Made by a program: the position numbers and the translations under genes
Virus record (IMG/VR): IMGVR_UViG_3300027628_000003
Span: 1 to 64,000 of that record
Reading direction: 5' to 3' (one strand)
Origin: a virus
Length of the DNA: 64,000 nucleotides
Shown here: positions 1 to 64,000 of the stretch, piece after piece
Layout of the letters: each line of letters starts with the position of its first letter
Position numbering within the stretch: the stretch's first letter is position 1
The notes under the pieces: model-generated
The model's database searches: none
Told to the model about the DNA's origin: nothing
Seen by the model: the letters and a program-made list of their open reading frames with translations, nothing else

Positions 1-7993: not shown

Positions 7994-8708
7994 CTAATTC
8001 CCTCCTAATTTGTCTAGCATACTTATTTATTTCAGTCACAGTCTTATTGACTGTAGACTTACTCACACCAATAACTTCAGCCATTTGTCTCTGTGTAAGC
8101 ATATCCCCTGCATCTCTCTTTACTTCTGACAGGAAAATATCTAACACCTTGGCTTCATTCTTACGTCTGAAACGTCTTTTTAGGTAAGGCAGAATTATAT
8201 CAAATTCCTCTAGGTCTGCTATAGAGTTATATCGTGTGTCTTCAGCAGATAGATATACTTCCTCTAATGTACGTTCCTTACCACTATTATTGTTAGACGC
8301 TTTTTCATCATCCCTTTTACCTGCATCATCCTGTAGGCTGGCTGCTTCAATCTCTCTGTACTTATAGTATCTGTATACCTCTCTTATCTTGTTGTCCATA
8401 CAGAAACTAGCATAGGAGGTAAACTTACCACCCTTGAATGTTTCTATAGCTCTGTACATAGCAAAGCTGACATCACTAAACAGGTCTTCTGGAGTAATTC
8501 TGTTCCTATTACAGAATTTGATTATTCCTCCACTAGGAAACCATTTATCCATACATTTAATCACGATACCAACATTGTTAAGGTAGATTGTCTCCTTTAT
8601 ATCCTTACGTTCCTCTTCTGTCTTGGCACTCTCTAATTGTGCGAATAACTCAGCGTTGTCATACTGATACTTAGGGGTAATCCCTCCAACAGCAAAGTAT
8701 GTAGCCAT
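7962..8708 (-). CDS. sigma-70-family (region 2 / region 4) RNA polymerase sigma-like factor
   Basis: 248 aa. Region-2-like EDLFSDVSFAMYRAIETF...FTSYASFCMDNKIREVYR and a C-terminal HTH LTQRQMAEVIGVSKSTVNKTV. Confidence 0.7.
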   Translation of the reverse strand: MATYFAVGGITPKYQYDNAELFAQLESAKTEEERKDIKETIYLNNVGIVIKCMDKWFPSGGIIKFCNRNRITPEDLFSDVSFAMYRAIETFKGGKFTSYASFCMDNKIREVYRYYKYREIEAASLQDDAGKRDDEKASNNNSGKERTLEEVYLSAEDTRYNSIADLEEFDIILPYLKRRFRRKNEAKVLDIFLSEVKRDAGDMLTQRQMAEVIGVSKSTVNKTVTEINKYARQIRRELDESELQRQTN

Positions 8709-8771
8709 TTCTATACACTTCCTTTTCTAAGGTTATTAGAGAGTGCCAATTGGGGAACTCCCTTTCACCCA

Positions 8772-8804
8772 TAAAAAAAGGAGGGGTTTGAAAATCAACC
8801 CCTC
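8772..8804 (-). terminator. intrinsic terminator
   Basis: GAGGGGTT-N8-AACCCCTC followed by CTTTTTTTAT. Confidence 0.7.
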
Positions 8805-9082
8805 GGAAGTACCGACCCTGCATATTTGGCTATATAGCCTTTAGCAGGCTCGAATCTATCAATATTCGCCTGTATATCTTCTGCATTAGCAAACTCCGCT
8901 ACACCTTCTACCTTTCTAAAACCCCACTTAGTAAAGTAAGAGGATACGTGTTGTCTAATAGCCTCACCTTTAGTAAAGCCATCTGATGCCTTTCGAATGT
9001 AGTATTTACCATTCTTGTGATATAGTATCTTATCATCTTTGTGGTCTTTAGTGAGTTTAATACCTTCTACTACCATTTTCAT
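8795..9082 (-). CDS. hypothetical protein
   Basis: 95 aa, lying 10 nt downstream of the 932-aa gene. A terminator overlaps its stop. Confidence 0.6.
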   Translation of the reverse strand: MKMVVEGIKLTKDHKDDKILYHKNGKYYIRKASDGFTKGEAIRQHVSSYFTKWGFRKVEGVAEFANAEDIQANIDRFEPAKGYIAKYAGSVLPRG

Positions 9083-9092
9083 TTAGTCCACC

Positions 9093-11891
9093 TCATTCAT
9101 ATCTTAATCCTATACCTTGTGACTCTGCAAACATTTTCATTAGCTCATGGTGGTCTTGCCATGCTGGGTCACTCTGCCAGTGTTCAGGTACTAGAACATG
9201 GTCTACGTCCTTAGCCAAATCCACTCCCCCAAGTACCTGTGCTTCAAAGTACTCTTTATCGTCATTGAATGTTGTACCCTCAATAACGGAGTTCATAGCA
9301 CGTCTACGCTTACCATCAGCATTCTTAGGCTCTTTCCAACGCCCAAACCAACGGTGTATTACTAGGTGATGTGGGTCTGTAGCAGAGTGTACTAGTTTAC
9401 CTTCTTTACCATAAGGTATTGAGTTAGAGTCGTGTGGCGTACCAGAAGCACGTTTCTTAACATCTTCCTTCATTACTAGGGCTGCACCACCATGTTGTCC
9501 TAGGCTCAAGCCCTGGTTAAAGATATCTAGCACACCATATACTGGGCGCTCATGGTCTTCTGCACCATCAAAGTCATCACCATAGATATCACGTTCAATG
9601 ACCTCTCTATGCTCTCTGTCATACCCTCTGTCTAATTGGAAATCGTTCTTTAGCTTACCTGAAGACATCATTTCCTCTAGCATAGATGTACCACTGTCTA
9701 GCATTTCTGTAGGATCAAAGTGTATCATTAACTTAGCATTACGGGCACCTTCAACAAAGGCATCATATACTTCATCTACCATTGCTGTATTGGTAGGGTC
9801 AATACCGTGGTCAAGAGCTAACGACTTAGTAGCCCACTTCTTAGCACGATGTTCAAATTTCTTACTGTTAAGTTTGGCTCTATCAATACCTACTCTCTCA
9901 TGGAGAGTCAGAGTAACGTTGTCACCATAATCAAACTCTTCAGCTTGAATTCTTCCCTCTGTATTGAAATCGTCGTTAGTCATCTTAAACTTATTACCTT
10001 TGGCAATGTGCTTCTGAATAGCAGTCGCTACCCTCATCCATCTGATAGCTGGGTGTTCCACTACATTACCCTTCTTATCTAATAGGTCTACTTCAATACC
10101 TTGCTTCAGTGCTTGGTCTTCTAAAGCCTTCTTACCATACTTCTTACCAAGAGCTTTAACCTGTTCACGAACTGCATCTGTTACAATAGTATTGGCTTCC
10201 TCCATAAGATGTTTACGTCTTGTACGTACTCCATTCAACATCTTACCTTTAGATAATTCTTTCTTGATAGCCATAGCACAGTTTTTCCAATCAATGTCAG
10301 GGTCTTTATGGTTCTCTTTCCATAGTAGGTCATGGTCTCTACACCAGTCCTTAATCTTTTCCCTGTCAAAGTCAAACTTGTTACAGAACATAAGGAAGAA
10401 CTTGTGGTCATCATCTTTCTTAATCTGTTTCATCTTTTCACTAGAGTCCTTATCGCTATGTGGCACTTCAAACTTGTTACCAGCAGCTATGTGTTCAGAT
10501 ATAGCATTGAAAACCCTAGTCCATAGAATCTTCTCATCTGTTAGTAATGTTCCATCTGCCTTCTTATCGTTCCACTTAATGCCAGCCTTTTCTGCACAAT
10601 CCATGATGTAGGATTTAGTATACATCTTATTAACATAACGCTTGAAGTGTTCCATATCATCTACATATTCTACAGGAACATCCACAACCATATGCTGACC
10701 ACGTTGAGTACCATCTGCTGATACACCCTTGCCAGAGGCAGATACTTCCTTCTTATTACCTTCTTCATCGGTAACTTCAGTCATTACGTCCTCTTTTAGT
10801 GCATCCTCATATTCTTTCTTCAGTTTAGGATTACCTAGTACAATTGCAGGAGCATGAGTCAGTCCTAATTCTCTAGCTAGGTCTACAAGGTGGTGCCCCT
10901 CAAGTATCTCCCCTTTATGGTTGACCTTAACAGGCTGTAACTTCTCACCTCTGTGGTATTTCTCCTTGGCTTCATTGTAGGCTTCCTTGTCAGTAGAGTA
11001 ATTGTGTTCCTTATTCTTGAAGTCCTTTACCTCATGCTGGACTACTGGGAAACGGTTATGCTGACGTCTCTCTATTTCCTTTACCGACTTGTCATCATGC
11101 TTGTATGTTGTATGATTCTCTTGGTCAGGTACTTTTTGATGTACTTCAGCCTTCTCATCATTGGGGTCAATCCACTGCATACGATAGAAGACTTTTCCAT
11201 CCTTACCCTTAACCATTACACGTCTCTTAACTAGCTTTCCTCTGTTAAGAGTGGCTTTATTGATGTCAAGTACTAGAGCTACTTTGTTGTATTCTGGTCT
11301 GCCCTCAATCACCAAGTCTACAGACTTCCATACAGCACGATACTTCCCTTTTGCGTCTCTTAACTTGTCTGGGTCATCTCCCACTACCTTACAAGGAACG
11401 TGTGTATATCCTAGCTCTTTGGAAGCTTCCCATCTATGGTGCCCATCGTGGACATCATAGTTATATCCGATTTCAACGGGTTGAAGTGGCTTACCCATTC
11501 GCATCGAAACTTTGTTTTGAGCGATTTTTCTCCTATTAAGTGCTAGGCGAGTTTGGTAGACTTGCTTCAAACGGTTGACTGGAATGTAAATTACACCGTG
11601 GTCAGAATGCACCTTGTACGCATGACGTCTAGCACCCCTAGGAAGATGAACACGTCCTGCCTTTGCTACCTCTTCTTCGTGGATTATTTTCTCTAACTCA
11701 AAGTACTCTTCTATGTACTCCTCATCAGATTTAATAATTAGTTCTGGCTCTGTGCTCTTCCATACCTCTGGGCGTAGGTCATTCTTGAAGTTCTCTAAAC
11801 CTAGCTCATGTACTAACTTATCCTTTTTCTTATCTTTTTTGGAATCTTTAGGCTTAGCATCTATTCTAATGTAGCATTTTCTTCTACTCAC
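9093..11891 (-). CDS. large polyvalent-type protein with two ParB/Srx-fold (nuclease-like) domains, three internal repeats and an unassigned C-terminal domain
   Basis: 932 aa with a GTG start after aagaaggagg. ParB-type boxes are IPVNRL...QPVEIGYNYDVHDGHHRWEASKELGYTHVPCKVV (aa ~100-170) and QPVKVNHKGEILEGHHLVDLARELGLTHAPAIVL (aa ~318-352). There are three repeats of type GI.W...I.W.RV..AI..HIA.GNKF (aa ~430-650). Confidence 0.75.
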   Translation of the reverse strand: MSRRKCYIRIDAKPKDSKKDKKKDKLVHELGLENFKNDLRPEVWKSTEPELIIKSDEEYIEEYFELEKIIHEEEVAKAGRVHLPRGARRHAYKVHSDHGVIYIPVNRLKQVYQTRLALNRRKIAQNKVSMRMGKPLQPVEIGYNYDVHDGHHRWEASKELGYTHVPCKVVGDDPDKLRDAKGKYRAVWKSVDLVIEGRPEYNKVALVLDINKATLNRGKLVKRRVMVKGKDGKVFYRMQWIDPNDEKAEVHQKVPDQENHTTYKHDDKSVKEIERRQHNRFPVVQHEVKDFKNKEHNYSTDKEAYNEAKEKYHRGEKLQPVKVNHKGEILEGHHLVDLARELGLTHAPAIVLGNPKLKKEYEDALKEDVMTEVTDEEGNKKEVSASGKGVSADGTQRGQHMVVDVPVEYVDDMEHFKRYVNKMYTKSYIMDCAEKAGIKWNDKKADGTLLTDEKILWTRVFNAISEHIAAGNKFEVPHSDKDSSEKMKQIKKDDDHKFFLMFCNKFDFDREKIKDWCRDHDLLWKENHKDPDIDWKNCAMAIKKELSKGKMLNGVRTRRKHLMEEANTIVTDAVREQVKALGKKYGKKALEDQALKQGIEVDLLDKKGNVVEHPAIRWMRVATAIQKHIAKGNKFKMTNDDFNTEGRIQAEEFDYGDNVTLTLHERVGIDRAKLNSKKFEHRAKKWATKSLALDHGIDPTNTAMVDEVYDAFVEGARNAKLMIHFDPTEMLDSGTSMLEEMMSSGKLKNDFQLDRGYDREHREVIERDIYGDDFDGAEDHERPVYGVLDIFNQGLSLGQHGGAALVMKEDVKKRASGTPHDSNSIPYGKEGKLVHSATDPHHLVIHRWFGRWKEPKNADGKRRRAMNSVIEGTTFNDDKEYFEAQVLGGVDLAKDVDHVLVPEHWQSDPAWQDHHELMKMFAESQGIGLRYE

Positions 11892-11971
11892 CTGAAAGAC
11901 CTCCTTCTTTTATTATTCATGAGGAACTTGTCTCATTACTACGTCTAACTATAAAATATTGGAGGATAAGT

Positions 11972-12004
11972 GAAAATAAAAAAGGAGGGGATAATCCCCT
12001 CCTT
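11972..12004 (-). terminator. intrinsic terminator
   Basis: AAGGAGGGG-N5-CCCCTCCTT followed by TTTTATTTTC. Confidence 0.75.
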
Positions 12005-12009
12005 TAATA

Positions 12010-12087
12010 CTACTTATTCTTCTTTTCCTTAGCCTCAGCTATAGCCTTAGTGATCTCATATACACCATTCTCAGTATGTGCGTTCAT
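12010..12087 (-). CDS. small ORF (25 aa), possible
   Basis: GGAGGTGAAATAA-ATG directly abuts the stop of 12088..12408. Reads MNAHTENGVYEITKAIAEAKEKKNK and is followed by a strong terminator. Below the 60-aa track cutoff. Confidence 0.35.
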   Translation of the reverse strand: MNAHTENGVYEITKAIAEAKEKKNK

Positions 12088-12408
12088 TTATTTCACCTCC
12101 TTCCATTGGTAAGAGATAACTTGCTCCTGCACTACCTCAGTACACTTGACACGCCCAGCAGAGTCAGTAGTGTCCATGTAGTCTACTGATTCCCATCCCT
12201 TGAAGTCATTGCCCTCTCTATAAGCAGTATACAAGTAGTACCTGCCTGTTTCATCATGCTTAAAGACAATATCCTTACTCTGCATCTTGTGTTCAACCTG
12301 CCACCCTAAATCCTCTATACATGTTAGTTCAGTTGTACTGTCTCCATCCCCAATAATGCAAAGTAACTCTGGGTGTACCCATGCACACTTGTCACCTAAT
12401 ACTATCAT
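12088..12408 (-). CDS. hypothetical protein
   Basis: 106 aa, overlaps the upstream lipoprotein gene by 1 nt. Confidence 0.6.
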   Translation of the reverse strand: MIVLGDKCAWVHPELLCIIGDGDSTTELTCIEDLGWQVEHKMQSKDIVFKHDETGRYYLYTAYREGNDFKGWESVDYMDTTDSAGRVKCTEVVQEQVISYQWKEVK

Positions 12409-12665
12409 TAATATCCTCCTCTTGGGCAGAAAGGCTTTCCATCTGCACCTAAAATTTGAGTAACGCCTTCATCAGTGACAGCGAATCTACATCCTGTAGG
12501 TTTATACTCTATATCATAGATGTCTAATCCATTATCCCTGTCACGATAGTTGCTGATAACCTTAAAATTTTCATAATCATTTTTATTAGACCCAGTATTC
12601 TCACAGGCTACTAATGACACTAGGGACAATCCGATTACCCCAAGGATAGCTAATTTCTTCTTCAT
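12408..12665 (-). CDS. small lipoprotein
   Basis: 85 aa. Signal peptide MKKKLAILGVIGLSLVSLVA-C with lipobox LVAC. ATGA overlap with the upstream gene. Confidence 0.7.
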   Translation of the reverse strand: MKKKLAILGVIGLSLVSLVACENTGSNKNDYENFKVISNYRDRDNGLDIYDIEYKPTGCRFAVTDEGVTQILGADGKPFCPRGGY

Positions 12666-12925
12666 TTAGCTTCCTCCCCATCCAGTTCATACATAGTAAT
12701 ACCGCTACCCTCATACTTTACTACTGTGTACCGTTTCTTGGTTTTCTTATGCATTACCTCAAAGATAGTAGTCATAGAGTCAATCTTGTCAGAACTCATT
12801 ACTGCATACCCAGAAGGCAGTACAGTGTTATCATCTACTAAGTTAGACCTTCCATGAGTTCCACTAGGAGCACAACCCACCAATAATAATGCTGATATAC
12901 CCACCGCTGCTAGTACCTTCTTCAT
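12662..12925 (-). CDS. small lipoprotein (paralogue of 12922..13191)
   Basis: 87 aa. MKKVLAAVGISALLLVG-C with lipobox LVGC. Shares PSGY..(M/L)S..K(I/L)D...E(V/I).HK.T..R(Y/F)T(V/I)V with the next gene. Confidence 0.7.
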   Translation of the reverse strand: MKKVLAAVGISALLLVGCAPSGTHGRSNLVDDNTVLPSGYAVMSSDKIDSMTTIFEVMHKKTKKRYTVVKYEGSGITMYELDGEEAK

Positions 12926-13191
12926 TTAGACCCCTCCATCTTTGTAACAGATGTAGCTACCCCACCATAAACTCCTGACTCAACTATGGTAAAGCGTTCA
13001 CCAGTATCTTTGTGCTTTATTTCTACTACAGATACATTGTCGTCCAGTTTAGTAACACTTAGAATATCATACCCAGAAGGATAAGATTTCTTGTTGTCTT
13101 TAGTAACTATCTGCTCTGCACCAGCATCCATACTAGTACAGCCTGCAAGTAATAGTGCTGATAAGCCAATTGCTGCTATTACTTTCCTCAT
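12922..13191 (-). CDS. small lipoprotein (paralogue of 12662..12925)
   Basis: Start moved to the ATG at 13191 (ATGA overlap with 13188..13532). MRKVIAAIGLSALLLAG-C with lipobox LAGC. Confidence 0.65.
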   Translation of the reverse strand: MRKVIAAIGLSALLLAGCTSMDAGAEQIVTKDNKKSYPSGYDILSVTKLDDNVSVVEIKHKDTGERFTIVESGVYGGVATSVTKMEGSK

Positions 13192-13532
13192 GCGTCTAAC
13201 CATCCCTTCGGGCTTTTAATCTCCAACAATCTTTCAAGTATGGCTTCATGTGTCATATGGCTGTGTAAGAAGGGTCTGAACGCATCTATCAAGTTATTGA
13301 ATGAGCCAGCGTTTAAATTACCAAAGTCATTGTATAGATTAAGCATTAATATTAGAATGTCAGCTACTTCAGATATTTTATATCCAAGCTCTCTGTTTGG
13401 TTTAGTGAATCCTGCTCTGCGTATTTCATCATACTCATGTTGTAGTTTTATAACAGGGAAGTCCCCAAAGTTAGTACTAACCTCAACAGTATGGTTATTA
13501 CCTCTTATAAATCTAACATCAATTTTTGCCAT
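13188..13532 (-). CDS. hypothetical protein (weak MazG-like helical signature)
   Basis: 114 aa. ELGYKISEVADILILMLNLY loosely resembles the MazG/dCTPase E..E..D helix. Not a firm call. Confidence 0.55.
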   Translation of the reverse strand: MAKIDVRFIRGNNHTVEVSTNFGDFPVIKLQHEYDEIRRAGFTKPNRELGYKISEVADILILMLNLYNDFGNLNAGSFNNLIDAFRPFLHSHMTHEAILERLLEIKSPKGWLDA

Positions 13533-13797
13533 TTGCGATAGCCCCCTCTAAAGTTTCATTTAGCTCCTCTAGGGTGAATGATACCTCATGTTTCTCTCTG
13601 TCATCATCGTGGTATACAGTGATAACGTCACCCTCTTGATCATACCCACCATGTGGGAAAGTACCGCTTTCTGGGTTTCTGATTAGAGCCTTTAATTGCA
13701 TTGCCATAAGCTCCACATTCTTGTTAGTTTCAGTATCTGTGATGATAACCCCACTTAAAAATCCTGCACCAAATTTACTCAATTTCAGTCTGCTCAC
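13519..13797 (-). CDS. hypothetical protein
   Basis: 92 aa, GTG start, 14-nt overlap with the next gene. Confidence 0.55.
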   Translation of the reverse strand: MSRLKLSKFGAGFLSGVIITDTETNKNVELMAMQLKALIRNPESGTFPHGGYDQEGDVITVYHDDDREKHEVSFTLEELNETLEGAIANGKN

Positions 13798-13825
13798 TAC
13801 TGATTCCTCCCTCTCAACGTCTTCA

Positions 13826-13858
13826 CAAAAATAAAAGAGGAAGAGTCGAAACTCTTCC
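13826..13858 (-). terminator. intrinsic terminator
   Basis: GGAAGAGT-TTCG-ACTCTTCC followed by TCTTTTATTTTTG. Confidence 0.75.
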
Positions 13859-13867
13859 CCTTGGTGT

Positions 13868-14257
13868 CTATTTCTCTAAATCAGGTAACTCACAACCGCA
13901 CTTCTTCATAGAACGCAGCCACTTATCCTCGGTTGTATGCCCATCCCAGTTAGGCTCAATCTGTGGGAGGTTTCCTAGGTCAAAGTCGTCTGGTACATGG
14001 AAGGTCATCCGTCCATCAAATAAGCTGATGGCTCTAGACCATCCCTCCCCGATAGTATGGTTATACCAACCACATACGGGAGCATCTTTGGTCTCAGCTT
14101 TACTCCCTACCATCTTTAGATAATTGGCAAACTCCCTGTAAGCCTCATTTGCATAGGTTGCAAAATGTAGGGCTAACATGTTTCTTTCCCAATAAGCACC
14201 ATCCTGTGCCTCCTTAGGACTCATTCCCTCTTTCCATACATACGGTGTCATTGCCAT
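13868..14257 (-). CDS. hypothetical protein with a literal WDGH motif
   Basis: 129 aa. Contains ...YWERNMLA... and ...EPNWDGHTTEDKW.... A terminator follows the stop. Confidence 0.6.
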   Translation of the reverse strand: MAMTPYVWKEGMSPKEAQDGAYWERNMLALHFATYANEAYREFANYLKMVGSKAETKDAPVCGWYNHTIGEGWSRAISLFDGRMTFHVPDDFDLGNLPQIEPNWDGHTTEDKWLRSMKKCGCELPDLEK

Positions 14258-14457
14258 TGTCCATTCCCCTTTCTCATGCTACAAGTAGCACCATTGAATC
14301 TAGTTACATAATGTTCCTGCATTCCGTATCCTTCTAGTTGCTTGTCTACATTAAAGTCTATACCCTTGACAGCCATACCAGGGTATTCTTCCTTTAGATG
14401 TTTTATCAGAATCTCCTGAATCTCAGCAGGTGTAAGTGTTACAGTAAGTCCAGCCAT
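14248..14457 (-). CDS. hypothetical protein
   Basis: 69 aa, 10-nt overlap downstream and 2-nt gap upstream. Confidence 0.55.
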   Translation of the reverse strand: MAGLTVTLTPAEIQEILIKHLKEEYPGMAVKGIDFNVDKQLEGYGMQEHYVTRFNGATCSMRKGNGQWQ

Positions 14458-14459
14458 TA

Positions 14460-14690
14460 TTATTCCTCCCTCTTTATTACAATTCTTAGGGGCTGTGTGA
14501 GTAAGTACATTAAGATTTGTTTATCCAGTTCCTGTAGTTGCTTTGACGCTTTCTCCTTACTTCCAATAGGTTGTGTTTCATCCCACACAACATCCAGTAG
14601 GTGCTTTTTAAGAGATAGGTAAGGTTCTGGTATGTCTTGTTGGAGTATCTCGATGTCAGTCCACTTTAGTGTACCAAATGTCTCCATCAT
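14460..14690 (-). CDS. hypothetical protein
   Basis: 76 aa, ATGA overlap with the upstream gene. Confidence 0.55.
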   Translation of the reverse strand: MMETFGTLKWTDIEILQQDIPEPYLSLKKHLLDVVWDETQPIGSKEKASKQLQELDKQILMYLLTQPLRIVIKREE

Positions 14691-15331
14691 TTACCCTCCT
14701 TGTGCTTGAAGTGTACTCTACGGTTAATTAACTTAGTCTCGCACCAATTCGATTCAAACTCCCTAAGAGCCTTTGCTAGGGAGTTCTTAGGGTTAGAGTA
14801 GTGCGTTTCGCAATGGTCTAGTATTTCGTTCATGGAAACCCAGCCACCCTTCAACTTTAGATACTTCTTCACCCTATCTATAGTCAGCTTGTAGTTGGTT
14901 ACGTACCCCCCACCACTTGAGCCACCCTCTAGCCACGTTTGGTGTTCAGGCTTTAGAACATCATCCCATTTAGTATTCTTATAAGGTCGATTAAACTTAG
15001 CCTTCAGTATTATGTCGGCTTTCCTCCAGCCACGGTCACTTACCTCTATAATGCCAATTCCCATACCAGACAGCAGGTTCCACACAAATGTAGGTATTGC
15101 TTTCTTACGTCTAGGTATGGCAATATAGATATAATGACCAAATCGCTTCCACTTATACGCTTGCTCAATAAGTTCCATTGACAGTGAAGTCTTCATCTCC
15201 ACTATGGCTACGGCAGGCTTGTTGTAACCAATTACGTCAGCCCTACCACTACCACCCCAAGAATTAACTTCTACCTCGGCATAGACCTCGTAGCCAATGC
15301 CTTCAAGTAGCTCTTTAACATACTTATACAT
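14687..15331 (-). CDS. PD-(D/E)XK-fold nuclease-like protein
   Basis: Start moved to the ATG at 15331 (MYKYVKELLEG...), 1 nt after the stop of the small membrane ORF. GRADVIGYNKPAVAIVEMKTS fits D-X13-E-X-K. Confidence 0.6.
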   Translation of the reverse strand: MYKYVKELLEGIGYEVYAEVEVNSWGGSGRADVIGYNKPAVAIVEMKTSLSMELIEQAYKWKRFGHYIYIAIPRRKKAIPTFVWNLLSGMGIGIIEVSDRGWRKADIILKAKFNRPYKNTKWDDVLKPEHQTWLEGGSSGGGYVTNYKLTIDRVKKYLKLKGGWVSMNEILDHCETHYSNPKNSLAKALREFESNWCETKLINRRVHFKHKEGK

Positions 15332-15332
15332 T

Positions 15333-15509
15333 TCATTTTCTTTCACGTTTACCCCACCCATACAGTATGGTGATTGCAAAAAGACACAGGCAGCAAGCTA
15401 CAATCAGTATGCCGACTGCTCTTGCTAAACCTGTATCAAAGTAACTCATTATTGTTCCTGTGATTAAAACCACTAGTCCGATTACTAGTACAATTAATTT
15501 GTCTATCAT
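15333..15509 (-). CDS. small membrane protein (58 aa)
   Basis: RBS aggagagacagaaaa before the ATG. MIDKLIVLVIGLVVLITGTIMSYFDTGLARAVGILIVACCLCLFAITILYGW gives two hydrophobic helices. Below the track cutoff. Confidence 0.45.
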   Translation of the reverse strand: MIDKLIVLVIGLVVLITGTIMSYFDTGLARAVGILIVACCLCLFAITILYGWGKRERK

Positions 15510-15528
15510 TTTTCTGTCTCTCCTGTTA

Positions 15529-15897
15529 TTAGTCGTTCTTGTTAGGGTTTCTTGGTGCTGTAGGTCTTACTGTAGTAGTCGCACAAGACAATCTAGTTGT
15601 CTCTAGTAAGCCAAATGTGTTTGTTTCAGCATCAATAGTAAGTGCATAACGGAAGATAGCACCATTGTTCTGGATATGAACAATACTTGTTATAGTTGCA
15701 GGACTTTCAACTGGTACAGATAAGCTAGCAATATAGTTAATTGCTTCTGCTTTAGTTCCTAGAGTTACTGTGTTACGATTTCCCTTTGATTCGTCTAAAT
15801 CTTTGTACTCAGTAGTAATTACCCATACACCATCGGAGTAATTCTTGTAGTTCATATAACCCCATGTGCCTTCAGCTTTCTTATCAAATGGATACAT
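15529..15897 (-). CDS. hypothetical protein
   Basis: 122 aa, first gene after the 16.0-kb terminator/AT-rich gap. Confidence 0.6.
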   Translation of the reverse strand: MYPFDKKAEGTWGYMNYKNYSDGVWVITTEYKDLDESKGNRNTVTLGTKAEAINYIASLSVPVESPATITSIVHIQNNGAIFRYALTIDAETNTFGLLETTRLSCATTTVRPTAPRNPNKND

Positions 15898-16029
15898 GTA
15901 AATCCCTCCCTTGAGTTTTCAAAATGAAAAAACCAAACTATAAAAACTCTTCTCCTTTGTATACTAAAGTGCACTCTTTAAATTAAAAATAATAAAAAAT
16001 TAACCTTTTAAAACTTTTCTCTTTAATAC

Positions 16030-16067
16030 TAAAAATAAAAAAGACTACTCTATGAGTAGTCTTTTTT
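16030..16067. terminator. bidirectional terminator
   Basis: AGACTACTC-TAT-GAGTAGTCT flanked by an A-run and a T-run. Confidence 0.75.
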
Positions 16068-16074
16068 AAATGGA

Positions 16075-16272
16075 CTATGCCTTACGTGCGTAAGTCTTGT
16101 CCAGTTCAGCTATCAGCTTAGTCATGTCAATGTCAGTAGGAACGATTTTAGCAGGTGTGCCACCTAAACCTAAAGCGGTTTTCACACTCGGTACATCAAT
16201 CTCGTTACCCATGATTTTGACTTGCTTTCCTAAACCAGGAATATACTTAGAACCAGGATATGGTTTTGGCAT
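16075..16272 (-). CDS. hypothetical protein (65 aa)
   Basis: RBS aaaaaggaggtattccc before the ATG. A bidirectional terminator follows the stop. Confidence 0.5.
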   Translation of the reverse strand: MPKPYPGSKYIPGLGKQVKIMGNEIDVPSVKTALGLGGTPAKIVPTDIDMTKLIAELDKTYARKA

Positions 16273-16336
16273 GGGAATACCTCCTTTTTCGTAATCAAGT
16301 ATAAAATTCGTATCCTCAATGCACAGGTCATATCAT

Positions 16337-16359
16337 AGAAAAAGACCCACTAGGGGTCT
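16337..16359 (-). terminator. intrinsic terminator
   Basis: AGACCC-N5-GGGTCT followed by TTTTTC. Confidence 0.55.
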
Positions 16360-16669
16360 ATTTCTTAACTAACTGTAGGAAGTACTCTTCAGCAGTGAAG
16401 ACGTCAAAAGTACTACCCAAAGCCTGTTCAACATCATGTACAGCTATAGGAGGAATGTTGTTCTTAATCAGGTGACCACTAGTACCATTAAAACTAGTTA
16501 ACAGGGTTCCATCTATTTGCATGCTTCCTCCAGTACTATTGTTGTAGTTCACATGCTCAGTAACTAAATACGTAGCACCAAACCCACCGTTCTCAACTAT
16601 AATACTGCCAGCCTCAATCCTTACATCAGATGGTGCAACTTCAGGTTTAACTACTTGCATATCATCCAC
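16358..16669 (-). CDS. hypothetical protein (paralogue of 16748..17056)
   Basis: 103 aa. Shares ...G(S/T)I(I/V)V...AYL(V/L)...LG(S/T)T...(T/Y)(A/T)EEY(F/M)L.L(V/I).KK with its neighbour. Has its own terminator. Confidence 0.6.
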   Translation of the reverse strand: MDDMQVVKPEVAPSDVRIEAGSIIVENGGFGATYLVTEHVNYNNSTGGSMQIDGTLLTSFNGTSGHLIKNNIPPIAVHDVEQALGSTFDVFTAEEYFLQLVKK

Positions 16670-16731
16670 TCCCTTAATTAAGTATCGTCCAGCAATTATT
16701 AATTTCCTTTATATGGAAAAAGTCTCATACC

Positions 16732-16760
16732 AAAAGAAAAAGCACTCCTAAGAGCGCTTT
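16732..16760 (-). terminator. intrinsic terminator
   Basis: AAAGCGCTC-TTAG-GAGTGCTTT followed by TTCTTTTG. Confidence 0.6.
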
Positions 16761-17056
16761 TGTCTTTTCTTTGCTATTAAGTCTAGCATGTATTCTTCTG
16801 TTGTGTACAAGACAAAATTAGTAGTGCCTAAGGTGTTCTCAATGTCCCCATAACACACAGCCTCACATGGTTCAGAGTCAACCCTACATATAGTCCAGTA
16901 TTTGTCTCCATGTAGACTAGCTAAATATGGAGTGTCTGGGTCAGCGGGGTTCACCGCTAGCAAGTATGCTTGGTCAGTGTCTGCATCTACTACAATAGTT
17001 CCAACCCTCTCAGGTAATCGTATACTTTTATCTTTAGTTGGGATTCTTATTTCCAT
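16748..17056 (-). CDS. hypothetical protein (paralogue of 16358..16669)
   Basis: 102 aa. See its paralogue. Has its own terminator. Confidence 0.6.
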   Translation of the reverse strand: MEIRIPTKDKSIRLPERVGTIVVDADTDQAYLLAVNPADPDTPYLASLHGDKYWTICRVDSEPCEAVCYGDIENTLGTTNFVLYTTEEYMLDLIAKKRQKRS

Positions 17057-17292
17057 TTCGTGTCATCTCCTTTTATAGGTTTCCAATCCTTTACAGGTGT
17101 AACTCTTCCTTCTTCAGTTATTACATACATGTCTCTCTTGCGTTCACTATTATAGAACTGGGCAGCAGCATACAGAGCTATAAGAACAAATATAAAGGTA
17201 GATATATAATCTTGGGAATGAAGAAGGGAGTATATCCCTGTCCCCAAGCACGTCAATATTACCGAGAAGATAGATAGTCTAGCTATTAGCAT
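17047..17292 (-). CDS. small membrane protein
   Basis: 81 aa with two hydrophobic segments (LSIFSVILTCLGTGIYSLL, ISTFIFVLIALYAAAQF). Confidence 0.55.
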   Translation of the reverse strand: MLIARLSIFSVILTCLGTGIYSLLHSQDYISTFIFVLIALYAAAQFYNSERKRDMYVITEEGRVTPVKDWKPIKGDDTKWK

Positions 17293-17645
17293 TAATCTTC
17301 CTCCTTCTTAGTTTTATCTTTTAGGTACTTCTCCACCTCAGCCCAAGTGTTTACTAGCTTTTCTTGTAGTTCCCAAGGAAGCTCACGGATGGATATATCA
17401 TGTACATCTAGATGAGAGCGTCTACGTGGGGCAACCCCAAACATTCTGCATATATCCTCGTTACCCTTACTGCGTTGTTGCACCTTTATATAACCATCAA
17501 GACTGTCAACCTGTCTAGGGGGTTCAGCATTGATGCCATTAGTGTACACAGGTTGCATACGTGATGAAAACCTTAGGCTAATTCCAAGCATCGTGATAGC
17601 TGTATTCTTATCTAGATGAAACTCCTCACCTAGGAATGGCTTCAT
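17292..17645 (-). CDS. hypothetical protein
   Basis: 117 aa, 1-nt and 4-nt overlaps with its neighbours. Confidence 0.6.
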   Translation of the reverse strand: MKPFLGEEFHLDKNTAITMLGISLRFSSRMQPVYTNGINAEPPRQVDSLDGYIKVQQRSKGNEDICRMFGVAPRRRSHLDVHDISIRELPWELQEKLVNTWAEVEKYLKDKTKKEED

Positions 17646-17926
17646 ATTAACACCCCTTCCAGCTTTACAACACGAACCTCAACCCAACCCTTATAAGAAT
17701 GGTTAACATCTTCCTCACAATGATGTACAATGCGAACGACTCTGTAATACTTTACCTCACCTTTTCCTTCTCGGTCAAATTGCTTATAAGCTATTATGTC
17801 TCCTTCTTTAGGTATCTGAGATACTGGGTCGCTCCATCCATAGTGGCGTCCTCCGTCACTATGCTTGTTAATCCATTCACCCATGTCATCAAGTATCTTA
17901 ATCTTACTATTCTTTCTCATCCTCAT
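17642..17926 (-). CDS. hypothetical protein
   Basis: 94 aa, ATGA overlap downstream. Confidence 0.6.
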   Translation of the reverse strand: MRMRKNSKIKILDDMGEWINKHSDGGRHYGWSDPVSQIPKEGDIIAYKQFDREGKGEVKYYRVVRIVHHCEEDVNHSYKGWVEVRVVKLEGVLI

Positions 17927-17932
17927 CCACTC

Positions 17933-18232
17933 CTATCTTTTTAGTGCTAATATAAACCCAACCACCATCATACCGCTCCAAGGTAGTGCAAGAACTACGA
18001 GGTAATAGTTGCCTAATATAACTGCTAGACACATTCCCAGCAACCCAACCAGTACACCTACTGTTGTTAGGAACGCAGAAGGATAGGCTAAATCCTCATT
18101 TTTCAGCACATATAGAGCAAAGCAACTGTTGATAATAATAACTAAGGTTATAACTGCCATATCATCTGTGAAGTACGTCATTCCTATGCAGACAGTTAAC
18201 ATTAATGCAAATATTACTTGTCCAATCTTCAT
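17933..18232 (-). CDS. membrane protein (3 predicted helices)
   Basis: Start moved to the ATG at 18232 (AAAGGAGAATAAC-ATG, immediately after the upstream stop). MKIGQVIFALMLTVCIG... is hydrophobic throughout. Confidence 0.6.
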   Translation of the reverse strand: MKIGQVIFALMLTVCIGMTYFTDDMAVITLVIIINSCFALYVLKNEDLAYPSAFLTTVGVLVGLLGMCLAVILGNYYLVVLALPWSGMMVVGFILALKR

Positions 18233-18233
18233 G

Positions 18234-18440
18234 TTATTCTCCTTTCTTCTTAACACACATATCGTAGCTAAGTTCGATGTCTTTCATAGTCTGTTTCTTG
18301 CCCTGTTCTATGCCTGCCTTAACGCCTTTCTCATAACCTTTATCATAGATAGAGTCCAGAAGTGACCACGTTCCCAAGCTTACACTTACACAAAAGAAAG
18401 CACCTAAAAAGCCAGACCAGAAAGCAGTTTTACCCTTCAT
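18234..18440 (-). CDS. small membrane protein
   Basis: 68 aa with N-terminal helix AFWSGFLGAFFCVSVSLGTWSLL. Confidence 0.55.
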   Translation of the reverse strand: MKGKTAFWSGFLGAFFCVSVSLGTWSLLDSIYDKGYEKGVKAGIEQGKKQTMKDIELSYDMCVKKKGE

Positions 18441-18571
18441 TCCTTAATCAATCCTTCCTCTACTAGTTTATGATACATTTCCATGTTACCATCTGACCTT
18501 CCTAGGAAGTAGAAGCAGGCACAAACCAGAATAGCAACTACCACAAAGTAGGCAATAGTTACCTTATTCAT
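18437..18571 (-). CDS. small membrane protein (44 aa)
   Basis: MNKVTIAYFVVVAILVCACFYFLG.... The start overlaps the upstream gene by 8 nt and the stop overlaps the next start (ATGA). Below the track cutoff. Confidence 0.45.
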   Translation of the reverse strand: MNKVTIAYFVVVAILVCACFYFLGRSDGNMEMYHKLVEEGLIKE

Positions 18572-18869
18572 TCCCTACACCCCTTCTCTTCTTATGAACT
18601 TGCTTAGTCAGTGCTAAACTACCACAGATGCCCAATATCTCATGGTCAGGCATCTCTTCACACTTACGAATGAAGTAGTTAAGGTCAAAGTCGGCATTTA
18701 GTAGCACTGGAGTACCTTTCCCTTGCTCTACTGGTTGTCCATGCTCGAACTTCTCACCCTTAATGAATACCCCTTCATGCTCCCTAGAGTAAACAAGTTC
18801 ATGACCATCCATCTTCACAGTGATATTATCATACATTAGAGCTTCTAGTACTTTAACTGCCTTGTTCAT
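18564..18869 (-). CDS. hypothetical protein
   Basis: 101 aa, 1-nt overlap with the upstream gene. Confidence 0.6.
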   Translation of the reverse strand: MNKAVKVLEALMYDNITVKMDGHELVYSREHEGVFIKGEKFEHGQPVEQGKGTPVLLNADFDLNYFIRKCEEMPDHEILGICGSLALTKQVHKKRRGVGNE

Positions 18870-19159
18870 TAGATACCCTCCTTAATTGGCTCGTCATACT
18901 CACATAGAAAGGCTGTCACTCTTGTGTTGCCATCACGGTGTAGTATAGTTTGTTTACCATTTTCTACATTCTCTACGTGAACCTGTACAACCGCCCCAAA
19001 TTTGTTCTTTACATCTAAGACCTTATGCATTGCCCATTTCTCACTTTTGAATAGGGGAATGCCAAATATCTTCACCCATTCCTTCTCACCAGTAGGTAAG
19101 TGAAGGGCATGACCCTCTTTTAGATTCCAGTAGGCAATATATCCATCAGCTATTTTCAT
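18869..19159 (-). CDS. hypothetical protein
   Basis: 96 aa, tightly packed. Confidence 0.6.
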   Translation of the reverse strand: MKIADGYIAYWNLKEGHALHLPTGEKEWVKIFGIPLFKSEKWAMHKVLDVKNKFGAVVQVHVENVENGKQTILHRDGNTRVTAFLCEYDEPIKEGI

Positions 19160-19160
19160 A

Positions 19161-19571
19161 TCAATCCCCCTTTCTCATTAAAGGCAGTAATTTGTTATGA
19201 TTCTCAATCAGTCTTAGTAAAGCCTTATAGTCATACTCAGTTCCTGACCAGTAATAATTATTCAAGGCACCAAGGATATTCCTATCATCTTTCTTCCTAG
19301 TCACTCTTATATGGAATGGCTCCCATTCATCAGAGAATAGGTGATATTCTGGAGTGTGATAATTCTCATCGAATGTACCTCCAGCACCACAGCCTCTCCA
19401 TATTACTATATTTTGTAGTTTGATTGCTAAATCTCTTAGCTCATCCTTGCTGATATTGAATCTGCGTTCCTCATGTTTAGGTTTATCTGCCTTATCCTCA
19501 TGACTTAGTGGACTTAATTTAGCCCCTTGTTGGGCTAAACCATGCAACACCTTCAGTTCTAATTGGTTCAT
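19161..19571 (-). CDS. hypothetical protein
   Basis: 136 aa. A hairpin at about 19590-19625 lies upstream. Confidence 0.6.
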   Translation of the reverse strand: MNQLELKVLHGLAQQGAKLSPLSHEDKADKPKHEERRFNISKDELRDLAIKLQNIVIWRGCGAGGTFDENYHTPEYHLFSDEWEPFHIRVTRKKDDRNILGALNNYYWSGTEYDYKALLRLIENHNKLLPLMRKGD

Positions 19572-19627
19572 TCTCTCGCCCCCTTCACATTAAAAGAAGG
19601 AGAAGACCAAAAGTCCTCTCCCTCGTA

Positions 19628-19978
19628 TCATTTGGGTCTGATTGTTAGTACTACGTTCTCTAACGCTCTAAAGTGATCGCCACTGCCACCTTCCACACAG
19701 GTGTCTAAGCAACAATCCCCCTCTAGAACGTGCTTGCCATGAGCACTAACCAGCTTAAAGCTGACTGTCTCAGCTTGCATAAAGCAGTCCATTACTGGAG
19801 TAGGGACGACCATTCTCTTAATCTTTAGGTTGCAAGTACCTCTGTATAGTGATGTTATCTGTGTCTCTATTTGGTGAGGGACTGATACACCTGCTATCCA
19901 TAAGTGAGTCTCTGGTGTTATCTCCGTGTCTACCCTGAATTCTGTCATGAATGATAAGTCTACTTCTTGATTAGCCAT
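19628..19978 (-). CDS. hypothetical protein, member 4 of a tandem four-gene set
   Basis: Start moved to the ATG at 19978 (TAATG overlap with the upstream stop; RBS ggagatgaatatata). 116 aa. Confidence 0.55.
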   Translation of the reverse strand: MANQEVDLSFMTEFRVDTEITPETHLWIAGVSVPHQIETQITSLYRGTCNLKIKRMVVPTPVMDCFMQAETVSFKLVSAHGKHVLEGDCCLDTCVEGGSGDHFRALENVVLTIRPK

Positions 19979-20346
19979 TATATATTCATCTCCAAATAAG
20001 TTTTTTGCCAAGGTCTTAGATAAGGCACAATACGGAATCGTGCTTGTCGTAGATGAACCTTATCACCATCACGTTTTACAGATGTCGCAGCACAGTACTC
20101 TGTAAAGCCTTGGTGTAGAGTATAAGTCTGACTACCCTCATGTGTTTGGTGTATAAGGGCAAGATGTAATTTGTCCTTTAGCCTATCATAAATATCAGCA
20201 GGCAAGGTAATATAATGGGTAAAGATATCCCAGCTATCTCCATTGACTCTTTCCAGATAGAAAGGCTTGCCCAGTACTATATCCTTCTTTTGTGCATGTG
20301 GTATATCCACTCCATCAATGGTTAGGGTAGTTACTTCCATCTCCAT
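19978..20346 (-). CDS. hypothetical protein, member 3 of a tandem four-gene set
   Basis: Start moved to the ATG at 20346 (TAATG overlap). Reads MEMEVTTLTIDGVDIPH.... Confidence 0.55.
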   Translation of the reverse strand: MEMEVTTLTIDGVDIPHAQKKDIVLGKPFYLERVNGDSWDIFTHYITLPADIYDRLKDKLHLALIHQTHEGSQTYTLHQGFTEYCAATSVKRDGDKVHLRQARFRIVPYLRPWQKTYLEMNI

Positions 20347-20696
20347 TACTCCACCACCCAACTAGGGTTTACTCGAAGAGTAACGCCACCAATAGTCTCC
20401 ATGTGGTCAAGTGTATGTCGTGAGTAGTAGCTAACAGAGGATAATTTACCTGTGAATGCTCTGTTTGCTATGGACGTACTCCCTTTTCTACCATCAGTTA
20501 TCACAGTCTTACAATGTGTAGCAGCTATCTTTGACCTACTGTTTGGTAGCTGTTTCCAGTCTTCTTCAGGTAATGTCATGGAATTGAGGTGAATGACAGC
20601 CCCTCCATTTGGTGACCTTTCTATACGTAACCCTTCGTGGTCTATCTCCACACCATTAATGTGAAGTGTACTCTTATTAGTAACAGTGATTCCCAT
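20346..20696 (-). CDS. hypothetical protein, member 2 of a tandem four-gene set
   Basis: 116 aa, MGITVTNKSTLHINGVEIDH.... RBS agggaggaattaaa. Confidence 0.6.
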   Translation of the reverse strand: MGITVTNKSTLHINGVEIDHEGLRIERSPNGGAVIHLNSMTLPEEDWKQLPNSRSKIAATHCKTVITDGRKGSTSIANRAFTGKLSSVSYYSRHTLDHMETIGGVTLRVNPSWVVE

Positions 20697-20708
20697 TTTA
20701 ATTCCTCC

Positions 20709-21059
20709 CTATTTTAAATGTAATACAAAGTGGACATGATTTAGAACCAACATATCCAGTTCTACCCACTTCTCTTCGTAGCTATTAATGCCTATATGAC
20801 CCTCAAACCTAGTAGCATAACGGGTAGGCTCAGCTCCAGCCATGATAGGTTGGGCATAACCTTTATCATAATCTAGACATCCTTCAGCCCACACATGATT
20901 GGTTAGAACTCCCATAAGCTCCTTTGGAAATAGTATCCTACGTAATTGGAAGTATAGTGTTCTATTACGTATTTGCATTTCCATATCTCCAGGTATGATG
21001 ATGGGAATGTCCTTACCGTTGATGTAAAGGGTGTGGTCTTGTGGTTGAACTATATGCAT
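20709..21059 (-). CDS. hypothetical protein, member 1 of a tandem four-gene set
   Basis: 116 aa, MHIVQPQDHTLYINGKDIPI.... RBS aaggaggggagagagc. Confidence 0.6.
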   Translation of the reverse strand: MHIVQPQDHTLYINGKDIPIIIPGDMEMQIRNRTLYFQLRRILFPKELMGVLTNHVWAEGCLDYDKGYAQPIMAGAEPTRYATRFEGHIGINSYEEKWVELDMLVLNHVHFVLHLK

Positions 21060-21153
21060 GCTCTCTCCCCTCCTTACAAAAAAGAATGCAAAAGAAAAAA
21101 GTTTTCTTTTATAGGAAAAAGGAGGTGACGTACTTTTTTATAGGGTGAAAATA

Positions 21154-21360
21154 AGGGGGTGGGGGTTGTAGAAAAGGGGTAGGGGGTGTATTTGGGGGGG
21201 TGTCGGGGGAGGTAGGGGGTGATGATGGGTTAGAAAAGTGGGGAGTGGTGCGTTGTGGTAGTGGGTTGGGGCGTGTGTGAGACTCCAAAGGAAACATGAT
21301 TCCTTACGTAGGCGAAAAAAGAAAACTTTAGGGGGTGGGGGTTAGAGATAGGGGGTGGTG
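21154..21360 (+). repeat. G-tract repeat region (TAGGGGGTG x4-5; many G4-G7 runs)
   Basis: aaGGGGGTGGGGGttg (21154), aaGGGGTAGGGGGTGta (21176), ttGGGGGGGtgtcGGGGGaggTAGGGGGTGat (21194-21222), then tTAGGGGGTGGGGGtta (21330) and aTAGGGGGTGgtg (21350). Confidence 0.8.
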
Positions 21361-21361
21361 C

Positions 21362-21526
21362 CTACCCACCCCGTACCTCTGGGTTCACTCGCTTCACTCC
21401 TGTACTTGTGTGTAGCCAGCTGTCATCCCTTATTGTCTTGCCATCCTTAGTCTTGATTAATCCCTCTGTGCCCTCACGCTTATGCACAGGCTTAACACTC
21501 TTGAACTGTCTCAGCTTATCACTCAT
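21362..21526 (-). CDS. small ORF (54 aa) carrying a KDGKT...W motif
   Basis: AAGGAGAAGATATAG-ATG, so the start abuts the stop of 21527..23398. Reads MSDKLRQFKSVKPVHKREGTEGLIKTKDGKTIRDDSWLHTSTGVKRVNPEVRGG. Below the track cutoff. Confidence 0.4.
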   Translation of the reverse strand: MSDKLRQFKSVKPVHKREGTEGLIKTKDGKTIRDDSWLHTSTGVKRVNPEVRGG

Positions 21527-23398
21527 CTATATCTTCTCCTTGTCCATTAGTCTTGAATATTGCTCTAGTTCTTCATCACTGATATCATCTAAGTCATCTA
21601 AGTCCTCTAGGTCTTCATAGTCTAAGTCCTCTTGCCCTGTGTCAGCTAGGTAGCTGTCAACCTTACTGTCACGTAGTTGCTCTTGGTATGCTTCACCATC
21701 AGTGTTGATATGCTTCTCAGCTTCCCATGATGACTTACTAGTAAGCATGAATGCCTTACCCAAGTGAGCATCACCTTTGATATCCTCAAAGTCATGTGCT
21801 GTCAGGTCATACCTGTAGCCATCATCTAGTTCAGCGAACTCCCAAGCATGCTCTAGGTCATCAACACTGTCATACCCACAGGCGTTCATGACTTCCTCTT
21901 CATCCCAACCGTTCTTATCTATGAACTCCCTAAGCTCTGACTTAGCAGTCTTTAGCTCATAACTGTCAGCAAAGTCAAAGCCCTTGCTCTTGTCAGCCCA
22001 TGCATAACAGCCTACTGTGATGTTAGCATTTATGCTTATCTTAACCTTGTTGCCCTTTGCCATGTGCTTCCACATCTGTTCACTTCTGTTATACACATTG
22101 CTTGCAATGCCTATATTCTGATAGTCCTCATCTATCTCTAATGCATCGTTATGCACTACTAGGGAGCCATCGTGGTCACGACCAATTGTACGGTTGATAA
22201 TACCAGCATGGAATCCATCCTTTGATTTAAGCTTGATAGCCATAGACCAGTTGATATCATATTTACCCATGCCTAAGTCAAACACATCAGGATGGATGAG
22301 AGCTATATGGGCAGTGTACTTGCCTTCAGGTGAGCTAAACACATGCTCTATAGCACTAGGTGACAGTTCACCAAATATATCCTTAGCTGAAGCCTTAGCA
22401 GCATCCAATGGGCTGTTAAGCATATGCTTCATTGCTCTCTCATGTTGTTCATGTAGCTCATCATACTTGTCTTGGTCTCCTAGCAGGTCAGCTACTGTAT
22501 CCTCATCCATGTTCTCCAACTCATCAAAGTCTATACTTTGAGTGATTGCTTCCTTTTTGTTCTTCCCTTGCATCTCTTTCTCAGTGGCTTCCCTACGCCA
22601 CTTAGCCATGTTATTAATCTTGTCATCGTGTGACTCTAGGCTAGGGTCATAGTCCTCTGGTGTGCCATATGCAGGCTTCTCATCAGCCTTAGGCTTATCC
22701 TCAACCACTAGCTTTGGCTCTTCCTTAGGTTGTTCTGGCTCTTGCTTATCAGGGTCTGGCTCCATAGCCTTGACAGCATTATACTGTGGACTATCCTCAC
22801 CATATGTCATCTTGGTTAGCTCCTTGGCTCTCTCCATATCAGCACCATTCATGCCCATAGTAGCCCAACCAATGTCCATTGTAGAGCCTTCATCAAGAGT
22901 CTGTAGGAATGAGTGAGGTAGTTGCTCACTTAACTCACCCATACGCTCAGCTTCTAACTTTGTATGACCAGCATCATTAATCATAGCAGTATGCTGGAAG
23001 AAGTCACCATCATGAATAGCTAAGTACTTGTTAGCACCATGCCTGATGTGGTTATCTGTGAACTGTCCACCCATAGCTGACTCCTTGGTCTCAGGTAGAT
23101 ACACAGGACTCTTAGTGTGTAGCTTGTTCTTCAGTGCTCTCTCACTATGAATCCCTTGTGCAGCTAGCGCTTGCTTATACTGTGGATGTTCGTTGATACC
23201 ATGTCTCATTGCCTCTTTCAAGTGGTCTTCATTATGGATTGCCCTCATACCATGACCAGTACTGGCATCCCATGGATTCACCCATTGCATACGGAAGAAC
23301 GTCTTACCGTCCTTCCCTTTAACCATTACACGCTTACGTGTCAGCTTACCAGTGTTGAGTGTGTGCATTCCCTTGCTTATGTTTATATACAGTTCCAT
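21527..23398 (-). CDS. large acidic protein sharing an N-terminal module with the ParB polyvalent protein (probable virion/ejected protein)
   Basis: Start moved to the ATG at 23398 (MELYINISKG...), 2 nt after the terminase stop. LNTGKLTRKRVMVKGKDGKTFFRMQWVNPWD matches LNRGKLVKRRVMVKGKDGKVFYRMQWIDPND of 9093..11891. It has D/E-rich linkers. YQNIGIASNVY weakly resembles a GNAT acetyl-CoA loop. Confidence 0.7.
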   Translation of the reverse strand: MELYINISKGMHTLNTGKLTRKRVMVKGKDGKTFFRMQWVNPWDASTGHGMRAIHNEDHLKEAMRHGINEHPQYKQALAAQGIHSERALKNKLHTKSPVYLPETKESAMGGQFTDNHIRHGANKYLAIHDGDFFQHTAMINDAGHTKLEAERMGELSEQLPHSFLQTLDEGSTMDIGWATMGMNGADMERAKELTKMTYGEDSPQYNAVKAMEPDPDKQEPEQPKEEPKLVVEDKPKADEKPAYGTPEDYDPSLESHDDKINNMAKWRREATEKEMQGKNKKEAITQSIDFDELENMDEDTVADLLGDQDKYDELHEQHERAMKHMLNSPLDAAKASAKDIFGELSPSAIEHVFSSPEGKYTAHIALIHPDVFDLGMGKYDINWSMAIKLKSKDGFHAGIINRTIGRDHDGSLVVHNDALEIDEDYQNIGIASNVYNRSEQMWKHMAKGNKVKISINANITVGCYAWADKSKGFDFADSYELKTAKSELREFIDKNGWDEEEVMNACGYDSVDDLEHAWEFAELDDGYRYDLTAHDFEDIKGDAHLGKAFMLTSKSSWEAEKHINTDGEAYQEQLRDSKVDSYLADTGQEDLDYEDLEDLDDLDDISDEELEQYSRLMDKEKI

Positions 23399-23402
23399 AT
23401 CC

Positions 23403-25079
23403 TCACATCCTATCGTATCCAAATGTTCCACCACCAGAAGGCATGAAGTCATAATCAAGGTTAGTGCTAGGCTCATGCAACGCAAGTATCCTGTCAAGAG
23501 CTATATACGCATATGTTAATGAACAGGCTAAGTGGTCATCCCCTACACGTGTTACCCTTTCATACACTTCTCCATCTTCCTCTTCCATTATGGTTCTCAC
23601 GTTCTTTAAGTGCTTGGTTAACATATCCAGCTTCTCACACTGACCAAACATCCCTATTGCTCTTGCTTTCAGGTTGTATAGAGTACGCTTCATCTTAGTA
23701 GTCTTGTCAACCCTTACACGTCTACCTTTGTCATTCCATGCATCCACAAGAGGTATTGATGTTCTAGGTGTATCCCAGTCACATGCATATACTCTACCTG
23801 GGAACTGTTGCATCAAGTAACTGTTTCGGTCAGCCCCAAAACCATTATCGGCAACAATCACATCAGGGTCAAATGGCTTCAATAGAGCTGTGAAGATGTT
23901 AACGCTCTCTAATGGCTTGTTAGGGTTGTCAGCTACCCAATGCAGGTCTAGCAGGTCTACACGGTTGTCATGAGTAAGACCTAACACTACCATCCAGTTG
24001 AAGTAACCCCAGTCTACTCCAGCTACAATCTTCTGATACTTTGAATAATCCCTGTAACCTATTGGCTCTTCATACTTCTTACACGCAAGTATGTCTTGGT
24101 CAGTGATAAGCAAGCCTTCAGATGCATAAGGTATACCAATAACGTAGTTATAGAACAATTGCTTAATCTTATACTGGAATTGGTTACGCATTATCTCATC
24201 AGCATTAATCCATACAGCGTCTAGCTGACTGATGTGATAGCCACGTATCTCATGCACATCTGGGTGCTTTGCTACGTACTCACCTTGGTGCCAACGGTTA
24301 AGCTCTTGCTTACACTTGCTACAGATGAACATGAACGTTCCGTTCTGTATTTGCTCCCTAACTATATCAATACCATCATCCTTGACCTGTAGGATGTTAT
24401 CCTCAACAGTAAGGAATTGCCAATGGTTACACTTCTCACACTTGTGATGGTAGAAGCGTTGGTCACTCTTCTGGAATAGTAAATCCACTCCACGACCAGG
24501 TATAGTAGGAGTACTCCAACGTCTCATTAGACCATATGCAGATGACTTCATAGACTCACGGAAGGCTAGCTCCACTCCATCTTTCATACGGTCATACTCA
24601 TCCAGTCCTAGCATATCAATATCGGTACCCTCACCCAGTGCACTACCCCACGCTGAACGTAGGAACAACACTGATTGATTAGTAAGCTTTTTAAGACGAA
24701 CGTTGTTCATCTTAGGGTCAAGACGACTGTTCAAGTATGCTGACTCAGTAAAGATAGGAGTTATACGAGTGTTACTAAAATCCTCCATTTGCTCTTTACG
24801 TGGGAACGTATACATGGCTTTAGTATTTGGATGAGTGTCCAAGAACCATGTAAACTCTGTGATAGCCATCTCTGACAGACCTAACTGACGTGACTTACGT
24901 ACTACCTTATCAGGGTGCTGGTCATTAAGGATGTCTATTTGCCAAGGTCTATGTTTGATTGCATTCTTCGTACTATGGAATGTAAGGGGGTTTCCCTTGA
25001 TGAATCTATGTCTCAACGCATATAGAGATGGTGTCTTGTTTATTAGCATCTCTTGCAGTTGTGCTTTGGATATTTGCAT
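23403..25079 (-). CDS. terminase large subunit
   Basis: 558 aa with RBS aaggagggagaaag. ATPase motifs are KSRQLGLSEM (Walker-A-like) and DMLGLDEYDRM (Walker B). The C-terminal nuclease-type acidic motifs are VAGVDWG and VGDDHLACSLTYA. Confidence 0.75.
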   Translation of the reverse strand: MQISKAQLQEMLINKTPSLYALRHRFIKGNPLTFHSTKNAIKHRPWQIDILNDQHPDKVVRKSRQLGLSEMAITEFTWFLDTHPNTKAMYTFPRKEQMEDFSNTRITPIFTESAYLNSRLDPKMNNVRLKKLTNQSVLFLRSAWGSALGEGTDIDMLGLDEYDRMKDGVELAFRESMKSSAYGLMRRWSTPTIPGRGVDLLFQKSDQRFYHHKCEKCNHWQFLTVEDNILQVKDDGIDIVREQIQNGTFMFICSKCKQELNRWHQGEYVAKHPDVHEIRGYHISQLDAVWINADEIMRNQFQYKIKQLFYNYVIGIPYASEGLLITDQDILACKKYEEPIGYRDYSKYQKIVAGVDWGYFNWMVVLGLTHDNRVDLLDLHWVADNPNKPLESVNIFTALLKPFDPDVIVADNGFGADRNSYLMQQFPGRVYACDWDTPRTSIPLVDAWNDKGRRVRVDKTTKMKRTLYNLKARAIGMFGQCEKLDMLTKHLKNVRTIMEEEDGEVYERVTRVGDDHLACSLTYAYIALDRILALHEPSTNLDYDFMPSGGGTFGYDRM

Positions 25080-25109
25080 CTTTCTCCCTCCTTAATAGAT
25101 AAAGGGGGT

Positions 25110-25499
25110 CTACACCCCCTTCTTAGCCACCGACATATCAGCATCATCGTTAGCCTTGTTCAACTCCTTAGTCATATCCGCAAGCAACTTGCTAATGTTA
25201 GGGTCATCAAGGTCGATAAGCTCAGCCACTTTATTAATCTTAACTTCATCCAGTTCACTAAGCTGTTCAGTACGCTCAGTCACATCACCCATAAGAAGTA
25301 AGTCTAGCTTAATAATCTCCGCTAACTCTTTAGCATTCCTAATGCCCTCTACCTTGCCCTGTGCTAGGTCATCAAAGTAACTGTCTATTAAGTTCCTGAC
25401 AGTTGCTCTATGCTCTTGCTTGGCTTCATCTACACTCTCAGGTAGAGTAGCTTTTCGGAATGAAGCAGATAAACTTGATACCAGTGTTGGACGTTTCAT
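25110..25499 (-). CDS. hypothetical protein immediately upstream of the large terminase (small-terminase position)
   Basis: Start moved to the ATG at 25499 (aaaggagggatacc-ATG). 129 aa, helical and charged. The function is suggested by position only. Confidence 0.5.
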   Translation of the reverse strand: MKRPTLVSSLSASFRKATLPESVDEAKQEHRATVRNLIDSYFDDLAQGKVEGIRNAKELAEIIKLDLLLMGDVTERTEQLSELDEVKINKVAELIDLDDPNISKLLADMTKELNKANDDADMSVAKKGV

Positions 25500-25575
25500 G
25501 GTATCCCTCCTTTCTTTGAAAAAATACAAAAAAGACGTGTATCAATGATACACGCCTGTTCTACCAGCTATTCTA

Positions 25576-26127
25576 TTATTCTTCCTCTGGCATATCGTCT
25601 TCCTCATCATCAGCAGTATGACCTAACCAGAACATGCCTAGTTCCATATCATCCTCATACTCAACGTCTATGTCACCAAAGCCTGGTACGGAGTAAATGC
25701 CTGTTGGCTCAAGCCCTACCATCGTTAGGGTCTCTGGGTTGAACTTAATCATATCAGGGTCTACGCCTTCCTTTACCTGATAATCACGTATAGCGCTTAG
25801 TATTTGTTCATTCATCTGTTTGATAGCAGCATCTGGGTCAGTCTTACTAAGATGGTTACGAATTATCTTATCATTAGCTTCCTTAGTATACTGATCCATA
25901 GTCATGAACTGTACATTAGGGCTGGACTTCAACAACCCACTAATGAAGCTATCAACCCCAGCATCACTCCCTATGTCTGGTTCGAATGCAGTACATAAGG
26001 ATGGGTCATCATAGTCCACTGGTACACCATTACTCTTCATATCATGGAATATATTTATGAACTTGCACACCTTTTCATGTCTACATTCCTTACAAGTCTC
26101 TATGGGATATCCTTGAAATCCTTTCAT
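25576..26127 (-). CDS. hypothetical acidic protein
   Basis: 183 aa with an N-terminal Cys cluster (CKECRHEKVC) and a C-terminal DDEEDDMPEEE tail. Confidence 0.6.
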   Translation of the reverse strand: MKGFQGYPIETCKECRHEKVCKFINIFHDMKSNGVPVDYDDPSLCTAFEPDIGSDAGVDSFISGLLKSSPNVQFMTMDQYTKEANDKIIRNHLSKTDPDAAIKQMNEQILSAIRDYQVKEGVDPDMIKFNPETLTMVGLEPTGIYSVPGFGDIDVEYEDDMELGMFWLGHTADDEEDDMPEEE

Positions 26128-26138
26128 CCTATCTCCTC

Positions 26139-27269
26139 CTAGTTCGTTTTAGATTTACGGAATAGCTTATTACGTTCAGCTTCATACTCCTTCTTATGAC
26201 TAGCAAGAGTCTTGTCTGATAGCTCAAGAGATGCAGTAATCTCTGTCTTATGTGCTCTTAAAGCTTCTAGTTTAGCTAGTAGCAACGCTTCCTCATCCTC
26301 TAGCAAGGCTAAGGACTCTTTAGATTCCTCATGTGCTTTGGCATTCTCTACTTGAAGCTGGCAGAAGTACTCATAAGCGTTCTTCAACTCTTCTACCTGT
26401 TGCATTACGATGCTACGGTTGATATGCTTTGCAAAGCCAAAGTCCTCTTCATAGTAGGTAATGATTCTACCATCAGTCTTACCCCAAAGGTATACGAAGT
26501 TATCCTTATCGAAGTAGTACGCTATACCTTCCTCATCCTCGAACAGTAGCTCTGTATCAGGACTATGGAAGCCTTCTAGAATCTTTGGCTTGATTTCAGC
26601 TATGTTACGTAGGAAGTGCTTTTGAGCCTTATCTAAAGAGTTAACATGTAGCAACAACTGACGTTGTACGAACCTACCACCAGCATGCACTGATACACTG
26701 TTATCCTTAGGCTCTACTATCTCTAATACTGGCTCTCCTTGGTTGTCTTCTACTACCAGCTTAGGTAAAGGATTAATCACCACTTGGTCTACCATTTCAG
26801 CTTTAGGCTTCTCTATAGCATAGATCGGATATAGTTTACTAACTTCAAGCTTTACCTCATCTTGCCACATATGCTTACTATAGGTATGCTCCATTGCTGG
26901 TAATAATAGGTCTAACTCAGCTCTAGTTAGCTCTCTATCATTCCTACCATCTCTACGAAGTCTTGGAATTTCTGAAGGTATCAGACACTTTAGCTCTAAA
27001 GCAGTCTCACCACCAGGTCTAACATGACGTATTACAACCCAGTCATCCCACAGTCTTTCTACATTACTAGCTAACTTCATAGTCTTCAAAGCCTTATCCA
27101 TCAAGACACCCATATCTTCCTTGGCTTTAGTTAGCTCCCATCTAATAGCTTTCTCAGACTCTTTGAATTCTGATACACCACTTATCTCTTTCAACAACTC
27201 CTTATGGCTACAGATTTCTAAGTATTTGTTTCTTAATTTCTGTACTAATTCATTACTGAACACTCCCAT
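26139..27269 (-). CDS. hypothetical protein with C-terminal coiled coil
   Basis: Start moved to the ATG at 27269 (agggaggttgtgagc-ATG). 376 aa. First gene of the leftward operon that leaves the 27.4-kb divergent region. Confidence 0.6.
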   Translation of the reverse strand: MGVFSNELVQKLRNKYLEICSHKELLKEISGVSEFKESEKAIRWELTKAKEDMGVLMDKALKTMKLASNVERLWDDWVVIRHVRPGGETALELKCLIPSEIPRLRRDGRNDRELTRAELDLLLPAMEHTYSKHMWQDEVKLEVSKLYPIYAIEKPKAEMVDQVVINPLPKLVVEDNQGEPVLEIVEPKDNSVSVHAGGRFVQRQLLLHVNSLDKAQKHFLRNIAEIKPKILEGFHSPDTELLFEDEEGIAYYFDKDNFVYLWGKTDGRIITYYEEDFGFAKHINRSIVMQQVEELKNAYEYFCQLQVENAKAHEESKESLALLEDEEALLLAKLEALRAHKTEITASLELSDKTLASHKKEYEAERNKLFRKSKTN

Positions 27270-27437
27270 GCTCACAACCTCCCTTTGCACTAAAAGAAGG
27301 GAAGAAGTCCCAAATCTTCTCCTTCCTACGAAACTGGTAGAGGATGACCCCATCGTCCTATAATCTGTCTCTTGCAGGTGAGGGTTTCCTATGGCTCGCT
27401 AGCTTTTTTCTTTACGTACTTCGTACGTAATTTAAAG

Positions 27438-27500
27438 CTTTTAAGTATTTATTTTTTAATTTAAAAAAGAGTATATTTAAAGACTCTTTTAAGTATTTAT
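27438..27500. repeat. AT-rich region with a perfect 15-bp direct repeat
   Basis: CTTTTAAGTATTTAT occurs at 27438-27452 and 27486-27500. Nearby are the inverted repeat TACGTAC-ttc-GTACGTA (about 27414-27430) and a hairpin AAAGAGT...ACTCTTT between the repeats. Confidence 0.7.
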
Positions 27501-27719
27501 ATCTTTAAGCTTTAATAAAAAATTTAAGTGCGGAGGCATCTACCACGTACAGTCAGAACGAGACCATAGACGGAGAAGAGAGAAAACATACAGTAACAAA
27601 ATGTGTACAGTTGATATTTGTAGGAGTTGAAGACACAAAAAGAAAAAGAGGAAGGAAGATGAACATACCTAACAGATGAAATCTATAAGAGAGCAGAGTT
27701 TATAATATCTTTTTAGTAA

Positions 27720-27785
27720 CGAAAGGTTGGTGGTGGGGTAATTGGTGGTGAAGAGAGTTAGTGATAACGAACGTCGATTACTATC
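27720..27785 (+). repeat. dispersed early-region repeat, copy 1 (GGTGG box)
   Basis: cgaaaGGTTGGTGGTGGGGtaaTTGGTGGTGaagagagttagtgataacgaacgtcgattact. Upstream similarity (cagtcagaac...gagaagagagaaa) extends to about 27550. Confidence 0.7.
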
Positions 27786-27901
27786 TAAGACTGCCCCAAG
27801 GCTTCAGGGGACGCTAGGCGTCCTAGTGCTGCCTCTGCTGTATCAGGTAGTGCATAAGCCCTGTCCTGCGCCACGCAAATGCTCGATATTAATAGCCCGT
27901 G

Positions 27902-28079
27902 TATATCGTATTATTCGTATATTAAGAGTATGCTGCTCCAAGGATATCGTGTTATTGTGATATAGTCCGTATATATCGTATTATTCTTATATTAAGAGTA
28001 TGTGTTTTAGTATATTGTGTTTTGTGTATATATTAAGTGTGTAATATGCGTATATCGTATTATTAGTATGTTAAAAGGG
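27902..28079. repeat. three ~30-bp direct repeats
   Basis: TATATCGTATTATTCGTATATTAAGAGTATG at 27902, TATATCGTATTATTCTTATATTAAGAGTATG at 27972, and TATATCGTATTATTAGTATGTTAAAAG at 28051. Confidence 0.75.
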
Positions 28080-28129
28080 ATTTATATAGTGAAAAGAGAA
28101 TATTAGAACATTATTATATATTTATATTA

Positions 28130-28220
28130 GCGATAAGGGTTGTGGTGGGGGAACTGGTGGTGAGGCGATACCTCGCTCTTCTTTATATGAAGCAAGTTTC
28201 TACCTAACCCCCATAGAAAC
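28130..28220 (+). repeat. dispersed early-region repeat, copy 2 (GGTGG box + palindrome)
   Basis: gcgataaGGGTTGTGGTGGGGGaaCTGGTGGTGagg ... GTTTCTA-cctaaccccca-TAGAAAC (28196-28220), about 45 bp upstream of P1. Confidence 0.7.
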
Positions 28221-28265
28221 GCCTAGGGCTAGGCGTATAGCCCCACTCTACCTACCGAAACGTCC

Positions 28266-28294
28266 TTGACTTTCAGCCCCACTCGTGGTAAAAT
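28266..28294 (+). promoter_or_regulatory. strong sigma-A-type early promoter P1
   Basis: aaaCGTCC-TTGACT, 17 nt ending TGg, then TAAAAT. Followed by the leader aagTTCAAGaggaggaGGGcac. Confidence 0.7.
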
Positions 28295-28378
28295 AAGTTC
28301 AAGAGGAGGAGGGCACTACACCAGAGAGGGTAGCACCCACCACCAACAAAATCATAAGATAAAAGGAGATTGATTAAT

Positions 28379-28780
28379 ATGGCTAAAACTAAAAAGGTAG
28401 ACGCAGTGAAATTCGTAGAGGAAAAAGGCTTCCCAGAGGTAGGACACTTTGAGGAGAAAAAAGACCTACAAAAATTCTACAAACAACTGGATGACGTAGC
28501 ACTACTAGAATGGATTGAAGTAGAAGGATTAGAGTTCAAACCTTGTGAGGATAGCGAGGCTATCAACAGAATGAGAATGTGTATGGCTATCCTATACAAA
28601 CACTTCCCTAAGGCACCAACAGCTAAGAAGAAAGCTAAGTACGCAGACTACACTATGGAACAGCTTATGCAGATGTGCTTAGACAACGATGTAGCAGTAG
28701 AGTACACTGAGAGCGAACAAATCATGCGTATGAGAACTATCATGGCTCTACGTGCAGCAGGTCATATCGAGAAAGCTTAA
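28379..28780 (+). CDS. early-cassette protein, family A (paralogue of 29942..30349 and of the C-terminus of 34988..35791)
   Basis: ATG at 28379. Carries the shared ~125-aa core PEVGHFE.KK.LQKFYKQL...W.EVEGLE(F/Y)KP...INRMR.CMAILY.HFPK...KKKAKYADYTME.LM..CLDND.AVEYT.SEQIMRMRTIMALRAAG. Lies downstream of a consensus promoter. Confidence 0.75.
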   Translation: MAKTKKVDAVKFVEEKGFPEVGHFEEKKDLQKFYKQLDDVALLEWIEVEGLEFKPCEDSEAINRMRMCMAILYKHFPKAPTAKKKAKYADYTMEQLMQMCLDNDVAVEYTESEQIMRMRTIMALRAAGHIEKA

Positions 28781-28792
28781 TGGTTGCTAGGC

Positions 28793-28810
28793 TACCCCCT
28801 ACGGGGGGTA
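28793..28810 (+). other. intercistronic stem-loop with UACG tetraloop
   Basis: TACCCCC-TACG-GGGGGTA, flanked by the conserved TTGCTAG ... CCATGGAGCT..AGCTACCTAGTTAAAAGGAGTGGT. Confidence 0.7.
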
Positions 28811-28854
28811 TCCCATGGAGCTTGTAAGCTACCTAGTTAAAAGGAGTGGTTAGT

Positions 28855-29172
28855 ATGAAGACTAAAACGTATATCCCTGAGTGGATTGTACTAGAGGAAA
28901 ACTCACCTAGTGAGATGCACTATATCCGTATGGTGGGCAGTGACGCTCGTGAGTACGATGGCACTGAGAGTATCTGGGTAATTATCTTTGACCATATCCG
29001 TGAGGATGAGTTCTGTGTATCTATCGTGGCTGTGAATGACTCGTTGGTGGGTAGCATAGTACCGTTTATGAGTACTGGAGTAGTGAGTGAGCTGAGTGCT
29101 AGAAACAACATGGAGTACCTGATGCAGTACGCTCGTAAAGGTATCGTGACTGTGGGAGGTGGTCTATTATGA
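28855..29172 (+). CDS. early-cassette protein, second cistron
   Basis: ATG at 28855 after the conserved CTAGTTAAAAGGAGTGGTTAGT. 105 aa. Confidence 0.65.
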   Translation: MKTKTYIPEWIVLEENSPSEMHYIRMVGSDAREYDGTESIWVIIFDHIREDEFCVSIVAVNDSLVGSIVPFMSTGVVSELSARNNMEYLMQYARKGIVTVGGGLL

Positions 29173-29321
29173 CTGAGTACTTCCCAGGCACTACTACCTG
29201 CGATATCTGTGATAAACCTTTCACTCAGATGTACCCTAATGACCCTGCCTATGATGCTCCTATGGACATCTGTGACGAGTGTAATGGAGGTGAGTGTATT
29301 GAAGACCGCAAGAACGATTAA
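29169..29321 (+). CDS. small C4 zinc-ribbon protein (50 aa)
   Basis: ATGA overlap with the upstream stop. Reads MTEYFPGTTTCDICDKPFTQMYPNDPAYDAPMDICDECNGGECIEDRKND (CxxC...CxxC). Below the track cutoff. Confidence 0.5.
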   Translation: MTEYFPGTTTCDICDKPFTQMYPNDPAYDAPMDICDECNGGECIEDRKND

Positions 29322-29435
29322 GCGTGTACTAGTGGTAACAGGAGCGTGTACGCTCCTTTACCTAGCTTGTAACCTAGTGTATACTGCATGCACATGGACG
29401 TATCCAGGAGTAGAAAAGCAATTAGAAGCATATCA

Positions 29436-29467
29436 AGACACCTACAGTAAGTAGGTGTCTATTTTTG
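29436..29467 (+). terminator. intrinsic terminator closing early cassette 1
   Basis: AGACACCTAC-agtaa-GTAGGTGTCT followed by ATTTTTG. Confidence 0.8.
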
Positions 29468-29691
29468 TGCGTTTGTGGGTGTAGGGCATCTTTTAGCCCG
29501 TTTTGGGGCTTTTGTGAGCGCAAAGGCTTTCGGGTTCAAAACGGTTTGAACGAGAAATTTGGGTAGGAAAATAGTAGCTCAAAAATCGTGTTTGGTGTGT
29601 TGTTCTGTGTCAGTTTTCTGCTTCAAAATCAGTCAGAACCATTTGTATATGAAAGAGAGAGAAGAGAGAAATTTGAGTATAAAAGATATAT

Positions 29692-29796
29692 GAGCGAAGG
29701 GTTGTTGTTGGGTGACTTTGGTGGTTGAAAGAGTATCTGATAAGCGAACTTCAATTGCTTTATTTGAAAGGAATTTCTAGGTAACCCCCATAGAAA
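29692..29796 (+). repeat. dispersed early-region repeat, copy 3 (GGTGG box + palindrome)
   Basis: gagcgaaGGGTTGTTGTTGGGTgacTTTGGTGGTTGaaagagtatctgataagcgaacttcaattgctttat ... TTTCTA-ggtaaccccca-TAGAAA (29774-29796), about 48 bp upstream of P2. Confidence 0.7.
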
Positions 29797-29843
29797 GCCC
29801 AACAGGGCTAGCGCTACCGTCCATCCTATATGAGTAAACGTCC

Positions 29844-29872
29844 TTGAGTATTCCACCCACCCGTGATATAAT
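29844..29872 (+). promoter_or_regulatory. strong sigma-A-type early promoter P2
   Basis: aaaCGTCC-TTGAGT, 17 nt ending TGa, then TATAAT. Leader ttaTTCAAGgggaGCGGGtcac. Confidence 0.7.
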
Positions 29873-29941
29873 TTATTCAAGGGGAGCGGGTCACACCGAC
29901 TCCTACTAGACCAGCCCACCGAGGCTTAGGAGGAATATGAT

Positions 29942-30349
29942 ATGAGTAAAAAAGAGAATATCAACGGTAAAGTAGACGCTATGGAATGGATTACTGCGAA
30001 TAATGGGTATCCTGAGGTAGGTATATTCGAGGATAAGAAATGGTTACAGAAGTTCTATAAGCAGTTACCTATCGAGGTTCTGGAGGACTGGTGTAGTGTA
30101 GAAGGATTGGAGTATAAGCCTAACGATAACGAACAGATCCATAGAATGAGAGTATGTATGGCTATCCTATACTTCCACTTCCCTAAAGAGCCTAGTACTA
30201 AGAAGAAAGCTAAATATGCAGACTATACTATGGAGGCACTTATGACACTCTGCCTAGATAATGATATAGCTGTAGAATATACAGATAGTGAGCAGATTAT
30301 GAGAATGCGTACTATTATGGCACTACGTGCAGCTGGTAAGATTCAGTAA
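29942..30349 (+). CDS. early-cassette protein, family A (paralogue of 28379..28780)
   Basis: 135 aa with RBS aggagg. About 60-70% identical by eye to 28379..28780. Lies downstream of a consensus promoter. Confidence 0.75.
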   Translation: MSKKENINGKVDAMEWITANNGYPEVGIFEDKKWLQKFYKQLPIEVLEDWCSVEGLEYKPNDNEQIHRMRVCMAILYFHFPKEPSTKKKAKYADYTMEALMTLCLDNDIAVEYTDSEQIMRMRTIMALRAAGKIQ

Positions 30350-30357
30350 GTTGCTAG

Positions 30358-30379
30358 TACTCCCTCTACGGAGGGGGTA
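30358..30379 (+). other. intercistronic stem-loop with UACG tetraloop
   Basis: TACTCCCTC-TACG-GAGGGGGTA with the same flanks. Confidence 0.7.
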
Positions 30380-30421
30380 TCATGGAACCTATTGGTTACC
30401 TAGACTAAAGGAGTGGTAAGT

Positions 30422-30697
30422 ATGTATGATGTAGTTAGTGAGTTAATACCTATGAGTGAGTCTGATATGGAGTGGGTACGTGAGCACCTGCGTGAGGTAG
30501 AGCCTAGTATACACAACGCTAGGTATTGGCGAGTAGTATACTGGTCTAATGAGAACGGTAGTGCTACTGAGATTCAGCCTATGGGTGTGAATATAGACGA
30601 GGACGTAGAGGGCTTCGGTGTAGGTGATTTAAATGGTGTAGCCTACTGGAGTAAGTACCTGCGTGAGCGTGGCTTCCCTAGATATATGTTTGAGTGA
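30422..30697 (+). CDS. early-cassette protein, second cistron
   Basis: ATG at 30422 after the conserved CTAGACTAAAGGAGTGGTAAGT. 91 aa. A strong terminator follows. Confidence 0.65.
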   Translation: MYDVVSELIPMSESDMEWVREHLREVEPSIHNARYWRVVYWSNENGSATEIQPMGVNIDEDVEGFGVGDLNGVAYWSKYLRERGFPRYMFE

Positions 30698-30703
30698 GTG
30701 TGT

Positions 30704-30735
30704 AACCCTAGTACTGTGTGTACTAGGGTTTTTCT
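30704..30735 (+). terminator. intrinsic terminator closing early cassette 2
   Basis: AACCCTAGTA-N7-TACTAGGGTT followed by TTTCT. Confidence 0.8.
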
Positions 30736-30858
30736 ATGTCCTTTTCTGCTCCTATGTGAGTTGTATAGCAACTCTGTAAGTCGATTTCTCTCAAAGGTGA
30801 AAGGGTTCAAAGATTGAAGCAGGAGAAATTCGAGTAAGTGAGTGGTAGAATGTTAAAT

Positions 30859-30960
30859 AGGCGAAAGGTTGGTGGGGGGATTGAATGGTGGGAAGAGTTT
30901 CTGATGAGCGAACCGAATTGCTTTATAGGAAGTGAGTTTGTAGGTACTCCTCATAGAAAC
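30859..30960 (+). repeat. dispersed early-region repeat, copy 4 (orphan, no promoter follows)
   Basis: aggcgaaaGGTTGGTGGGGGGattgaATGGTGGGaagagtttctgatgagcgaaccgaattgctttat ... GTTTGTA-ggtactcctca-TAGAAAC (30936-30960). Confidence 0.65.
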
Positions 30961-30967
30961 GAGCATA

Positions 30968-30999
30968 AGAAAACCCTATATACGTTTGTGTATATAGGG
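30968..30999 (-). terminator. intrinsic terminator closing the leftward early genes (convergent with 30704-30735)
   Basis: CCCTATATAC-N6-GTATATAGGG followed by TTTTCTT on the minus strand. Confidence 0.7.
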
Positions 31000-31011
31000 T
31001 GTATATGGGTA

Positions 31012-31230
31012 CTAGAAGCCTGCTGGTTCTACATCTAGGTCTAGTACATCTCGTATCATATTGAATACATCTGCCCCTAGTAAGTTCTCATGTAGCCTAC
31101 TAGCTATAAGTTGTATATCATCCTCGTTAACCTCAGGTACGTCTATACCCTGCTCCTTACTATTCTGTATCTCTTCCCTTACCTTCTGTCTTAGCCATGC
31201 CACAGCCATTTCATCTGTAATAGTATTCAT
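31012..31230 (-). CDS. hypothetical early protein (probable paralogue of 31230..31460)
   Basis: 72 aa. Shares the W-L-R-x-(K/E)-V-R and D-(D/E)-D-I pattern with its neighbour. A terminator follows. Confidence 0.55.
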   Translation of the reverse strand: MNTITDEMAVAWLRQKVREEIQNSKEQGIDVPEVNEDDIQLIASRLHENLLGADVFNMIRDVLDLDVEPAGF

Positions 31231-31460
31231 TATAGTAAGTCCTCCTCTATCTCGAATCTACTAGCTATATCAATAGTAATCTGTTCATTAACCCCAGTTA
31301 GGAAGTTTTGTACTAGGCATTCAATATCCTCATCATCCCAATGTATAGGTGGGTTACCCTTCTTTATCCGGTATGCACTAATAGCACTAAGGTTACTACG
31401 AACCTCTCCTCGTAGCCATTCTAGTACCTCTGGGCTAGGGGCATTATATAAGTCTATCAT
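31230..31460 (-). CDS. hypothetical early protein
   Basis: 76 aa with RBS aaaaggagagagttaat. Confidence 0.55.
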   Translation of the reverse strand: MIDLYNAPSPEVLEWLRGEVRSNLSAISAYRIKKGNPPIHWDDEDIECLVQNFLTGVNEQITIDIASRFEIEEDLL

Positions 31461-31502
31461 ATTAACTCTCTCCTTTTATCTGTGAGTATAGGTATTCCAT
31501 GA

Positions 31503-31524
31503 GTAGCCCTGCGTACAAGGCTAC
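31503..31524 (-). other. intercistronic stem-loop with UACG tetraloop
   Basis: Minus strand reads GTAGCCTTG-TACG-CAGGGCTAC, preceded by TTGCTAG. Confidence 0.6.
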
Positions 31525-31534
31525 CTAGCAATCC

Positions 31535-31831
31535 CTATTTGTGAGTAGTGCACCCTATGAATGCCTTAGTAGGCAGGTAGTAGGTGAACTGTGGACTATC
31601 AGTATAGTTATAGCGAATCCATACACTATCTCTTTCGTTAGTGAATGCTATATCAGTGAATAGTTGTTGGAACTGCTCCGGTACCTCTCTGTATCTAGAG
31701 ATACCCTGTACAAATACCTCACCTTCTTCTAGTACATGTAACCCATAAGCAAAGGTAGGGTGCATATTCCACAGACTACCTGGGCTTACCTCTATAGTGA
31801 TGTGTGCATCTGCGTTACCTAATTCGTGCAT
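31535..31831 (-). CDS. hypothetical early protein
   Basis: Start placed at the ATG at 31831 (aagggagaggttaat-ATG). The track start at 31867 sits in the loop of an 8-bp intercistronic hairpin. Confidence 0.55.
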   Translation of the reverse strand: MHELGNADAHITIEVSPGSLWNMHPTFAYGLHVLEEGEVFVQGISRYREVPEQFQQLFTDIAFTNERDSVWIRYNYTDSPQFTYYLPTKAFIGCTTHK

Positions 31832-31857
31832 ATTAACCTCTCCCTTATATGTAAGTA

Positions 31858-31876
31858 CTAGGGGCATAGCCCCTAG
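31858..31876 (-). other. intercistronic stem-loop
   Basis: CTAGGGGC-ATA-GCCCCTAG, 8 bp. Confidence 0.55.
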
Positions 31877-31877
31877 C

Positions 31878-32270
31878 TTAGTACTCGCTGAAGTAGTATA
31901 CGTGTACCTCTACTCCATTAGCTAGAGTAACGTCATACTCCCCTGTATCTATACAGATACAATCTTGTAGCCCACTACAGCACTCTATACCTTCGTCTAC
32001 GTGCTTCCTATTTACACAACCTGACATAGAGTTACCAGCTATGTTACCTTCTGCGCTATGGTCTAGACCCTTAGCATAATGGTGTAGGTAGTGCACTGTA
32101 GCTAGCATATCATCCTCAGGTAGGTTATTAATATTGAATACGTAGTACTCTCTGTCATACTGTATACGTATAGGCTCCTCCTTAATACCGTGGTGGTCTT
32201 GGTTGGTACTGTATACTGCCTCATCTATTAAGCCCATAGGCATTGTGTCTGAACCGTACATAATTATCAT
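31878..32270 (-). CDS. hypothetical early protein (Cys/His-rich)
   Basis: 130 aa with RBS aggaggagatagta. First cistron behind the promoter at 32320-32348. Confidence 0.6.
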   Translation of the reverse strand: MIIMYGSDTMPMGLIDEAVYSTNQDHHGIKEEPIRIQYDREYYVFNINNLPEDDMLATVHYLHHYAKGLDHSAEGNIAGNSMSGCVNRKHVDEGIECCSGLQDCICIDTGEYDVTLANGVEVHVYYFSEY

Positions 32271-32319
32271 TACTATCTCCTCCTAATCTCTAGTAGAAGC
32301 ACCCCTGCTCCTTGAAGAA

Positions 32320-32348
32320 ATTATACCACGGAGCAGGGAAAATCCCAA
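32320..32348 (-). promoter_or_regulatory. strong sigma-A-type early promoter P3
   Basis: Minus strand reads gaaCGTCC-TTGGGA, 17 nt ending TGg, then TATAAT. Leader ttcTTCAAGgaGCaGGGgtgc. Confidence 0.65.
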
Positions 32349-32368
32349 GGACGTTCCCTACTGCTAGG

Positions 32369-32767
32369 CTATCTAGGATTTCTCACATAAGGGTTATCTA
32401 TAAACAATAGGTAGATATCCTTATCATTCTGCTTACGTATGATAGCTCTATTATCCTCTCCCATACGCTCTACCTTATTAACCTCCCACACACTATACTC
32501 TTCATATAGGCGCTTACCAGAGATATCCTTACCCTGCCATACATCCTCTTGTAGCATAGCTCCTGTAGGTATCACTACGTTTATAAGGTCTTCTACCCAG
32601 TCGTCTGGATACTCTTCAGGTAGGGCTAATAGGTTAAAGCGTTCCCCATCCTCTACAAACTTAGTTAGACCTGCACCTATAGCACGCTTTACAAACTCTG
32701 CTACCTCTGTAGCTGTAGCACGCTCACTATATAGGTAGGCTACTGGTGTCATTTTCTTACTTAACAT
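32369..32767 (-). CDS. hypothetical early protein
   Basis: ATG at 32767 after the conserved CTAGATAAAAGGAGTGGTATAT. Confidence 0.6.
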   Translation of the reverse strand: MLSKKMTPVAYLYSERATATEVAEFVKRAIGAGLTKFVEDGERFNLLALPEEYPDDWVEDLINVVIPTGAMLQEDVWQGKDISGKRLYEEYSVWEVNKVERMGEDNRAIIRKQNDKDIYLLFIDNPYVRNPR

Positions 32768-32814
32768 ATATACCACTCCTTTTATCTAGGTAGCTATGGT
32801 TAGCTCCATAATAC

Positions 32815-32830
32815 CTGCTCCTTAGAGCAG
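32815..32830 (-). other. intercistronic stem-loop (UAAG loop)
   Basis: Minus strand reads CTGCTC-TAAG-GAGCAG with the same conserved flanks. Confidence 0.6.
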
Positions 32831-32841
32831 ATACTAGCAAC

Positions 32842-33147
32842 CTACCATTGGCTAATATGATGTGCAAACTCATGTACTGGGAAGTAGTCTAGTGCACCCT
32901 CCTCATAGCTATCATATGCATATACTACCCACTGCCATGTATCCACTACGCTAGGGTCTTCCTCGAACTCACGATACACATCTAGGTCTACACAGCTAGG
33001 TACTTCTTCTGTAGGGATAATAGCTGACACCTTAACTAGACCGTTCTCTATTCCTAGATACTCCTCACTAGGGTGTATGTAATAGCTACGTCCTACCTCA
33101 ATAGTTCTCTCTACCTGTACTGTAATAGCATTTATCTTAATACCCAT
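32842..33147 (-). CDS. hypothetical early protein (paralogue of 33223..33549)
   Basis: ATG at 33147 after the conserved CTAGATAAAAGGAGTGGTACAA. Shares IHPSE.Y.GIE.G...V with its neighbour. Confidence 0.6.
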   Translation of the reverse strand: MGIKINAITVQVERTIEVGRSYYIHPSEEYLGIENGLVKVSAIIPTEEVPSCVDLDVYREFEEDPSVVDTWQWVVYAYDSYEEGALDYFPVHEFAHHISQW

Positions 33148-33196
33148 TTGTACCACTCCTTTTATCTAGGTAGCTCATACTAAGCTCCATAGTACC

Positions 33197-33210
33197 TGCC
33201 CCGTAGGGCA
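33197..33210 (-). other. intercistronic stem-loop with UACG tetraloop
   Basis: Minus strand reads TGCCC-TACG-GGGCA with the same conserved flanks. Confidence 0.6.
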
Positions 33211-33222
33211 AGCACTAGCATA

Positions 33223-33549
33223 TTAGTATGTTGTAGTGTGGTCTAGGAACTCCTCTAGCTCTAGCACCTGTACCTCACCGTTATCATATTTGTATACTAC
33301 GAATGTATAGTTCTCTACTGGTTCAATATCTAGTAGCAGTTCCTGTAGCATACCATAGTGGTTATACGCTAACTCTGTGGACTCTGTAGTTAGCTCTCCT
33401 ACCTTACCTGCTTCTAGCACTCGGATAGCACCAGACTCGATACCTTGATACGCTTCACTAGGGTGGATATTCATACGGTGCCCTACAGATACAGTACCTG
33501 TAAGCGTATACGTTACTCCAGTTTTATTCGGTTGTGTAGTATTAATCAT
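33223..33549 (-). CDS. hypothetical early protein (paralogue of 32842..33147)
   Basis: 108 aa with RBS aggaggaatatatt. First cistron behind the promoter at 33609-33637. Confidence 0.6.
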   Translation of the reverse strand: MINTTQPNKTGVTYTLTGTVSVGHRMNIHPSEAYQGIESGAIRVLEAGKVGELTTESTELAYNHYGMLQELLLDIEPVENYTFVVYKYDNGEVQVLELEEFLDHTTTY

Positions 33550-33608
33550 AATATATTCCTCCTATGTGGTTGTAGTCGGTTGCTGGTGTTCCCCGCCCCC
33601 GTAACAAA

Positions 33609-33637
33609 ATTATCGCACGGAGGGGAGAAAATCTCAA
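33609..33637 (-). promoter_or_regulatory. strong sigma-A-type early promoter P4
   Basis: Minus strand reads caaCGTCC-TTGAGA, 17 nt ending TGc, then GATAAT. Leader ...acggggGCGGGgaac. Confidence 0.65.
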
Positions 33638-33680
33638 GGACGTTGCCTACTGGTAGCCTAGTTACGGGCTGACCCTATAG

Positions 33681-33730
33681 CGTGGGAGTGTTTTATTTGA
33701 AGCGATTTTCTACCTACCCTCCATAGAGAC
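33681..33730 (+). repeat. partial copy of the early-region repeat (palindrome part) inside the minus-strand gene block
   Basis: ttttatttgaagcgaTTTTCTAcctaccctccaTAGAGAC, in the same (plus) orientation as copies 1-4. Confidence 0.55.
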
Positions 33731-33738
33731 GTCTAGGC

Positions 33739-33762
33739 ATAAAAATAGCCCCTATTAGGGGC
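33739..33762 (-). terminator. probable terminator
   Basis: GCCCC-taata-GGGGC followed by TATTTTTAT. Confidence 0.5.
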
Positions 33763-33766
33763 GGTA

Positions 33767-34108
33767 TTAGTCTAGGTTATAGGTACCAGGTCTACAGAAG
33801 TAGTACCATGCTTCATAGTAATAGGATAGGCTATCATGGGTACGAGTCATTAGACCTAAGCCTTTATAGTGAGTTAGGTAGAACTCTACCCATGCCGTAT
33901 GGTAGTGCTCTAGGCACTGTTGTAGGAGTTTAGCACTATCCTTAGTTAGCATACCCTGTACATTAAACTCATCTACAATATTGTTAAGTTCCTCTAGGGG
34001 TATGGGGCAGCTACCCTCTTCACGCTTAACCTCTGCTATACGCTCCCATACAAAGTCTAATACCCAACGCATTACTTCTTCTCTAGTATACATCTCTTTT
34101 TTAGCCAT
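33767..34108 (-). CDS. hypothetical early protein
   Basis: 113 aa with RBS aagggagcggatatag. Confidence 0.6.
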   Translation of the reverse strand: MAKKEMYTREEVMRWVLDFVWERIAEVKREEGSCPIPLEELNNIVDEFNVQGMLTKDSAKLLQQCLEHYHTAWVEFYLTHYKGLGLMTRTHDSLSYYYEAWYYFCRPGTYNLD

Positions 34109-34128
34109 CTATATCCGCTCCCTTAGTA

Positions 34129-34332
34129 TTAATATTCACTGCTATGCTTATAGCCATTACCACGCTGTAGAACAGTGTAGGCACTCTTATCATAAGGGTT
34201 ACTCCCTGTATACCTAGCTAATGCGTAATCAGTGAGTGCCATACGTCTCATAAACCGTCTCATAGCTGACATAGACTCATAGGTCTTATGTCCCTCTATT
34301 TCATCTTGTGAGTACTCTATATTAAGAGGCAT
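34129..34332 (-). CDS. hypothetical early protein
   Basis: 67 aa, 1-nt overlap with the upstream gene. Confidence 0.5.
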   Translation of the reverse strand: MPLNIEYSQDEIEGHKTYESMSAMRRFMRRMALTDYALARYTGSNPYDKSAYTVLQRGNGYKHSSEY

Positions 34333-34643
34333 TAGTTACTCACCACCAGTACATGGTAGAATGTAACGTCTATATAACGTTCTCTAGATACTGACACTGT
34401 GATACCGTGTGTGATAATATCCTGCTCATGAGTGAGTGGTAGGTCATCTAAGGCAGGTATCTCATTCATATGATCAGCATGTGCCCACATAGTAGTAGCA
34501 TGCTCATCTGATATTGAAGCAGGTGCTAGGTACATATCACCCTCTATATTATGCCACTCTGCTTCCTGTATAGTTAGCCTTAGGGCTATTTCTTCCATTA
34601 CCTCAGCAGGTATAAGTGTGTTATTAACAAGTACCTTAGTCAT
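34332..34643 (-). CDS. hypothetical early protein
   Basis: Start moved to the ATG at 34643 (ggggtgcgtaat-ATG, just after the upstream TAA). Confidence 0.55.
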   Translation of the reverse strand: MTKVLVNNTLIPAEVMEEIALRLTIQEAEWHNIEGDMYLAPASISDEHATTMWAHADHMNEIPALDDLPLTHEQDIITHGITVSVSRERYIDVTFYHVLVVSN

Positions 34644-34644
34644 A

Positions 34645-34911
34645 TTACGCACCCCACTTTATGATATGTTTGATAGTACCTGTAGTCTGATTATCTATCT
34701 CAGCTGCATAAACTCCAGTACCAAAGTCTAAGCCTTGGTCTACCTGCTCCTTAACAGTGCTCCAGCCTGTAGCAGTCTTGGTAACCTTATTCCACACCCC
34801 ATCGAAAGTATTAGGGCACTTAGGGTCATCACTATCTACTAGTCTACCCTCTTTATCTACAATCACACTATCACCATCAGTGAATAGTATACAGTAATCT
34901 TGGCTATACAT
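34645..34911 (-). CDS. hypothetical early protein
   Basis: ATG at 34911 after the conserved CTAGATAAAAGGAGTGGTTAAT. Confidence 0.6.
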   Translation of the reverse strand: MYSQDYCILFTDGDSVIVDKEGRLVDSDDPKCPNTFDGVWNKVTKTATGWSTVKEQVDQGLDFGTGVYAAEIDNQTTGTIKHIIKWGA

Positions 34912-34956
34912 ATTAACCACTCCTTTTATCTAGGTAACATACAATGTTCCAGTGCT

Positions 34957-34976
34957 ATAGCCCCCGTAGGGGCTAT
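34957..34976 (-). other. intercistronic stem-loop with UACG tetraloop
   Basis: Minus strand reads ATAGCCCC-TACG-GGGGCTAT with the same conserved flanks. Confidence 0.7.
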
Positions 34977-34987
34977 GCTAGCAACAC

Positions 34988-35791
34988 CTATGCTAATAGT
35001 CCTGCTTCACGTAAAGCCATGATAGTGTACATGCGTAGGATATTTTCGTTATCCCCTTTAGGCTCTCTTACCTCTACATCATTCTCAATAGCCATTGCTA
35101 GTAAGTCCTCTGTAGATAGGTGACCATATTTAGCTTTCTTCTTACCACTAGTCTTCTTAGGGAAGTGGTGGTTACTGATAGCCATGCATGCTCTCATACG
35201 ATTGATACCAGGGTTATCATTAGGCTTCCACTCTAAGCCCTCTATCTCAGCCCACTCACTAATCTGCTCCATAGATAGGCGTTTGTAGAACTTCTTAATA
35301 TCGTCGATAGATTCGAAGTGTCCTACTTCAGGGTACTCAATCTCCTGACCTGCTAGGTCTTCCTTAACCTTAGGAGCTTTAGCCTTAGGCTCTGGCTGTT
35401 TTAGTTTCTTAGCCATAGCTCTCCAGTCAGCTACCTCTTCTTTAGGCTCTTCTTCTACAGGAGCAGGTACTTCCTCTTCAGTATGTACCTCTTCCTCTAC
35501 AGGCTCTTCAATAGGCTCCTCTTCTAGAGCTAATTCCTCCTGCTCTTCCTCTACTACTTCTAGCTTACCGCTCTCTGGAGCGTCTCCTACCATTACTACT
35601 TCTATCTTACCTTCTTCTACTGCTGCTTCTACTAGAGTGTCGTTACCTGCTTCTTCTACTACATCCTCGATAACCTCTACGCCTTCGTACTCACCAGCTA
35701 AGATACCTTTCTTAGTAACTTTTACTCCTAAGATTGCTCCTACTTCCTTAACTGTTGCTACTGTTTCCTCACCGTTTACTAGATATGCCAT
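34988..35791 (-). CDS. early-cassette protein, family A with extra N-terminal domain and poly-acidic linker
   Basis: Start moved to the ATG at 35791 (aaaggagacgataatt-ATG). The C-terminal ~120 aa match 28379..28780 and 29942..30349. The middle is EEEQEELALEEEPIEEPVEEEVHTEEEVPAPVEEEPKEE. Confidence 0.7.
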   Translation of the reverse strand: MAYLVNGEETVATVKEVGAILGVKVTKKGILAGEYEGVEVIEDVVEEAGNDTLVEAAVEEGKIEVVMVGDAPESGKLEVVEEEQEELALEEEPIEEPVEEEVHTEEEVPAPVEEEPKEEVADWRAMAKKLKQPEPKAKAPKVKEDLAGQEIEYPEVGHFESIDDIKKFYKRLSMEQISEWAEIEGLEWKPNDNPGINRMRACMAISNHHFPKKTSGKKKAKYGHLSTEDLLAMAIENDVEVREPKGDNENILRMYTIMALREAGLLA

Positions 35792-35867
35792 AATTATCGT
35801 CTCCTTTATTCTCGAATATTTGTTGAGTGGGACTCCTCTGTGAGGAGTGCCCCGCTCGCTTGAACCA

Positions 35868-35896
35868 ATTATTGCATGGTGAGGTGAGGAAGTCAA
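35868..35896 (-). promoter_or_regulatory. strong sigma-A-type early promoter P5
   Basis: Minus strand reads aaaCGTCC-TTGACT, 17 nt ending TGc, then AATAAT. Leader tggTTCAAGcgaGCGGGGcac. Confidence 0.65.
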
Positions 35897-36035
35897 GGAC
35901 GTTTTGTTACTCTAGCCTACTCTACTTGCTGTCCCTATAAGCTTTTGATGTGCTACCAATGTAACCTACCTAGGACACAAAGAAAAAATAAAAAAGGAAG
36001 AGATGCGGTTTCGCTATCTCTTCCCTAGTTCTTTT

Positions 36036-36076
36036 CCCTTATTGGAAACGATTTTCTACCTAACCCTCATAGAAAC
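36036..36076 (+). repeat. partial copy of the early-region repeat (palindrome part)
   Basis: cttattggaaacgaTTTTCTAcctaaccctcaTAGAAAC, in plus orientation. It abuts the stop of 36078..36332. Confidence 0.55.
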
Positions 36077-36077
36077 C

Positions 36078-36332
36078 CTACTCGTGGGGGTTATGAGGTG
36101 GGGCTACCATGTCTCTAAGGTCAATATAATGTTCTACCTCTGTAGCAGTAGTACCTTCCCCTGTACCAGTCTGTACACACAGAGGACATACAGGATTCTC
36201 TGCCTTATAGTGGGATAGGAACATACCATGTAGGTCACATGGGTGGAGTTTCATACCCTTTGGTAGATACCTTACTACACCTTCCATACCAATCTGGTTA
36301 ATAGACTTCTGTATATCATTAACTGCACTCAT
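36078..36332 (-). CDS. hypothetical protein (Cys-rich)
   Basis: 84 aa with RBS aaggagggataacg. Contains a HPCDLHG...CPLC pattern. Confidence 0.55.
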   Translation of the reverse strand: MSAVNDIQKSINQIGMEGVVRYLPKGMKLHPCDLHGMFLSHYKAENPVCPLCVQTGTGEGTTATEVEHYIDLRDMVAPPHNPHE

Positions 36333-36359
36333 CGTTATCCCTCCTTAATATACTAACAG

Positions 36360-36402
36360 AAATAAAAATAGAGTATGGCTTGTCATTCTTGTACCATACT
36401 CT
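36360..36402 (-). terminator. intrinsic terminator
   Basis: AGAGTATGG-N15-CCATACTCT followed by ATTTTTATTT. Confidence 0.65.
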
Positions 36403-36409
36403 AGTCATA

Positions 36410-36580
36410 CTACTTATATAGATCCATATCCATCTTCTTACCTAGTGGTTGAGGTCTGTCTATCTTAGGGAATATGTCGCCTCTACGTACAGTAGCTACT
36501 ACCTTATCTCCCTGTTTTAGCTGTACCATTTCGTCATCTTTATCATTACCTTCATAGTTCATATACTCTTCATTAGTCAT
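36410..36580 (-). CDS. small ORF (56 aa)
   Basis: AAGGAGGTACTCACAG-ATG. Reads MTNEEYMNYEGNDKDDEMVQLKQGDKVVATVRRGDIFPKIDRPQPLGKKMDMDLYK. A 9-bp terminator hairpin follows. Below the track cutoff. Confidence 0.5.
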   Translation of the reverse strand: MTNEEYMNYEGNDKDDEMVQLKQGDKVVATVRRGDIFPKIDRPQPLGKKMDMDLYK

Positions 36581-36594
36581 CTGTGAGTACCTCC

Positions 36595-37308
36595 TTAGAA
36601 TTGGCTATCTGATACTACTATTGTATCCTTGTCATCTCCATACTGTTCATCTACAGTCTTCTCATATTCCTCTAGCAGTTCTGGTGCATAGTTCTCATAG
36701 TAGCTACGCTCTGCATCTAGTATTGCCTGCTCTAGTTCAGAGTGTTTATCCTCTGGTAAGTATTTCATAACCACTTCTATAATAGCCTGGAACTTAGCTT
36801 GCTCTACTGCTCTCAGCTGGTCTAGACCGTAGCTAGTGAGTGCCCCATGATTACCACCAGTTAATTTATGCTTTAGCTCTATAGCCTTCATAGCATCTTG
36901 TAGTTTAACTGTGGGAGAAGTATATAAACTGTTCATACCGATCTGTATGATACCGTCTAGTACTTCTAGCTCACTCTTAACCATGTGCTTGGTGTTTTGC
37001 AGTGCTATGGTATTAAGTACTATGGGTTTACGCTTTGGCATCCCTATACCGAGCATACGCTCGACTGTAATCTGTTTTGTGATAGCTTCCTGTAGCATCT
37101 CTTTATATTCATATAGCTTTGGGTGAGATATGTTGAAGCCACGTTCCTTACACCAGTCGGATACCTTATGAGGAGATACCCCTGTAAGCAGCATCTCATT
37201 AACCTCTTCCCCATGTTCCCACTTAACTAGTCGCTCTAGCTTATGGTGTCTAGTCTCTAGCATTTCTGTGGATAGCTCTTCAATAGTTAGCTTCTTTCTA
37301 TTCGTCAT
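36595..37308 (-). CDS. hypothetical protein with probable N-terminal helix-turn-helix
   Basis: 237 aa. ...LLTGVSPHKVSDWCKERGFNISHPKLYEY... looks HTH-like. No further assignment. Confidence 0.6.
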   Translation of the reverse strand: MTNRKKLTIEELSTEMLETRHHKLERLVKWEHGEEVNEMLLTGVSPHKVSDWCKERGFNISHPKLYEYKEMLQEAITKQITVERMLGIGMPKRKPIVLNTIALQNTKHMVKSELEVLDGIIQIGMNSLYTSPTVKLQDAMKAIELKHKLTGGNHGALTSYGLDQLRAVEQAKFQAIIEVVMKYLPEDKHSELEQAILDAERSYYENYAPELLEEYEKTVDEQYGDDKDTIVVSDSQF

Positions 37309-37658
37309 AGTAGACTACCTCCAATGTTGTTGGGTGTAGGTATTGGTCTTATACCATACTCTTCTGGTTTAAAATACTGTTGCTTAAGACAGTGTTCACA
37401 CACATATCCTCTATCCTGTATCTCCGCTGTATTGTTGTGTGAGTGTTTGGGTATTAATTTATAACCTGCCGTATTCGTGCATACAATGCACGTAGGGGCA
37501 GTGCCCTGTTGTATACTACTGAATTGTTTATCTATATAATCTCTGTCTGCTCCGTATGATGAGTCAGTACCTATCAGAGGTTTACTGATACTAAAGTTAT
37601 CCTGTGACATAGGGATGTGGCACTCTCCTTTAGTAGTTTTATTGGTGTGCAATGCCAT
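37305..37658 (-). CDS. hypothetical zinc-ribbon protein
   Basis: 117 aa with CIVC...CEHC. The start codon is uncertain because no good RBS precedes 37658. Confidence 0.5.
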   Translation of the reverse strand: MALHTNKTTKGECHIPMSQDNFSISKPLIGTDSSYGADRDYIDKQFSSIQQGTAPTCIVCTNTAGYKLIPKHSHNNTAEIQDRGYVCEHCLKQQYFKPEEYGIRPIPTPNNIGGSLL

Positions 37659-37975
37659 ATCTTGGCTGTGTGTAGGTAGGAATTTGTAAGATAAGAGAAG
37701 TGAGTTGAAGTAGAAAAATTAGGTATAGTGCGCCTATAGGGGGCGGTACAGGTCACCCAAACGGGTGTTTGTGTACTGTATCCCCAGTCATTCATACTAC
37801 TGCTCTTCCCATACCTTAATAGAACTGGGTTCCTATAAATCCTCCCCTATTTCTATGTTCATGTGTCTGTGAGTGAGTATCCTGCTACTCTCAGTAACTC
37901 TTCCTATGCTTTTGTGCATAGTTTCCCACCCACACTATCCTGTCCCAAGTGTCAACTAGGGTACGCTACAGGTAT

Positions 37976-38043
37976 TCCGCTGGATACCTCCATACTCCGC
38001 TAAGCATCCGTATGGCTCCGCTGACACCTCCGCTATGCTCCGT
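37976..38043 (+). repeat. iteron-like array of six (C)TCCG(C)T motifs
   Basis: Motif starts at 37976, 37996, 38007, 38017, 38029 and 38039, giving spacings of 20, 11, 10, 12 and 10 bp. Confidence 0.65.
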
Positions 38044-38150
38044 GTGCATGCTCGGTAGCCCCTGTTGCCAGTTGTGTTGGCTACGTTGTAACCAAGCACC
38101 CCTTTGGGGCACATGCCCTAAATATCGTTGTTACTCAAATGATTCTCATA

Positions 38151-38164
38151 AATCCTATAGGATT
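38151..38164. repeat. perfect 14-bp palindrome
   Basis: AATCCTATAGGATT, in an AT-rich stretch about 110 bp from the iteron-like array. Confidence 0.7.
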
Positions 38165-38234
38165 CATCTCCTTAGTTTATTGATTTAGAAATAGGAGATT
38201 GAGAATTGTAATGAGTCTAACGATATAAAGGCAT

Positions 38235-38269
38235 ACAAAAAAGAGAGTCCTTATATAAAGGAACTCTCT
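38235..38269 (-). terminator. intrinsic terminator ~350 nt downstream of the LamG gene
   Basis: About 11-bp bulged stem AGAGAGT(T)CCTT/AAGGACTCTCT followed by TTTTTTG. Confidence 0.6.
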
Positions 38270-38617
38270 TAGTCGTGTACTAACTATAAAGGAGATGTAC
38301 GCTTGATAGCAAGCTCTCCATTTGTGAAAACCCTAGTAAAACTAAGGTTTTCTAGCTCCGTTCTGGATGCTTGCTATCACAGTAAAGTGTGTGTCAGTGA
38401 GTACTGAACTAAACTTTACTTTTAATAACTGCTTCCTAACTGACGGTTACAGTTATAAACTATAGGCATTTCGATACATAATTCAAATGGTTCAAAGTCA
38501 TACCAAATAAAACGATTCTGGACACCATAACTTTTACACCGAAACACATCTGTGTATGGTTGTCATTTCTATACATAAAGAAAGAGCAAGAATGCTCTAT
38601 GAAGAGTATCCTTGCTC

Positions 38618-39553
38618 TTAGGATTCGTAAGGTGTCCAGTTGCCTGCCATATCTTGACCATAGATATTTATCTTGTTCAAGCCTTCTAATAGTTGGTCAG
38701 AATAGTATAGGTCTGTTGTAATGAGTGTGTTAGCAGACTTGTTAGTACCACTAGCTAACAGTACACCTTGTCCCTGACTCATACCACCAGCTCTAAACTC
38801 ATACTTCTGTACATCCTTATCGAACTTGAATGTAACAGTAGCCTTGTCTACTCCTAGCTTCTTACTAACAGTAGTCCTTGTTATGCTAGTGATAGTCACT
38901 AGTGGTGCAGGGTTAGTGAGTCCTATATCTGATGAAGCATTGTAGTTCTCCGTTACCTGTGTGGGAGTGAGTGCTTTGTTATACATCCTAGCTAGATGTA
39001 TCTTACCATCGAACTGTTGTCCAGCACTTCCACTAAGGAATGAAGCACCGATATACAAATTGTAACTGGTTCTAACAAAGTTACCTACTCCAGATAGAGT
39101 AGTAATCTTGTTACCATTCATGTATACATCTACTACCCCACCACTACTAACTGCTACTAACTGTGTCTTACCTTCAATAAGTATCTCCCCATTATATTGA
39201 ACAGGTCTGGTAATAGCTGCTAAGGCACTAAATGTAGTACCTTGCTTCACCATAGCTAGCATCTCAAACCCAGTACCGAACATAATAGCAGTCATCTTAG
39301 TGATATCCTCTGGTCTCCTAGGACTAATCCATATCTCCATAGTAGATTGACCACTAGATAGGTTGACACCTGTGACTGTTATATACTTTGGTGCTATATT
39401 GACCACGCCATCCCCCTCGACAACTAGGTCACCACCTGTAGGAATCCCATCCATTGTTCCTATTGTAGCAGGAGCGATGTTCTTCCATAAGGTGGGTGTA
39501 CAATCCTTCTGTGCATTCCAGTATCCAATTAACCCATCTGTTATTATGCCCAT
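38618..39553 (-). CDS. structural protein with LamG-like (concanavalin-type) domain and Ig-like C-terminus
   Basis: 311 aa. MGIITDGLIGYWNAQ... through ...HLARMYNKALTPTQVTENYN is the usual phage LamG-jellyroll signature. Sits in a block of Ig-like proteins. Confidence 0.7.
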   Translation of the reverse strand: MGIITDGLIGYWNAQKDCTPTLWKNIAPATIGTMDGIPTGGDLVVEGDGVVNIAPKYITVTGVNLSSGQSTMEIWISPRRPEDITKMTAIMFGTGFEMLAMVKQGTTFSALAAITRPVQYNGEILIEGKTQLVAVSSGGVVDVYMNGNKITTLSGVGNFVRTSYNLYIGASFLSGSAGQQFDGKIHLARMYNKALTPTQVTENYNASSDIGLTNPAPLVTITSITRTTVSKKLGVDKATVTFKFDKDVQKYEFRAGGMSQGQGVLLASGTNKSANTLITTDLYYSDQLLEGLNKINIYGQDMAGNWTPYES

Positions 39554-39560
39554 ATGCTAA

Positions 39561-39875
39561 TCACCAACGTCCTAAGAACTTAGTGTCGAACTGCTTACGC
39601 TTTAAGTTTGGATACCCTCCTGTTTCGCTATACCATTCGTATGTGATCATTTGAGCCTTCTCTGGTAATATAAAGTCGTAATAATATGCACCATCTATTC
39701 TCTGTGTCTTAGGTACATCGAACTCTTCTATTACCTTCTCTGTCTTTATATCCATGATACGGAACTTCACCATATCAGGTTCTATAATCTTGTTATTGTG
39801 GTCTCTAAAGATACACCAGAAACGTTGAGTATTACCTGTCTGATATACCATAGCTCCTTGGTTCTTCTGTAACAT
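39561..39875 (-). CDS. hypothetical protein (structural block)
   Basis: 104 aa, 1-nt gap to the upstream gene and 7-nt gap to the downstream gene. Confidence 0.6.
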   Translation of the reverse strand: MLQKNQGAMVYQTGNTQRFWCIFRDHNNKIIEPDMVKFRIMDIKTEKVIEEFDVPKTQRIDGAYYYDFILPEKAQMITYEWYSETGGYPNLKRKQFDTKFLGRW

Positions 39876-39876
39876 A

Positions 39877-40329
39877 CTACCACTCTCCTTCCTCTATGAT
39901 GACCTTAGGCATCACACCTACTTCCATATCTGCAATTGGTGTCTCCCATATCTCCATTGTGATTAGTGAGAAGTTACCCACTTCTAAGTCTTGTTTATTA
40001 GCTAATGCTGATGTTCTAAGATTGATTACTGATACATATTCCTCTGACATATTGTCCACAACATCCTTTACCGTACAATAGATTCTGCAAGTACCTAGAG
40101 CCATACCGATGAAGTTAGTTCTGTAAGTAATAGTGTCATAGTCTAACGTACCTATAAGAGAATGACGAGTACCAAGACTGTCAACTATGTACAGATCTTG
40201 GTACTCAGACAATTCCTCGTTAGCTTTCACTATAATCTCTGTATTAGCTCCATAGATAGGTTGTCTTGGATGGAAGATTTCAATAGTCGGTGGTGTTGTA
40301 TCTACGGTTATAGTGAAAAAGTTACTCAT
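39877..40329 (-). CDS. Ig-like-domain structural protein (paralogue of 40332..41012)
   Basis: 150 aa. The N-terminus MSNFFTITVDTTPPTIEI parallels MANFFYITVDTVGPANPT of its neighbour. Confidence 0.6.
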   Translation of the reverse strand: MSNFFTITVDTTPPTIEIFHPRQPIYGANTEIIVKANEELSEYQDLYIVDSLGTRHSLIGTLDYDTITYRTNFIGMALGTCRIYCTVKDVVDNMSEEYVSVINLRTSALANKQDLEVGNFSLITMEIWETPIADMEVGVMPKVIIEEGEW

Positions 40330-40331
40330 GA

Positions 40332-41012
40332 CTATGCACTCCAGTTCCCAGCAGCATCCTTAACGAATACTCTGATACCCTTCTGTCCATCCCCAGTGCT
40401 AGCTAATAACAAGTCAAGTGTCTTGATAGTAACGTTGATAGGGTTTGTAGATGTGTCATAGTTACCTGCTGTACCTGACGTATTAACTGAACCGTTAGTT
40501 GTAGGTATTACAGTACCAGTGTTCTGTGCTGATGATGCATTAGCTACTACCTTAACTGCGTACTCAACAAATGGCTTATCAGCAGAGAATGTAAACGTGT
40601 AACCATCCTTAGTAGCTTTCTTAGACACACGTACATCAGAAGCAACAGACGTAACGTTAGGTAACGTTGCACTAAGCTTGATACTATCAGATGCTACTGC
40701 TGATTCGTTCAATACATCATCTCGAATCTTAATATTGACAGTCTTATCTGCGTCACCTGCTGTTAGCTTAATCTGTTTTGTAGGTGTATAAGAAATCCAG
40801 TTAGATGCTACCTCTGTATCCTGAATATCAGAATCATAAGCCTTGTCTACATCTCCCCAAACCTTCATTTGGTATCCAACCGTACTAGCATCAGTTGTTC
40901 CTATAGCAACGTTTACAAGTTGTTTAGTAGTATATTGTGCTCCACTCTCTATGCTTGCTGTAGGGTTAGCTGGACCAACAGTATCGACAGTAATATAGAA
41001 AAAGTTAGCCAT
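40332..41012 (-). CDS. Ig-like-domain structural protein
   Basis: 226 aa with T/S/V-rich beta-type composition. Shares its N-terminus with 39877..40329. Confidence 0.6.
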   Translation of the reverse strand: MANFFYITVDTVGPANPTASIESGAQYTTKQLVNVAIGTTDASTVGYQMKVWGDVDKAYDSDIQDTEVASNWISYTPTKQIKLTAGDADKTVNIKIRDDVLNESAVASDSIKLSATLPNVTSVASDVRVSKKATKDGYTFTFSADKPFVEYAVKVVANASSAQNTGTVIPTTNGSVNTSGTAGNYDTSTNPINVTIKTLDLLLASTGDGQKGIRVFVKDAAGNWSA

Positions 41013-41013
41013 T

Positions 41014-41160
41014 CTATTCTACCTCCTTGATATTATCAGACACTACCTTACTTCCATCTTCAAGCTGTATTACATACTTGCCATTCTCACTGGCAACTAG
41101 GACACCTGTGACTCTTTCTCCGTTTACTGTAGCTTCCACTGTTTTCTTTAGTCCTTCCAT
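41014..41160 (-). CDS. small ORF (48 aa) heading the structural block
   Basis: GGAGGTGCATG-ATG. Reads MEGLKKTVEATVNGERVTGVLVASENGKYVIQLEDGSKVVSDNIKEVE. Its last codons form the RBS of 40332..41012. Below the track cutoff. Confidence 0.45.
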   Translation of the reverse strand: MEGLKKTVEATVNGERVTGVLVASENGKYVIQLEDGSKVVSDNIKEVE

Positions 41161-41351
41161 CATGCACCTCCTAATGTTACCAACTACAAAGAAATATATG
41201 TCTTAATGGGTACAATTTCAAACAGAAGAAACCCTTATCAAGTCTGATAGGGAAGTTCTCGGAGATGCAAACGGATTCGGGGGAAGTTTCCAATAGGAGA
41301 ATGATTGGGAAGTTCATTAGAAAGTTTTGTAAAAAGGGGAAGGGGACGGAG

Positions 41352-41383
41352 GACAAAAAGAAAAGGACTCCCGTAGGAGTCCT
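41352..41383 (-). terminator. intrinsic terminator with UACG tetraloop
   Basis: AGGACTCC-TACG-GGAGTCCT followed by TTTCTTTTTG. Confidence 0.8.
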
Positions 41384-41384
41384 A

Positions 41385-41798
41385 TCACATCATATTAAAA
41401 TCCTTAAACTTGCGTTCCTCCTCTGGTATTCCAGTTATGTAGAATGTATGGTCAGAGTTATAGAACCTCTCTAGTGGGTTATCCATTAGTTTCTGAACCC
41501 ATTCTAGTATCTTATCTTCCTTAAAGCCAAAGTTGTTCATATGACCCTCTAGCTCTTCTTGGAAGAATACTGCTGCTCTATAGTCCCTACTAACACCACT
41601 TCTAGAACTTCTAGATACCTTCATTAACTGGAATTCAGGACGTAGGAAAGTGGTATTACCATTCTCCATACGGAGTACGAAGGCTTTCCCTACCTTTTCT
41701 ATGCATAATTCCCTTACCTGACCATTCTTGAATCTAGCGTGGTGGATACTACAGCTACTTAGGAAATCGCTTAGTATTTCATCATCGACCTTTAACAT
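41385..41798 (-). CDS. hypothetical protein
   Basis: 137 aa. A strong UACG-loop terminator follows directly. Confidence 0.6.
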   Translation of the reverse strand: MLKVDDEILSDFLSSCSIHHARFKNGQVRELCIEKVGKAFVLRMENGNTTFLRPEFQLMKVSRSSRSGVSRDYRAAVFFQEELEGHMNNFGFKEDKILEWVQKLMDNPLERFYNSDHTFYITGIPEEERKFKDFNMM

Positions 41799-42057
41799 CC
41801 TTAGGCACCCCTCTCAGCATAGATTCTTCATACCCACACTCAGTACATTTGTATTTGGCTGACATGTAGTTATCATTACCAGACACCATGACCCACTCAG
41901 TCTTCCTATTCATTGTATCATGCCCGCACTCTATGAATAATTCCTTCTCTAGAGACATTAATTCTCTATTCATATCTATCATGTTCTTGGAAGTCTCTTC
42001 CATAGTGTGTCGTAACGTTAATACCCTCTTCAGTTTCTCATCTCTTATAGCTGACAT
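41782..42057 (-). CDS. hypothetical zinc-ribbon protein
   Basis: 91 aa with ECGHD...CTECG. Confidence 0.55.
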   Translation of the reverse strand: MSAIRDEKLKRVLTLRHTMEETSKNMIDMNRELMSLEKELFIECGHDTMNRKTEWVMVSGNDNYMSAKYKCTECGYEESMLRGVPKDVKGR

Positions 42058-42072
42058 AAAGCTTGTCCCCCT

Positions 42073-42336
42073 TTATTTTATAAGTGCTGTGTTAATTGTC
42101 TCTGATACTACTACATCCACCTTGGTGTCTATGATATCTCTATCAGACTTCCTATGATCCCAGTTAGAAGTAAATGTAACATCCTTGGTATCCCCATGCT
42201 CATTTTTGAAGGATAATACTATTTCCTCATAGTCTCCGCTCATGTCACCATGCATTATTACATCTGCATGGGCTAACTCCCATCCCTTTACCTTAGCTAG
42301 TAGACTGTTAAATGCTTTATTAGTTACTACTACCAT
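42073..42336 (-). CDS. hypothetical protein
   Basis: 87 aa, 1-nt overlap upstream. Confidence 0.55.
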   Translation of the reverse strand: MVVVTNKAFNSLLAKVKGWELAHADVIMHGDMSGDYEEIVLSFKNEHGDTKDVTFTSNWDHRKSDRDIIDTKVDVVVSETINTALIK

Positions 42337-42758
42337 TAGTTAATCACCTCTTCCACGTCTACTACTTGTACTCCTGGTGCAAACTCACTATTGGCTTGTA
42401 CCACCATATAAATCTCTGCTCTCAATACTGGCTCTAGATTCATAATAGCCAATACTAACTCTCTAGAGAATGTCTCAGCATGTACGATGATAACAGAAGG
42501 AGTAGCACCAAATACTGGAATTAGACATTTCACTACTGCTAACTCAGGATTATCTGAATCTTGTGGCTTAACGGATGATACCATGAAGTTACTTTTATGA
42601 ACCCCTAACTCCTGTTTAGCTTCACCAAAGCGCTTACCTAGTTCAGTTGCTAGGCTTGTTATAATTAATGTTTCCTTACCCTCACTAGCATGCTTTTTAG
42701 CTATTTCGATTACTTTCTGGCTCTTACCTGACGCTACCTTACCAATAATTAGTTTCAT
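42336..42758 (-). CDS. small P-loop protein
   Basis: 140 aa with an N-terminal Walker A, GKVASGKS. Confidence 0.55.
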   Translation of the reverse strand: MKLIIGKVASGKSQKVIEIAKKHASEGKETLIITSLATELGKRFGEAKQELGVHKSNFMVSSVKPQDSDNPELAVVKCLIPVFGATPSVIIVHAETFSRELVLAIMNLEPVLRAEIYMVVQANSEFAPGVQVVDVEEVIN

Positions 42759-42759
42759 A

Positions 42760-43053
42760 TTATTTCTCTCCCTCTTGTAGTTTTTTCATATATAATTTGT
42801 AAATCTTAGATACCTTAGCTACGCTAGATCCACTAGAGAATCCTACGATTCTCACTGCTGGGTTATGTGCATGTTCTAACTCATCGTTGTATGTATTGCG
42901 TAGAAAGTTAAGTCTTGCAGTAAAGTTTTCCTTAGGGTCAATAATAAGTTGCGGTGCTGGGTGCTCTGGCATTACTACTAATAGTGACATCCACTCTGCT
43001 CCTTCTAACATTGCTGAACGGATACACACAATTAAGTCTTCTTTACTGTTCAT
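42760..43053 (-). CDS. hypothetical protein
   Basis: 97 aa, 1-nt gap downstream. Confidence 0.55.
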   Translation of the reverse strand: MNSKEDLIVCIRSAMLEGAEWMSLLVVMPEHPAPQLIIDPKENFTARLNFLRNTYNDELEHAHNPAVRIVGFSSGSSVAKVSKIYKLYMKKLQEGEK

Positions 43054-43132
43054 CTAATCCTCTCCCCTTTTGAACTAGAGCCTTAGACTCTCTATAATAC
43101 TCACCCCCTAAGGGGCAAGCATGTAACAAAGT

Positions 43133-43393
43133 CTACTTCTTCTCTAGATTACGTAGCACATTAATCTCAAGTGCTATCCACAACAAACCAAAAGTTACCA
43201 CTACTGCTACATGTCTTATCATTTGCATTATGGACTCGCCTGACAACTGGGTAGCCTGCATAGCAGATTGTGCATCCCCCACTCTAGTGTTGTAAATGTC
43301 AATCATATCCTTAACATTACCCAAGTATATAAACAACATTAGAAGCGATGCCACCCTTACTGCCCACGGAATATACTTGATGACGCCCTTCAT
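43133..43393 (-). CDS. membrane protein (2 helices)
   Basis: 86 aa with IPWAVRVASLLMLFIYL and VAVVVTFGLLWIALEI. Confidence 0.55.
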   Translation of the reverse strand: MKGVIKYIPWAVRVASLLMLFIYLGNVKDMIDIYNTRVGDAQSAMQATQLSGESIMQMIRHVAVVVTFGLLWIALEINVLRNLEKK

Positions 43394-43395
43394 AA

Positions 43396-43575
43396 CTATA
43401 CCCCCATTAGTTTGTGGTTATTCAACTGGTTGCGAAGGGTATAGAGTTTAGCCTTAGCTTGTTGTTTAGCTTGGTCATCATTAGATTGCATAGCATCGAA
43501 TAAAGTTTGTAACTGGTAATCAATATCCATCTTAATCACATTCAACTTTACTACAGCTTCTCTTTTCCCTTTCAT
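43396..43575 (-). CDS. hypothetical protein
   Basis: Start moved to the ATG at 43575 (aaaaggagtgtgtcca-ATG). 59 aa. Confidence 0.5.
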   Translation of the reverse strand: MKGKREAVVKLNVIKMDIDYQLQTLFDAMQSNDDQAKQQAKAKLYTLRNQLNNHKLMGV

Positions 43576-43652
43576 TGGACACACTCCTTTTATATTAGTC
43601 TATGTGCTATCCCTTGATGTTAGAACCAAATATTGTGTACAATCCCCAGTTG

Positions 43653-43853
43653 TCATACATCCCTACTGTTCCACTTCTTGACTACTAAACTCTCCAACGT
43701 ACTCTCATGCTCTGACCTATCAATGTTACGAAACACTTTGTTCTGTACTCGCTTCAGCAGAGTCTTATAGCCATGCTTATTCTTCCTCATGGCTTCACTT
43801 ACCTCTAGCTGAAAGGCTCGTAAAGTGTCCTTACGCTTCCCCACAGGTCTCAC
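43653..43853 (-). CDS. hypothetical basic protein
   Basis: 66 aa. GTG start, possibly the second GTG at 43844. Confidence 0.45.
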   Translation of the reverse strand: MRPVGKRKDTLRAFQLEVSEAMRKNKHGYKTLLKRVQNKVFRNIDRSEHESTLESLVVKKWNSRDV

Positions 43854-43866
43854 CCCCTTTAGGGGA

Positions 43867-43989
43867 TTAGCCGATGAATAGTCTACGAATTAGTGAGAAA
43901 GGAGACAGGACAGGGTTACGTCCTGACTTCTCATAGTAATGTAAGTTGCGTAATGCTCTAGCTAATCCACCCATAGTATTCTTATCCAT
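43867..43989 (-). CDS. small ORF (40 aa), possible
   Basis: TAGGAGGAAATTATA-ATG straight after the upstream stop. Reads MDKNTMGGLARALRNLHYYEKSGRNPVLSPFSLIRRLFIG. Confidence 0.35.
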   Translation of the reverse strand: MDKNTMGGLARALRNLHYYEKSGRNPVLSPFSLIRRLFIG

Positions 43990-44001
43990 TATAATTTCCT
44001 C

Positions 44002-44262
44002 CTACTCCAACGTATCCTTACGTTTATCTATACAACTGTTGCAGGCAACTCCACCTGCATTATCTACTTCTTTGCCACAATACTTACACTCTTCAGGTAA
44101 GTCATCATGCATCCACTTATCTGAACCATTCTCATCTGTACCCTCTTTAGGAGAGAAGGTAACGGTACCCTTCTCATAATCCATGCACATTATCAAAGAA
44201 CTACTACCCTGCATAGCAGAGTTCCTTGCCTTAGCATAATACATAATCATTTGGTCAGCCAT
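44002..44262 (-). CDS. hypothetical zinc-binding protein
   Basis: 86 aa with CKYCGKE...CNSC. Confidence 0.55.
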   Translation of the reverse strand: MADQMIMYYAKARNSAMQGSSSLIMCMDYEKGTVTFSPKEGTDENGSDKWMHDDLPEECKYCGKEVDNAGGVACNSCIDKRKDTLE

Positions 44263-44267
44263 AGCAA

Positions 44268-44498
44268 TTACCTCCTTAGTAAGTTCTCTTGGCTACGAGC
44301 AAGCTCCACTAATGCTGGATACTTTCTATAGAAGTCACTAATGAACTTCATTGCTGACTGCTCATCTGGAAGACCTGTAGCCTTTAGTACTTGGTCAACC
44401 TCTTTAGCTAACATCTGGTCGAATAGGTCACCTTGCACTGGAACTGATGTGACACCCTTACGATTACTCTTAGCTGTAAACTCAATCACGTTTGTCAT
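44268..44498 (-). CDS. hypothetical protein
   Basis: 76 aa, 5-nt gap downstream. Confidence 0.55.
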   Translation of the reverse strand: MTNVIEFTAKSNRKGVTSVPVQGDLFDQMLAKEVDQVLKATGLPDEQSAMKFISDFYRKYPALVELARSQENLLRR

Positions 44499-44534
44499 AT
44501 GGACACTCTCCTTTGATTAATAAAACGAGGACGA

Positions 44535-44921
44535 TTAAATTGTTCTCTTCTCGGTATTAACGTCAACTATTACATCACCTAGACACTCATAATAACTTTT
44601 CAATAGCTCTACGCCAATTTCTACATCCCTTACACATCCACATTTGACAACCTCTTCTGTATTAGGAAGTGCCTCATCAGTTAGTTTTATAAGGTAATGA
44701 CCCTCAGGCATCTCTATAACGTTAAGCCACTTAGGGGCTTTATATTTTCCAGGTTTAAGGTCTACCCATTCCCAGTTATCATGTACAGGGGTACCGATGT
44801 TCTTCCAGTACCCATGCTCTGTCCACTTACGCCTACGAGGATCATATTGCTTACGTAAATCTCGCTCATAAGCTTTCCCACCCAACCGTCTAAATAAATC
44901 TCCAAAGAGACCCATAGACAC
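44535..44921 (-). CDS. hypothetical protein
   Basis: 128 aa, GTG start. Confidence 0.55.
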   Translation of the reverse strand: MSMGLFGDLFRRLGGKAYERDLRKQYDPRRRKWTEHGYWKNIGTPVHDNWEWVDLKPGKYKAPKWLNVIEMPEGHYLIKLTDEALPNTEEVVKCGCVRDVEIGVELLKSYYECLGDVIVDVNTEKRTI

Positions 44922-44936
44922 CCACCTCCTATAAGA

Positions 44937-45071
44937 TTAACTTCTTCCGTATTGCAGGTACAACTCACCCAGAGTATTTAGGATAAGCTCTACTGCTTCA
45001 TCATGGTCACGCTCACCCTCTTCTATGTCTGCATAGAACCCTACCAATTTCTTTAACTGCTCCTCATTCAT
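44937..45071 (-). CDS. small acidic ORF (44 aa)
   Basis: GGAGGTAACTAAT-ATG. Reads MNEEQLKKLVGFYADIEEGERDHDEAVELILNTLGELYLQYGRS. Below the track cutoff. Confidence 0.4.
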   Translation of the reverse strand: MNEEQLKKLVGFYADIEEGERDHDEAVELILNTLGELYLQYGRS

Positions 45072-45086
45072 ATTAGTTACCTCCTA

Positions 45087-45488
45087 TTATATTGTTGTCT
45101 TGAATGTAGTACTTGGTTGCTTCATTTTAAACTCATCGCACATCGTTCTAGATAGCTTTTTCTCCTTGATAAAGCCCTCTACCATATCCTTGTTGACTAC
45201 TATTTCCTTACACTTGCGAGCAAGGTGGGCAGGTATAGCAGTTAATAGGGAAGGGTCATAAGTAGTATACAGGGCATTCTGCACTACTCTTTCACCCTCT
45301 CTAAGTTCTACTCCACCCCCATTAGTACCTGAAACAGCATACACACTACGTACTATCATCTCATCTTCAATAAGACCACGTAGTCTCTTTAGCTCTTTCT
45401 CTAACTTCTTAGATTCTTCATACACCTTTAAGTATTCATCCACATTTGCCTGCATTTGTTTAGTGATAACACGTTGTTTTACTGCCAT
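45087..45488 (-). CDS. hypothetical protein
   Basis: 133 aa with RBS aaaaggagctggttata. Confidence 0.6.
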   Translation of the reverse strand: MAVKQRVITKQMQANVDEYLKVYEESKKLEKELKRLRGLIEDEMIVRSVYAVSGTNGGGVELREGERVVQNALYTTYDPSLLTAIPAHLARKCKEIVVNKDMVEGFIKEKKLSRTMCDEFKMKQPSTTFKTTI

Positions 45489-45646
45489 TATAACCAGCTC
45501 CTTTTATCTTTGGTATCTTTTGAAGTTAGTTTGCCCGAAGAACGGAATCTCCATCCTTAGCTACTCCGTAGAGTGAACCAACCAACTCAACTTGATGAGT
45601 TCATTTTGAAGGAAACCACACCAGAAGTCAAACAAATGAAAAGGAA

Positions 45647-46399
45647 CTAGGCTGAAGTACCTAGCTCCTTATTGATTTCCGCTATTGTTCTCCCAAGAGG
45701 GGCGTTTATAACTACATCAGCTATATGGTCTAACTGTGTCTCGTCATTATTAATGATTACTAGGCTTCCACCATTCTTCTTAGTGTAGGCAGGTAGAATG
45801 GCTGCTGGAGTTACTTGTAGGGAAGACCCCATTACAATAGTAAGGTCTGCTGATTGCACCGCAGACAAGGACAATGCTAAAGTGTTCTGGGATAACTGCT
45901 CGTTAAATAGAACGATGTTAGGTCTAAGAAGTCCACCACAATGAGGACATCTGATGTTATGCAGGTAATAAGAACTAGGAGTACTCTTTTTACATGCAGA
46001 GCAGAAGCAACTAGCTAAATCACCATGCAACATATGCACAGGAATCTTAGCGGTGTTAACCTGGCTATGATATCCATCAACATTCTGGGTAATAATGTGA
46101 TGTATTAGCCCTTGCTCAGCCCAGTCATTAATACACATATAAGACTCATCAGGCTCATTACTTAACACTTGACCAATTCTCTCTCTATAGTACTCAGTAA
46201 ATTCAAAGGTGCTATCCCACAACCCTCTAGTAGTAGCTAATTCTTGAATACGTCTGTTTTTGTAGAGACCGCTAGAGCTTCTAAAATCTTGTAGCCCGCA
46301 TTCGGTTGAAAGTCCAGCACCAGACAGAACCACCGTCTTTTTGCTCCCCTTTAGCAACTCACTAACCTTCTTGATAGTCTCATTGTATACTGTGTTCAT
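45647..46399 (-). CDS. Sir2-family NAD-dependent deacylase/ADP-ribosyltransferase (sirtuin, CobB-like)
   Basis: 250 aa. Rossmann motif GAGLSTECGLQDFRSSSGLY, catalytic QNVDGYH, and a four-Cys zinc module CFCSAC...CPHCGG. Confidence 0.85.
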   Translation of the reverse strand: MNTVYNETIKKVSELLKGSKKTVVLSGAGLSTECGLQDFRSSSGLYKNRRIQELATTRGLWDSTFEFTEYYRERIGQVLSNEPDESYMCINDWAEQGLIHHIITQNVDGYHSQVNTAKIPVHMLHGDLASCFCSACKKSTPSSYYLHNIRCPHCGGLLRPNIVLFNEQLSQNTLALSLSAVQSADLTIVMGSSLQVTPAAILPAYTKKNGGSLVIINNDETQLDHIADVVINAPLGRTIAEINKELGTSA

Positions 46400-46600
46400 C
46401 TGAACCTCTCCTTTTTCTCGGTTGTCTTTTCTACCAGACTACACCTAATTCTGTTTCTAGCTTCTCACAAGTAGGACACAAGCCATCCTCTACCTCATCA
46501 GGCTGGGTATCACTAAACTTTGGTGAGGTACTATATGGGTGATAACAATTACTACATCTAATTACTGTACACCCCTCTTCTAAAGAAGCAAGAGGGGAGA

Positions 46601-48634
46601 TTACTCCCCCACTGCACCTCTCATAATCTCTTGCTGTTCTTTAAGGATAGGGTCTAACACTCGGCTCTGGTACTCCTCACTTACTTTCTTAGCATTAAAG
46701 GCACCAATACCCAGCTCTCTAGCAAAACGACTTACCTTACAACGTCTACCATTGAAGCCTTGTAGACAAGATACATATACTTCACTTTCGGCTCTTGTAA
46801 TGCCAACATATAATAATCTACGCTCTTCCTCAATAGCTAAAGGCTTACCATCCTCTGCTGCTTCTACTGCTCTAAAGTGAGGTAACACTCCTTCAGACAC
46901 ACCCACACAGAATGCTACAGGGAACTCAAGACCCTTACTCTTATGGATAGTCATTAACTGAACCCCATCAATACTATGTTTAGCTTGGGAAGTCATTAAG
47001 TCAATGTAGTCTAAGAAATCCCCAAGGTCATCATAGCGGTCTAGAACATATTGAAGAGTTGCAATGTTCTCCATACGGCTACTCTCTTCTTCCTCTTCTT
47101 CACCTAAGATATAGTCCTTATATCCAACGTTATCTAGAAGATGATTAACTAAGTCTGTAGGGGTTGCACCCTCTTCTAACATCTCTTGTAGGTCTTTAAT
47201 GATGCCTGCAAACTCTAGAGAGCCTTTAACCTGATAGTTTTGTAGCTTCAGCTTACCAGACAGAATAGCTTCCCAGTGTGAGCCATCAAAAGCACTTACC
47301 TTGTTGTAGAACTCCTTACCTAAGTATCGGCTAGGAACGTTGTATACACGCTTGAATGCCTGGTTATTATCTGGGTTGACTGCTAGTTGCAGGTAAGATA
47401 CAAGGTCTTTAACCTCTTTACGTTCATAGAAAGAGATACCTCCATGAATAACGTATGGTAGACCTGCCATGATTAACTCATCTTCAATAGCACGAGATTG
47501 AGCATTGGTACGGTAAAGTATTGCAATATCCTTGTGGTTTCTGCCCTTCTTCTCTATCTGAATCTTGATATCCTCTACTACTTGTTTAGCTTCCTCTGTC
47601 TCATCCTTGAATACAGATAGAGCTACGCAATCGCTATCATCCTTCTTATGTGCTTTAAGCGTCTTCTTGATACGCTTAGTGTTATGTTTGATAAGGTTGT
47701 TAGCAATCTCTAGAATTGCTGGGTTACTACGATAGTTATCCTCTAATGCAATAGACTGTACTCCACTGAATGAAGAACTAAACTCAATAAATTGTTCTGG
47801 TCTTGCACCACGGAAACCGTACATAGACTGGTCATCGTCACCTACGATAAATAAGTTATTCTCTGGATAAGCAAGCATAGACATTAGTTCATATTGTAAT
47901 GAGTTGCTATCTTGTGCCTCATCCACTAGTATGTATTTGTAGATAGCTTGGTATTTCTGAAGGATATCTGGATGCTCTTTAAATAGCTTCCATGTAAGGT
48001 AAAGCATGTCGTCCCCATCAATCTTATTCTGACTAGTCTTAGCAAGCTCATAGCGTCTGAAGAACTCAATATAGCAGTCCATTCTAGTACCCTTACCTGC
48101 ATTCTCCTCTTCAAAGTCTCGGTAGTCTTTACCTTCATTCTTAGTTAAACCAACTACCTTTAGTAGACCTGGAACTGGCATGTCTCTTAGCTCTTCCTTA
48201 ATACTGAACTCAACAGTTCTATCCATCATGATAGCTTTAATGATACTCTCAGCAAAGTACTTTTGAGAGTTACCCATTAGTACTCCATCCTTCTTCTTAA
48301 ACGCTTGGAATAGGGGATTGCCTAAAGCCTCATATTCCTTCTTTAGAATACGGTAACCAATAGAATGTGTAGTACCAATTGTTAACTGCATAAGCTTCAT
48401 CTGTGGGATTAACTTACTAAGACGCTCTGTCATCTCCTCACTAGCCTTCTTAGTAAATGTTGTTAACATGATATTCTTAGGCTTGATTTTAAGGTCAGTA
48501 ATCATGTGTGCTGTACGGTGTGTTAGGACACGAGTCTTACCTGAACCTGCTACTGCATTTATTTGAATACGACCATCTATTGCTAATACTGCCTGCTCTT
48601 GGCTTGGATTTAACCCATCAATAAATTTACTCAC
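46601..48634 (-). CDS. UvrD/PcrA/Rep-type superfamily-1 DNA helicase
   Basis: 677 aa with a GTG start after aaaaggagagggtatta. Motif I AVAGSGKTRV, motif II LVDEAQDS, plus FIVGDDDQSMYGFRGA, TIHKSKGLEF and LLYVGITRA. Confidence 0.85.
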   Translation of the reverse strand: MSKFIDGLNPSQEQAVLAIDGRIQINAVAGSGKTRVLTHRTAHMITDLKIKPKNIMLTTFTKKASEEMTERLSKLIPQMKLMQLTIGTTHSIGYRILKKEYEALGNPLFQAFKKKDGVLMGNSQKYFAESIIKAIMMDRTVEFSIKEELRDMPVPGLLKVVGLTKNEGKDYRDFEEENAGKGTRMDCYIEFFRRYELAKTSQNKIDGDDMLYLTWKLFKEHPDILQKYQAIYKYILVDEAQDSNSLQYELMSMLAYPENNLFIVGDDDQSMYGFRGARPEQFIEFSSSFSGVQSIALEDNYRSNPAILEIANNLIKHNTKRIKKTLKAHKKDDSDCVALSVFKDETEEAKQVVEDIKIQIEKKGRNHKDIAILYRTNAQSRAIEDELIMAGLPYVIHGGISFYERKEVKDLVSYLQLAVNPDNNQAFKRVYNVPSRYLGKEFYNKVSAFDGSHWEAILSGKLKLQNYQVKGSLEFAGIIKDLQEMLEEGATPTDLVNHLLDNVGYKDYILGEEEEEESSRMENIATLQYVLDRYDDLGDFLDYIDLMTSQAKHSIDGVQLMTIHKSKGLEFPVAFCVGVSEGVLPHFRAVEAAEDGKPLAIEEERRLLYVGITRAESEVYVSCLQGFNGRRCKVSRFARELGIGAFNAKKVSEEYQSRVLDPILKEQQEIMRGAVGE

Positions 48635-48693
48635 TAATACCCTCTCCTTTTAGCTCTGGTCTAGAGGGAGGAAGTTCTCCCTCTCACAAGACC

Positions 48694-48722
48694 ATTTTCT
48701 CACGACTGGAAACAGAAATCAA
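48694..48722 (-). promoter_or_regulatory. early-type promoter P6 in front of the UvrD-Sir2 genes
   Basis: Minus strand reads gaaCGTCC-TTGATT, 17 nt ending TGa, then GAAAAT. The leader contains the hairpin GAGGGAG-N6-CTCCCTC. Confidence 0.5.
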
Positions 48723-49306
48723 GGACGTTCGCTATTGTTACGCTTTATTTTGCATGTTCTAACCCACTCCCTAATGAGATTACGAGGTACTAACACTCTT
48801 GTATTATTGAAGTCCCTACGCATATCACTGTCTAATAAAGCCAGCTCAACCACGTCATGTCTCTTCTCTACTATGTCCCAATTGCTTTGAGGTACCATAG
48901 GTATCACGTTCTCCCCACTAGGAACTTCTACTAGGCACACAACTATTAAGATTTCTCCCTCAAATAACCTCACCCTAGCCATGCTGTCCTGTATGTCTTC
49001 CTCATCCTTACGTATGCGATTTGACAAGCAGTTATTCTTTACACAGTAGTAGCCAATGGGTGCTCCATGTTTTTCCCAGTCCCCATTACCTATTAGACCA
49101 CCTCCACCCCCTACATGGAGATTTCCTAATAGTTCTAGGTACCCTTCAGAGTCAGCAACGTGGTTAGCTCCACATTCAGAGCAGGTAATAAAATCTACTA
49201 CTTCACCCTCTGGTATTTCCTGAATCATCCCACTAGATTTAAGTACCCCTTTTCTAACCTTATTCTGCACCTTCATCCCAACTACTTCCTCTAATGTCTC
49301 TGCCAT
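48719..49306 (-). CDS. hypothetical CxxC/Gly-run protein (paralogue of 49308..49910)
   Basis: 195 aa. Shares E(E/V)V.G...QN..RK.VLKS.G...C.EC......E.Y.EL.GNLHVGG.GG.L.GNGDW...G.P..Y.C.NN.CLS with its neighbour. Confidence 0.6.
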   Translation of the reverse strand: MAETLEEVVGMKVQNKVRKGVLKSSGMIQEIPEGEVVDFITCSECGANHVADSEGYLELLGNLHVGGGGGLIGNGDWEKHGAPIGYYCVKNNCLSNRIRKDEEDIQDSMARVRLFEGEILIVVCLVEVPSGENVIPMVPQSNWDIVEKRHDVVELALLDSDMRRDFNNTRVLVPRNLIREWVRTCKIKRNNSERP

Positions 49307-49307
49307 A

Positions 49308-49910
49308 TTATTCTTCCTCCTTAATCACAGTGTCTGCTATAACCTCTAACTTACCTTGGAACAACCATGTTTGCAGTACTTCTTTCTGAATACCTAACTC
49401 TCTAGGCTTCCTGCCTTCACCCTCCATGTACACATCGGTTCTAATTCTAACCTCATCTTCAACTATGGCTACTACTTCAAGAGCATTATGACTCGTTATA
49501 TAAGTGTCAGAGCCTGTTGCCAGAGGTACTGTTGTATAGAACCTTGACCGCTCATGTATCTCAGGTATCTGGGTTTGTTCCGTTAGTTCCTTTAGCTCTA
49601 TTCTACGGATGTAATCAGAGAGACATTGATTATTTATACAGAAGTAGTATACAGGGACACCAATGTTCCTCCAGTCACCGTTACCTAGAAGACCACCTCC
49701 ACCTTTTCCACCCACATGAAGGTTACCTACCAGCTCTATGTAACTCTCCTGATGGGTAAGGTGTTGACAATTACACTCATTACAATTAACAAACTCCACT
49801 ATCTCATCGTTGTACTGGATAACCTCTAACTCTCCTGTAGATTTAAGTACAGCCTTTCTAGGTTGGTTCTGAAGCCTAATGCCTGTTACCTCTTCTATTG
49901 TGCTCTTCAT
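49308..49910 (-). CDS. hypothetical CxxC/Gly-run protein (paralogue of 48719..49306)
   Basis: 200 aa. See its paralogue. Confidence 0.6.
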   Translation of the reverse strand: MKSTIEEVTGIRLQNQPRKAVLKSTGELEVIQYNDEIVEFVNCNECNCQHLTHQESYIELVGNLHVGGKGGGGLLGNGDWRNIGVPVYYFCINNQCLSDYIRRIELKELTEQTQIPEIHERSRFYTTVPLATGSDTYITSHNALEVVAIVEDEVRIRTDVYMEGEGRKPRELGIQKEVLQTWLFQGKLEVIADTVIKEEE

Positions 49911-50281
49911 TTTACTTCTCTCCCCTCTACTTTAATACCTAATTCATCCATCTTTTCTACAGTGAACCATAATGAACTAGGCTCTACACTACCGTACACT
50001 CCACCCATGTCTTCAAATACCCAGTATATTTCTTCAAACAGGATAGAATACATTATCTTATCCTCAGTTACCCTAACCTCTTTGATAACTCCTTTAGTAC
50101 CTTCTCTTAGCTCAGAACCTTGGTCATCTATGTAGTGGCTCTTGGAGACAGTAACCTCAGTACCTAGTATGATAATTGTGATACATCTGTAGATAGGCTT
50201 AGTCTCTGGCTCTATAGGTATGTTCCATGGTCTTCTGCCCACTTCTACTATTTCTTCCTTCTTAGCTTTATCGAATGCCAT
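49907..50281 (-). CDS. hypothetical protein (paralogue of 51250..51510)
   Basis: 124 aa. Shares GTKGV(I/V).E and (D/K)ELGI(K/R)(V/I) with 51250..51510. Confidence 0.55.
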   Translation of the reverse strand: MAFDKAKKEEIVEVGRRPWNIPIEPETKPIYRCITIIILGTEVTVSKSHYIDDQGSELREGTKGVIKEVRVTEDKIMYSILFEEIYWVFEDMGGVYGSVEPSSLWFTVEKMDELGIKVEGREVK

Positions 50282-50293
50282 TATTATAACCTC

Positions 50294-50461
50294 CTATAGT
50301 GATTTTAATTTCTGTGCTAATAACTTCCACCCATCAGGTAACTGTCTCTTGGCTATGAAGGAAGCCCCTTTACAGTTGAAACATGCAGACACCTTACAGG
50401 CTCTTACATGTGAAGAGGTCTCCCTCATACCACACTTACGACAAGTATATACTATGAGCAT
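50294..50461 (-). CDS. small Cys-rich zinc-binding protein (55 aa)
   Basis: TGATG overlap with the upstream stop. Reads MLIVYTCRKCGMRETSSHVRACKVSACFNCKGASFIAKRQLPDGWKLLAQKLKSL. Its end carries the RBS of the next gene. Below the track cutoff. Confidence 0.5.
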   Translation of the reverse strand: MLIVYTCRKCGMRETSSHVRACKVSACFNCKGASFIAKRQLPDGWKLLAQKLKSL

Positions 50462-50892
50462 CAGTAACCTCTCCAGTACCAGACTTGGACTTGTGTAAAG
50501 TAACCTAGTTGAGTATTAGACTTCTTATAAGAACGTCCACCAGAGAATGGGTGATTAGTGAACTCCCATAGTTCTCTTTCAGCTTTCCTAAATTCTTCAC
50601 TATCCTCTTTCCATCTCAGTTCTAAACCTAACCATCGCTTATCTTTAATCACTTCTCTTGGTAGATTATCTGTTAGTTGTGAACCGCACTCACTACAGTA
50701 GTTACCTTTTCTTTCCTTATCACATCTCCTACACCCTTTAACATGGTCATAGGTAACGGTTTGGAATCTAGCAAAGATTTGCTTACCCTCCATTAGCTTC
50801 TGAAATGCCTTCTCTGTTGTTAGCTTAATTAACTTCTCTCCTCTATCTAAATCCCCATTACTTACTGACACATTTCTATGCTCTAGTCCCAT
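50461..50892 (-). CDS. hypothetical zinc-ribbon protein
   Basis: 143 aa with CRRCDKERKGNYCSECG. Confidence 0.6.
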   Translation of the reverse strand: MGLEHRNVSVSNGDLDRGEKLIKLTTEKAFQKLMEGKQIFARFQTVTYDHVKGCRRCDKERKGNYCSECGSQLTDNLPREVIKDKRWLGLELRWKEDSEEFRKAERELWEFTNHPFSGGRSYKKSNTQLGYFTQVQVWYWRGY

Positions 50893-50905
50893 TTTAGTAT
50901 CCTCC

Positions 50906-51253
50906 CTAGAAATCGTTATAAATTTTATGTGGTATACCTGCCTGCCCCATCTTCATAAGCATGTCATTAGTCCCCTTACTGTTCAGCTTGCTTCTGAACC
51001 CTAGACCATATTCAGGCTTACCTTCATGTAACATCTGGCTGTTACGGTATAAGCCCTCACGCTTATCCCCTTTCCAGTCAGCCTTATATTCTTCTACTTC
51101 AAAGCCTAATTGTTTGGCTATGATGTCTACTATCTTATCTAAGCCCTTAGCACCACCATGTATGATAACAGAGTCTGCTGGTAGTTCCAGCAGAGCATCT
51201 ATTACCATATCAACGTTCTTGAAATCTCTACTTCCCGTACATAAGACCCTCAT
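50906..51253 (-). CDS. SLOG-superfamily protein (DUF2493/YspA-like)
   Basis: 115 aa. MRVLCTGSRDF...VIIHGGAKGLDKIV...YKADW...GLYRNSQML... matches the DUF2493 pattern (G-x-R-D, HGGA-G-D, RN--M) as I remember it. Confidence 0.75.
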   Translation of the reverse strand: MRVLCTGSRDFKNVDMVIDALLELPADSVIIHGGAKGLDKIVDIIAKQLGFEVEEYKADWKGDKREGLYRNSQMLHEGKPEYGLGFRSKLNSKGTNDMLMKMGQAGIPHKIYNDF

Positions 51254-51510
51254 GGTGACTGAATAATCCTAATACCTAATTCCTTAATTCTCTCTTCCGT
51301 AAGGATATAAGGTACATCTTCCTCTGCTTTCCACCCGTCCATCAGAACTATATCAAAATAGATTGTGTAGTGTCTACCTTCTTTACGGTCTATACTAATA
51401 GTCTCTACTACTCCTTTAGTACCTTTTGGTATAACACTGATACCAAAATCTACTTGCTTGTTGCATAGCATTACAGAACCTGGTCTAAAAGCTATATACA
51501 TATTAGGCAT
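51250..51510 (-). CDS. hypothetical protein (paralogue of 49907..50281)
   Basis: 86 aa, ATGA overlap downstream. Confidence 0.55.
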   Translation of the reverse strand: MPNMYIAFRPGSVMLCNKQVDFGISVIPKGTKGVVETISIDRKEGRHYTIYFDIVLMDGWKAEEDVPYILTEERIKELGIRIIQSP

Positions 51511-52180
51511 TGTTTGCTACCTCCTTACGCTTACGTGATTCACGTATTCTGATTGCCATATTCTTTAAAGCATCAAACTGCTTATCAGATAGAGCGTTAC
51601 CCTCGTTCCACTGTTTTTGTAGGCTTTGGAAGAAACTATTCTCCCCATGCCCAGCACTATGTATAATACTTGCTGCATATCGGATAGCGTCTATCTGATG
51701 ATTACGCTTGTGCTCTACCTCTTGTGGGTCTGGTGTGTAAGGCTTGTTCTTAAGACTATCTAAGCCTTCCACGAATTTCTTACTAAACTCTTTATCCTTC
51801 ATCTTAGCTTCACCATGTATGATGTAACCTACACACACGCTTCCAAGTTCCAGATAGACACCAGTTTTAGTATTCTTGCATAAGTATCTGTATCTAATCT
51901 GCTGATGTTGGCAGTATTCACATGTTGTTTTATTACCTCTACCATTGTCTTTCACCTTACCAGTGAATATCCACTCTTTTCTAAGCTGTTCTCTGAAGTA
52001 CTCATCTTGTTCCTTACTAGTGTACTCATTCAGAACCTTAGCATCTTCTCTAGTAATTGATAGGACTGCTCTCTTACCCTCCCTGCGTAATGCATCTGTG
52101 TACATGTACAGGTCAGCGTCCTCTTCTATACATTTGCTAAGGATTAATATTCTCCACTCACCAACTGTTAAGTTAGACAT
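51503..52180 (-). CDS. hypothetical protein with central CxxC...C motif
   Basis: 225 aa with TCEYCQHQQIRYRYLC...LGSVCVG. Confidence 0.6.
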   Translation of the reverse strand: MSNLTVGEWRILILSKCIEEDADLYMYTDALRREGKRAVLSITREDAKVLNEYTSKEQDEYFREQLRKEWIFTGKVKDNGRGNKTTCEYCQHQQIRYRYLCKNTKTGVYLELGSVCVGYIIHGEAKMKDKEFSKKFVEGLDSLKNKPYTPDPQEVEHKRNHQIDAIRYAASIIHSAGHGENSFFQSLQKQWNEGNALSDKQFDALKNMAIRIRESRKRKEVANNA

Positions 52181-52274
52181 CCTCTACACCTCTCCTTTTA
52201 GACTCAATGTACTTCTGACTTCCATGAGTCAATTTTCACACGAAACAGAGAGAAAAGCAAATCAATCCTCTTAC

Positions 52275-52313
52275 AATAAATAAAAAAGGAGACAACATCA
52301 AAGTTGTCTCCTT
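52275..52313 (-). terminator. intrinsic terminator
   Basis: 11-bp stem AAGGAGACAAC/GTTGTCTCCTT followed by TTTTTATTTAT. Confidence 0.8.
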
Positions 52314-52320
52314 ACAGTGC

Positions 52321-52662
52321 CTATGCCTTATATTGTTCCTTGCTCTTGTAGTAGTTTTCCATGTCTTCCTTAGCCTTGTTTAACATGTGTCGTTTGAAGT
52401 CTACCTTACGTTTAATACGCTTCTTCTGACTACCTTTGTTAGTAGCTTTATACTTACCTTCCCAAAAGGCTAGTTCCTTCTCCCTTACAGCCACCTCACT
52501 CTCAGGAGTGATACCCATTAGGTCATAGATACTAAAGGTCGGCATGAAGTCACTAACCTCTACTTCCCCTACCCAGCTTACTTTAGGTACTTCTACTTCA
52601 TTTTCTGCTCTTGTGGTAAAACGACCTGTTCTAACACCTTTGGTATTAATGTACTGTTCCAT
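52321..52662 (-). CDS. hypothetical protein
   Basis: Start moved to the ATG at 52662 (GGAGGATGTTAAAG-ATG). A terminator follows the stop. Confidence 0.55.
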   Translation of the reverse strand: MEQYINTKGVRTGRFTTRAENEVEVPKVSWVGEVEVSDFMPTFSIYDLMGITPESEVAVREKELAFWEGKYKATNKGSQKKRIKRKVDFKRHMLNKAKEDMENYYKSKEQYKA

Positions 52663-52984
52663 CTTTAACATCCTCCCCACTAGCTATTGCCATCATCATT
52701 TGTAACACCTGCTTAGTCAGTCTTTCCTCACCCTCAGGTATAGGTGCGGCACCACAACCTACCTCATCAAACAGTGCCATTGTGATACCCTTCTCTTCAT
52801 GGTCTACTAAGAAAATGTGACTAACTCCATCCTTGTAAACCAATAGGTGAGATAGAATTACTGTGCCCTCTGGCTTACCTGCATTGGCAGACACATCTAT
52901 GTTAAGGCTACCAACCTTTACTCCTGGTAATAAAAACTTGTCGATAGCTAAAAACAACTCAATATCCATGTGAAATTCATTCAT
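52646..52984 (-). CDS. hypothetical protein
   Basis: 112 aa. Confidence 0.55.
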   Translation of the reverse strand: MNEFHMDIELFLAIDKFLLPGVKVGSLNIDVSANAGKPEGTVILSHLLVYKDGVSHIFLVDHEEKGITMALFDEVGCGAAPIPEGEERLTKQVLQMMMAIASGEDVKDGTVH

Positions 52985-52996
52985 TTTCTATTCCCC

Positions 52997-53308
52997 CTAC
53001 ATAAAATCTGATTGTCTGTGACCTACTTCAGACACCTTACTAAACTTACCTTGTTCCTCTGCTAGGTACTCCTCAACATACCCTCTTGCGGTTGCTAGGT
53101 GACTGTAGTGTAAGAAACCATCAATCTGTTCGATATCATCCATGTACTCAGTAAGGTCATTATCCTCTAGCACCTTTTTGATAGCTGAGTGTCTCATTTC
53201 CCAACAGAAACTAGGCTCTCCACCAGATACAAACATCTCTGGCTTCTCTTGTGCCCACTCTTCCAATACCTTTACTGCTTCATCCCTTACTTCACCATTC
53301 GTCATCAT
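52997..53308 (-). CDS. hypothetical protein
   Basis: 103 aa. Confidence 0.55.
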   Translation of the reverse strand: MMTNGEVRDEAVKVLEEWAQEKPEMFVSGGEPSFCWEMRHSAIKKVLEDNDLTEYMDDIEQIDGFLHYSHLATARGYVEEYLAEEQGKFSKVSEVGHRQSDFM

Positions 53309-53310
53309 TA

Positions 53311-53532
53311 CTATCCCTCCATATGGTCAATTATATTAAGTGCCAACTTGTGGTCAGCCTTTAGTTCTTTACACTGGATAGTTCCGTACATGAAATCCAG
53401 TATCAGTTGTGCTTCCTCTGGATGAAGTACTAACATCATGTCTCCTTCAGTAAGGGCTGAAGCCCCCTTAGGGGCTTTATTCAACCGTGCTAACTTTGCC
53501 CTACGCTTCAGTTCCTCTAACTCTGCCGACAT
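53311..53532 (-). CDS. hypothetical protein
   Basis: 73 aa with a strong RBS, aaaggaggctacac. Confidence 0.55.
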   Translation of the reverse strand: MSAELEELKRRAKLARLNKAPKGASALTEGDMMLVLHPEEAQLILDFMYGTIQCKELKADHKLALNIIDHMEG

Positions 53533-53728
53533 GTGTAGCCTCCTTTCTAAGGCTTATGTAGAGGTTACTACCTATTACCAGAGTTCCTCTACGACCTTCT
53601 ATAGATTCTATATCTGCTTCTGTTATTCTCTGGAAGTGTTCTACATCTACTAGGAACACGGTAGTTCCTGTTCTGACCTCTACCTGTCGTAGTCTAAGGT
53701 CAGCAATGTAGTTAACCTTTATATTCAT
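53501..53728 (-). CDS. hypothetical protein
   Basis: 75 aa, overlaps the next gene by 32 nt. Confidence 0.5.
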   Translation of the reverse strand: MNIKVNYIADLRLRQVEVRTGTTVFLVDVEHFQRITEADIESIEGRRGTLVIGSNLYISLRKEATHVGRVRGTEA

Positions 53729-54008
53729 TAGACCTGTCCACCTTACCCTCTACAGACATTGATACTCGTCGTACAGTTCTTTTTACTTTTAGGATACCTG
53801 CTGAATGGTCTATCAGGGCATTTAAATTAAGTAAGCAATCCCCACATAGAACCATTGTAGTAGTTGTGTTAGAGCCATTACCAAAGTACAACTTATAAGC
53901 TGACTCAGGGCTTCTAGCCAAACAGTTATTGCAACTACACTCTTCCTCCATTCGCGCTAACCTCACGAATATCACCTCTCCTTTATGCTTGGTGTGTCCC
54001 TCGACCAC
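53712..54008 (-). CDS. hypothetical zinc-finger protein
   Basis: 98 aa with CSCNNC...CGDC. Confidence 0.55.
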   Translation of the reverse strand: MVEGHTKHKGEVIFVRLARMEEECSCNNCLARSPESAYKLYFGNGSNTTTTMVLCGDCLLNLNALIDHSAGILKVKRTVRRVSMSVEGKVDRSNEYKG

Positions 54009-54073
54009 ATCCTTATTTTTTCCGAATCCCCGAAAAAAGTCAAACCAGTAGACCTATACAAGAAAAGACTACC

Positions 54074-54700
54074 CTAAAGGGTAGCCTTGACGTGTTCTTT
54101 CATAATAGTCTCCATTACATAGTGAGCTGATTCCTTGCTATCAACTATATTGATATTAGTAACATCAATCTCAACTTTAGGGCTGTAGTGGTACGTTCTA
54201 TACCAGACTTCATATGCTTGGTTTAGCTTCTCCCAGTACGAACGCTCTACGTTCAACTCCGACTTCCTATTTCTTTTTTGAATTCGGTTGATACACTCAT
54301 CAGTGGAGCATTTTAGGTAAACCATAAGTGCTGGTGGTTCAGTTAGGGCACGGAATGTATGGAATATGTTGATGTAGTCATTCATATTACGTTCCGTCAT
54401 GATACCATCTTGAGTCATCATAGAAGCAAATATCAAGTTCCCATACATGCTCATATCCATAATGTGCTCATCTAAACGTTGTGCATGTAGAGCCTGTTTG
54501 AAGCGTTCATGTAACAGGAATACCTGCATTGCGTAGCCATGCTTATGCGGATCTTTGTAGTAGTCCTCTAGATAAGGATTACTCTTGACTGGTTCTTTGA
54601 ACAGTGTAATACCTGTATGAGCTGCTAACATCTCAGCTAATGTACTCTTACCTGCTCCAACACTACCTTGGATTACTATACCAGTACCTTTACTCTTCAT
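54074..54700 (-). CDS. deoxynucleoside kinase
   Basis: 208 aa. P-loop GSVGAGKSTLAE, EPV..NPYLEDYY, and a FLLHERF (dNK ERS-like) region. Confidence 0.85.
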   Translation of the reverse strand: MKSKGTGIVIQGSVGAGKSTLAEMLAAHTGITLFKEPVKSNPYLEDYYKDPHKHGYAMQVFLLHERFKQALHAQRLDEHIMDMSMYGNLIFASMMTQDGIMTERNMNDYINIFHTFRALTEPPALMVYLKCSTDECINRIQKRNRKSELNVERSYWEKLNQAYEVWYRTYHYSPKVEIDVTNINIVDSKESAHYVMETIMKEHVKATL

Positions 54701-54983
54701 CAGATGTCTCCCCTTTGATAGTTACAGTAATAGTAGCATCATTGTTCACTTTTACTTCTACTGGAATCTTCATGCGTTTGGCAACAGTATTGATAGCCCT
54801 ACTCATCCTGATAGCTGTTATAGATACACTCCTAGACTTAGTGACAGGCTTCTTAGCACCTCTGTTCATCTTAGTACACAGTTTACACTTAGCAGCCTTG
54901 CCATCAGGTCTATTCCTGTTATTATGAAACTCATCCACAGACAATTCTAAATCACAAGCTATGCATACTTTTGTGCCTCCCAT
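54690..54983 (-). CDS. hypothetical zinc-ribbon protein
   Basis: 97 aa with CIACDLELSVDEF...CKLC. Confidence 0.55.
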   Translation of the reverse strand: MGGTKVCIACDLELSVDEFHNNRNRPDGKAAKCKLCTKMNRGAKKPVTKSRSVSITAIRMSRAINTVAKRMKIPVEVKVNNDATITVTIKGETSDEE

Positions 54984-55329
54984 ACTGCACCGCCCCTTCC
55001 AGTAGTTCTTTTAAATATTCATCACTGCAATACTCCACACCATATTTCACTCTGAACATACGTTCCTGCTTTGCCTTATCAGGGTCTACTTTAATCCTGG
55101 AAACCTTACTAAAGTTGCTCTTCACCATACCAGCAAGCTCATCCCCAGCCTTATCAGGGTCAGATAATATGAAAGTAGGAAGCCCCATGTCTAAGGCTTC
55201 CTGAATCTGCTCCCTGATACGTCCATTCATCTTCGTACCATTCGTTACTATGGTTTGGATGTCTTTAGGGCTGTAGACTCTGCGAATTGCTTCATGGTCA
55301 CTCCAACCTTCAACAACTACTGCTATCAT
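54952..55329 (-). CDS. Toprim-domain protein (RNase M5-like)
   Basis: 125 aa. IAVVVEGWSDHEAI supplies the Toprim Glu and FILSDPDKAGDELA supplies the DxD. Confidence 0.75.
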   Translation of the reverse strand: MIAVVVEGWSDHEAIRRVYSPKDIQTIVTNGTKMNGRIREQIQEALDMGLPTFILSDPDKAGDELAGMVKSNFSKVSRIKVDPDKAKQERMFRVKYGVEYCSDEYLKELLEGAVQYGRHKSMHSL

Positions 55330-55726
55330 CTTGTACCCTCCTTGTCACCAAAAGAATTGAGCCATTCTCTTTGGGTAGCCATCTAACAGAATCCACCCAG
55401 CCCATTCCAAGCAACGTCTGTGTTACAACCTTATGGAATCTATCGTTTTTAGGGTGTTCATCTGAATAAAATGGATAGATATTGGCATTCATCTTAACAA
55501 GAGTATATATCTGTAGGAAGTTGTTACTAACTTCTAGAAAGTGTGGCTTAGGTTCTGAACCACAAGTAACCAGACACTTCTCCACCATATTCATAAAACT
55601 GATAGAGTCTTTGACTTGTTCGGGGTTACAATGCCTCATTCCAAACATGGCTATCTCTTTCTCAATTTTACTAGCCTGTGCTGCCATAGCTTCTTCATGC
55701 TTCTTTCTTTGATACTCATTAGTCAT
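55310..55726 (-). CDS. hypothetical protein
   Basis: Start moved to the ATG at 55726 (ggggagaggacttat-ATG). Confidence 0.55.
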   Translation of the reverse strand: MTNEYQRKKHEEAMAAQASKIEKEIAMFGMRHCNPEQVKDSISFMNMVEKCLVTCGSEPKPHFLEVSNNFLQIYTLVKMNANIYPFYSDEHPKNDRFHKVVTQTLLGMGWVDSVRWLPKENGSILLVTRRVQDDSSSC

Positions 55727-56282
55727 ATAAGTCCTCTCCCCACCACTCAATTAGTCTTGCATACTCTTTGTCAAACTTTTGTATTAGGAAGTATAATCTA
55801 GCATGAAGCCTATTAGCAGGTACCCCTTCTTCCTCCGCTAACTGCTGAATAGTCTTCTGCTCTACTAGAAGTCCAATCATAAGATTTCGGTGTTTCTCTC
55901 CTAGCTGAATGTCTGGGTCAATACTATGAAGGTCAACTATACGTTGAAGCAACTCTGCATATTGAGTATCCTCTACCACAATACCGTTGTCATCATTGCT
56001 GTATGTCTCACGGTTTATGTTCTTGTGATACTTATTAACCCAGTGGAAGATACGTAAATCAAGCATCTTCTTAATATAGTACGGAAAGTCAACCCCACGG
56101 TGGGGGTTGTATTCCGTTACTAAACTTAGGAATGTACGGTCTATTTCAGCAGACAACTCTTCCTTATCTGTGTAGTTAGCCATCTGGTCTTTGAACTTGT
56201 TGTATATCTTTCTTCTAAGTGGCTCGTACTTATTGAATAGATACACAGGTTCAAAATGAGTAGGAGGTGTCATATCGTTCAT
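55719..56282 (-). CDS. sigma-70-family-like transcription factor (region 2 / region 4)
   Basis: 187 aa. FLSLVTEYNPHRGVDFPYYIKKMLDLRIFHWVNKY is region-2-like. KTIQQLAEEEGVPANRLHARLYFLIQKF is a region-4-like HTH. Confidence 0.6.
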   Translation of the reverse strand: MNDMTPPTHFEPVYLFNKYEPLRRKIYNKFKDQMANYTDKEELSAEIDRTFLSLVTEYNPHRGVDFPYYIKKMLDLRIFHWVNKYHKNINRETYSNDDNGIVVEDTQYAELLQRIVDLHSIDPDIQLGEKHRNLMIGLLVEQKTIQQLAEEEGVPANRLHARLYFLIQKFDKEYARLIEWWGEDLYD

Positions 56283-56581
56283 TCTACGTCACTAATCCTT
56301 TCTTCCCCACTGAAGATACCATTCCAGCATATGCAGGTAAAGACTTCAACTGTATAGTCCATCCCAAAGCACTCATAACTAACTCGTAGGTATCTCTCGT
56401 GAGCTTCCACTATTCGGATAACACGAACTTCTTTGGTAGAGCCACTAGTGTATAGTGCACGCCTACCTTCAAGAGCCTTGTACTCTTCTCTTAACTTTTT
56501 GTGTTGCTCGTCTACAGCACCAGCTACAGGAGAGCTATCTATCATAGATCGATATTGTAGTGCTTTGAGAAATTCCTTCAT
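56279..56581 (-). CDS. hypothetical protein
   Basis: 100 aa, ATGA overlap downstream. Confidence 0.55.
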   Translation of the reverse strand: MKEFLKALQYRSMIDSSPVAGAVDEQHKKLREEYKALEGRRALYTSGSTKEVRVIRIVEAHERYLRVSYECFGMDYTVEVFTCICWNGIFSGEERISDVE

Positions 56582-56594
56582 ACATTAACCACTC

Positions 56595-57875
56595 CTATTC
56601 TTTGTCAGGACGGAATCTTACGAACTCAGGGAAGCGTAGAGACTTCTTACCAGTCTTACTATTAGTAGACTCTTCTCGGTATTCAATCTCTATTACCTTG
56701 TTGATAAGCTCATTACGTCTAGCCCAAAGGTCTACTCGCATCTCATCAGTATATCCTCCACCAATGGATACCTCATTGCCTTTGTACTCAACAACTAAAG
56801 CTCCAAGTACTCCTTCATTCTTAGTTCCCTCTTTACCTTCTTCAAACCCCACTACTGTAAGGTCAACTCTGTTTACATCGACAATCTTTTGTATATCAAA
56901 GCTACGCTTACATTTATAGGTAGCATCTAAATCCTTAATCATAGTACCCTCATACCCTGTTGCTCTGTTATGACGGTGTAGGCGGAATACTTTTTGTTGT
57001 GATTCCTCACTGTCCTCAAATATTCCATCAGGCTGTACCCATTCTAGATTCCATAGAGGAAACTCTTGGATGTATTGTTGATCTACATACTCTAAGAAGT
57101 CAATACGCTCTTCAAGGATTTTGGTACTCTCACCTGCTTCAAACTCATGTATAGGTACTGCATCAAAGATATGCAGGATTCCTATTTTGTCATCAGATTT
57201 CTTAAATGCAGATTTTTGTACATCAGCGAATTTACCAGATGGTGCCATAATCTCACCATCATACATATACCCAACAGGTAGTTGAGCAATGTCTTGCTCG
57301 ATACCAGTATATCCAGTGATGATTTTACCATTTCTAGATTTCAATACTACTTTGCCACCACCATAGTTGAATGCATTACAGCGATATCCATCCAATTTTC
57401 TGTCTGCTGAATAACGTTTAGGATATTTCTTTAGTGGTTTGGCTAAAGCACAAGAGTATTCAGCTATTAAGCCTGGGAATACTTTGTTGATACTCTTAGC
57501 AGTAATACCAATTTTAAAGTCTTTTTGGATAGACTTCATGTACCACTCAGCTTCCTTCTGCCCACAGTTTAGTAGGAAGGTAGCTAGTGCATCTAGTGCA
57601 GCATTGCCAGTTAGCTCCCTGTTGTAGAGTTTAGATGTCAGGTCTAAATAACTGATATAGTTGTCATTCAAATTACCATAATCTGTAGGTAAGCTCTTAA
57701 TCTTTACTTTCTTCTTAACCCCATATATTAAATCTGGGTTATAAGTTCTTACTAGAATTTCTTTAAAGATGTTATTGTCCTCACCTGCTTTTAGGAAATC
57801 TTCTTTAGCTGTCCTTGATGTAGTTCCACCTATTGCTTCCAACAATTCGAATGCCTGTACAATCTGCTTAGTCAT
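56595..57875 (-). CDS. ATP-dependent DNA ligase
   Basis: 426 aa. Adenylation motif I is RKLDGYRC (KxDG), followed by the nucleotidyltransferase and OB-fold layout (…YDGEIM…, …EGTMIKD…, …LRFPEFVRFRPDKE). Confidence 0.85.
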   Translation of the reverse strand: MTKQIVQAFELLEAIGGTTSRTAKEDFLKAGEDNNIFKEILVRTYNPDLIYGVKKKVKIKSLPTDYGNLNDNYISYLDLTSKLYNRELTGNAALDALATFLLNCGQKEAEWYMKSIQKDFKIGITAKSINKVFPGLIAEYSCALAKPLKKYPKRYSADRKLDGYRCNAFNYGGGKVVLKSRNGKIITGYTGIEQDIAQLPVGYMYDGEIMAPSGKFADVQKSAFKKSDDKIGILHIFDAVPIHEFEAGESTKILEERIDFLEYVDQQYIQEFPLWNLEWVQPDGIFEDSEESQQKVFRLHRHNRATGYEGTMIKDLDATYKCKRSFDIQKIVDVNRVDLTVVGFEEGKEGTKNEGVLGALVVEYKGNEVSIGGGYTDEMRVDLWARRNELINKVIEIEYREESTNSKTGKKSLRFPEFVRFRPDKE

Positions 57876-57910
57876 TTAGATAAATCTCTCCTTTCAAGGT
57901 CTCTGAAATA

Positions 57911-57990
57911 AAAGAAGGGAAGTTCTCAGAGTTTTCCCTTTATTTGTCATACGGCATAAAATAAGAGGTCTCTCTACAGAGACCCCTCTT
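57911..57990 (-). terminator. tandem terminator hairpins upstream of the ligase gene
   Basis: AGAGGGGTCTCT-gtag-AGAGACCTCT followed by TATTTTAT, then AAGGGAA-N12-TTCCCTT followed by CTTTTATTT. Confidence 0.65.
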
Positions 57991-58210
57991 TTTTCTCTAG
58001 TCGATATACCATAATGAAACTGGTTACCCAACCTAGTACCCTTATACTCCAAATAGTTATGTCTGGAGGATGTGAGACGTAGTACTCATCTAGGTCTAGA
58101 ATACCCCACCATACCACTCCTACTAGGATTATTCCTGCTAATTGGAACACATAGCTGAATAGCCAGCACATCCACACTTGCCTTACAGTGTTCTGTATCC
58201 TCATGCCCAC
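57974..58210 (-). CDS. small membrane protein
   Basis: 78 aa with two or three hydrophobic helices. Confidence 0.5.
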   Translation of the reverse strand: MGMRIQNTVRQVWMCWLFSYVFQLAGIILVGVVWWGILDLDEYYVSHPPDITIWSIRVLGWVTSFIMVYRLEKKEGSL

Positions 58211-58632
58211 TTATTATCCTCCACATGCACTTGGATATGAGGATTATGTCCAGGTATAATATGGTCATATAAAGCCTTAAACCCAATAGTCTCAGCTAGA
58301 GTTGTGTACTTAACTGGAAATTTCTTTAGCGCCCATGCAGGGAAATGAGACTGCTTAAAGTGTTGCCACCATGTAGCAGGTACTTGGAAGGTAACTGTCT
58401 TCTCGAATTCCTTAGCAGGGACTCTTCTAGATATCCCCATCACGTAGCCACTAGCTAAATCATTGATTGCTCGTTCCATAAAGACATCAAAACCACCCAT
58501 ACAAGGCTCATAGTTCACATGTTGAGTAATAGTTTCCCTAATGCAGTTTAAAGTGACAGTCTTAAACTGTTCCGCCTCTAACTTTCTCCACATATCACCA
58601 TTGGCTCTATCATGCCACATATTACTCATCAT
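58201..58632 (-). CDS. hypothetical protein
   Basis: 143 aa. Confidence 0.55.
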   Translation of the reverse strand: MMSNMWHDRANGDMWRKLEAEQFKTVTLNCIRETITQHVNYEPCMGGFDVFMERAINDLASGYVMGISRRVPAKEFEKTVTFQVPATWWQHFKQSHFPAWALKKFPVKYTTLAETIGFKALYDHIIPGHNPHIQVHVEDNKWA

Positions 58633-59554
58633 CCTCCTCTAGTGCCAAGAATACCATAGAGAACGACAGATACTCTGCTAGGATAGCAGCAAATTGGTTA
58701 CGCATCAGCCAGTTCTTGAAGTAGCTGCTATCAAACTCTATAGGGTCATTTAGAGTCTTCTCTAGCTGATGACGGATTTCTGTATAGTCAAAGAATTTAA
58801 GGTTCATAATCTTGTTATTGATACCTAAACGCTTTAAATTATCTGGTTCGAAGATACGTGCATTAACCTTAGACTTCATTAACGCTTTCTTCACATCACC
58901 AGTGGCACCTAAGATGTGGTCAATGTGACCATATTTGTCCATCAGTGCTTTAGCTTTCTTCTCACCTATACCATGGATACCAATGATGTTATCTGAAGTA
59001 TCTCCCACTAATGCTCGATAACCAAGGTATGCTTCTCGTGTTACTCCAGTTTCATCATAGAAATCACTGATACCAATTACTCGGTCTTTATAAGGAGTAT
59101 ACACTGACACACGCTCATTGATGAGCTGTAGCATATCCTTATCACTTGAAACAATCATAACATCCTCTTGACTAAGCTCACAGAATGCATAGATTAAATC
59201 GTCTGCCTCATGCCCATCTAGTTTAATACTACGGACATTAACTTTGGGCAAAATCTCATTAAGCTCATTTAACTGATTGAATAGCCCTTCAAATCTTTCC
59301 TTTTCCTCAGGGTCATCCCCATAGCTACGGTTAGCTTTATACTCTGGATATAAATCTTTACGCCATTGGGCTTTACCACCGTCGAAACACACTAAACACT
59401 TAGTAGTCTCTGGAAATCTCTCTAAATATACCTTAAGAGATTTAAGAACTCCCATCATAACTCCAGTAGGTTTACCATCTTTCCTAGATAAACTACCTGC
59501 TGGTGTGTGAAATGCACGATATCCTATATTATTCCCATCAATTAATAGTAGCAT
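58622..59554 (-). CDS. 5'-3' exonuclease / flap endonuclease (Pol I N-terminal-domain type)
   Basis: 310 aa. MLLLIDGNNIGYRAFH, ...EADDLIY..., and H3TH GDTSDNIIGIHGIGEKKA. Confidence 0.85.
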   Translation of the reverse strand: MLLLIDGNNIGYRAFHTPAGSLSRKDGKPTGVMMGVLKSLKVYLERFPETTKCLVCFDGGKAQWRKDLYPEYKANRSYGDDPEEKERFEGLFNQLNELNEILPKVNVRSIKLDGHEADDLIYAFCELSQEDVMIVSSDKDMLQLINERVSVYTPYKDRVIGISDFYDETGVTREAYLGYRALVGDTSDNIIGIHGIGEKKAKALMDKYGHIDHILGATGDVKKALMKSKVNARIFEPDNLKRLGINNKIMNLKFFDYTEIRHQLEKTLNDPIEFDSSYFKNWLMRNQFAAILAEYLSFSMVFLALEEDDE

Positions 59555-60090
59555 TATAATTCCTCCTGTTTTATAGAATAAGGATGGTGCTCAATCCTAG
59601 CCTTTTCTATGGCTTCCTTGGCATCTTTTTCATATAGGAAATATCCTATGTGCTTCTGAACCCCATTCACCTCTAGTTGAGCTTTCCATTTTTGTTTTTC
59701 CTTATTAAAGCTAACCCCACGTATTCCACTAGTATTATTAGAATTTCTACCTTTTCTGTTTTGCATGTTTTGTGCATTAGTTACAATTCTAAGGTTATCA
59801 TCTGTATTGTTTAATGTGTTGTTATCCCAGTGGTCTACCTTCAGCTTGTCTGGAAAATTCTTGATAACTCTGTGTAAATAAGCATAGGTAGTTTTGTCTT
59901 CACGCCTAACTCTACCAGCAGCATAGTGACTACCTACTTCAGCCTTATACTGGGCAATGATGGTGTATCCCCTATAGAATTCCTTAACCTTGTTCAGTTG
60001 AGAAGTATTTATAAGAGTCTCTAACACCTCCCCTTTGTATTTGAGGAATATTGCTGTTATGTCCCCTCTAACCTCATACTCATTCTTCAC
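59554..60090 (-). mobile_element. free-standing HNH homing endonuclease with AP2 DNA-binding domain
   Basis: 178 aa. HNH_3-type LHRVI...VDHWDNNTLNNTDDNLRIVTNAQNMQN. AP2-type SGIRGVSFNKEKQKWKAQLEVNGVQKHIGYFLYEKDAKEA. 1-nt overlap with the FEN gene. Confidence 0.8.
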
Positions 60091-60102
60091 TTCTGCACCT
60101 CC

Positions 60103-60585
60103 TTAAAGTGCTCTTCTATACTTCTTACGATACTCTTTTGCAGGCAGTAGGTCTACAATCTCATCTACCTTGTAGTTCTCTTCTAAGTCCATTCTAGCAT
60201 GTTGTTCAGTAACAGCATACAAGTTAATAGGATATTCCTCCCCATCCTTCTTGCATAGAGCAATAAACTTATCTCTGTTACTTCTGATAGCCTTAGCCTG
60301 TTCTGCATATTTCTCAATTGCAGGTGTGCCTTTAGGTATAGCGGGTTTAGGTCTAACATAAGCCTTACGTATATAAACAACATGAGCGTTCTTATCCCAT
60401 CTAAGGGATACACTACCGTCATGAGCCTGCTTACACAGTGCTCTGATTTTATCTCTTACCCATACTAGACGCAAACCCTTCTCAATTATGTGGGTATAAT
60501 CGTATTCCCCTGTTGTCTCAAGGGCTTTAAGGATTTCATCATTCCAATGGGTTTGCCATAATCTCTTTCTTCCTGCTTCTGCCAT
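60103..60585 (-). CDS. hypothetical protein
   Basis: Start moved to the ATG at 60585 (gaggtgattgag-ATG). Confidence 0.55.
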   Translation of the reverse strand: MAEAGRKRLWQTHWNDEILKALETTGEYDYTHIIEKGLRLVWVRDKIRALCKQAHDGSVSLRWDKNAHVVYIRKAYVRPKPAIPKGTPAIEKYAEQAKAIRSNRDKFIALCKKDGEEYPINLYAVTEQHARMDLEENYKVDEIVDLLPAKEYRKKYRRAL

Positions 60586-60599
60586 CTCAATCACCTCAC

Positions 60600-60635
60600 A
60601 AAAAATAAAAGAAAGGAGTCGAAAATCGACTCCTT
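60600..60635 (-). terminator. intrinsic terminator
   Basis: AAGGAGTCGA-ttt-TCGACTCCTT followed by TCTTTTATTTTTT. Confidence 0.8.
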
Positions 60636-60640
60636 AGGTC

Positions 60641-61462
60641 TTACTGACCTGTCAAGCGTTGTAAGGTCTGAATAATCTCACTCGCCTTACCTTTCGTAAT
60701 AACAATCTCACCATTCTCTACTAAAGTTAATCCATCGTAGGTGTGAGAAACTCCTTTATTCATAGCTGTAACTAACAGCTTCTTAATAAAGCCAATCTGA
60801 CCTTGGGTAGCCTTATCGCTTAACCATGCAGGAGCATCAGACTTTTTATAGTTAGACTGTGATTCTCTTGGTGTTACGTCTACTTCAATATACTTTCTAC
60901 TAGCTAAGTAGTCACACATGTGAACATGTAGTTGGGCTTTAGTTTTAGGAATGTCCATGATTTCCTTACCTTCTTTATCTGTATTCCAAATACCCATGTG
61001 TGTCTCAATCATATCACAAACAAGACTCCATGTCTCCTCAATAGCTTTCACACTACCAATACTGTCAACCTCACTTTTAAGAGGATTTAGGGCTTCACGT
61101 ACTAATAGAGGATGTTCAGCTACAGTGTGTGTACCAGCTGTCCCCTGCTTTAAGCAGTCATGCAGAAGTATCGCTACACGTATCATGTCCTTCTCTTTAT
61201 CACTGAATGGGGAGTATAACTTATGTTCCAGTAATTCTTCAGAAATACGGAATACTGCTTTTACGTGCCTAACAAGTCCTGCTAGACCTAAGCTACTTTT
61301 TGGGTGATACTTTCCACTAGAAGATGCAGGCACATACCAGAAGTAGTCAGGGGCATTTTGTAATCCGTGCAGTGCTAGGAATTTACATACACTATCACTA
61401 ATGCATCCTAGTTCATACGCAAACTCATGGTCTACATCTACAAATTGTTTAATCTCGTTCAT
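60641..61462 (-). CDS. HD-domain metal-dependent phosphohydrolase
   Basis: 273 aa with the H...HD signature (LVRHVKAVF ... VAILLHDCLK). Confidence 0.75.
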   Translation of the reverse strand: MNEIKQFVDVDHEFAYELGCISDSVCKFLALHGLQNAPDYFWYVPASSSGKYHPKSSLGLAGLVRHVKAVFRISEELLEHKLYSPFSDKEKDMIRVAILLHDCLKQGTAGTHTVAEHPLLVREALNPLKSEVDSIGSVKAIEETWSLVCDMIETHMGIWNTDKEGKEIMDIPKTKAQLHVHMCDYLASRKYIEVDVTPRESQSNYKKSDAPAWLSDKATQGQIGFIKKLLVTAMNKGVSHTYDGLTLVENGEIVITKGKASEIIQTLQRLTGQ

Positions 61463-61527
61463 ATAAATATCTCTCCCTTTTCAAAAGTATTAGCAGGTGG
61501 TTGCCCACCTGCTTGTAGTCCTAGGTA

Positions 61528-62463
61528 TTACTTTCTGCGGTTCTTACGTGCTGCTAGTTTTGCTGCAATCTCAGCTGATAGGTCATCCCCATCACCGTCA
61601 CTAGAGCCTTCAGATTCAGAGTTTTCCTCTTCCTCTTCCTTCTCTTCTTTTTCCACCTTAACTTTCTTAGAGTCTTTCTTAGGCTTGTCGTCTTCCTCTT
61701 CCTCTTCTTCCTTCTCACCCTCTTCAGGCTCTTCACCATTAAGGATAGCTTCAATCTCATCATAAGACTTAGCTTTAGCTAGAGGGTTAAGGTCGTGAGA
61801 CTCTTCTTCCCAGTTATCGAAACCGATAGGAGACTCTTTACGTACAGACTTAACTTCGTACTTAGTGTTGAAGCCTGTACCAGATTTAGTGATAATGATA
61901 TCTAGACCTTCATCCTCATCAGTGATATCACCATACTCTGGATCAACGATAAGTGCTAGCAACGCCTTGTAGATTCCGATACCAGAACCAAACACTTTGA
62001 TAGGTGTTTCCTCTTCATCATCAGCGTTAAACCATTTTTCCTTACCATCTACTTCTTTCTTCTCAAATGTAGATAAATCGTCAGCACGGTCAATAACGTT
62101 GTAGTATACACGTGTCTTCTTGTTAAGCTCTCTAGCTAGTTTATCGAACTTGTCGTCCTTCTTCTTAGATAGCTTACGCATTTCAGCAACCACGTCACAT
62201 ACTGGACAAGGCTTGTTATCCCCATGAGTTTTAGGGCAGACTACCATTGTACCCTTCTTATTTTCCTCATTCTTATTCACACCAAAGTGTACGAATACCT
62301 CTTTAGCGAATACTCCATCACCTTTAGGTGGTAAGATACGGATAACATTACGTCCATCTTTAAGGTTAAGCCAGCTAATTCCACCGCCAGAACCACTACC
62401 TCCGCTATTGCTGTTTAACTCTGTTAATCTTGCTGCTAGTGCTGATACGTCTAATTTACCCAT
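61528..62463 (-). CDS. gp32-type single-stranded-DNA-binding protein
   Basis: 311 aa. CPKTHGDNKPCPVC fits the T4 gp32 zinc motif C-X3-H-X5-C-X2-C exactly. N-terminal basic segment and a long D/E tail (EEGEKEEEEEEDD...). Confidence 0.8.
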   Translation of the reverse strand: MGKLDVSALAARLTELNSNSGGSGSGGGISWLNLKDGRNVIRILPPKGDGVFAKEVFVHFGVNKNEENKKGTMVVCPKTHGDNKPCPVCDVVAEMRKLSKKKDDKFDKLARELNKKTRVYYNVIDRADDLSTFEKKEVDGKEKWFNADDEEETPIKVFGSGIGIYKALLALIVDPEYGDITDEDEGLDIIITKSGTGFNTKYEVKSVRKESPIGFDNWEEESHDLNPLAKAKSYDEIEAILNGEEPEEGEKEEEEEEDDKPKKDSKKVKVEKEEKEEEEENSESEGSSDGDGDDLSAEIAAKLAARKNRRK

Positions 62464-62499
62464 TAATAATTCCTCCTTGGGGCTAGTACGGTCAATGAC

Positions 62500-62871
62500 C
62501 TAGATTACGCCCATTAAATGTGTGATATTTTTGTTGTAACTCTTCAACACTTTACGCTTATTATCACTACGTAACAATAGCTTCAATGTTGATTCTCTAT
62601 GATTAAACGCTTCAAGAGTGGACTGTAAAGTATCTCTGTGCTCTACAGCTCTCTCATAACGTTCACCACCAATATTAAGGTCTTCAAGGTACTGCACATG
62701 ATTCTCAGCTACGTCATACAGGGTCTTCCACCACGCATACTTACTAGAGTGGTTTAGGACTTCCTGAAGGACATTAGAGCCATCTATAGATAACTCCTTC
62801 TGTAAATCCGCTTGGTACATCTTACCTTTTGGTAAGGCGATTCTTATAATCTTACGTGACATACTCATCAT
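62500..62871 (-). CDS. hypothetical protein
   Basis: 123 aa. Confidence 0.55.
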   Translation of the reverse strand: MMSMSRKIIRIALPKGKMYQADLQKELSIDGSNVLQEVLNHSSKYAWWKTLYDVAENHVQYLEDLNIGGERYERAVEHRDTLQSTLEAFNHRESTLKLLLRSDNKRKVLKSYNKNITHLMGVI

Positions 62872-62970
62872 ACCTTTCTGTCCTGAACGCCTTCACAATT
62901 ATTAAAGCAAGGCACACAATTTTTTCTCCACCATCTCTTAGTATCGTGGGGTTCAACAACCTGTTCGACA

Positions 62971-63008
62971 TAAAAAAAGGTCGGGAAACGTGAATCGTCT
63001 CCTGACCT
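62971..63008 (-). terminator. intrinsic terminator
   Basis: AGGTCAGGAG...CCCGACCT followed by TTTTTTTA. Confidence 0.65.
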
Positions 63009-63031
63009 ATAAACAAATGAAAAGCCCCCTA

Positions 63032-63334
63032 TCAATGAGGGAGCTTCTCTTCTTCTACTATTCTATTTAAATACAACTTGATACACGCCTTGTCAAAGGA
63101 GGTAACCTGTCGTTCATCAATCATTTTATCTAGTTCATCATTTATCTGCTCTAGTCTAAGGTTACAGTCAACCATCCTAGATGCCATTGTGACTGCTGCT
63201 AAGTACTGTCGATAGGGAGTGCCAAGTCTGGTAATTTCTATAGGCTCGTCAGATAATTTTAGTCCTAGTTGCCTAGCTAAGGCAACCCAGTCAACCTTAT
63301 CAAAATCTACATTATTAGGTATGTGTTCTAGCAT
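63032..63334 (-). CDS. hypothetical protein
   Basis: 100 aa. A terminator follows. Confidence 0.55.
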   Translation of the reverse strand: MLEHIPNNVDFDKVDWVALARQLGLKLSDEPIEITRLGTPYRQYLAAVTMASRMVDCNLRLEQINDELDKMIDERQVTSFDKACIKLYLNRIVEEEKLPH

Positions 63335-63471
63335 GTCTTTTTCTCTCCTTTTAGTACTATTTTGTCTACTACAAAACCCCTGCTAATCCAGTCTAGAACG
63401 TATTTCTCCGTACATGTGATTGTTGCCCCATTAGATTTATTAACCATTTCGTAAGTTTTGTCCTTGGTCAT
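63328..63471 (-). CDS. small ORF (47 aa)
   Basis: GAGGAGGAGAAACTAT-ATG. Reads MTKDKTYEMVNKSNGATITCTEKYVLDWISRGFVVDKIVLKGEKKTC. Its stop overlaps the next start (ATGCTAG). Below the track cutoff. Confidence 0.45.
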   Translation of the reverse strand: MTKDKTYEMVNKSNGATITCTEKYVLDWISRGFVVDKIVLKGEKKTC

Positions 63472-63562
63472 ATAGTTTCTCCTCCTCAAATTGAGTTTTG
63501 CCAAATTTTATCCTTTTTTCCACAGGAAAATTCCTCCGTGAGTTAGAGAACTACGTTCTGTA

Positions 63563-63596
63563 TACAAAAAAGAAGAAGGCTCTAACAAGCCTTCTC
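63563..63596 (-). terminator. intrinsic terminator overlapping the polymerase stop
   Basis: AGAAGGC-N8-GCCTTCT followed by TCTTTTTTG. Confidence 0.65.
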
Positions 63597-64000
63597 CCAG
63601 TAATCTAATGCAAATTTTGGTATTGGTGCACCGTTTTCTTCAGCTTTCTTATACTCTTTCTCTGCCTTAGCCTTTTTATCAGCTAACTCTTTCTGTAGGA
63701 AGCCATCCACTCCCTGCTCCTTAATATCCTCTATTGTACATTCAAATGAATGACCGTAGTTATATCCAATCTCCATCTCTGATAGGATTGGTACATCTCC
63801 CAAGAAGTTATAGAATTCATTGTATTCTGCTAGATTTTCCATAATATGTTTAACCTTAGTAGCTACTTCAACAACTTCATCTTTAGGACAATCAAGTACA
63901 ATACTATCATGTACTGTGATAACAATTCTGCTACGGTAGTCAGAGTTTTGCAACCAATCATTTAGTAGTATCAAGGACATCAATGTACAATCTGAACCTG
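63582..64000 (-). CDS. family-A DNA polymerase, C-terminal part (gene continues past the right edge)
   Basis: ITVHDSIVLDCP is the PolA motif C (HD). The frame stays open upstream to base 64000. A terminator overlaps the stop. Confidence 0.75.
   Translation of the reverse strand, partial: GSDCTLMSLILLNDWLQNSDYRSRIVITVHDSIVLDCPKDEVVEVATKVKHIMENLAEYNEFYNFLGDVPILSEMEIGYNYGHSFECTIEDIKEQGVDGFLQKELADKKAKAEKEYKKAEENGAPIPKFALDYWEKAC

Follow-up and report, generated by a model that had tools for sequence, protein, structure and literature searches.

Two large proteins of a Bacillus phage, a 932-aa polyvalent-type protein and a 623-aa acidic protein encoded next to the terminase gene, share a leader module that recurs on a set of phage proteins with unrelated cargo. 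By analogy with internal head proteins of other phages, we lean, with slightly more confidence than doubt, towards reading this module as a capsid-targeting, protease-processing leader on ejected polyvalent effectors, in which case the tagged proteins would form one effector set. The window, that is the whole stretch of 64,000 nucleotides that was analysed, comes from a phage of the CP-51/Shanette/JL type, as judged by DNA comparison, and the genes, domains and terminator-like hairpins located on it below lie on its minus strand.

Domain architecture of the 932-aa protein

The ORF at 9093..11891 (Shanette gp68) starts with a GTG that has a GGAGG ribosome-binding site 8 nt upstream, and its DNA is 92-95% identical to the genes named 'ParB' in CP-51, Shanette and JL. 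Together with a 95-aa ORF on its 3' side (8795..9082), a partner of the ParB-ART gene that is kept in three distant phages, it forms one unit bounded by terminator-like hairpins, one 5' of the 932-aa gene (11981..12005) and a second after the 95-aa ORF (8781..8804). The 932-aa gene has a weak match to a sigma-70-like promoter. The encoded protein opens with a basic N-terminus and continues, in order, with a ParB/Srx-like domain, the leader module, another ParB-like domain, three repeats resembling SPO1 gp51 and a SopF-like ADP-ribosyltransferase; the start codon and the domain profile matches bear out the preliminary description of this ORF as one protein with two ParB-like domains.

These domains had been recognised from short boxes that called for profile-level support. 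For domain 1 (11319..11681, aa ~71-191, with DGHHRW at aa 149) such support came from NCBIfam SerK (E 6e-7), from several PHROG ParB families and from the many homologues that carry precomputed PF02195 matches, but the direct match to Pfam ParB_N (PF02195; E 1e-4, 22.6 bits) stayed under the cut-off of 26.3, and we therefore consider it a divergent member of the ParB/Srx superfamily and no classical ParB. Its nucleotide-binding motif, a GxxR-type box that here reads DGHH[R], has D-G-H-H invariant in 43/43 relatives, with the following Arg in 29/43, and because of this invariance domain 1 probably retains nucleotide-binding or nuclease activity. For domain 2 (10767..11045, aa ~283-375), matches to ParB families of PHROG range from E 2e-8 to 3e-9; its EGHHL motif is poorly kept, the GHH part being degenerate in the family (N31/G8, then H30, H34), so that this domain is probably non-catalytic. 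The DdrB-like ParB profile was not among the Pfam families matching the 932-aa protein at E <= 1, and none of the hub domains MPTase, MuF and DdrB-like ParB was detected in the protein with Pfam.

Three repeats of ~50 aa follow (9981..10634, aa ~420-476, 506-552 and 581-637). The count given earlier is borne out by pairwise z-scores, but the similarity is unequal (R1-R3 z 14.5, R2-R3 z 6.7, R1-R2 z 2.8) and the ending HIA.GNKF, previously ascribed to all three, is replaced by ELSKGKML in R2. The repeats are homologous to the repeat unit of SPO1 gp51 (hhalign probability 86%, E 5.6e-6), an assignment backed by precomputed PF26856 matches. SPO1 gp51 is a small stand-alone early protein, whereas the 932-aa protein embeds gp51-like units in a large multidomain protein.

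The C-terminal domain (9096..9971, aa 641-932), in which no motif could be named at first, is a DUF3626/SopF-like ADP-ribosyltransferase by profile, fold and catalytic residues. It scores 30.2 bits against Pfam DUF3626 (PF12294; cut-off 27), homologues reaching E 3e-13, and its model (pLDDT 94) finds 7dn8_A as the best Foldseek match (E 9e-11, TM 0.60), followed by CopC, DarT and Tpt1. Three residues do not vary in 44/44 relatives: Arg in ERPVYG, Tyr in IPYG and Glu in YFEAQ. The first and the last of them align with the SopF motifs RPIY and YIEAH. The fold of SopF, a Salmonella type III effector (PDB 7dn8, 7dn9), matches the phage domain over its whole length, and the two share the RPxY motif and the catalytic-Glu motif at a sequence identity of ~12%. 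Unlike SopF, the phage copy is the C-terminal part of a multidomain protein that acts in a bacterium, and its target therefore cannot be the eukaryotic V-ATPase. In the CP-51 group both His of the His-x-His that follows the catalytic Glu in SopF are replaced, so that the enzyme of this group may be altered or inactive.

Polyvalent proteins of phages and conjugative elements were described by Iyer, Burroughs, Anand, de Souza and Aravind in 2017 (PMC5512222). Like the window proteins, they are large chains of effector domains that have nothing in common (ParB superfamily, ADP-ribosyltransferase, GNAT), and they are encoded beside packaging genes, as the module-bearing relatives are. The 932-aa protein combines at least 2 disparate activities in one polypeptide; its relatives in an Exiguobacterium phage and in IMG/VR directly follow the terminase or the acidic-protein gene, a packaging/late gene context; and it is linked to the polyvalent domain network through the module, which co-occurs with ART-PolyVal, InPase, LPD1, DUF6582 and RadC in the proteins P0145 and P0171. 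With its ParB-like domains, gp51-like repeats and ADP-ribosyltransferase, and with the module present in canonical polyvalent proteins, its initial classification as polyvalent-type is supported computationally. The name SopF/DUF3626, the type to which its ADP-ribosyltransferase belongs, is absent from the text of the network paper (PMC5512222).

The shared leader module and a second leader element

Residues 204-245 of the 932-aa protein (11157..11282) and residues 1-45 of the acidic protein (23264..23398) match each other with a BLASTP E of 3e-13, and a module profile run on a six-frame scan of the window retrieved both copies at E 1e-32 to 1e-35, in agreement with the module first noticed from the letters of the two genes. 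The range originally given for it was exact in the acidic protein but 6 nt off in the 932-aa protein, where that segment is 11157..11249. A weak module-like tail of ORF 14687..15379 (E 0.06) was taken as chance. The module had no match in Pfam even at E <= 10, none in NCBIfam or PADLOC, and no sequence relative in the PDB, so that the profile check gave no sign of a known or common fold.

An exhaustive profile search was needed to see how far the module extends, a first word-indexed search having returned only 3 short matches. It placed the module in 254 clusters at the 50% identity level (E <= 1e-3), 98 of them at E <= 1e-10. The module lies at protein N-termini or where two domains join, and it divides into a short, flexible part A, (M)ELYIDLxK[A/G/S], usually with a Lys-Ser pair before it in internal copies, and a part B; part B, LNxxKLVKKxVxVKGKxGKxFxRMQWVxP, is a predicted beta-hairpin rich in lysine and arginine. 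In the model of the acidic protein, part A, which reads MELYINISK|G, stays under a pLDDT of 50, and part B folds into a hairpin with strands at aa 20-27 and 33-40. The internal copy of the 932-aa protein has VALVLDINK|A as part A and LNRGKLVKRRVMVKGKDGKVFYRMQWIDP as the basic hairpin of part B, and the tripeptide WKS (aa 187-189) stands ~15 aa before it.

Across 205 module instances, the L, G and W positions are conserved at 99-100% (G and L 100%, W 99%), and the Lys of part A is present in 98%, with A, G or S next in 96%. Seventy-four instances begin at residues 1-8 of their protein as MELYIDL and 127 are internal. Part A can be made out clearly in 71 of the internal copies, and 40 of these have a Lys-Ser pair within the 8 residues before the module (expected fraction 5.8%); part A also occurs 29 times without part B against ~1 expected, counts that rest on sequences related to one another, so that P values drawn from them overstate independence. 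Most of the lone copies of part A have the form RKS..LIIDLxKADNxHLPKGAERFSY and stand right before ParB domain 1, or are found at protein N-termini.

The acidic protein (21527..23398; Shanette gp30) is encoded immediately 3' of the terminase large subunit gene (23403..25079), its ATG at 23398 lying 4 nt past the terminase stop codon and served by a GAGGA ribosome-binding site. Structure prediction presents it as the N-terminal module followed by a GNAT acyltransferase-fold domain (21704..22366, aa ~345-565): the best 50 Foldseek matches were all of the GNAT-type acetyltransferase fold (top E 3.6e-4, probability 1.00), and the acetyl-CoA-loop motif (Q/RxxGxG/A) takes the form QNIGIA in the window protein, against QGKGIA in the consensus of its family. 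The protein had no sequence match in Pfam and its family profile found nothing among PDB sequences, the GNAT domain being seen only by the fold search.

The 54-aa ORF that follows (21362..21526; Shanette gp31) begins with an ATG directly adjoining the acidic protein's stop codon. It had been taken for a degenerate copy of the module. We abandoned this assignment as unproven: the scores were weak (BLASTP E 0.11, module profile E 1.2, profile-profile probability in hhalign 16%), and an apparently strong hhalign match was an artefact, since the alignment used for it, A2, includes P0003, a protein that carries a 54-aa-type element. The ORF is instead a separately encoded version of another leader element, GxEGLxxxDGxxIxDDSWLH, which elsewhere lies 25-45 aa N-terminal to the module or between the acidic and ParB parts of fusion proteins. 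No Pfam or NCBIfam model matched the module, part A or the 54-aa element.

Tagged proteins and their gene neighbourhood

The first proposal, a module that labels several proteins as a group, is supported, and for a larger set than the one described: complete relatives encode 4-5 tagged proteins each, and in Shanette and CP-51 the module is present in gp30, gp68, gp87 and gp88, with a degenerate copy in gp90, which adds gp87, gp88 and gp90. The genes for gp87 to gp90 sit directly 5' of the portal and protease genes, and gp87 and the acidic protein are paralogues along the whole of their GNAT domains.

Fusions join the same parts in different ways. Four metagenomic proteins of 1430-1480 aa (P0013, P0018, P0029 and P0030) carry the acidic/GNAT protein, the 54-aa element and the ParB-ART protein fused in genome order, and P0049 to P0052 are fusions of ParB domain 1, the module and the body of the acidic protein. 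Further cargo on tagged proteins includes a topoisomerase IB and a zincin-motif protein, and most of the ~250 module-bearing clusters are without a known domain. Single-linkage clustering of the cargo parts gave no information, because multidomain chaining merged 175/191 proteins. The PHROG names 'DarB-like', 'minor head protein', 'endolysin' and 'virion structural protein' found among module proteins were likewise set aside as independent support, since all of them map to the InPase region of P0145 alone.

A terminase, portal, protease or capsid gene is found on the same strand within 10 kb of 44 of the 54 module loci in IMG/VR. Eight of the other ten are CP-51-type ParB loci with a 10-kb insertion, and two are truncated; in the window itself, the 932-aa gene is ~10 kb from the terminase gene, with small genes between. 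The genes for the terminase, the acidic protein and the ParB protein are all adjacent in the Exiguobacterium phage. Two unrelated contigs have, in order, the terminase, the portal, two genes (427-430 aa and 128-131 aa) and a module-bearing polyvalent protein, followed by a large SNF2 protein, directly in one contig and one gene later in the other.

Proposed capsid targeting, its alternatives and what they imply

Several sequence patterns hint at processing of these proteins by the head protease. The N-terminus of the CP-51 capsid protein (VDALNK|ALSAGHEVNP) and the C-terminus of the protease (VDEVEK|ALSAGYETNP) have a common motif, portal N-termini contain VDLSKSM and GDLNKSM, and in the scaffold protein Ser comes next after 12 of the 22 Lys, with K[SAG] occurring 15 times against 6.1 +/- 2.0 in shuffles. 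From these patterns we infer a head protease that would cut after Lys. A literature search found no published cleavage specificity for a head protease of the Herelleviridae.

A close parallel is the capsid-targeting sequence (CTS) of T4, a ~10-residue N-terminal peptide common to the otherwise unrelated internal proteins IPI-III and Alt, which ends at a prohead protease site and directs these proteins into the head for later ejection; Alt is itself an ADP-ribosyltransferase packaged in the head (PMC9026906). The analogy is one of position and motif, without sequence similarity. The CTS is cut after Glu, whereas the candidate cut in module proteins is after Lys, and, unlike the CTS, the putative targeting peptide is found within polyproteins too and precedes a conserved basic hairpin. 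[quoted passage not shown] The MuF domain of SPP1 gp7 is, like the module, a conserved N-terminal part on diverse effectors encoded beside portal and terminase genes (PMC5512222), but it is a much larger globular domain, and the module is not covered by any MuF match in Pfam or PHROG; Pfam searches at E <= 1 to 10 gave no MuF match for the two proteins or for the region of the module.

Under the capsid-targeting reading, the tagged proteins would be made alongside the head proteins and then recruited into the procapsid, where the head maturation protease would cut after Lys at the Lys-Ser sites just 5' of internal modules, and perhaps further at the invariant Lys of part A, freeing separate enzyme units from the polyproteins. 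The basic hairpin would remain on each unit and anchor it to DNA or to the core, and at infection the units would leave the capsid with the genome and work against host targets through ADP-ribosylation, acylation and attack on nucleotides or DNA. The 54-aa ORF would be the free form of the second leader element of the same system. The broader proposal, that the module, often with a 54-aa-type element 5' of it, is a general capsid-loading and processing signal for a Gram-positive myophage lineage, CTS-like and unrelated to the CTS in sequence, is offered tentatively, as a possibility that falls somewhat short of probable.

It is unlikely, in our estimate, that the tagged proteins are instead host-takeover effectors made in the infected cell and never packaged, with the basic hairpin as a DNA- or nucleoid-binding handle that would take the ParB, ADP-ribosyltransferase, GNAT and other enzymes to the DNA of host or phage. 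Such a role would suit the strongly basic, predicted hairpin of part B and the match of the 932-aa repeats to SPO1 gp51, which belongs to a host-takeover module and is no virion protein. It would also suit the position of the Shanette acidic protein and 54-aa ORF within the long terminal repeat; in SPO1 the terminal-repeat region holds host-takeover genes. The 932-aa gene, in its own terminator-bounded unit, adjoining a sigma-factor gene and at its distance from the terminase, would fit an intracellular, non-packaged effector as well. Against this stand the 44 loci beside terminase, portal or protease genes, with some module genes translationally coupled to the terminase gene, and the co-occurrence of the module with domains typical of virion-delivered polyvalent proteins; a simple DNA-binding domain would, moreover, have no need of the preference for exact N-termini and Lys-Ser-flanked junctions.

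We find it improbable to a still greater degree that the shared segment is functionless in itself, either the relic of a split, partly duplicated ancestral polyprotein or a recombination joint for cassette exchange. The same genes do exist fused and split, gp87 and the acidic protein are paralogous, and chimeras such as P0049 to P0052 change partners exactly at the module. But among clusters with overall differences above 50% the module is far better kept than the sequence on either side of it, the attached cargo is unrelated (ART-PolyVal with InPase, RadC, topoisomerase IB, the zincin-motif protein), and the recurrence of lone part A far above chance indicates selection on the peptide itself. 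Equally doubtful is a docking peptide for the terminase or portal from outside, or between tagged proteins, without proteolysis or ejection, which could draw on the copy coupled to the terminase gene, the flexible part A and a hairpin able to extend a partner's beta-sheet, but which leaves unexplained both the Lys-Ser enrichment at internal junctions and the likeness of part A to the end motifs of processed capsid, protease and portal proteins, with an enzymatic cargo that resembles host-directed effectors.

If the capsid-targeting reading is true, the leader would be a sequence signature for injected phage effectors in genomes and metagenomes, and, under the broader proposal, the ejected set could be defined by sequence alone, including a SopF-like ADP-ribosyltransferase, GNAT, ParB, topoisomerase IB and zincin-motif proteins and others. 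SPO1/CP-51-like phages would also gain an initial candidate for a signal of targeting and cleavage, one that might serve to bring foreign proteins into phage heads. Regardless of packaging, the SopF fold, that of a Salmonella effector acting on eukaryotic cells, is an end domain of bacteriophage multidomain effectors, and SPO1 gp51-like units and GNAT domains are part of the same tagged set.

ParB-like, repeat and SopF-like parts of the 932-aa protein

The 932-aa ORF 9093..11891 was found as reported in the preliminary description; like all the genes treated here, it lies on the minus strand. Its gene shows 92-95% DNA identity with genes of the Bacillus phages CP-51, Shanette, JL and S4-1 (Herelleviridae, Siminovitchvirus), where it is annotated as "ParB-like partition nuclease" or "hypothetical protein." Two ParB-like domains had been proposed. 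Domain 1 has profile-level support, by a match to NCBIfam SerK (E 6e-7), which likewise has the ParB/Srx fold, and by several PHROG ParB families, whereas its Pfam score of 22.6 bits (E 1e-4) falls short of the curated cut-off of 26.3 bits; its D-G-H-H residues are invariant across 43 relatives. Domain 2 was confirmed at profile level by PHROG ParB families (E 2e-8 to 3e-9) and is similar to domain 1 of relatives. As its GHH motif is unconserved in the family, we regard domain 2 as probably non-catalytic. The three repeats reported in the protein were also borne out against shuffles (z 14.5, 6.7 and 2.8), and hhalign pairs them with the repeated unit of SPO1 gp51 (probability 86%, E 5.6e-6), an assignment with which precomputed PF26856 "Phage_SPO1_gp51" matches on homologues agree.

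The C-terminal domain, in which no motif had been named, matches Pfam DUF3626 above the cut-off, a domain known from the Salmonella effector SopF (PMC6682159). A family profile of this domain picked up the SopF crystal structures 7dn8 and 7dn9, with the RPxY and Glu motifs aligned, and the AlphaFold model of aa 641-932 (pLDDT 94) gave a whole-length match to SopF (Foldseek E 9e-11, TM 0.60), followed by the ADP-ribosyltransferases CopC and DarT and then by Tpt1. The Arg, Tyr and Glu of the ADP-ribosyltransferase domain are invariant across 44 relatives. The sequence at window positions 9240..9266 (aa 876-884) is YFEAQVLGG in the CP-51 group versus Y(F/I)EAHIHG(G/D) in most relatives and SopF. 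This replacement of the His-x-His after the catalytic Glu in the CP-51 group may result in an altered activity. Foldseek also detected the SopF-like fold in giant viruses and in further phage proteins, including one called "minor capsid protein."

The shared module and the 54-aa element

The short module that had been noticed both inside the 932-aa protein and at the N-terminus of the acidic 623-aa protein (ORF 21527..23398) is indeed common to the two (BLASTP E 3e-13), and a six-frame scan of the window with a module profile recovered both copies at ~1e-32 to 1e-35. By an exhaustive profile search covering 1.84 billion representative proteins, the module was found in 254 clusters, 98 of them at E ≤ 1e-10; the proteins range from 54 to 1502 aa in length. 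A survey of 50,697 sequenced phages showed it only in the CP-51 group and in Exiguobacterium phage vB_EalM-132, with 3-4 strong copies each. The consensus of 205 instances consists of two parts with a variable insert between them: part A, (M)ELYIDLxK[AGS], in which D is conserved at 90% and K at 98%, and part B, LNxxKLVKKxVQVxGKNGKxFTRMQWVxP, in which L and G are conserved at 100% and W at 99%. The model of the acidic protein shows part A as disordered (pLDDT < 50) and part B as a beta-hairpin running into a small domain. The module begins at residues 1-8, as MELYIDL, in 74 instances and is internal in 127; Lys-Ser occurs no more than 8 residues before internal copies in 40 of 71 cases (5.8% expected). 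Part A alone was found 29 times against ~1 expected, typically at N-termini or immediately ahead of ParB domain 1. The C-terminus of ORF 14687..15379 (window 14690..14734, minus strand) ends in a tail, 'KLINRRVHFKHKEGK*', that bears a weak resemblance to the hairpin's first strand and turn (E 0.06-0.07), probably by chance.

The 54-aa ORF 21362..21526 had been taken for a degenerate copy of the module, a reading that did not reach significance (BLASTP E 0.11; profile E 1.2; hhalign probability 16%). It forms its own family, GxEGLxxxDGxxIxDDSWLH(PE). Since at least 20 module proteins have an element of this type at their N-terminus, 25-45 residues ahead of the module, and since such elements also lie between the acidic and ParB parts of fused proteins, the 54-aa ORF represents a further leader element within this system. 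In the window it has a gene of its own, whose translation is coupled to that of the acidic-protein gene. No entry in Pfam, NCBIfam, PADLOC or PDB was matched by the module, by part A or by the 54-aa element. The database entry P0003, an 88-aa fragment labelled "Xylella fastidiosa, partial," contains both the 54-aa-type element and the module and probably derives from a phage or from contamination of that assembly.

Tagged proteins and their gene neighbourhood

A Pfam search of the acidic protein gave no match. Its structural model has a confident domain at aa 345-565, with a QxxGxA loop, whose best 50 PDB matches all have the GNAT-type acetyltransferase fold. In Shanette and CP-51, extra module copies (gp87, gp88 and gp90) are encoded a short way beyond the window, immediately upstream of the genes for portal and protease. 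The 437-aa gp87, with an N-terminal module, is a GNAT paralogue of the acidic protein. The 1086-aa gp88 (27848..31108 in Shanette, L001) combines a 54-aa-type leader, the module, gp51-like repeats and an HExxH motif, VHESAHAID, which was read by eye without a profile match and suggests a zincin peptidase. The gp90 protein (31493..32035 in Shanette) has a degenerate module (E 1e-3) and, behind it, a tail very rich in Lys and Glu. In two unrelated contigs, canonical polyvalent proteins (ART-PolyVal, InPase, LPD1, RadC) have the module at their head, and their genes follow those for terminase and portal at a distance of a few genes. In a 368-aa protein of another relative (L006, 6730..7836), the module is fused to the catalytic core of a topoisomerase IB (Pfam E 1.3e-12); the gene for this protein is two genes after that of a terminase 51% identical to the window's.

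The three window ORFs are tied together by gene fusions that join their counterparts. Four metagenomic proteins of 1430-1480 aa follow the genome order, with the acidic/GNAT protein first, then the 54-aa element and finally the protein with ParB-like and ADP-ribosyltransferase domains (ParB-ART). In other fused proteins, ParB domain 1 and the module are combined with the body of the acidic protein. The genes for terminase, acidic protein and ParB protein are direct neighbours in the Exiguobacterium phage. Shanette encodes, in succession, terminase large subunit (gp29), acidic protein (gp30), 54-aa ORF (gp31), ~35 small genes, 932-aa protein (gp68), a 95-aa protein (gp69) and a sigma factor. 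A terminase, portal, protease or capsid gene lies within 10 kb on the same strand in 44 of 54 IMG/VR module loci; of the other ten, eight represent the ParB locus of the CP-51 type and two are on truncated contigs.

In the window, terminators enclose the 932-aa gene and its conserved 95-aa partner as a separate unit, which lies near a sigma-factor gene. The partner (ORF 8795..9082, minus strand) has conserved counterparts immediately behind the ParB-ART genes of the Exiguobacterium phage (E 5e-15) and of a metagenomic contig (E 7e-21), and its product could be a chaperone or inhibitor of the ADP-ribosyltransferase. The 54-aa ORF is immediately followed by ~240 nt of C-rich non-coding sequence (21130..21365, minus-strand reading), at the place where the annotated long terminal repeat of Shanette ends; this tract probably also accounts for the Pro-rich ORF 21109..21297, as a by-product. 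A 685-aa ORF with DUF4127 and an S-layer-homology domain (2005..4062, minus strand) looks like an inserted cell-wall-associated protein gene, as the stretch holding it aligns with none of Shanette, JL and CP-51.

Possible procapsid loading or host takeover

The homology, folds, architectures and neighbourhoods of the tagged proteins are direct observations, and we infer that the module probably acts as a leader for procapsid loading and head-protease processing, because exact N-termini are preferred, Lys-Ser precedes internal copies, part A recurs independently at domain boundaries and head genes are in the vicinity. This leader would be analogous to the T4 capsid-targeting sequence and to the propeptides of giant phages. 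Tagged proteins would be loaded into the procapsid via the leader and processed by the head protease, presumably by a cut after Lys, and the basic hairpin would remain on every released enzyme unit, where it could bind DNA or the core. The N-terminus of the CP-51 capsid protein and the C-terminus of its head protease, gp32, have VDxhxK|ALSAG.E.NP in common, and in the CP-51 scaffold protein Ser follows 12 of 22 lysines; both patterns look like a Lys-specific maturation cleavage motif. Portal N-termini carry the part-A-like VDLSKSM and GDLNKSM. Together, the capsid/protease, scaffold and portal patterns favour, circumstantially, cutting after Lys. Within the protease, scaffold and capsid genes of CP-51 (L003, 11908..14931), the two termini read K|ALSAG(Y/H)E(T/V)NP.

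Intracellular host-takeover proteins would also fit the data, given the similarity of the 932-aa repeats to gp51, the location of the acidic-protein gene inside the terminal repeat in Shanette and the separate terminator-bounded unit of the 932-aa gene close to a sigma-factor gene. The tagged proteins have the architectural and contextual features that serve as criteria for polyvalent proteins (PMC5512222), but differ from those in that the hub domains MuF, MPTase and DdrB-ParB were absent in Pfam searches. Because of these features, the absence of the hub domains and the lack of database matches for the leader parts, we regard the tagged proteins as polyvalent or putatively ejected effectors with a shared leader previously uncatalogued and a SopF-type ADP-ribosyltransferase.

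Follow-up and report, generated by a model that had tools for sequence, protein, structure and literature searches.

A G-tract island in a Siminovitchvirus-like phage is probably the inner boundary of a long direct terminal repeat

The SPO1-like Okubovirus phages (SPO1, Goe2, Goe9 and CampHawk) provide DNA ends with which the locus described here can be compared. In Goe2 the ends were mapped by primer walking with Sanger run-off, in which a drop in signal and a run-off A peak placed the right end after the final C of …TTTCCTT(A/TT)GGAGTC (PMC5490822). The Goe2 and Goe9 records, which include both copies of the repeat, end at ...AGGAGTCCCGTTTCCTTAGGAGTC (the same end is also given as ...CCCGTTTCCTTAGGAGTC or ...TTTCCTTAGGAGTC); the CampHawk record ends 2 nt short of that position, and the Goe16 record ends at ...CCCGTTTCCTTGGGAC, also given as ...CCTTGGGAC. 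Two closer relatives, JL and Shanette, carry GenBank annotations of a terminal repeat (1..16292 and 1..16480, respectively) that ‘also exists at the end of the genome’.

Runs of G:C pairs at such an end were described in 2026 for the Staphylococcus phage 812, where four tracts lie within 85 bp of the right end and B/A-hybrid DNA occupies the neck and tail channel (PMC12886913). The left end of this phage is packaged first and the right end leaves first, and the authors suggest that AT/GC composition can encode pauses in ejection (PMC12886913). Phage K shows tracts of this kind at its repeat end (...GGGGGcaGGGG...GGGGGtGGG...CCCCtatggtctacc, the end following the last base). The repeat of Goe3 (Bastillevirinae) measures 4,954 bp (PMC5490822), and the end given by that length, after ...GACCCCTCCCC...ACACCCCCtctctacc, has a cluster of G:C tracts on its repeat side. 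Both the repeat boundary discussed below, annotated in two GenBank relatives, and the terminal G tracts of phage 812 are thus already known.

In SPO1, phage K and T7, arrays of short repeats come immediately beyond the repeat. The T7 arrays, called SRL and SRR, consist of CCTAAAG copies on both unique sides of a 160-bp repeat. The locus described here resembles T7 and T3 in its predicted fixed, non-permuted direct terminal repeat and in short-motif arrays on the unique-side flank; it differs in the length of the repeat (160 bp in T7, ~16.5 kb here) and in the terminase family. The T7 sequences CCTAAAGTT and CCCCCATAGGGGG resemble CCCCCTAAAGTT and CCGCCCCCTATAGG of the present phage, a likeness so short that it may be chance. 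In lambda cos (cosQ-cosN-cosB), accessory sites around the cut site place the terminase and give the signal to terminate. The likeness to cos is a functional analogy only; the present system differs in lacking cohesive ends, in a terminal redundancy that has to be duplicated and in its unrelated sequence.

A conserved non-coding module beside the terminase genes

The window, by which we mean the whole 64-kb stretch of viral DNA that was analysed, belongs to a Siminovitchvirus-like Bacillus cereus phage, and the region of interest matches JL (83.7% identity), Shanette and CP-51 (Herelleviridae, Spounavirinae). Its GC content is ~40-41%, above the ~38% claimed in an earlier note on this DNA. CP-51 is a phage that uses hydroxymethyluracil in its DNA. 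The minus strand encodes, in order, a candidate small terminase of 139 aa (25110..25529; the match is weak), TerL (25079..23403), a 623-aa protein (21527..23398) whose N-terminus is weakly ParB-like and which is not a portal, and a 54-aa protein (21362..21526); the G-tract island and then a run of small genes come next. The island does sit between terminase-side genes and the next genes, as that note had it, and the two flanking blocks are co-directional.

Composition sets the island apart from the rest of the window. The interval 21100-21361 (262 bp) holds 12 of the 75 plus-strand runs of four or more G, where ~0.3 would be expected; the cluster reported earlier is real, and the figure of more than 12 runs was a slight overcount. 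Along the island, A/T runs alternate with G5-G7 tracts. The nonamer AGGGGGTG was found at all five of the plus-strand positions first reported (21154, 21181, 21214, 21330 and 21350) and nowhere else on the plus strand of the window, and the longer repeat GGGGGTGGGGGTT was likewise confirmed at 21155 and 21331. Both strands together carry nine AGGGGGTG copies against 1.7 expected, a number reached in none of 100 shuffles. The four minus-strand copies all lie away from the island; the one that was checked, at 25113, is ribosome-binding-site-like and directly upstream of the terminase start.

We also scored the potential of the island to form G-quadruplexes. The 250-nt G4Hunter mean is 1.24 in the island and at most 0.56 anywhere else in the window, and the 25-nt peaks of 2.72 and 2.48 exceed the 1.5 that, like four or more G3+ tracts with short loops, marks a quadruplex-forming sequence. 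The canonical motif with loops of up to 7 nt occurs in the island once, at 21176-21209. The quadruplex and i-motif potential claimed for the island is therefore real on paper, with a single canonical short-loop motif behind it.

The island can be aligned to JL, Shanette, CP-51 and three IMG/VR contigs (L042, L045 and L090). Comparison of the syntenic region in relatives, a check that had been called for, found the non-coding module kept in all seven relatives examined, with its invariant blocks surpassing the adjacent genes in conservation. On the minus strand, going from the repeat to the unique side, the module comprises a hairpin, C-box A, the terminus box, a TCACAC block, an array, C-box B, a 58-nt block and a ribosome-binding site.

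The hairpin (AGAGGUAC-GGGGUGG...CCACCCC-UAUCUCU, 21344..21380, minus strand; inverted repeat I2) lies inside the predicted repeat, runs over the stop codon of the 54-aa gene and includes a single CACCCCCTA motif. It is invariant in six relatives, and its RNA fold of -23.9 kcal/mol is not significant on its own because the z-score is -1.5. SPO1, CampHawk and Adastra have a G-run/C-run hairpin of different sequence at the equivalent place. C-box A (AACCCCCACCCCCTAAAGTTTTC, 21321..21343, minus strand), also inside the repeat and ~40-60 bp from the predicted end, is invariant in six Siminovitch-like sequences, and its SPO1/Goe2 homologue GACCCCTCCCCCCTAAAAGTTTC stands at an equal distance from the mapped end. 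The terminus box (GTAAGGAATCATGTTTCCTTTGGAGTC, 21281..21307, minus strand) would give the right end of the virion DNA after its final C. Its first half reads AAGGAATCATG in the window instead of AGGAGTCCCG, with 5 of 10 positions changed; this variant is common to the window and contig L090 (93.6% identical), both of which keep TTTCCTTTGGAGTC followed by TCACAC. The first bases of the unique region would be TCACACACGCCCCAACCC (21263..21280, minus strand), of which TCACAC and GCCCCAACCC are invariant in six relatives.

Beyond these bases lies a variable C/G-tract array (21168..21262, minus strand), outside the predicted repeat, with 7 of the 12 G runs of the island; two G5 runs of C-box B bring the unique side of the terminus to nine. 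Two CACCCCCTA copies in the array and one in C-box B start at 21154, 21181 and 21214, giving spacings of 27 and 33 bp. Among relatives the array drifts in sequence and length through substitutions and indels of up to 19 nt, and its C/G tracts are kept: over a 410-nt span around the terminus box, each relative has 10-13 runs of four or more C. C-box B (AACCCCCACCCCCTTATTTTC, 21147..21167, minus strand) is a direct repeat (D2) of C-box A on the unique side, 176 bp away; it is conserved in the relatives and has an SPO1 homologue, GACCCCCTCCCCCCTTAATTTC, at 13434-13455.

The 58-nt non-coding block (CCCTATAAAAAAGTACGTCACCTCCTTTTTCCTATAAAAGAAAACTTTTTTCTTTTGC, 21088..21145, minus strand) is nearly 100% conserved in six relatives, even in CP-51, where an additional gene comes after it; SPO1 shares ...CTACGCAAAAAAGGACACC... 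at the equivalent place. The block probably acts as promoter or leader for the first unique gene (21059..20709, minus strand), which lies downstream of it, and is possibly also part of the terminus module. A promoter scan called no sigma-70-type promoter within it. The island is further bracketed by a perfect 13-nt inverted repeat (I1), with the left arm AAAGTTTTCTTTT at 21098..21110 on the plus strand and the right arm at 21317..21329 on the minus strand, overlapping the TAAAGTTTTC tail of C-box A. Even with one mismatch allowed, these are the only two copies in the window, against 0.1 expected.

The predicted boundaries of the repeat

Comparison with the relatives suggests that the island serves as the boundary module at the inner, right-hand end of a direct terminal repeat ~16.5 kb long (window 21281-37757), of the kind typical for SPO1-like (Herelleviridae) phages, a reading that we consider probable. 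The predicted right terminus falls between 21281, on the repeat side, and 21280, on the unique side. The annotated repeats of JL and Shanette end inside the island at ...AGGAGTCCCGTTTCCTTTTGGAGTC, immediately before TCACAC, and the last repeat base is homologous to window 21281, the final C of GGAGTC. The window sequence ...TTTCCTTTGGAGTC before TCACAC likewise aligns with the ends of the Goe2 and Goe9 records. The JL boundary was not simply copied from SPO1, because it lies 22 nt from that of the SPO1 record. Three independent sources in two genera therefore put the right virion DNA end at the same base of the same box.

The surrounding blocks agree with this placement. The SPO1 repeat ends at 13185, within a stretch that holds C-box A with TAAAAGTTTC, AGGAGTCCCGTTTCCTT and C-box B in the order and orientation seen in the island. 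The blocks common to both genera are, in order, C-box A followed by TAAAGTTT; AGGAGTCCCGTTTCCTT; C-box B followed by TTAWTTTC; and CTAYNNAAAAAAGKAC. The likeness to the Okubovirus phages thus extends from the hairpin through C-box A with TAAAGTTT, AGGAGTCCCGTTTCCTT..GGAGTC, an array and C-box B to an A6 block, all in the same order, with the mapped right end at the same base and a homologous left end. SPO1 differs in having five TTCAAAACTA-type repeats between the boxes, with no G/C tracts, in a repeat of 13.2-13.9 kb that excludes the terminase gene, and in flanking genes that point the opposite way. We conclude that the island is most likely an unusually G-rich, G-tract version of a known repeat-boundary site.

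The left boundary is predicted on the minus strand at 37735..37760, between ...CCCGTTTG and GGTGACCTGTACCGCCCCCTATAGG, from homology to JL, Goe2, Goe9 and SPO1. Position 1 of the JL record corresponds to window 37757, and the left end would be at 37757 if JL numbering is followed or at 37749 if the homologous Goe2/SPO1 end, which starts with GTCCCGCCCCCATAGG, is the guide. The sequence GTACCGCCCCCTATAGG, from 37749 downward, matches this GTCCCGCCCCCATAGG end and JL positions 9-25, and the boundary also matches the left ends of Goe2, Goe9 and SPO1 when these are written as starting with GTCCCGCCCCCATAGGACAC. The left-end homologue lies at a repeat-length distance from the island, and the predicted repeat of ~16,477 bp resembles the ~16.3-kb class of JL and includes the terminase gene. 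The motif ACCRCCCCCTAT occurs just inside both ends (37738-37749 and 21348-21359), and an Rfam scan of the left boundary returned nothing relevant. No second copy of the repeat was found within the window; since the repeat is present there once, the window alone cannot prove terminal redundancy. The linear genome most probably starts at 37757 and proceeds down to 21281, with that stretch present a second time, and the terminase gene, lying inside the predicted repeat, would therefore be present twice per virion DNA.

Several observations stand against this placement. The annotated boundaries of relatives spread over ~80 bp, those of SPO1, CampHawk and Adastra falling 22, 2 and ~75 nt earlier, respectively. 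A second candidate cut, after CACCCCCTATCTCTAA and before CC at ~21343, is similar to the K/Goe3 terminus, which is cut between ...TCTACC and C. The first half of the terminus box is variant in the window, as noted above, and the terminase gene lies inside the repeat, unlike in SPO1, where TerL is 10 kb outside.

The earlier note had listed a pac or terminase-recognition site among its candidates. The terminase-site part of this proposal is favoured in a more specific form, that of a fixed genome terminus: by homology to the mapped Goe2 ends and to the annotated repeats of JL and Shanette, the island would lie across the right-hand edge of the long repeat. A headful pac site does not fit the fixed, non-permuted ends and long exact repeats of the relatives. 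The ends of IMG/VR contigs were also considered as physical ends and rejected, as the edges of the locus are not always contig edges and the contig starts of one group (group B) disagree.

Comparison with the Twortvirinae phages 812 and K bears on the tracts themselves. In window 21281-21365, the last ~85 bp given the inferred terminus, G5 runs stand at 21331, 21337 and 21351, followed by a C4 at 21369; the right ends of 812 and K likewise have three to four G:C tracts in their last ~85 bp in otherwise AT-rich genomes, and phage K has its array, of AAGTCAACA repeats, directly outside the repeat. No sequence homology of the window to the K terminus (...TCTACC, cut before CAGGTA) was detected. 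The present locus differs from 812 and K in that 9 of the 12 tracts lie beyond the terminus and not in the terminal 85 bp of the virion DNA. On this reading the 2026 observation on terminal G tracts extends to Bacillus phages of two other subfamilies.

A possible mechanism and competing explanations

If the DNA of this phage is cut at the island, the boundary may work as follows. Replication would produce concatemers with one copy of the repeat between genome units. The terminase would begin at the left boundary (~37757), reel the DNA in and make its final cut after ...TTTCCTTTGGAGTC (window 21281), in the terminus box, which would carry the cut site; every virion DNA would therefore, on this proposal, end inside the island. 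The hairpin, C-box A and three G5:C5 tracts would then occupy the last ~85 bp of the repeat (21281-21365). If phage 812 is a guide, this right end would be packaged last, seated in the neck and tail channel and ejected first, and its G:C tracts might favour a compact B/A-hybrid form of DNA.

The unique side (21088-21280), with the array, C-box B and the invariant block, would remain on the concatemer. The phage-812 idea of a DNA end in the tail cannot explain the nine tracts found there, and any role assigned to them is conjecture. The outer array might serve as a recognition or braking platform that sets the position of the cut, either as repeated sites ~30 bp apart for a terminase accessory protein or as DNA that stalls the packaging motor; it would then be the equivalent of the arrays of SPO1 (TTCAAAACTA), phage K (AAGTCAACA) and T7 (CCTAAAG). 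For this part of the island, outside the repeat, the protein-binding array suggested in the earlier note is plausible. The same stretch may also bear the expression signals of the first unique gene, which the invariant block would drive.

The strongest of the competing explanations takes the island for an ordinary intergenic control region, a terminator of the terminase operon joined to a phage-specific promoter with a 5' leader for the next genes, in which the G/C tracts would be incidental spacers or promoter-upstream elements. We regard this as possible though doubtful, and it is compatible with a boundary role. The island does lie between two co-directional gene blocks, its almost invariant 58-nt block adjoins the downstream ribosome-binding site, and unrelated metagenomic phages have similar C-boxes directly upstream of a TTGACT...TAGGTT promoter-like pair. 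A stable hairpin stands at the stop codon of the 54-aa gene with a T-run 21 nt further on, whereas an intrinsic terminator has its U-run immediately after the hairpin, and the z-score of the fold is -1.5. Scans found no intrinsic terminator at 20000-22500 and no promoter-like site inside the island. The same blocks, moreover, mark the mapped SPO1-like DNA ends, where the flanking genes run the opposite way, and a control region leaves unaccounted for why the tract count is kept despite sequence drift. A brake on ejection or packaging, which we consider rather improbable, would draw on the pauses encoded by an AT tract followed by a GC tract that were proposed for phage 812 (PMC12886913), on the alternation of A/T runs with G5-G7 tracts in the island, and on the location of the island precisely at the repeat edge. 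Were the right end to leave first, as it does in phage 812, the array would be reached with only the last 16.5 kb left, and a pause there has no obvious use, because the remaining 16.5 kb are the second copy of genes already delivered; in addition, the equivalent outside arrays of SPO1 and phage K are without G tracts.

The remaining two explanations concern the G-rich strand and its complement. G-quadruplex or i-motif structures acting as a replication or transcription roadblock, or as a recombination hotspot, would fit the G4Hunter peaks and the 250-nt mean that exceeds every other value in the window, yet there is a single canonical four-tract short-loop motif, the SPO1 and Goe3 modules have few tracts, and the tracts of SPO1 and phage K are divided between strands. 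Cumulative GC skew has no turn at the island, and a replication origin is therefore unsupported. We judge these structures very unlikely to be the function of the island. A C-rich small RNA or a Pro-rich protein as the product of the minus strand seems to us barely credible. C-rich small RNAs that pair with ribosome-binding sites occur in Firmicutes, and ORFs are annotated across the island in JL (gp34), Shanette (gp32) and CP-51 (gp197); however, these ORFs differ in frame and start codon, and the relatives are set apart by indels whose lengths are not divisible by three. Such ORFs arise because C-rich sequence lacks stop codons, and we rejected a protein-coding reading, in keeping with the earlier view that the ORF at 21109..21297 is an artefact of composition; this removes a spurious Pro-rich ‘gene’ from three GenBank records. 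An Rfam 15 scan of the island gave only a sub-threshold partial ctRNA hit (21088-21107, E=0.5, 20.7 bits against a gathering score of 50), and no stable fold was found in the array region. None of these alternatives accounts for the coincidence of the shared blocks with mapped ends.

A repeat boundary at the island would have practical consequences. C-box A, C-box B and the terminus box become mutable targets for asking how SPO1-type terminases find a fixed end. An outside array that has turned into a G-tract array in one lineage is also a natural test of sequence-specific binding against DNA structure.

The terminus-box 15-mer in other phages

An exact search of IMG/VR for the terminus-box 15-mer AGGAGTCCCGTTTCC returned 65 loci, of which ~20 look random. 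The remaining loci belong to Spounavirinae and to several unrelated metagenomic lineages in which the 15-mer is non-coding; in all, at least six such lineages, with GC contents of 38 to 57%, carry it in non-coding sequence, where its usual neighbours are CCCCCACCCCC-type boxes or further (T)AGGAGTCCC copies. Boxes of the CCCCCACCCCC or GGGGCGGGGG type flank it in 6 of 30 clusters, a number that rises when a merged cluster is split by eye, against a background rate of 2% of 300-nt windows. The additional (T)AGGAGTCCC copies occur in direct or inverted orientation. GAGTC, with which the terminus box ends, is the site of PleI, MlyI and Nt.BstNBI. An Rfam search at 16 loci with the 15-mer gave no family match, and a 14-mer and its complement, searched as a text string, had no occurrence in the searchable literature.

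In one broad lineage the 15-mer lies directly upstream of a terS-like gene, which is followed by terL and the portal gene, and in other lineages terL is 2-4.4 kb from it. A shared terminase family was considered as the cause of this distribution and rejected, as the TerLs of the 15-mer lineages fall into at least three groups that BLAST cannot relate. The terminus box together with the G/C-tract boxes might be this phage's form of a DNA signal found well outside Herelleviridae, a suggestion that we make tentatively and think unlikely to hold; the 15-mer may be a shared signal for genome ends or packaging, an element that lies close to promoters, or something different. Were it widely used to form ends or to package DNA, or recognised by a new conserved DNA-binding or nicking factor, genome ends would become predictable from sequence in many uncultured phages. 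In one lineage, inverted copies of the form GGGACTCCTATA resemble T7-type promoters.

Packaging genes in the predicted terminal repeat

The large terminase gene (23403..25079) lies inside the predicted terminal repeat, which spans 21281-37757 of the window. The 139-aa upstream neighbour of this gene and a 623-aa protein with a ParB-like N-terminus are also encoded within the predicted repeat, and the packaging genes would therefore be present in two copies in each virion DNA. This arrangement differs from that of the Okubovirus SPO1, whose repeat excludes TerL by a distance of 10 kb. The gene that follows TerL (21527-23398, minus strand) does not encode a portal; it is a member of phrog_27103, and its product gives weak matches to a ParB-like nuclease at the N-terminus and to a minor head protein at the C-terminus. 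Similarly, a ParB-like gene immediately follows TerL in SPO1. The plus-strand gene block of the predicted repeat also contains a 226-nt direct repeat with 75% identity (28550-28775 and 30125-30350).

Terminus box and repeat ends

The Okubovirus records (L008, L012 and L013) disagree on the annotated repeat end, which is placed at 13185 in SPO1 (L008), 20 nt further in CampHawk and 22 nt further in Goe2. The box (SPO1 13160-13215) contains AGGAGTCCC twice, and the annotated SPO1 end is one base from the boundary preceding GTCCCG, a hexamer identical to the left-end start. On these sequence features, the scatter may reflect two cut sites or, alternatively, an SPO1 record that is short by 22 nt.

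The exact 15-mer of the Spounavirinae terminus box, AGGAGTCCCGTTTCC, also occurs in several unrelated metagenomic phage lineages (IMG/VR loci L020-L084), where it is non-coding. Examples are L075:1-300, L024:4400-4900, L035:300-800, L054:1-400, and L034:11100-11400. Its neighbours in these lineages are CCCCCACCCCC-type boxes or additional copies of AGGAGTCCC, and terS-terL is often immediately downstream, with TerL families that are not the same across the lineages. An Rfam search of 16 loci that hold the 15-mer and a literature search gave no match.

Predicted left repeat boundary and other features

Beyond the predicted left boundary, ~950 bp of unique-side sequence (37660-38620) hold only short ORFs (52-79 aa), none of them a convincing gene, and gave neither an Rfam nor a tRNA match. 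Five copies of CTCCGCT lie within 37975-38045, a repeat also found in the relative JL, and the palindrome CACCC-aaac-GGGTG in this region is positioned exactly at JL base 1.

Elsewhere in the window, ARAGORN reports a minus-strand tRNA-like gene (5323-5397) whose anticodon is abnormal in having two bases; it is situated between tRNA-Trp (4869-4942) and tRNA-Met (5715-5788). In the alignment, the relative CP-51 (L002, ~5870-6003) has its invariant 58-nt block separated from the first unique gene by an additional small gene, an insertion that leaves the upstream non-coding module intact.

What the first reader, a model, noticed from the sequence alone, without database searches (positions are those of the whole stretch)
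27360..36400. The only plus-strand genes in 64 kb sit in a cassette-built, paralogue-rich early block resembling a host-takeover or terminal-redundancy module
About 20 small genes are packed between 27.4 and 36.4 kb. They form mono- to penta-cistronic units, each with its own consensus promoter and terminator.

Two plus-strand cassettes (28379-29321 and 29942-30697) converge on leftward units at a back-to-back terminator pair (30704-30735 and 30968-30999).

Several gene families are duplicated:
- Family A occurs three times: 28379..28780, 29942..30349, and the C-terminus of 34988..35791. The last copy adds a new N-domain and a 40-residue poly-Glu/Pro linker.
- 32842..33147 and 33223..33549 form a pair (IHPSE.Y.GIE.G).
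- 31012..31230 and 31230..31460 form a pair.

In SPO1 the equivalent architecture is the host-takeover module inside the terminal redundancy, next to the packaging genes. Here the large terminase lies 2.3 kb to the left. None of the proteins has a motif I can assign, so the block is a candidate reservoir of novel host-shutoff or anti-defence factors.
Basis: partly seen in the sequence, partly recalled or inferred. Interest (0 to 1): 0.7.

Follow-up and report, generated by a model that had tools for sequence, protein, structure and literature searches.

The report
SPO1-type host-takeover module, CP-51-like phage

Summary
The window comes from a Siminovitchvirus, 88-91% identical in DNA to Bacillus phages CP-51, JL and Shanette.

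**What the block is.** The 28.2-35.9 kb block is syntenic with the SPO1 terminal redundancy:
- gp36.1, gp36.2 and gp36.3 homologues lie on one side.
- A full-architecture gp44 (E3) orthologue heads the leftward genes.
- Two gp51 homologues sit on the opposite strand.
- A gp0.12 homologue lies just outside.

"Family A" is therefore the known gp44/gp51 family, Pfam PF26856 Phage_SPO1_gp51. GenBank records of JL and Shanette annotate a 16.3-16.5 kb terminal repeat that covers the whole block.

**Observation check.** Most claims hold:
- These are the only plus-strand genes in the window.
- The convergent terminators are present.
- Family A occurs three times.
- The 32842/33223 pair is real.

The 31012/31230 pair is not supported.

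**New details.**
- There are five operons, each with a promoter carrying the extended -35 motif AACGTCCTTGA.
- A ~74-nt structured intercistronic RNA element occurs six times. It shows covariation, is also present in the SPO1 and SP82 early operons, and is absent from Rfam. It probably corresponds to the SP82 RNase III processing sites.
- Breaks in DNA similarity to the related phages fall at these elements.
- The gp51 domain is predicted to fold as a tandem internal repeat.

Thirteen of the 18 genes in the finding have no SPO1 homologue.

Novelty: new member of a known kind. Interest is low to moderate.

The parts
36078..37658 (-). Left-arm leader genes, homologues of SPO1 gp36.1 (37305-37658), gp36.2 (36595-37308) and gp36.3 (36078-36332), plus a 56-aa ORF (36410-36580). 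In SPO1 these lie inside the terminal repeat but are not counted as part of the host-takeover module.
   Evidence: BLASTP against SPO1 proteins gives E 8e-16, 3e-103 and 5e-8. Terminator-like hairpins followed by T-runs can be read directly after 36410 and after 36078.
35868..35903 (-). Early-type promoter P1: AACGTCCTTGACT, a 17-nt spacer, then TGcAATAAT. It heads a five-gene operon.
34988..35791 (-). gp44 (E3) orthologue of 267 aa. It has a Xis-like N-terminal domain, an acidic Glu/Pro/Val linker, a Lys-rich insert, and a C-terminal Phage_SPO1_gp51 domain (Family A copy 3).
   Evidence: BLASTP to gp44 and gp51. Match to PDB 6L6V, E 4.4e-4. Global alignment and composition. phrog_12391 'transcriptional regulator', E 4e-104. 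PF26856.
34912..34987 (-). Intercistronic structured RNA element, ICE copy 1.
33767..34911 (-). Four small genes completing operon 1: 34645-34911, 34332-34643, 34129-34332 and 33767-34108. PHROGs matched them only to unannotated families that scored near-full-length matches. BLASTP found no SPO1 homologue.
33748..33762 (-). Intrinsic terminator of operon 1.
33609..33644 (-). Early-type promoter P2.
32842..33549 (-). Paralogue pair 33223-33549 and 32842-33147, separated by ICE copy 2 (33148-33222). The predicted fold is a small SH3/Tudor-like beta-barrel.
   Evidence: The family has 131 representatives. AF2 pLDDT 91.9. Only weak Foldseek hits.
32369..32841 (-). ICE copy 3 (32768-32841) followed by gene 32369-32767. 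The gene is labelled 'DNA topoisomerase' in JL and Shanette, and that label has no support.
32320..32355 (-). Early-type promoter P3 (AACGTCCTTGG). No terminator lies upstream of it.
31012..32261 (-). Operon 3: 31878-32261, 31535-31867, ICE copy 4 (31461-31534), 31230-31460 and 31012-31230.
30973..31000 (-). Terminator of the leftward arm.
30704..30730 (+). Terminator of the rightward arm. It converges on the terminator at 30973-31000.
29837..30697 (+). Operon 5: promoter P5 (29837-29872), gp51 homologue 29942-30349 (Family A copy 2), ICE copy 6 (30350-30421) and gene 30422-30697.
28259..29460 (+). Operon 4: promoter P4 (28259-28294), gp51 homologue 28379-28780 (Family A copy 1), ICE copy 5 (28781-28854), genes 28855-29172 and 29169-29321, and terminator 29436-29460.
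28197..28218 (-). One of five copies of the motif TTCTATGRGGGTTAGGTAGAAA. The others are at 29774-29795, 33707-33728 and 36053-36074, plus a degenerate copy near 30.94 kb. All lie on the minus strand, 40-150 nt upstream of the early promoters.
27354..28258 (.). A 0.9-kb non-coding spacer between the gp0.12 homologue and operon 4. It holds direct repeats of 31-41 nt and occupies the position where the SPO1 terminal repeat ends.
37754..37767 (.). Small hairpin at the site that corresponds to base 1 of the JL and Shanette records, the annotated left end of their terminal repeat.

Best explanation

**How it most likely works.**
1. Inferred: after injection, host sigma-A RNA polymerase reads five strong promoters. 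Each has a near-consensus -35, an extended TG -10, and the shared upstream motif AACGTCCTTGA. They drive two convergent arms of 2- to 5-gene operons.
2. Shown: within the operons a ~74-nt structured element precedes a strong Shine-Dalgarno sequence (AAAGGAGTGGT).
3. Inferred from the SP82 precedent: host RNase III cuts the polycistronic RNA at this element. The ribosome-bound SD then protects each new 5' end, giving high, independent expression of every cassette.
4. Inferred by homology, not tested: the gp44 orthologue has a DNA-binding N-domain, an acidic DNA-mimic linker and a gp51-type C-domain. Together with the two stand-alone gp51-type proteins it acts on host RNA polymerase to shut off host and early transcription, as described for SPO1 gp44/50/51.
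5. Inferred: the other 13 small proteins, which have no SPO1 homologue, are host-specific takeover or anti-defence factors of unknown target.
6. Inferred from similarity breakpoints: the conserved promoters, structured elements and terminators also serve as homology linkers where gene cassettes are duplicated, lost or replaced.
For: **Identity of the phage**
- The block DNA is 88.8-90.7% identical to JL, Shanette and CP-51.
- The large terminase is 99% identical to that of CP-51 and 77% identical to SPO1 gp2.11.

**Homology and synteny with the SPO1 terminal repeat**
- Homologues of gp36.1, gp36.2 and gp36.3, gp44, two copies of gp51, then gp0.12 and gp1.9, occur in the SPO1 order and with the same strand pattern.
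- The Exiguobacterium phage vB_EalM-132 shows the same frame.

**Family A**
- tblastn hits the SPO1 e3, gp50/51 loci.
- The N-domain matches PDB 6L6V.
- All three gp44 regions align.
- There are 301 homologues carrying PF26856 Phage_SPO1_gp51.

**Published functions in SPO1**
- Gp44 inhibits RNA polymerase (PMC8208478).
- Genes 44, 50 and 51 act in shutoff, and the module consists of small, highly expressed early genes (PMC6873191; PMC10531801).

**Promoters and terminators**
-.

**Structured intercistronic element**
- Six copies score 77-101 bits against the covariance model.
- 95% of cells are paired, against 72% in shuffles. There are 109 double-change cells, against 28 in shuffles.
- Homologous copies lie between SPO1 genes 60/59, 59/58, 58/57, 57/56 and 45/46, and at the same places in SP82G.
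- SP82 early RNAs are known Bs-RNase III targets with internal loops (PMC1935012; PMC4838370).
- The SP82 RBS stabilises its mRNA (PMC7509114).

**Terminal repeat**
- JL and Shanette carry repeat_region annotations.
- CP-51 has fixed ends (PMC4113786).
- Long direct terminal repeats of 'up to 16 kbp' are reported by the lab that deposited the JL and Shanette records (PMC5000459).

**Cassette junctions**
- Similarity to JL, Shanette and CP-51 breaks at 34909, 33166, 33220, 31457 and 30424. These are ends of the structured element or the adjoining start or stop codons.
- Further breaks at 31006 and 30729 coincide with the terminators.
Against: - No expression, toxicity or read-coverage data exist for this phage. 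'Early', 'host takeover' and 'terminal repeat' all rest on homology, promoter consensus and the annotation of relatives.
- Only 5 of the 18 genes in the finding have SPO1 homologues by BLASTP. None of SPO1 genes 37-43, 45-49 or 52-60 is detectably present.
- The annotated JL/Shanette repeat (16.3 kb) runs past the terminase to about window 21,285. The SPO1 repeat stops right after gene 60. The right boundary is therefore uncertain, and the annotation may be imprecise.
- The link between the structured element and the mapped SP82 RNase III sites is inferred. The original papers were not available.
- Hairpin 1 of the element is only 10-12 bp long.
- The published NMR work calls the gp44 C-terminal region unstructured. 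That sits uneasily with a discrete binding domain.
Confidence: 0.8

Rival explanations
1. The block is an early host-takeover gene cluster homologous to that of SPO1, but in this phage it is not, or only partly, inside the terminal repeat. The repeat annotations of JL and Shanette would then be imprecise or not transferable.
For: - The annotated right boundary (JL 16,292, about window 21,285) falls inside the start of an annotated gene (JL gp34). It places the terminase and the next large gene in the repeat, unlike SPO1.
- Nothing in the window sequence itself marks a repeat.
- The metagenome contigs of this phage are single collapsed 138.9-kb contigs.
Against: - Two independent records (JL and Shanette) start within 4 nt of each other, at a hairpin at window 37754-37767.
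- The gp36.x to gp44 to gp51 frame lies in the terminal repeat in SPO1.
- The terminase belongs to the SPO1 long-repeat clade.
Confidence: 0.15
2. The 74-nt intercistronic elements are not RNase III processing sites. They act mainly as translational or structural elements (insulating each ribosome-binding site, or blocking 3'-exonucleases), or mainly as DNA-level recombination linkers like the PeSL cassettes of T4-type phages.
For: - Similarity to the related phages breaks at the ends of the elements.
- Hairpin 1 is a 10-12 bp stem capped by a UACG/UAAG tetraloop. That is short for an RNase III substrate.
- Two mutually exclusive helices both show covariation, which suggests a switch.
- No cleavage data exist.
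Against: - Strong base-pair covariation shows selection at the RNA level, not only at the DNA level.
- Homologous elements sit in the SP82 and SPO1 early operons, where RNase III cleavage of early mRNA is documented.
- The extended form of the stem contains an internal loop, as described for the SP82 substrates.
Confidence: 0.3
3. The plus-strand cassettes are a recent inversion or a horizontally acquired island, and not an ancestral part of the module.
For: - GC skew flips sign only here.
- The two plus-strand operons are a segmental duplication, 69-73% identical in DNA and including promoter, gene and structured element.
Against: - SPO1, SP82G and the Exiguobacterium phage all have the gp51-bearing arm on the strand opposite to gp44, converging on it.
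- JL, Shanette and CP-51 share the arrangement.
- A GC-skew flip is what a change of coding strand produces.
Confidence: 0.03

Closest known systems
[quoted passage not shown] 1998, 2009; cited in PMC6873191 and PMC10531801)
   Same: - The genomic position and flanking genes match: gp36.1-36.3 on one side and gp0.12 on the other.
- Both have two convergent arms of short operons of small genes.
- A gp44 orthologue with all three regions sits in the arm co-oriented with gp36.x, and gp51 homologue(s) sit in the opposite arm.
- Both have strong sigma-A-type promoters and strong ribosome-binding sites.
- The same intercistronic structured element is present.
   Different: - BLASTP detects no homologues of SPO1 genes 37-43, 45-49 or 52-60. 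Thirteen genes here have no SPO1 counterpart.
- There are two gp51 copies instead of one.
- The promoters carry a motif specific to this phage group, AACGTCCTTGA, which is absent from SPO1 and SP82G.
- Only three genes separate the module from the terminase, against about 20 in SPO1.
- The repeat annotated in the relatives is longer (16.3 kb) and includes the terminase.
Bacillus phages CP-51, JL and Shanette (genus Siminovitchvirus), the equivalent regions in GenBank
   Same: The blocks are collinear at 88-91% DNA identity. The promoters, structured elements, 22-nt motif and Family A genes are the same.
   Different: - Cassette content differs. JL and CP-51 carry only one member of the 32842/33223 pair.
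- CP-51 lacks 34645-34911 and has two extra genes near 27.6 kb.
- Several coding sequences are replaced exactly between start and stop codons.
- Those records annotate almost every gene here as a hypothetical protein.
Bs-RNase III processing sites and the 5' stabiliser of phage SP82 early mRNA (Panganiban and Whiteley 1983; Mitra and Bechhofer 1994; Hue et al. 1995; known to me, and cited in PMC4838370, PMC1935012 and PMC7509114)
   Same: - A conserved stem-loop with an internal loop lies in the intercistronic regions of early operons, directly upstream of a strong polypurine ribosome-binding site.
- The covariance model built from this window finds six sites in SP82G and six in SPO1.
   Different: - I could not confirm from the original papers that the model hits are the mapped cleavage sites.
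- No cleavage data exist for B. cereus phages.
T5 pre-early (first-step-transfer) genes in the long terminal repeat, and PeSL promoter-stem-loop cassettes of T4-type phages (from my own knowledge)
   Same: These resemble the block in function only. Host-shutoff genes sit in a long terminal repeat that enters the cell first, and repeated regulatory sequences flank small early genes and mediate modular shuffling.
   Different: There is no sequence or protein homology, and the phage families are different. Nothing was tested here.

Membership tests
[quoted passage not shown] | Flanked by gp36.1/36.2/36.3 homologues on one side and a gp0.12 homologue on the other | tested here: met
   BLASTP E-values are 8e-16, 3e-103 and 5e-8 for the gp36.x homologues and 2e-15 for gp0.12, in the SPO1 order.
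[quoted passage not shown] | Contains a gp44 (E3) orthologue with an N-terminal DNA-binding domain, an acidic middle region and a C-terminal region | tested here: met
   Match to PDB 6L6V, E 4.4e-4. Residues 75-125 are 43% Glu and the C-domain is 56% identical to gp44.
[quoted passage not shown] | gp51 homologue(s) in an oppositely oriented arm that converges on the gp44 arm | tested here: met
   Two copies about 57% identical to gp51. Convergent terminators at 30704-31000.
[quoted passage not shown] | Many small genes in short operons with strong sigma-A-type early promoters and strong ribosome-binding sites | tested here: met
   Five promoters match 10 of 12 consensus positions with an extended TG -10, and AAAGGAG-type ribosome-binding sites are present. 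This is a consensus match only and activity was not measured.
[quoted passage not shown] | Homologues of the other characterised module genes (38-40, 46, 49, 53, 56 and so on) | tested here: not met
   No BLASTP hit at E <= 0.1. No Pfam or NCBIfam hits. More distant homology was not excluded.
[quoted passage not shown] | Lies inside the direct terminal repeat of the virion DNA | not testable with these tools
   No reads are available. Indirect support comes from the repeat_region annotations of JL (1..16292) and Shanette (1..16480), which cover the block.
[quoted passage not shown] | Transcribed early, with products that shut off host synthesis or are toxic | not testable with these tools
   This needs experiments.
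Pfam PF26856 Phage_SPO1_gp51 (Family A) | Match to the family model | tested here: met
   Precomputed PF26856 hits exist on all listed homologues and on all three genes of this phage's metagenome contigs. The local Pfam copy lacks the model. phrog_9647 and phrog_12391 hit at E 2.5e-71 and 3.9e-104.
SP82/SPO1 Bs-RNase III processing sites | Conserved intercistronic stem-loop with an internal loop, homologous to elements in the SP82 and SPO1 early operons | tested here: met
   Covariance-model hits in SPO1 and SP82G at 27-45 bits. Covariation supports the structure.
SP82/SPO1 Bs-RNase III processing sites | Cleaved by Bacillus RNase III at a defined site, and identical with the mapped SP82 sites | not testable with these tools
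DNA topoisomerase (label on JL gp12 and Shanette gp12, equivalent to 32369-32767) | Any topoisomerase domain | tested here: not met
   No Pfam or NCBIfam match. Only two homologues, at least 93% identical, were found among 5.8 billion proteins.

The most novel reading that the evidence does not exclude
The ~74-nt intercistronic element is an undescribed (not in Rfam) two-state RNA family shared by SPO1/SP82-like and CP-51-like phages.
- One conformation would be the RNase III substrate. The other would be a pair of hairpins that exposes or insulates the downstream ribosome-binding site.
- The same element would be the recombination junction that lets these phages duplicate and swap host-takeover cassettes.

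In addition, the gp51-type domain would be a folded tandem helix-extended-helix module, and the true RNA polymerase or DNA docking unit of gp44. That contradicts the published view that the gp44 C-terminus is unstructured.
Probability: 0.3. Interest if true: 0.5.

Novelty: new member of a known kind. Interest (0 to 1): 0.3.

Why it matters
- It extends the SPO1 host-takeover model to phages of the B. cereus/anthracis group. The conserved core turns out to be small (gp36.x, gp44, gp51, plus the regulatory grammar), while 13 of 18 genes are replaced by proteins with no SPO1 homologue.
- Those proteins are reasonable candidates for B. cereus-group-specific growth inhibitors, but that is a screening lead and not a discovery.
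- Three by-products could be useful to specialists:
  1. A covariance model for the early-operon RNA element, which is absent from Rfam.
  2. Evidence that gene cassettes are exchanged at these elements.
  3. A confident fold prediction with an internal repeat for the gp51 domain, which conflicts with a published 'unstructured' assignment.

Tried and rejected
**Searches that gave nothing useful**
- Pfam and NCBIfam on about 20 block proteins returned no significant hits. The local Pfam copy lacks PF26856.
- Rfam on 27-39 kb at E <= 1 returned nothing.
- Foldseek of the gp51-domain model against the PDB found no match at E < 1. The LEM, SAP and Rho-N-like hits are too weak to use. The viral library returned only family members.
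- Foldseek of the 32842 model found only weak Tudor/chromo-barrel-like hits, best E 0.025. I take this as a fold class at most, not a function.
- Homologue searches for 32369-32767 and 32842-33147 found 2 proteins and 1 protein.

**Claims tested and rejected**
- The 31012/31230 paralogy was tested by BLASTP and a shuffle test and rejected.
- Similarity among the three genes that follow Family A (28846, 30413, 34645) is at chance level. Their shared 'MVSM/MVNM' starts are an artefact of a GTG inside the conserved ribosome-binding site.

**Uninformative or unavailable**
- The SPO1 middle and late promoter consensus sequences, recalled from memory, gave 2 and 0 hits, both outside the block.
- The two JL repeat boundaries showed no convincing shared motif.
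- The papers that could have settled the RNase III and terminal-repeat questions were not held. These include Stewart 1998 and 2009, Sampath and Stewart 2004, and Hue 1995.
- Searches for the SP82 RNase III site papers and for the CP-51 genome paper did not return them.

Full report
**Source of the window**

The 9.6-kb region matches only three Bacillus cereus-group myoviruses in the phage collection:
- Shanette and JL at 88.8% identity over 85% of the query.
- CP-51 at 90.7% identity over 71% of the query.

All three belong to Herelleviridae, Spounavirinae, genus Siminovitchvirus. The ORF at 23403-25079 is the large terminase. It is 99.1% identical to that of CP-51 and 76.6% identical to SPO1 gp2.11. 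The same phage is present on two metagenome contigs of about 138.9 kb. The window's minus strand corresponds to the plus strand of the JL, Shanette and SPO1 records.

**Checking the observation**

Eighteen ORFs of 50-267 aa fill 28.3-36.4 kb.

They include the only credible plus-strand genes in the window:
- Every plus-strand ORF of at least 90 aa outside 28.3-30.7 kb is mostly or wholly inside a longer minus-strand ORF, or overlaps a tRNA.
- The three tRNAs are on the minus strand.
- GC skew is positive only at 27-32 kb.

The back-to-back terminators are real: +30704-30730 and -31000-30973.

The paralogue claims gave mixed results:
- Family A is real. The two short copies are 70% identical (E 7e-57). 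Each is 51-54% identical to residues about 137-267 of the 267-aa protein.
- The 32842/33223 pair is real: 29% identity, E 2.6e-8, and 0 of 3000 shuffles reach its score.
- The 31012/31230 pair is not supported: BLASTP E 0.67, and 530 of 3000 shuffles score at least as high.

The statement that every unit has its own promoter and terminator is only partly right. There are five operons of 2-5 genes and none is monocistronic. One operon runs straight into the next promoter without a terminator.

**What the block is**

BLASTP against the proteins of the first 26 kb of SPO1 gives a collinear set of matches:

| Window ORF | SPO1 match | Note |
|---|---|---|
| 37305-37658 | gp36.1 | |
| 36595-37308 | gp36.2 | 61% identity |
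| 36078-36332 | gp36.3 | |
| 34988-35791 | gp44 and gp51 | |
| 28379-28780 and 29942-30349 | gp51 | about 57% identity |
| 26139-27353 | gp0.12 | annotated in SPO1 as just outside the terminal redundancy |
| 25110-25529 | gp1.9 | |

SPO1 has the same two-armed layout. Genes 36.1-49 run rightward and genes 50-60 run leftward, converging near 8.8-8.96 kb. The Exiguobacterium phage vB_EalM-132 shows the same frame.

In SPO1 this region is the 13,185-bp terminal redundancy. Most of it is the host-takeover module of small, highly expressed early genes (PMC10531801; PMC6873191).

**Family A**

tblastn with the long copy hits the SPO1 'e3 protein' record and the gp50/gp51 locus.

The long protein shares all three regions of gp44:
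- Its N-terminus matches the solved gp44(1-55) domain, PDB 6L6V, at E 4.4e-4.
- Its middle is 43% Glu over residues 75-125, against 46% Glu in gp44 residues 56-122.
- Its C-terminal about 115 residues align throughout. There is one extra Lys-rich insert.

The short copies correspond to gp51, which is essentially the C-domain alone. The family has 301 homologues at E < 1e-3, all carrying Pfam PF26856 'Phage_SPO1_gp51'. That model is newer than the local Pfam copy, which explains the empty Pfam scan.

Published work gives the following functions:
- Gp44 inhibits RNA polymerase through a Xis-like DNA-binding N-domain and an acidic DNA-mimic region that contacts the beta and beta' subunits.
- Its C-terminal region is needed for full activity but is called unstructured on 1D-NMR evidence (PMC8208478).
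- Genes 44, 50 and 51 together control the shutoff of host and early synthesis.

Two results add to this:
- AlphaFold2 with a 63-sequence alignment predicts a confident six-helix fold for the gp51-type protein: mean pLDDT 89.9, pTM 0.61.
- A profile-profile comparison of its two halves shows an internal tandem repeat. Residues 34-71 align with residues 88-124 at probability 96% and E 3.9e-9, with the shared pattern Y..L..E.L...G....D.E.I.RMR..MA.

No solved structure resembles the model. A high pLDDT does not prove that the free protein is folded, so the conflict with the NMR statement needs an experiment.

**The other genes**

Thirteen of the 18 genes have no SPO1 homologue by BLASTP. They have no Pfam or NCBIfam match. 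They fall in PHROG families without any functional annotation, apart from the label discussed next.

- The 'DNA topoisomerase' label that JL, Shanette and phrog_23927 give to 32369-32767 has no domain support. That protein has only two homologues, both at least 93% identical.
- The 32842/33223 family is wider than it first looked. A full profile search finds 131 cluster representatives of about 95-135 aa.
- AlphaFold2 gives a confident small beta-barrel for that family (pLDDT 91.9). Foldseek hits to Tudor/chromo-barrel domains are weak, with best E 0.025. This is a fold class and not a function.

**Regulatory anatomy**

1. *Promoters.* The five best sigma-A-type matches in 25-39.5 kb head the five operons. 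They share an 11-nt extension of the -35 box, AACGTCCTTGA(C/G), then a 17-nt spacer and TGnTAtAAT.
   - This motif occurs five times in the block at 0-1 mismatch. A sixth exact copy at 48,729, with a plausible -10, is the only other promoter-like copy in the window.
   - It is conserved in JL, Shanette and CP-51 and absent from SPO1, SP82G and the Exiguobacterium phage.
2. *Intercistronic element.* A ~74-nt element occurs six times: 34912-34987, 33148-33222, 32768-32841 and 31461-31534 on the minus strand, and 28781-28854 and 30350-30421 on the plus strand.
   - Its layout is stop codon, GTTGCTAG, a 10-12 bp hairpin with a UACG/UAAG loop, AUGGAGCY, a second short hairpin, ACCUAG, AUAAAAGGAGUGGU, then ATG.
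   - RNAalifold on the plain MAFFT alignment finds compensatory changes in 11 of 16 pairs.
   - A covariance model finds the six copies at 77-101 bits and the orthologous copies in the relatives.
   - At 27-45 bits it also finds elements between SPO1 genes 60/59, 59/58, 58/57, 57/56 and 45/46 and upstream of gene 44, with the same six in SP82G.
   - On 31 distinct sequences 95% of cells pair, against 72% in shuffles and 33-54% when partners are slid. There are 109 double-change cells against 28 in shuffles.
   - The middle strand GGAGCY can instead pair with the upstream GGUUGC, extending hairpin 1 into a longer stem with an internal loop. That helix also shows covariation: 91.6% paired, and 3 of 5 pairs with double changes.
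   - Rfam has no matching family.
   - SP82 early RNAs are documented Bs-RNase III substrates 'with internal loop sequences', cut once on the downstream side (PMC1935012; PMC4838370).
   - The SP82 ribosome-binding site stabilises its mRNA (PMC7509114).
   - I infer that the element is this processing site plus the 5' stabiliser. I could not check the mapped sites in the original papers.
3. *A 22-nt motif.* TTCTATGRGGGTTAGGTAGAAA occurs four times at 3 or fewer mismatches, against 0.01 expected. A fifth, degenerate copy lies near 30.94 kb.
   - All copies are on the minus strand, whatever the direction of the neighbouring promoter.
   - The motif is conserved in the three relatives and absent from SPO1.
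   - I have no explanation for the fixed orientation.

**Cassette construction**

- The two plus-strand operons are a segmental duplication that includes the upstream region, promoter, leader, gp51 gene and the structured element. DNA identity is 69-73%.
- When the window is aligned to JL, Shanette and CP-51, similarity breaks at 34909, 33166, 33220, 31457 and 30424. These are the ends of the structured elements or the adjoining start or stop codons.
- Further breaks fall at 31006 and 30729, which are the terminators.
- Whole coding sequences, such as 33223-33549 and 31878-32261, are replaced exactly between conserved flanks.
- JL and CP-51 carry only one member of the 32842/33223 pair.
- The conserved regulatory elements therefore delimit exchangeable gene cassettes. 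'Cassette-built' is a fair description.

**Terminal redundancy**

This cannot be tested from the sequence alone.

Indirect support:
- Their first bases map to window 37758 and 37754, inside a small hairpin.
- CP-51 has fixed ends (PMC4113786).
- The lab that deposited JL and Shanette describes exact direct repeats 'up to 16 kbp', recognised by doubled coverage (PMC5000459).

Caveat:
- That repeat would end near window 21,285 and so include the terminase.
- The SPO1 repeat ends right after gene 60, which is equivalent to the 0.9-kb repeat-rich spacer at 27,354-28,258.
- Either way the block lies inside the repeat.

**Verdict**

- The thing itself is the known SPO1-type host-takeover module in a phage group whose GenBank records leave almost all of it as hypothetical proteins.
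- It is a new member of a known kind.
- The most useful by-products are the RNA element, the cassette junctions, the predicted fold and repeat of the gp51 domain, and a list of 13 genes without SPO1 homologues for toxicity screening.

Noticed in passing
window 34912-34987, 33148-33222, 32768-32841, 31461-31534 (-); 28781-28854, 30350-30421 (+); weaker copy 43042-43135 (-): A ~74-nt structured intercistronic RNA element with strong covariation. It is shared with the SPO1 and SP82G early operons and absent from Rfam. Its middle strand can form either of two mutually exclusive helices, and both show covariation.
   Followed up: yes
window 28197-28218, 29774-29795, 33707-33728, 36053-36074 (all minus strand), plus a degenerate copy near 30.94 kb: The 22-nt motif TTCTATGRGGGTTAGGTAGAAA lies 40-150 nt upstream of the early promoters. 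It always has the same absolute orientation, whatever the direction of transcription. It is conserved in JL, Shanette and CP-51 and absent from SPO1. Its function is unexplained.
   Followed up: partly
window 48694-48729 (-): A sixth exact copy of the extended early-promoter motif (AACGTCCTTGA ... TGAGAAAAT) lies 13 kb outside the block. It suggests another early unit elsewhere in the genome.
   Followed up: no
window 27354-28258: A 0.9-kb non-coding spacer sits at the position where the SPO1 terminal repeat ends. It holds direct repeats of 31-41 nt in 3-4 copies (27892-28081), AT-rich repeats (27411-27505), and a GGTTGTGGTGGGG..TGGTGGTGA motif that also occurs at 28135 and 29697.
   Followed up: partly
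window 37659-38617: A 959-nt non-coding, partly GC-rich region spans the site equivalent to the JL and Shanette genome end. A hairpin, CACCCAAACGGGTG, lies at 37754-37767, exactly at base 1 of those records. AGCGGAR occurs four times within 37975-38034.
   Followed up: partly
window 21060-21527: A C-rich intergenic gap contains the point equivalent to the annotated right end of the JL terminal repeat (about 21,285). That end lies beyond the terminase, unlike in SPO1.
   Followed up: partly
window 32369-32767 (-): The orthologues in JL and Shanette, and phrog_23927, are labelled 'DNA topoisomerase'. No Pfam or NCBIfam domain supports this, and only two near-identical homologues exist. The label looks spurious.
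   Followed up: yes
window 28379-28780 (+) and paralogues: The gp51-type domain is confidently predicted as a six-helix fold made of an internal tandem repeat (hhalign probability 96%). This conflicts with the published description of the gp44 C-terminus as unstructured.
   Followed up: yes
window 4869-5788 (-): A cluster of three tRNA genes. The ARAGORN call at 5323-5397 is odd ('tRNA-???', two-base anticodon 'ac').
   Followed up: no
window 38618-39553 (-): A 311-aa protein with a Laminin_G_3 domain (precomputed Pfam hit on the metagenome contig) is the last gene before the putative genome end. It corresponds to JL gp219.
   Followed up: no
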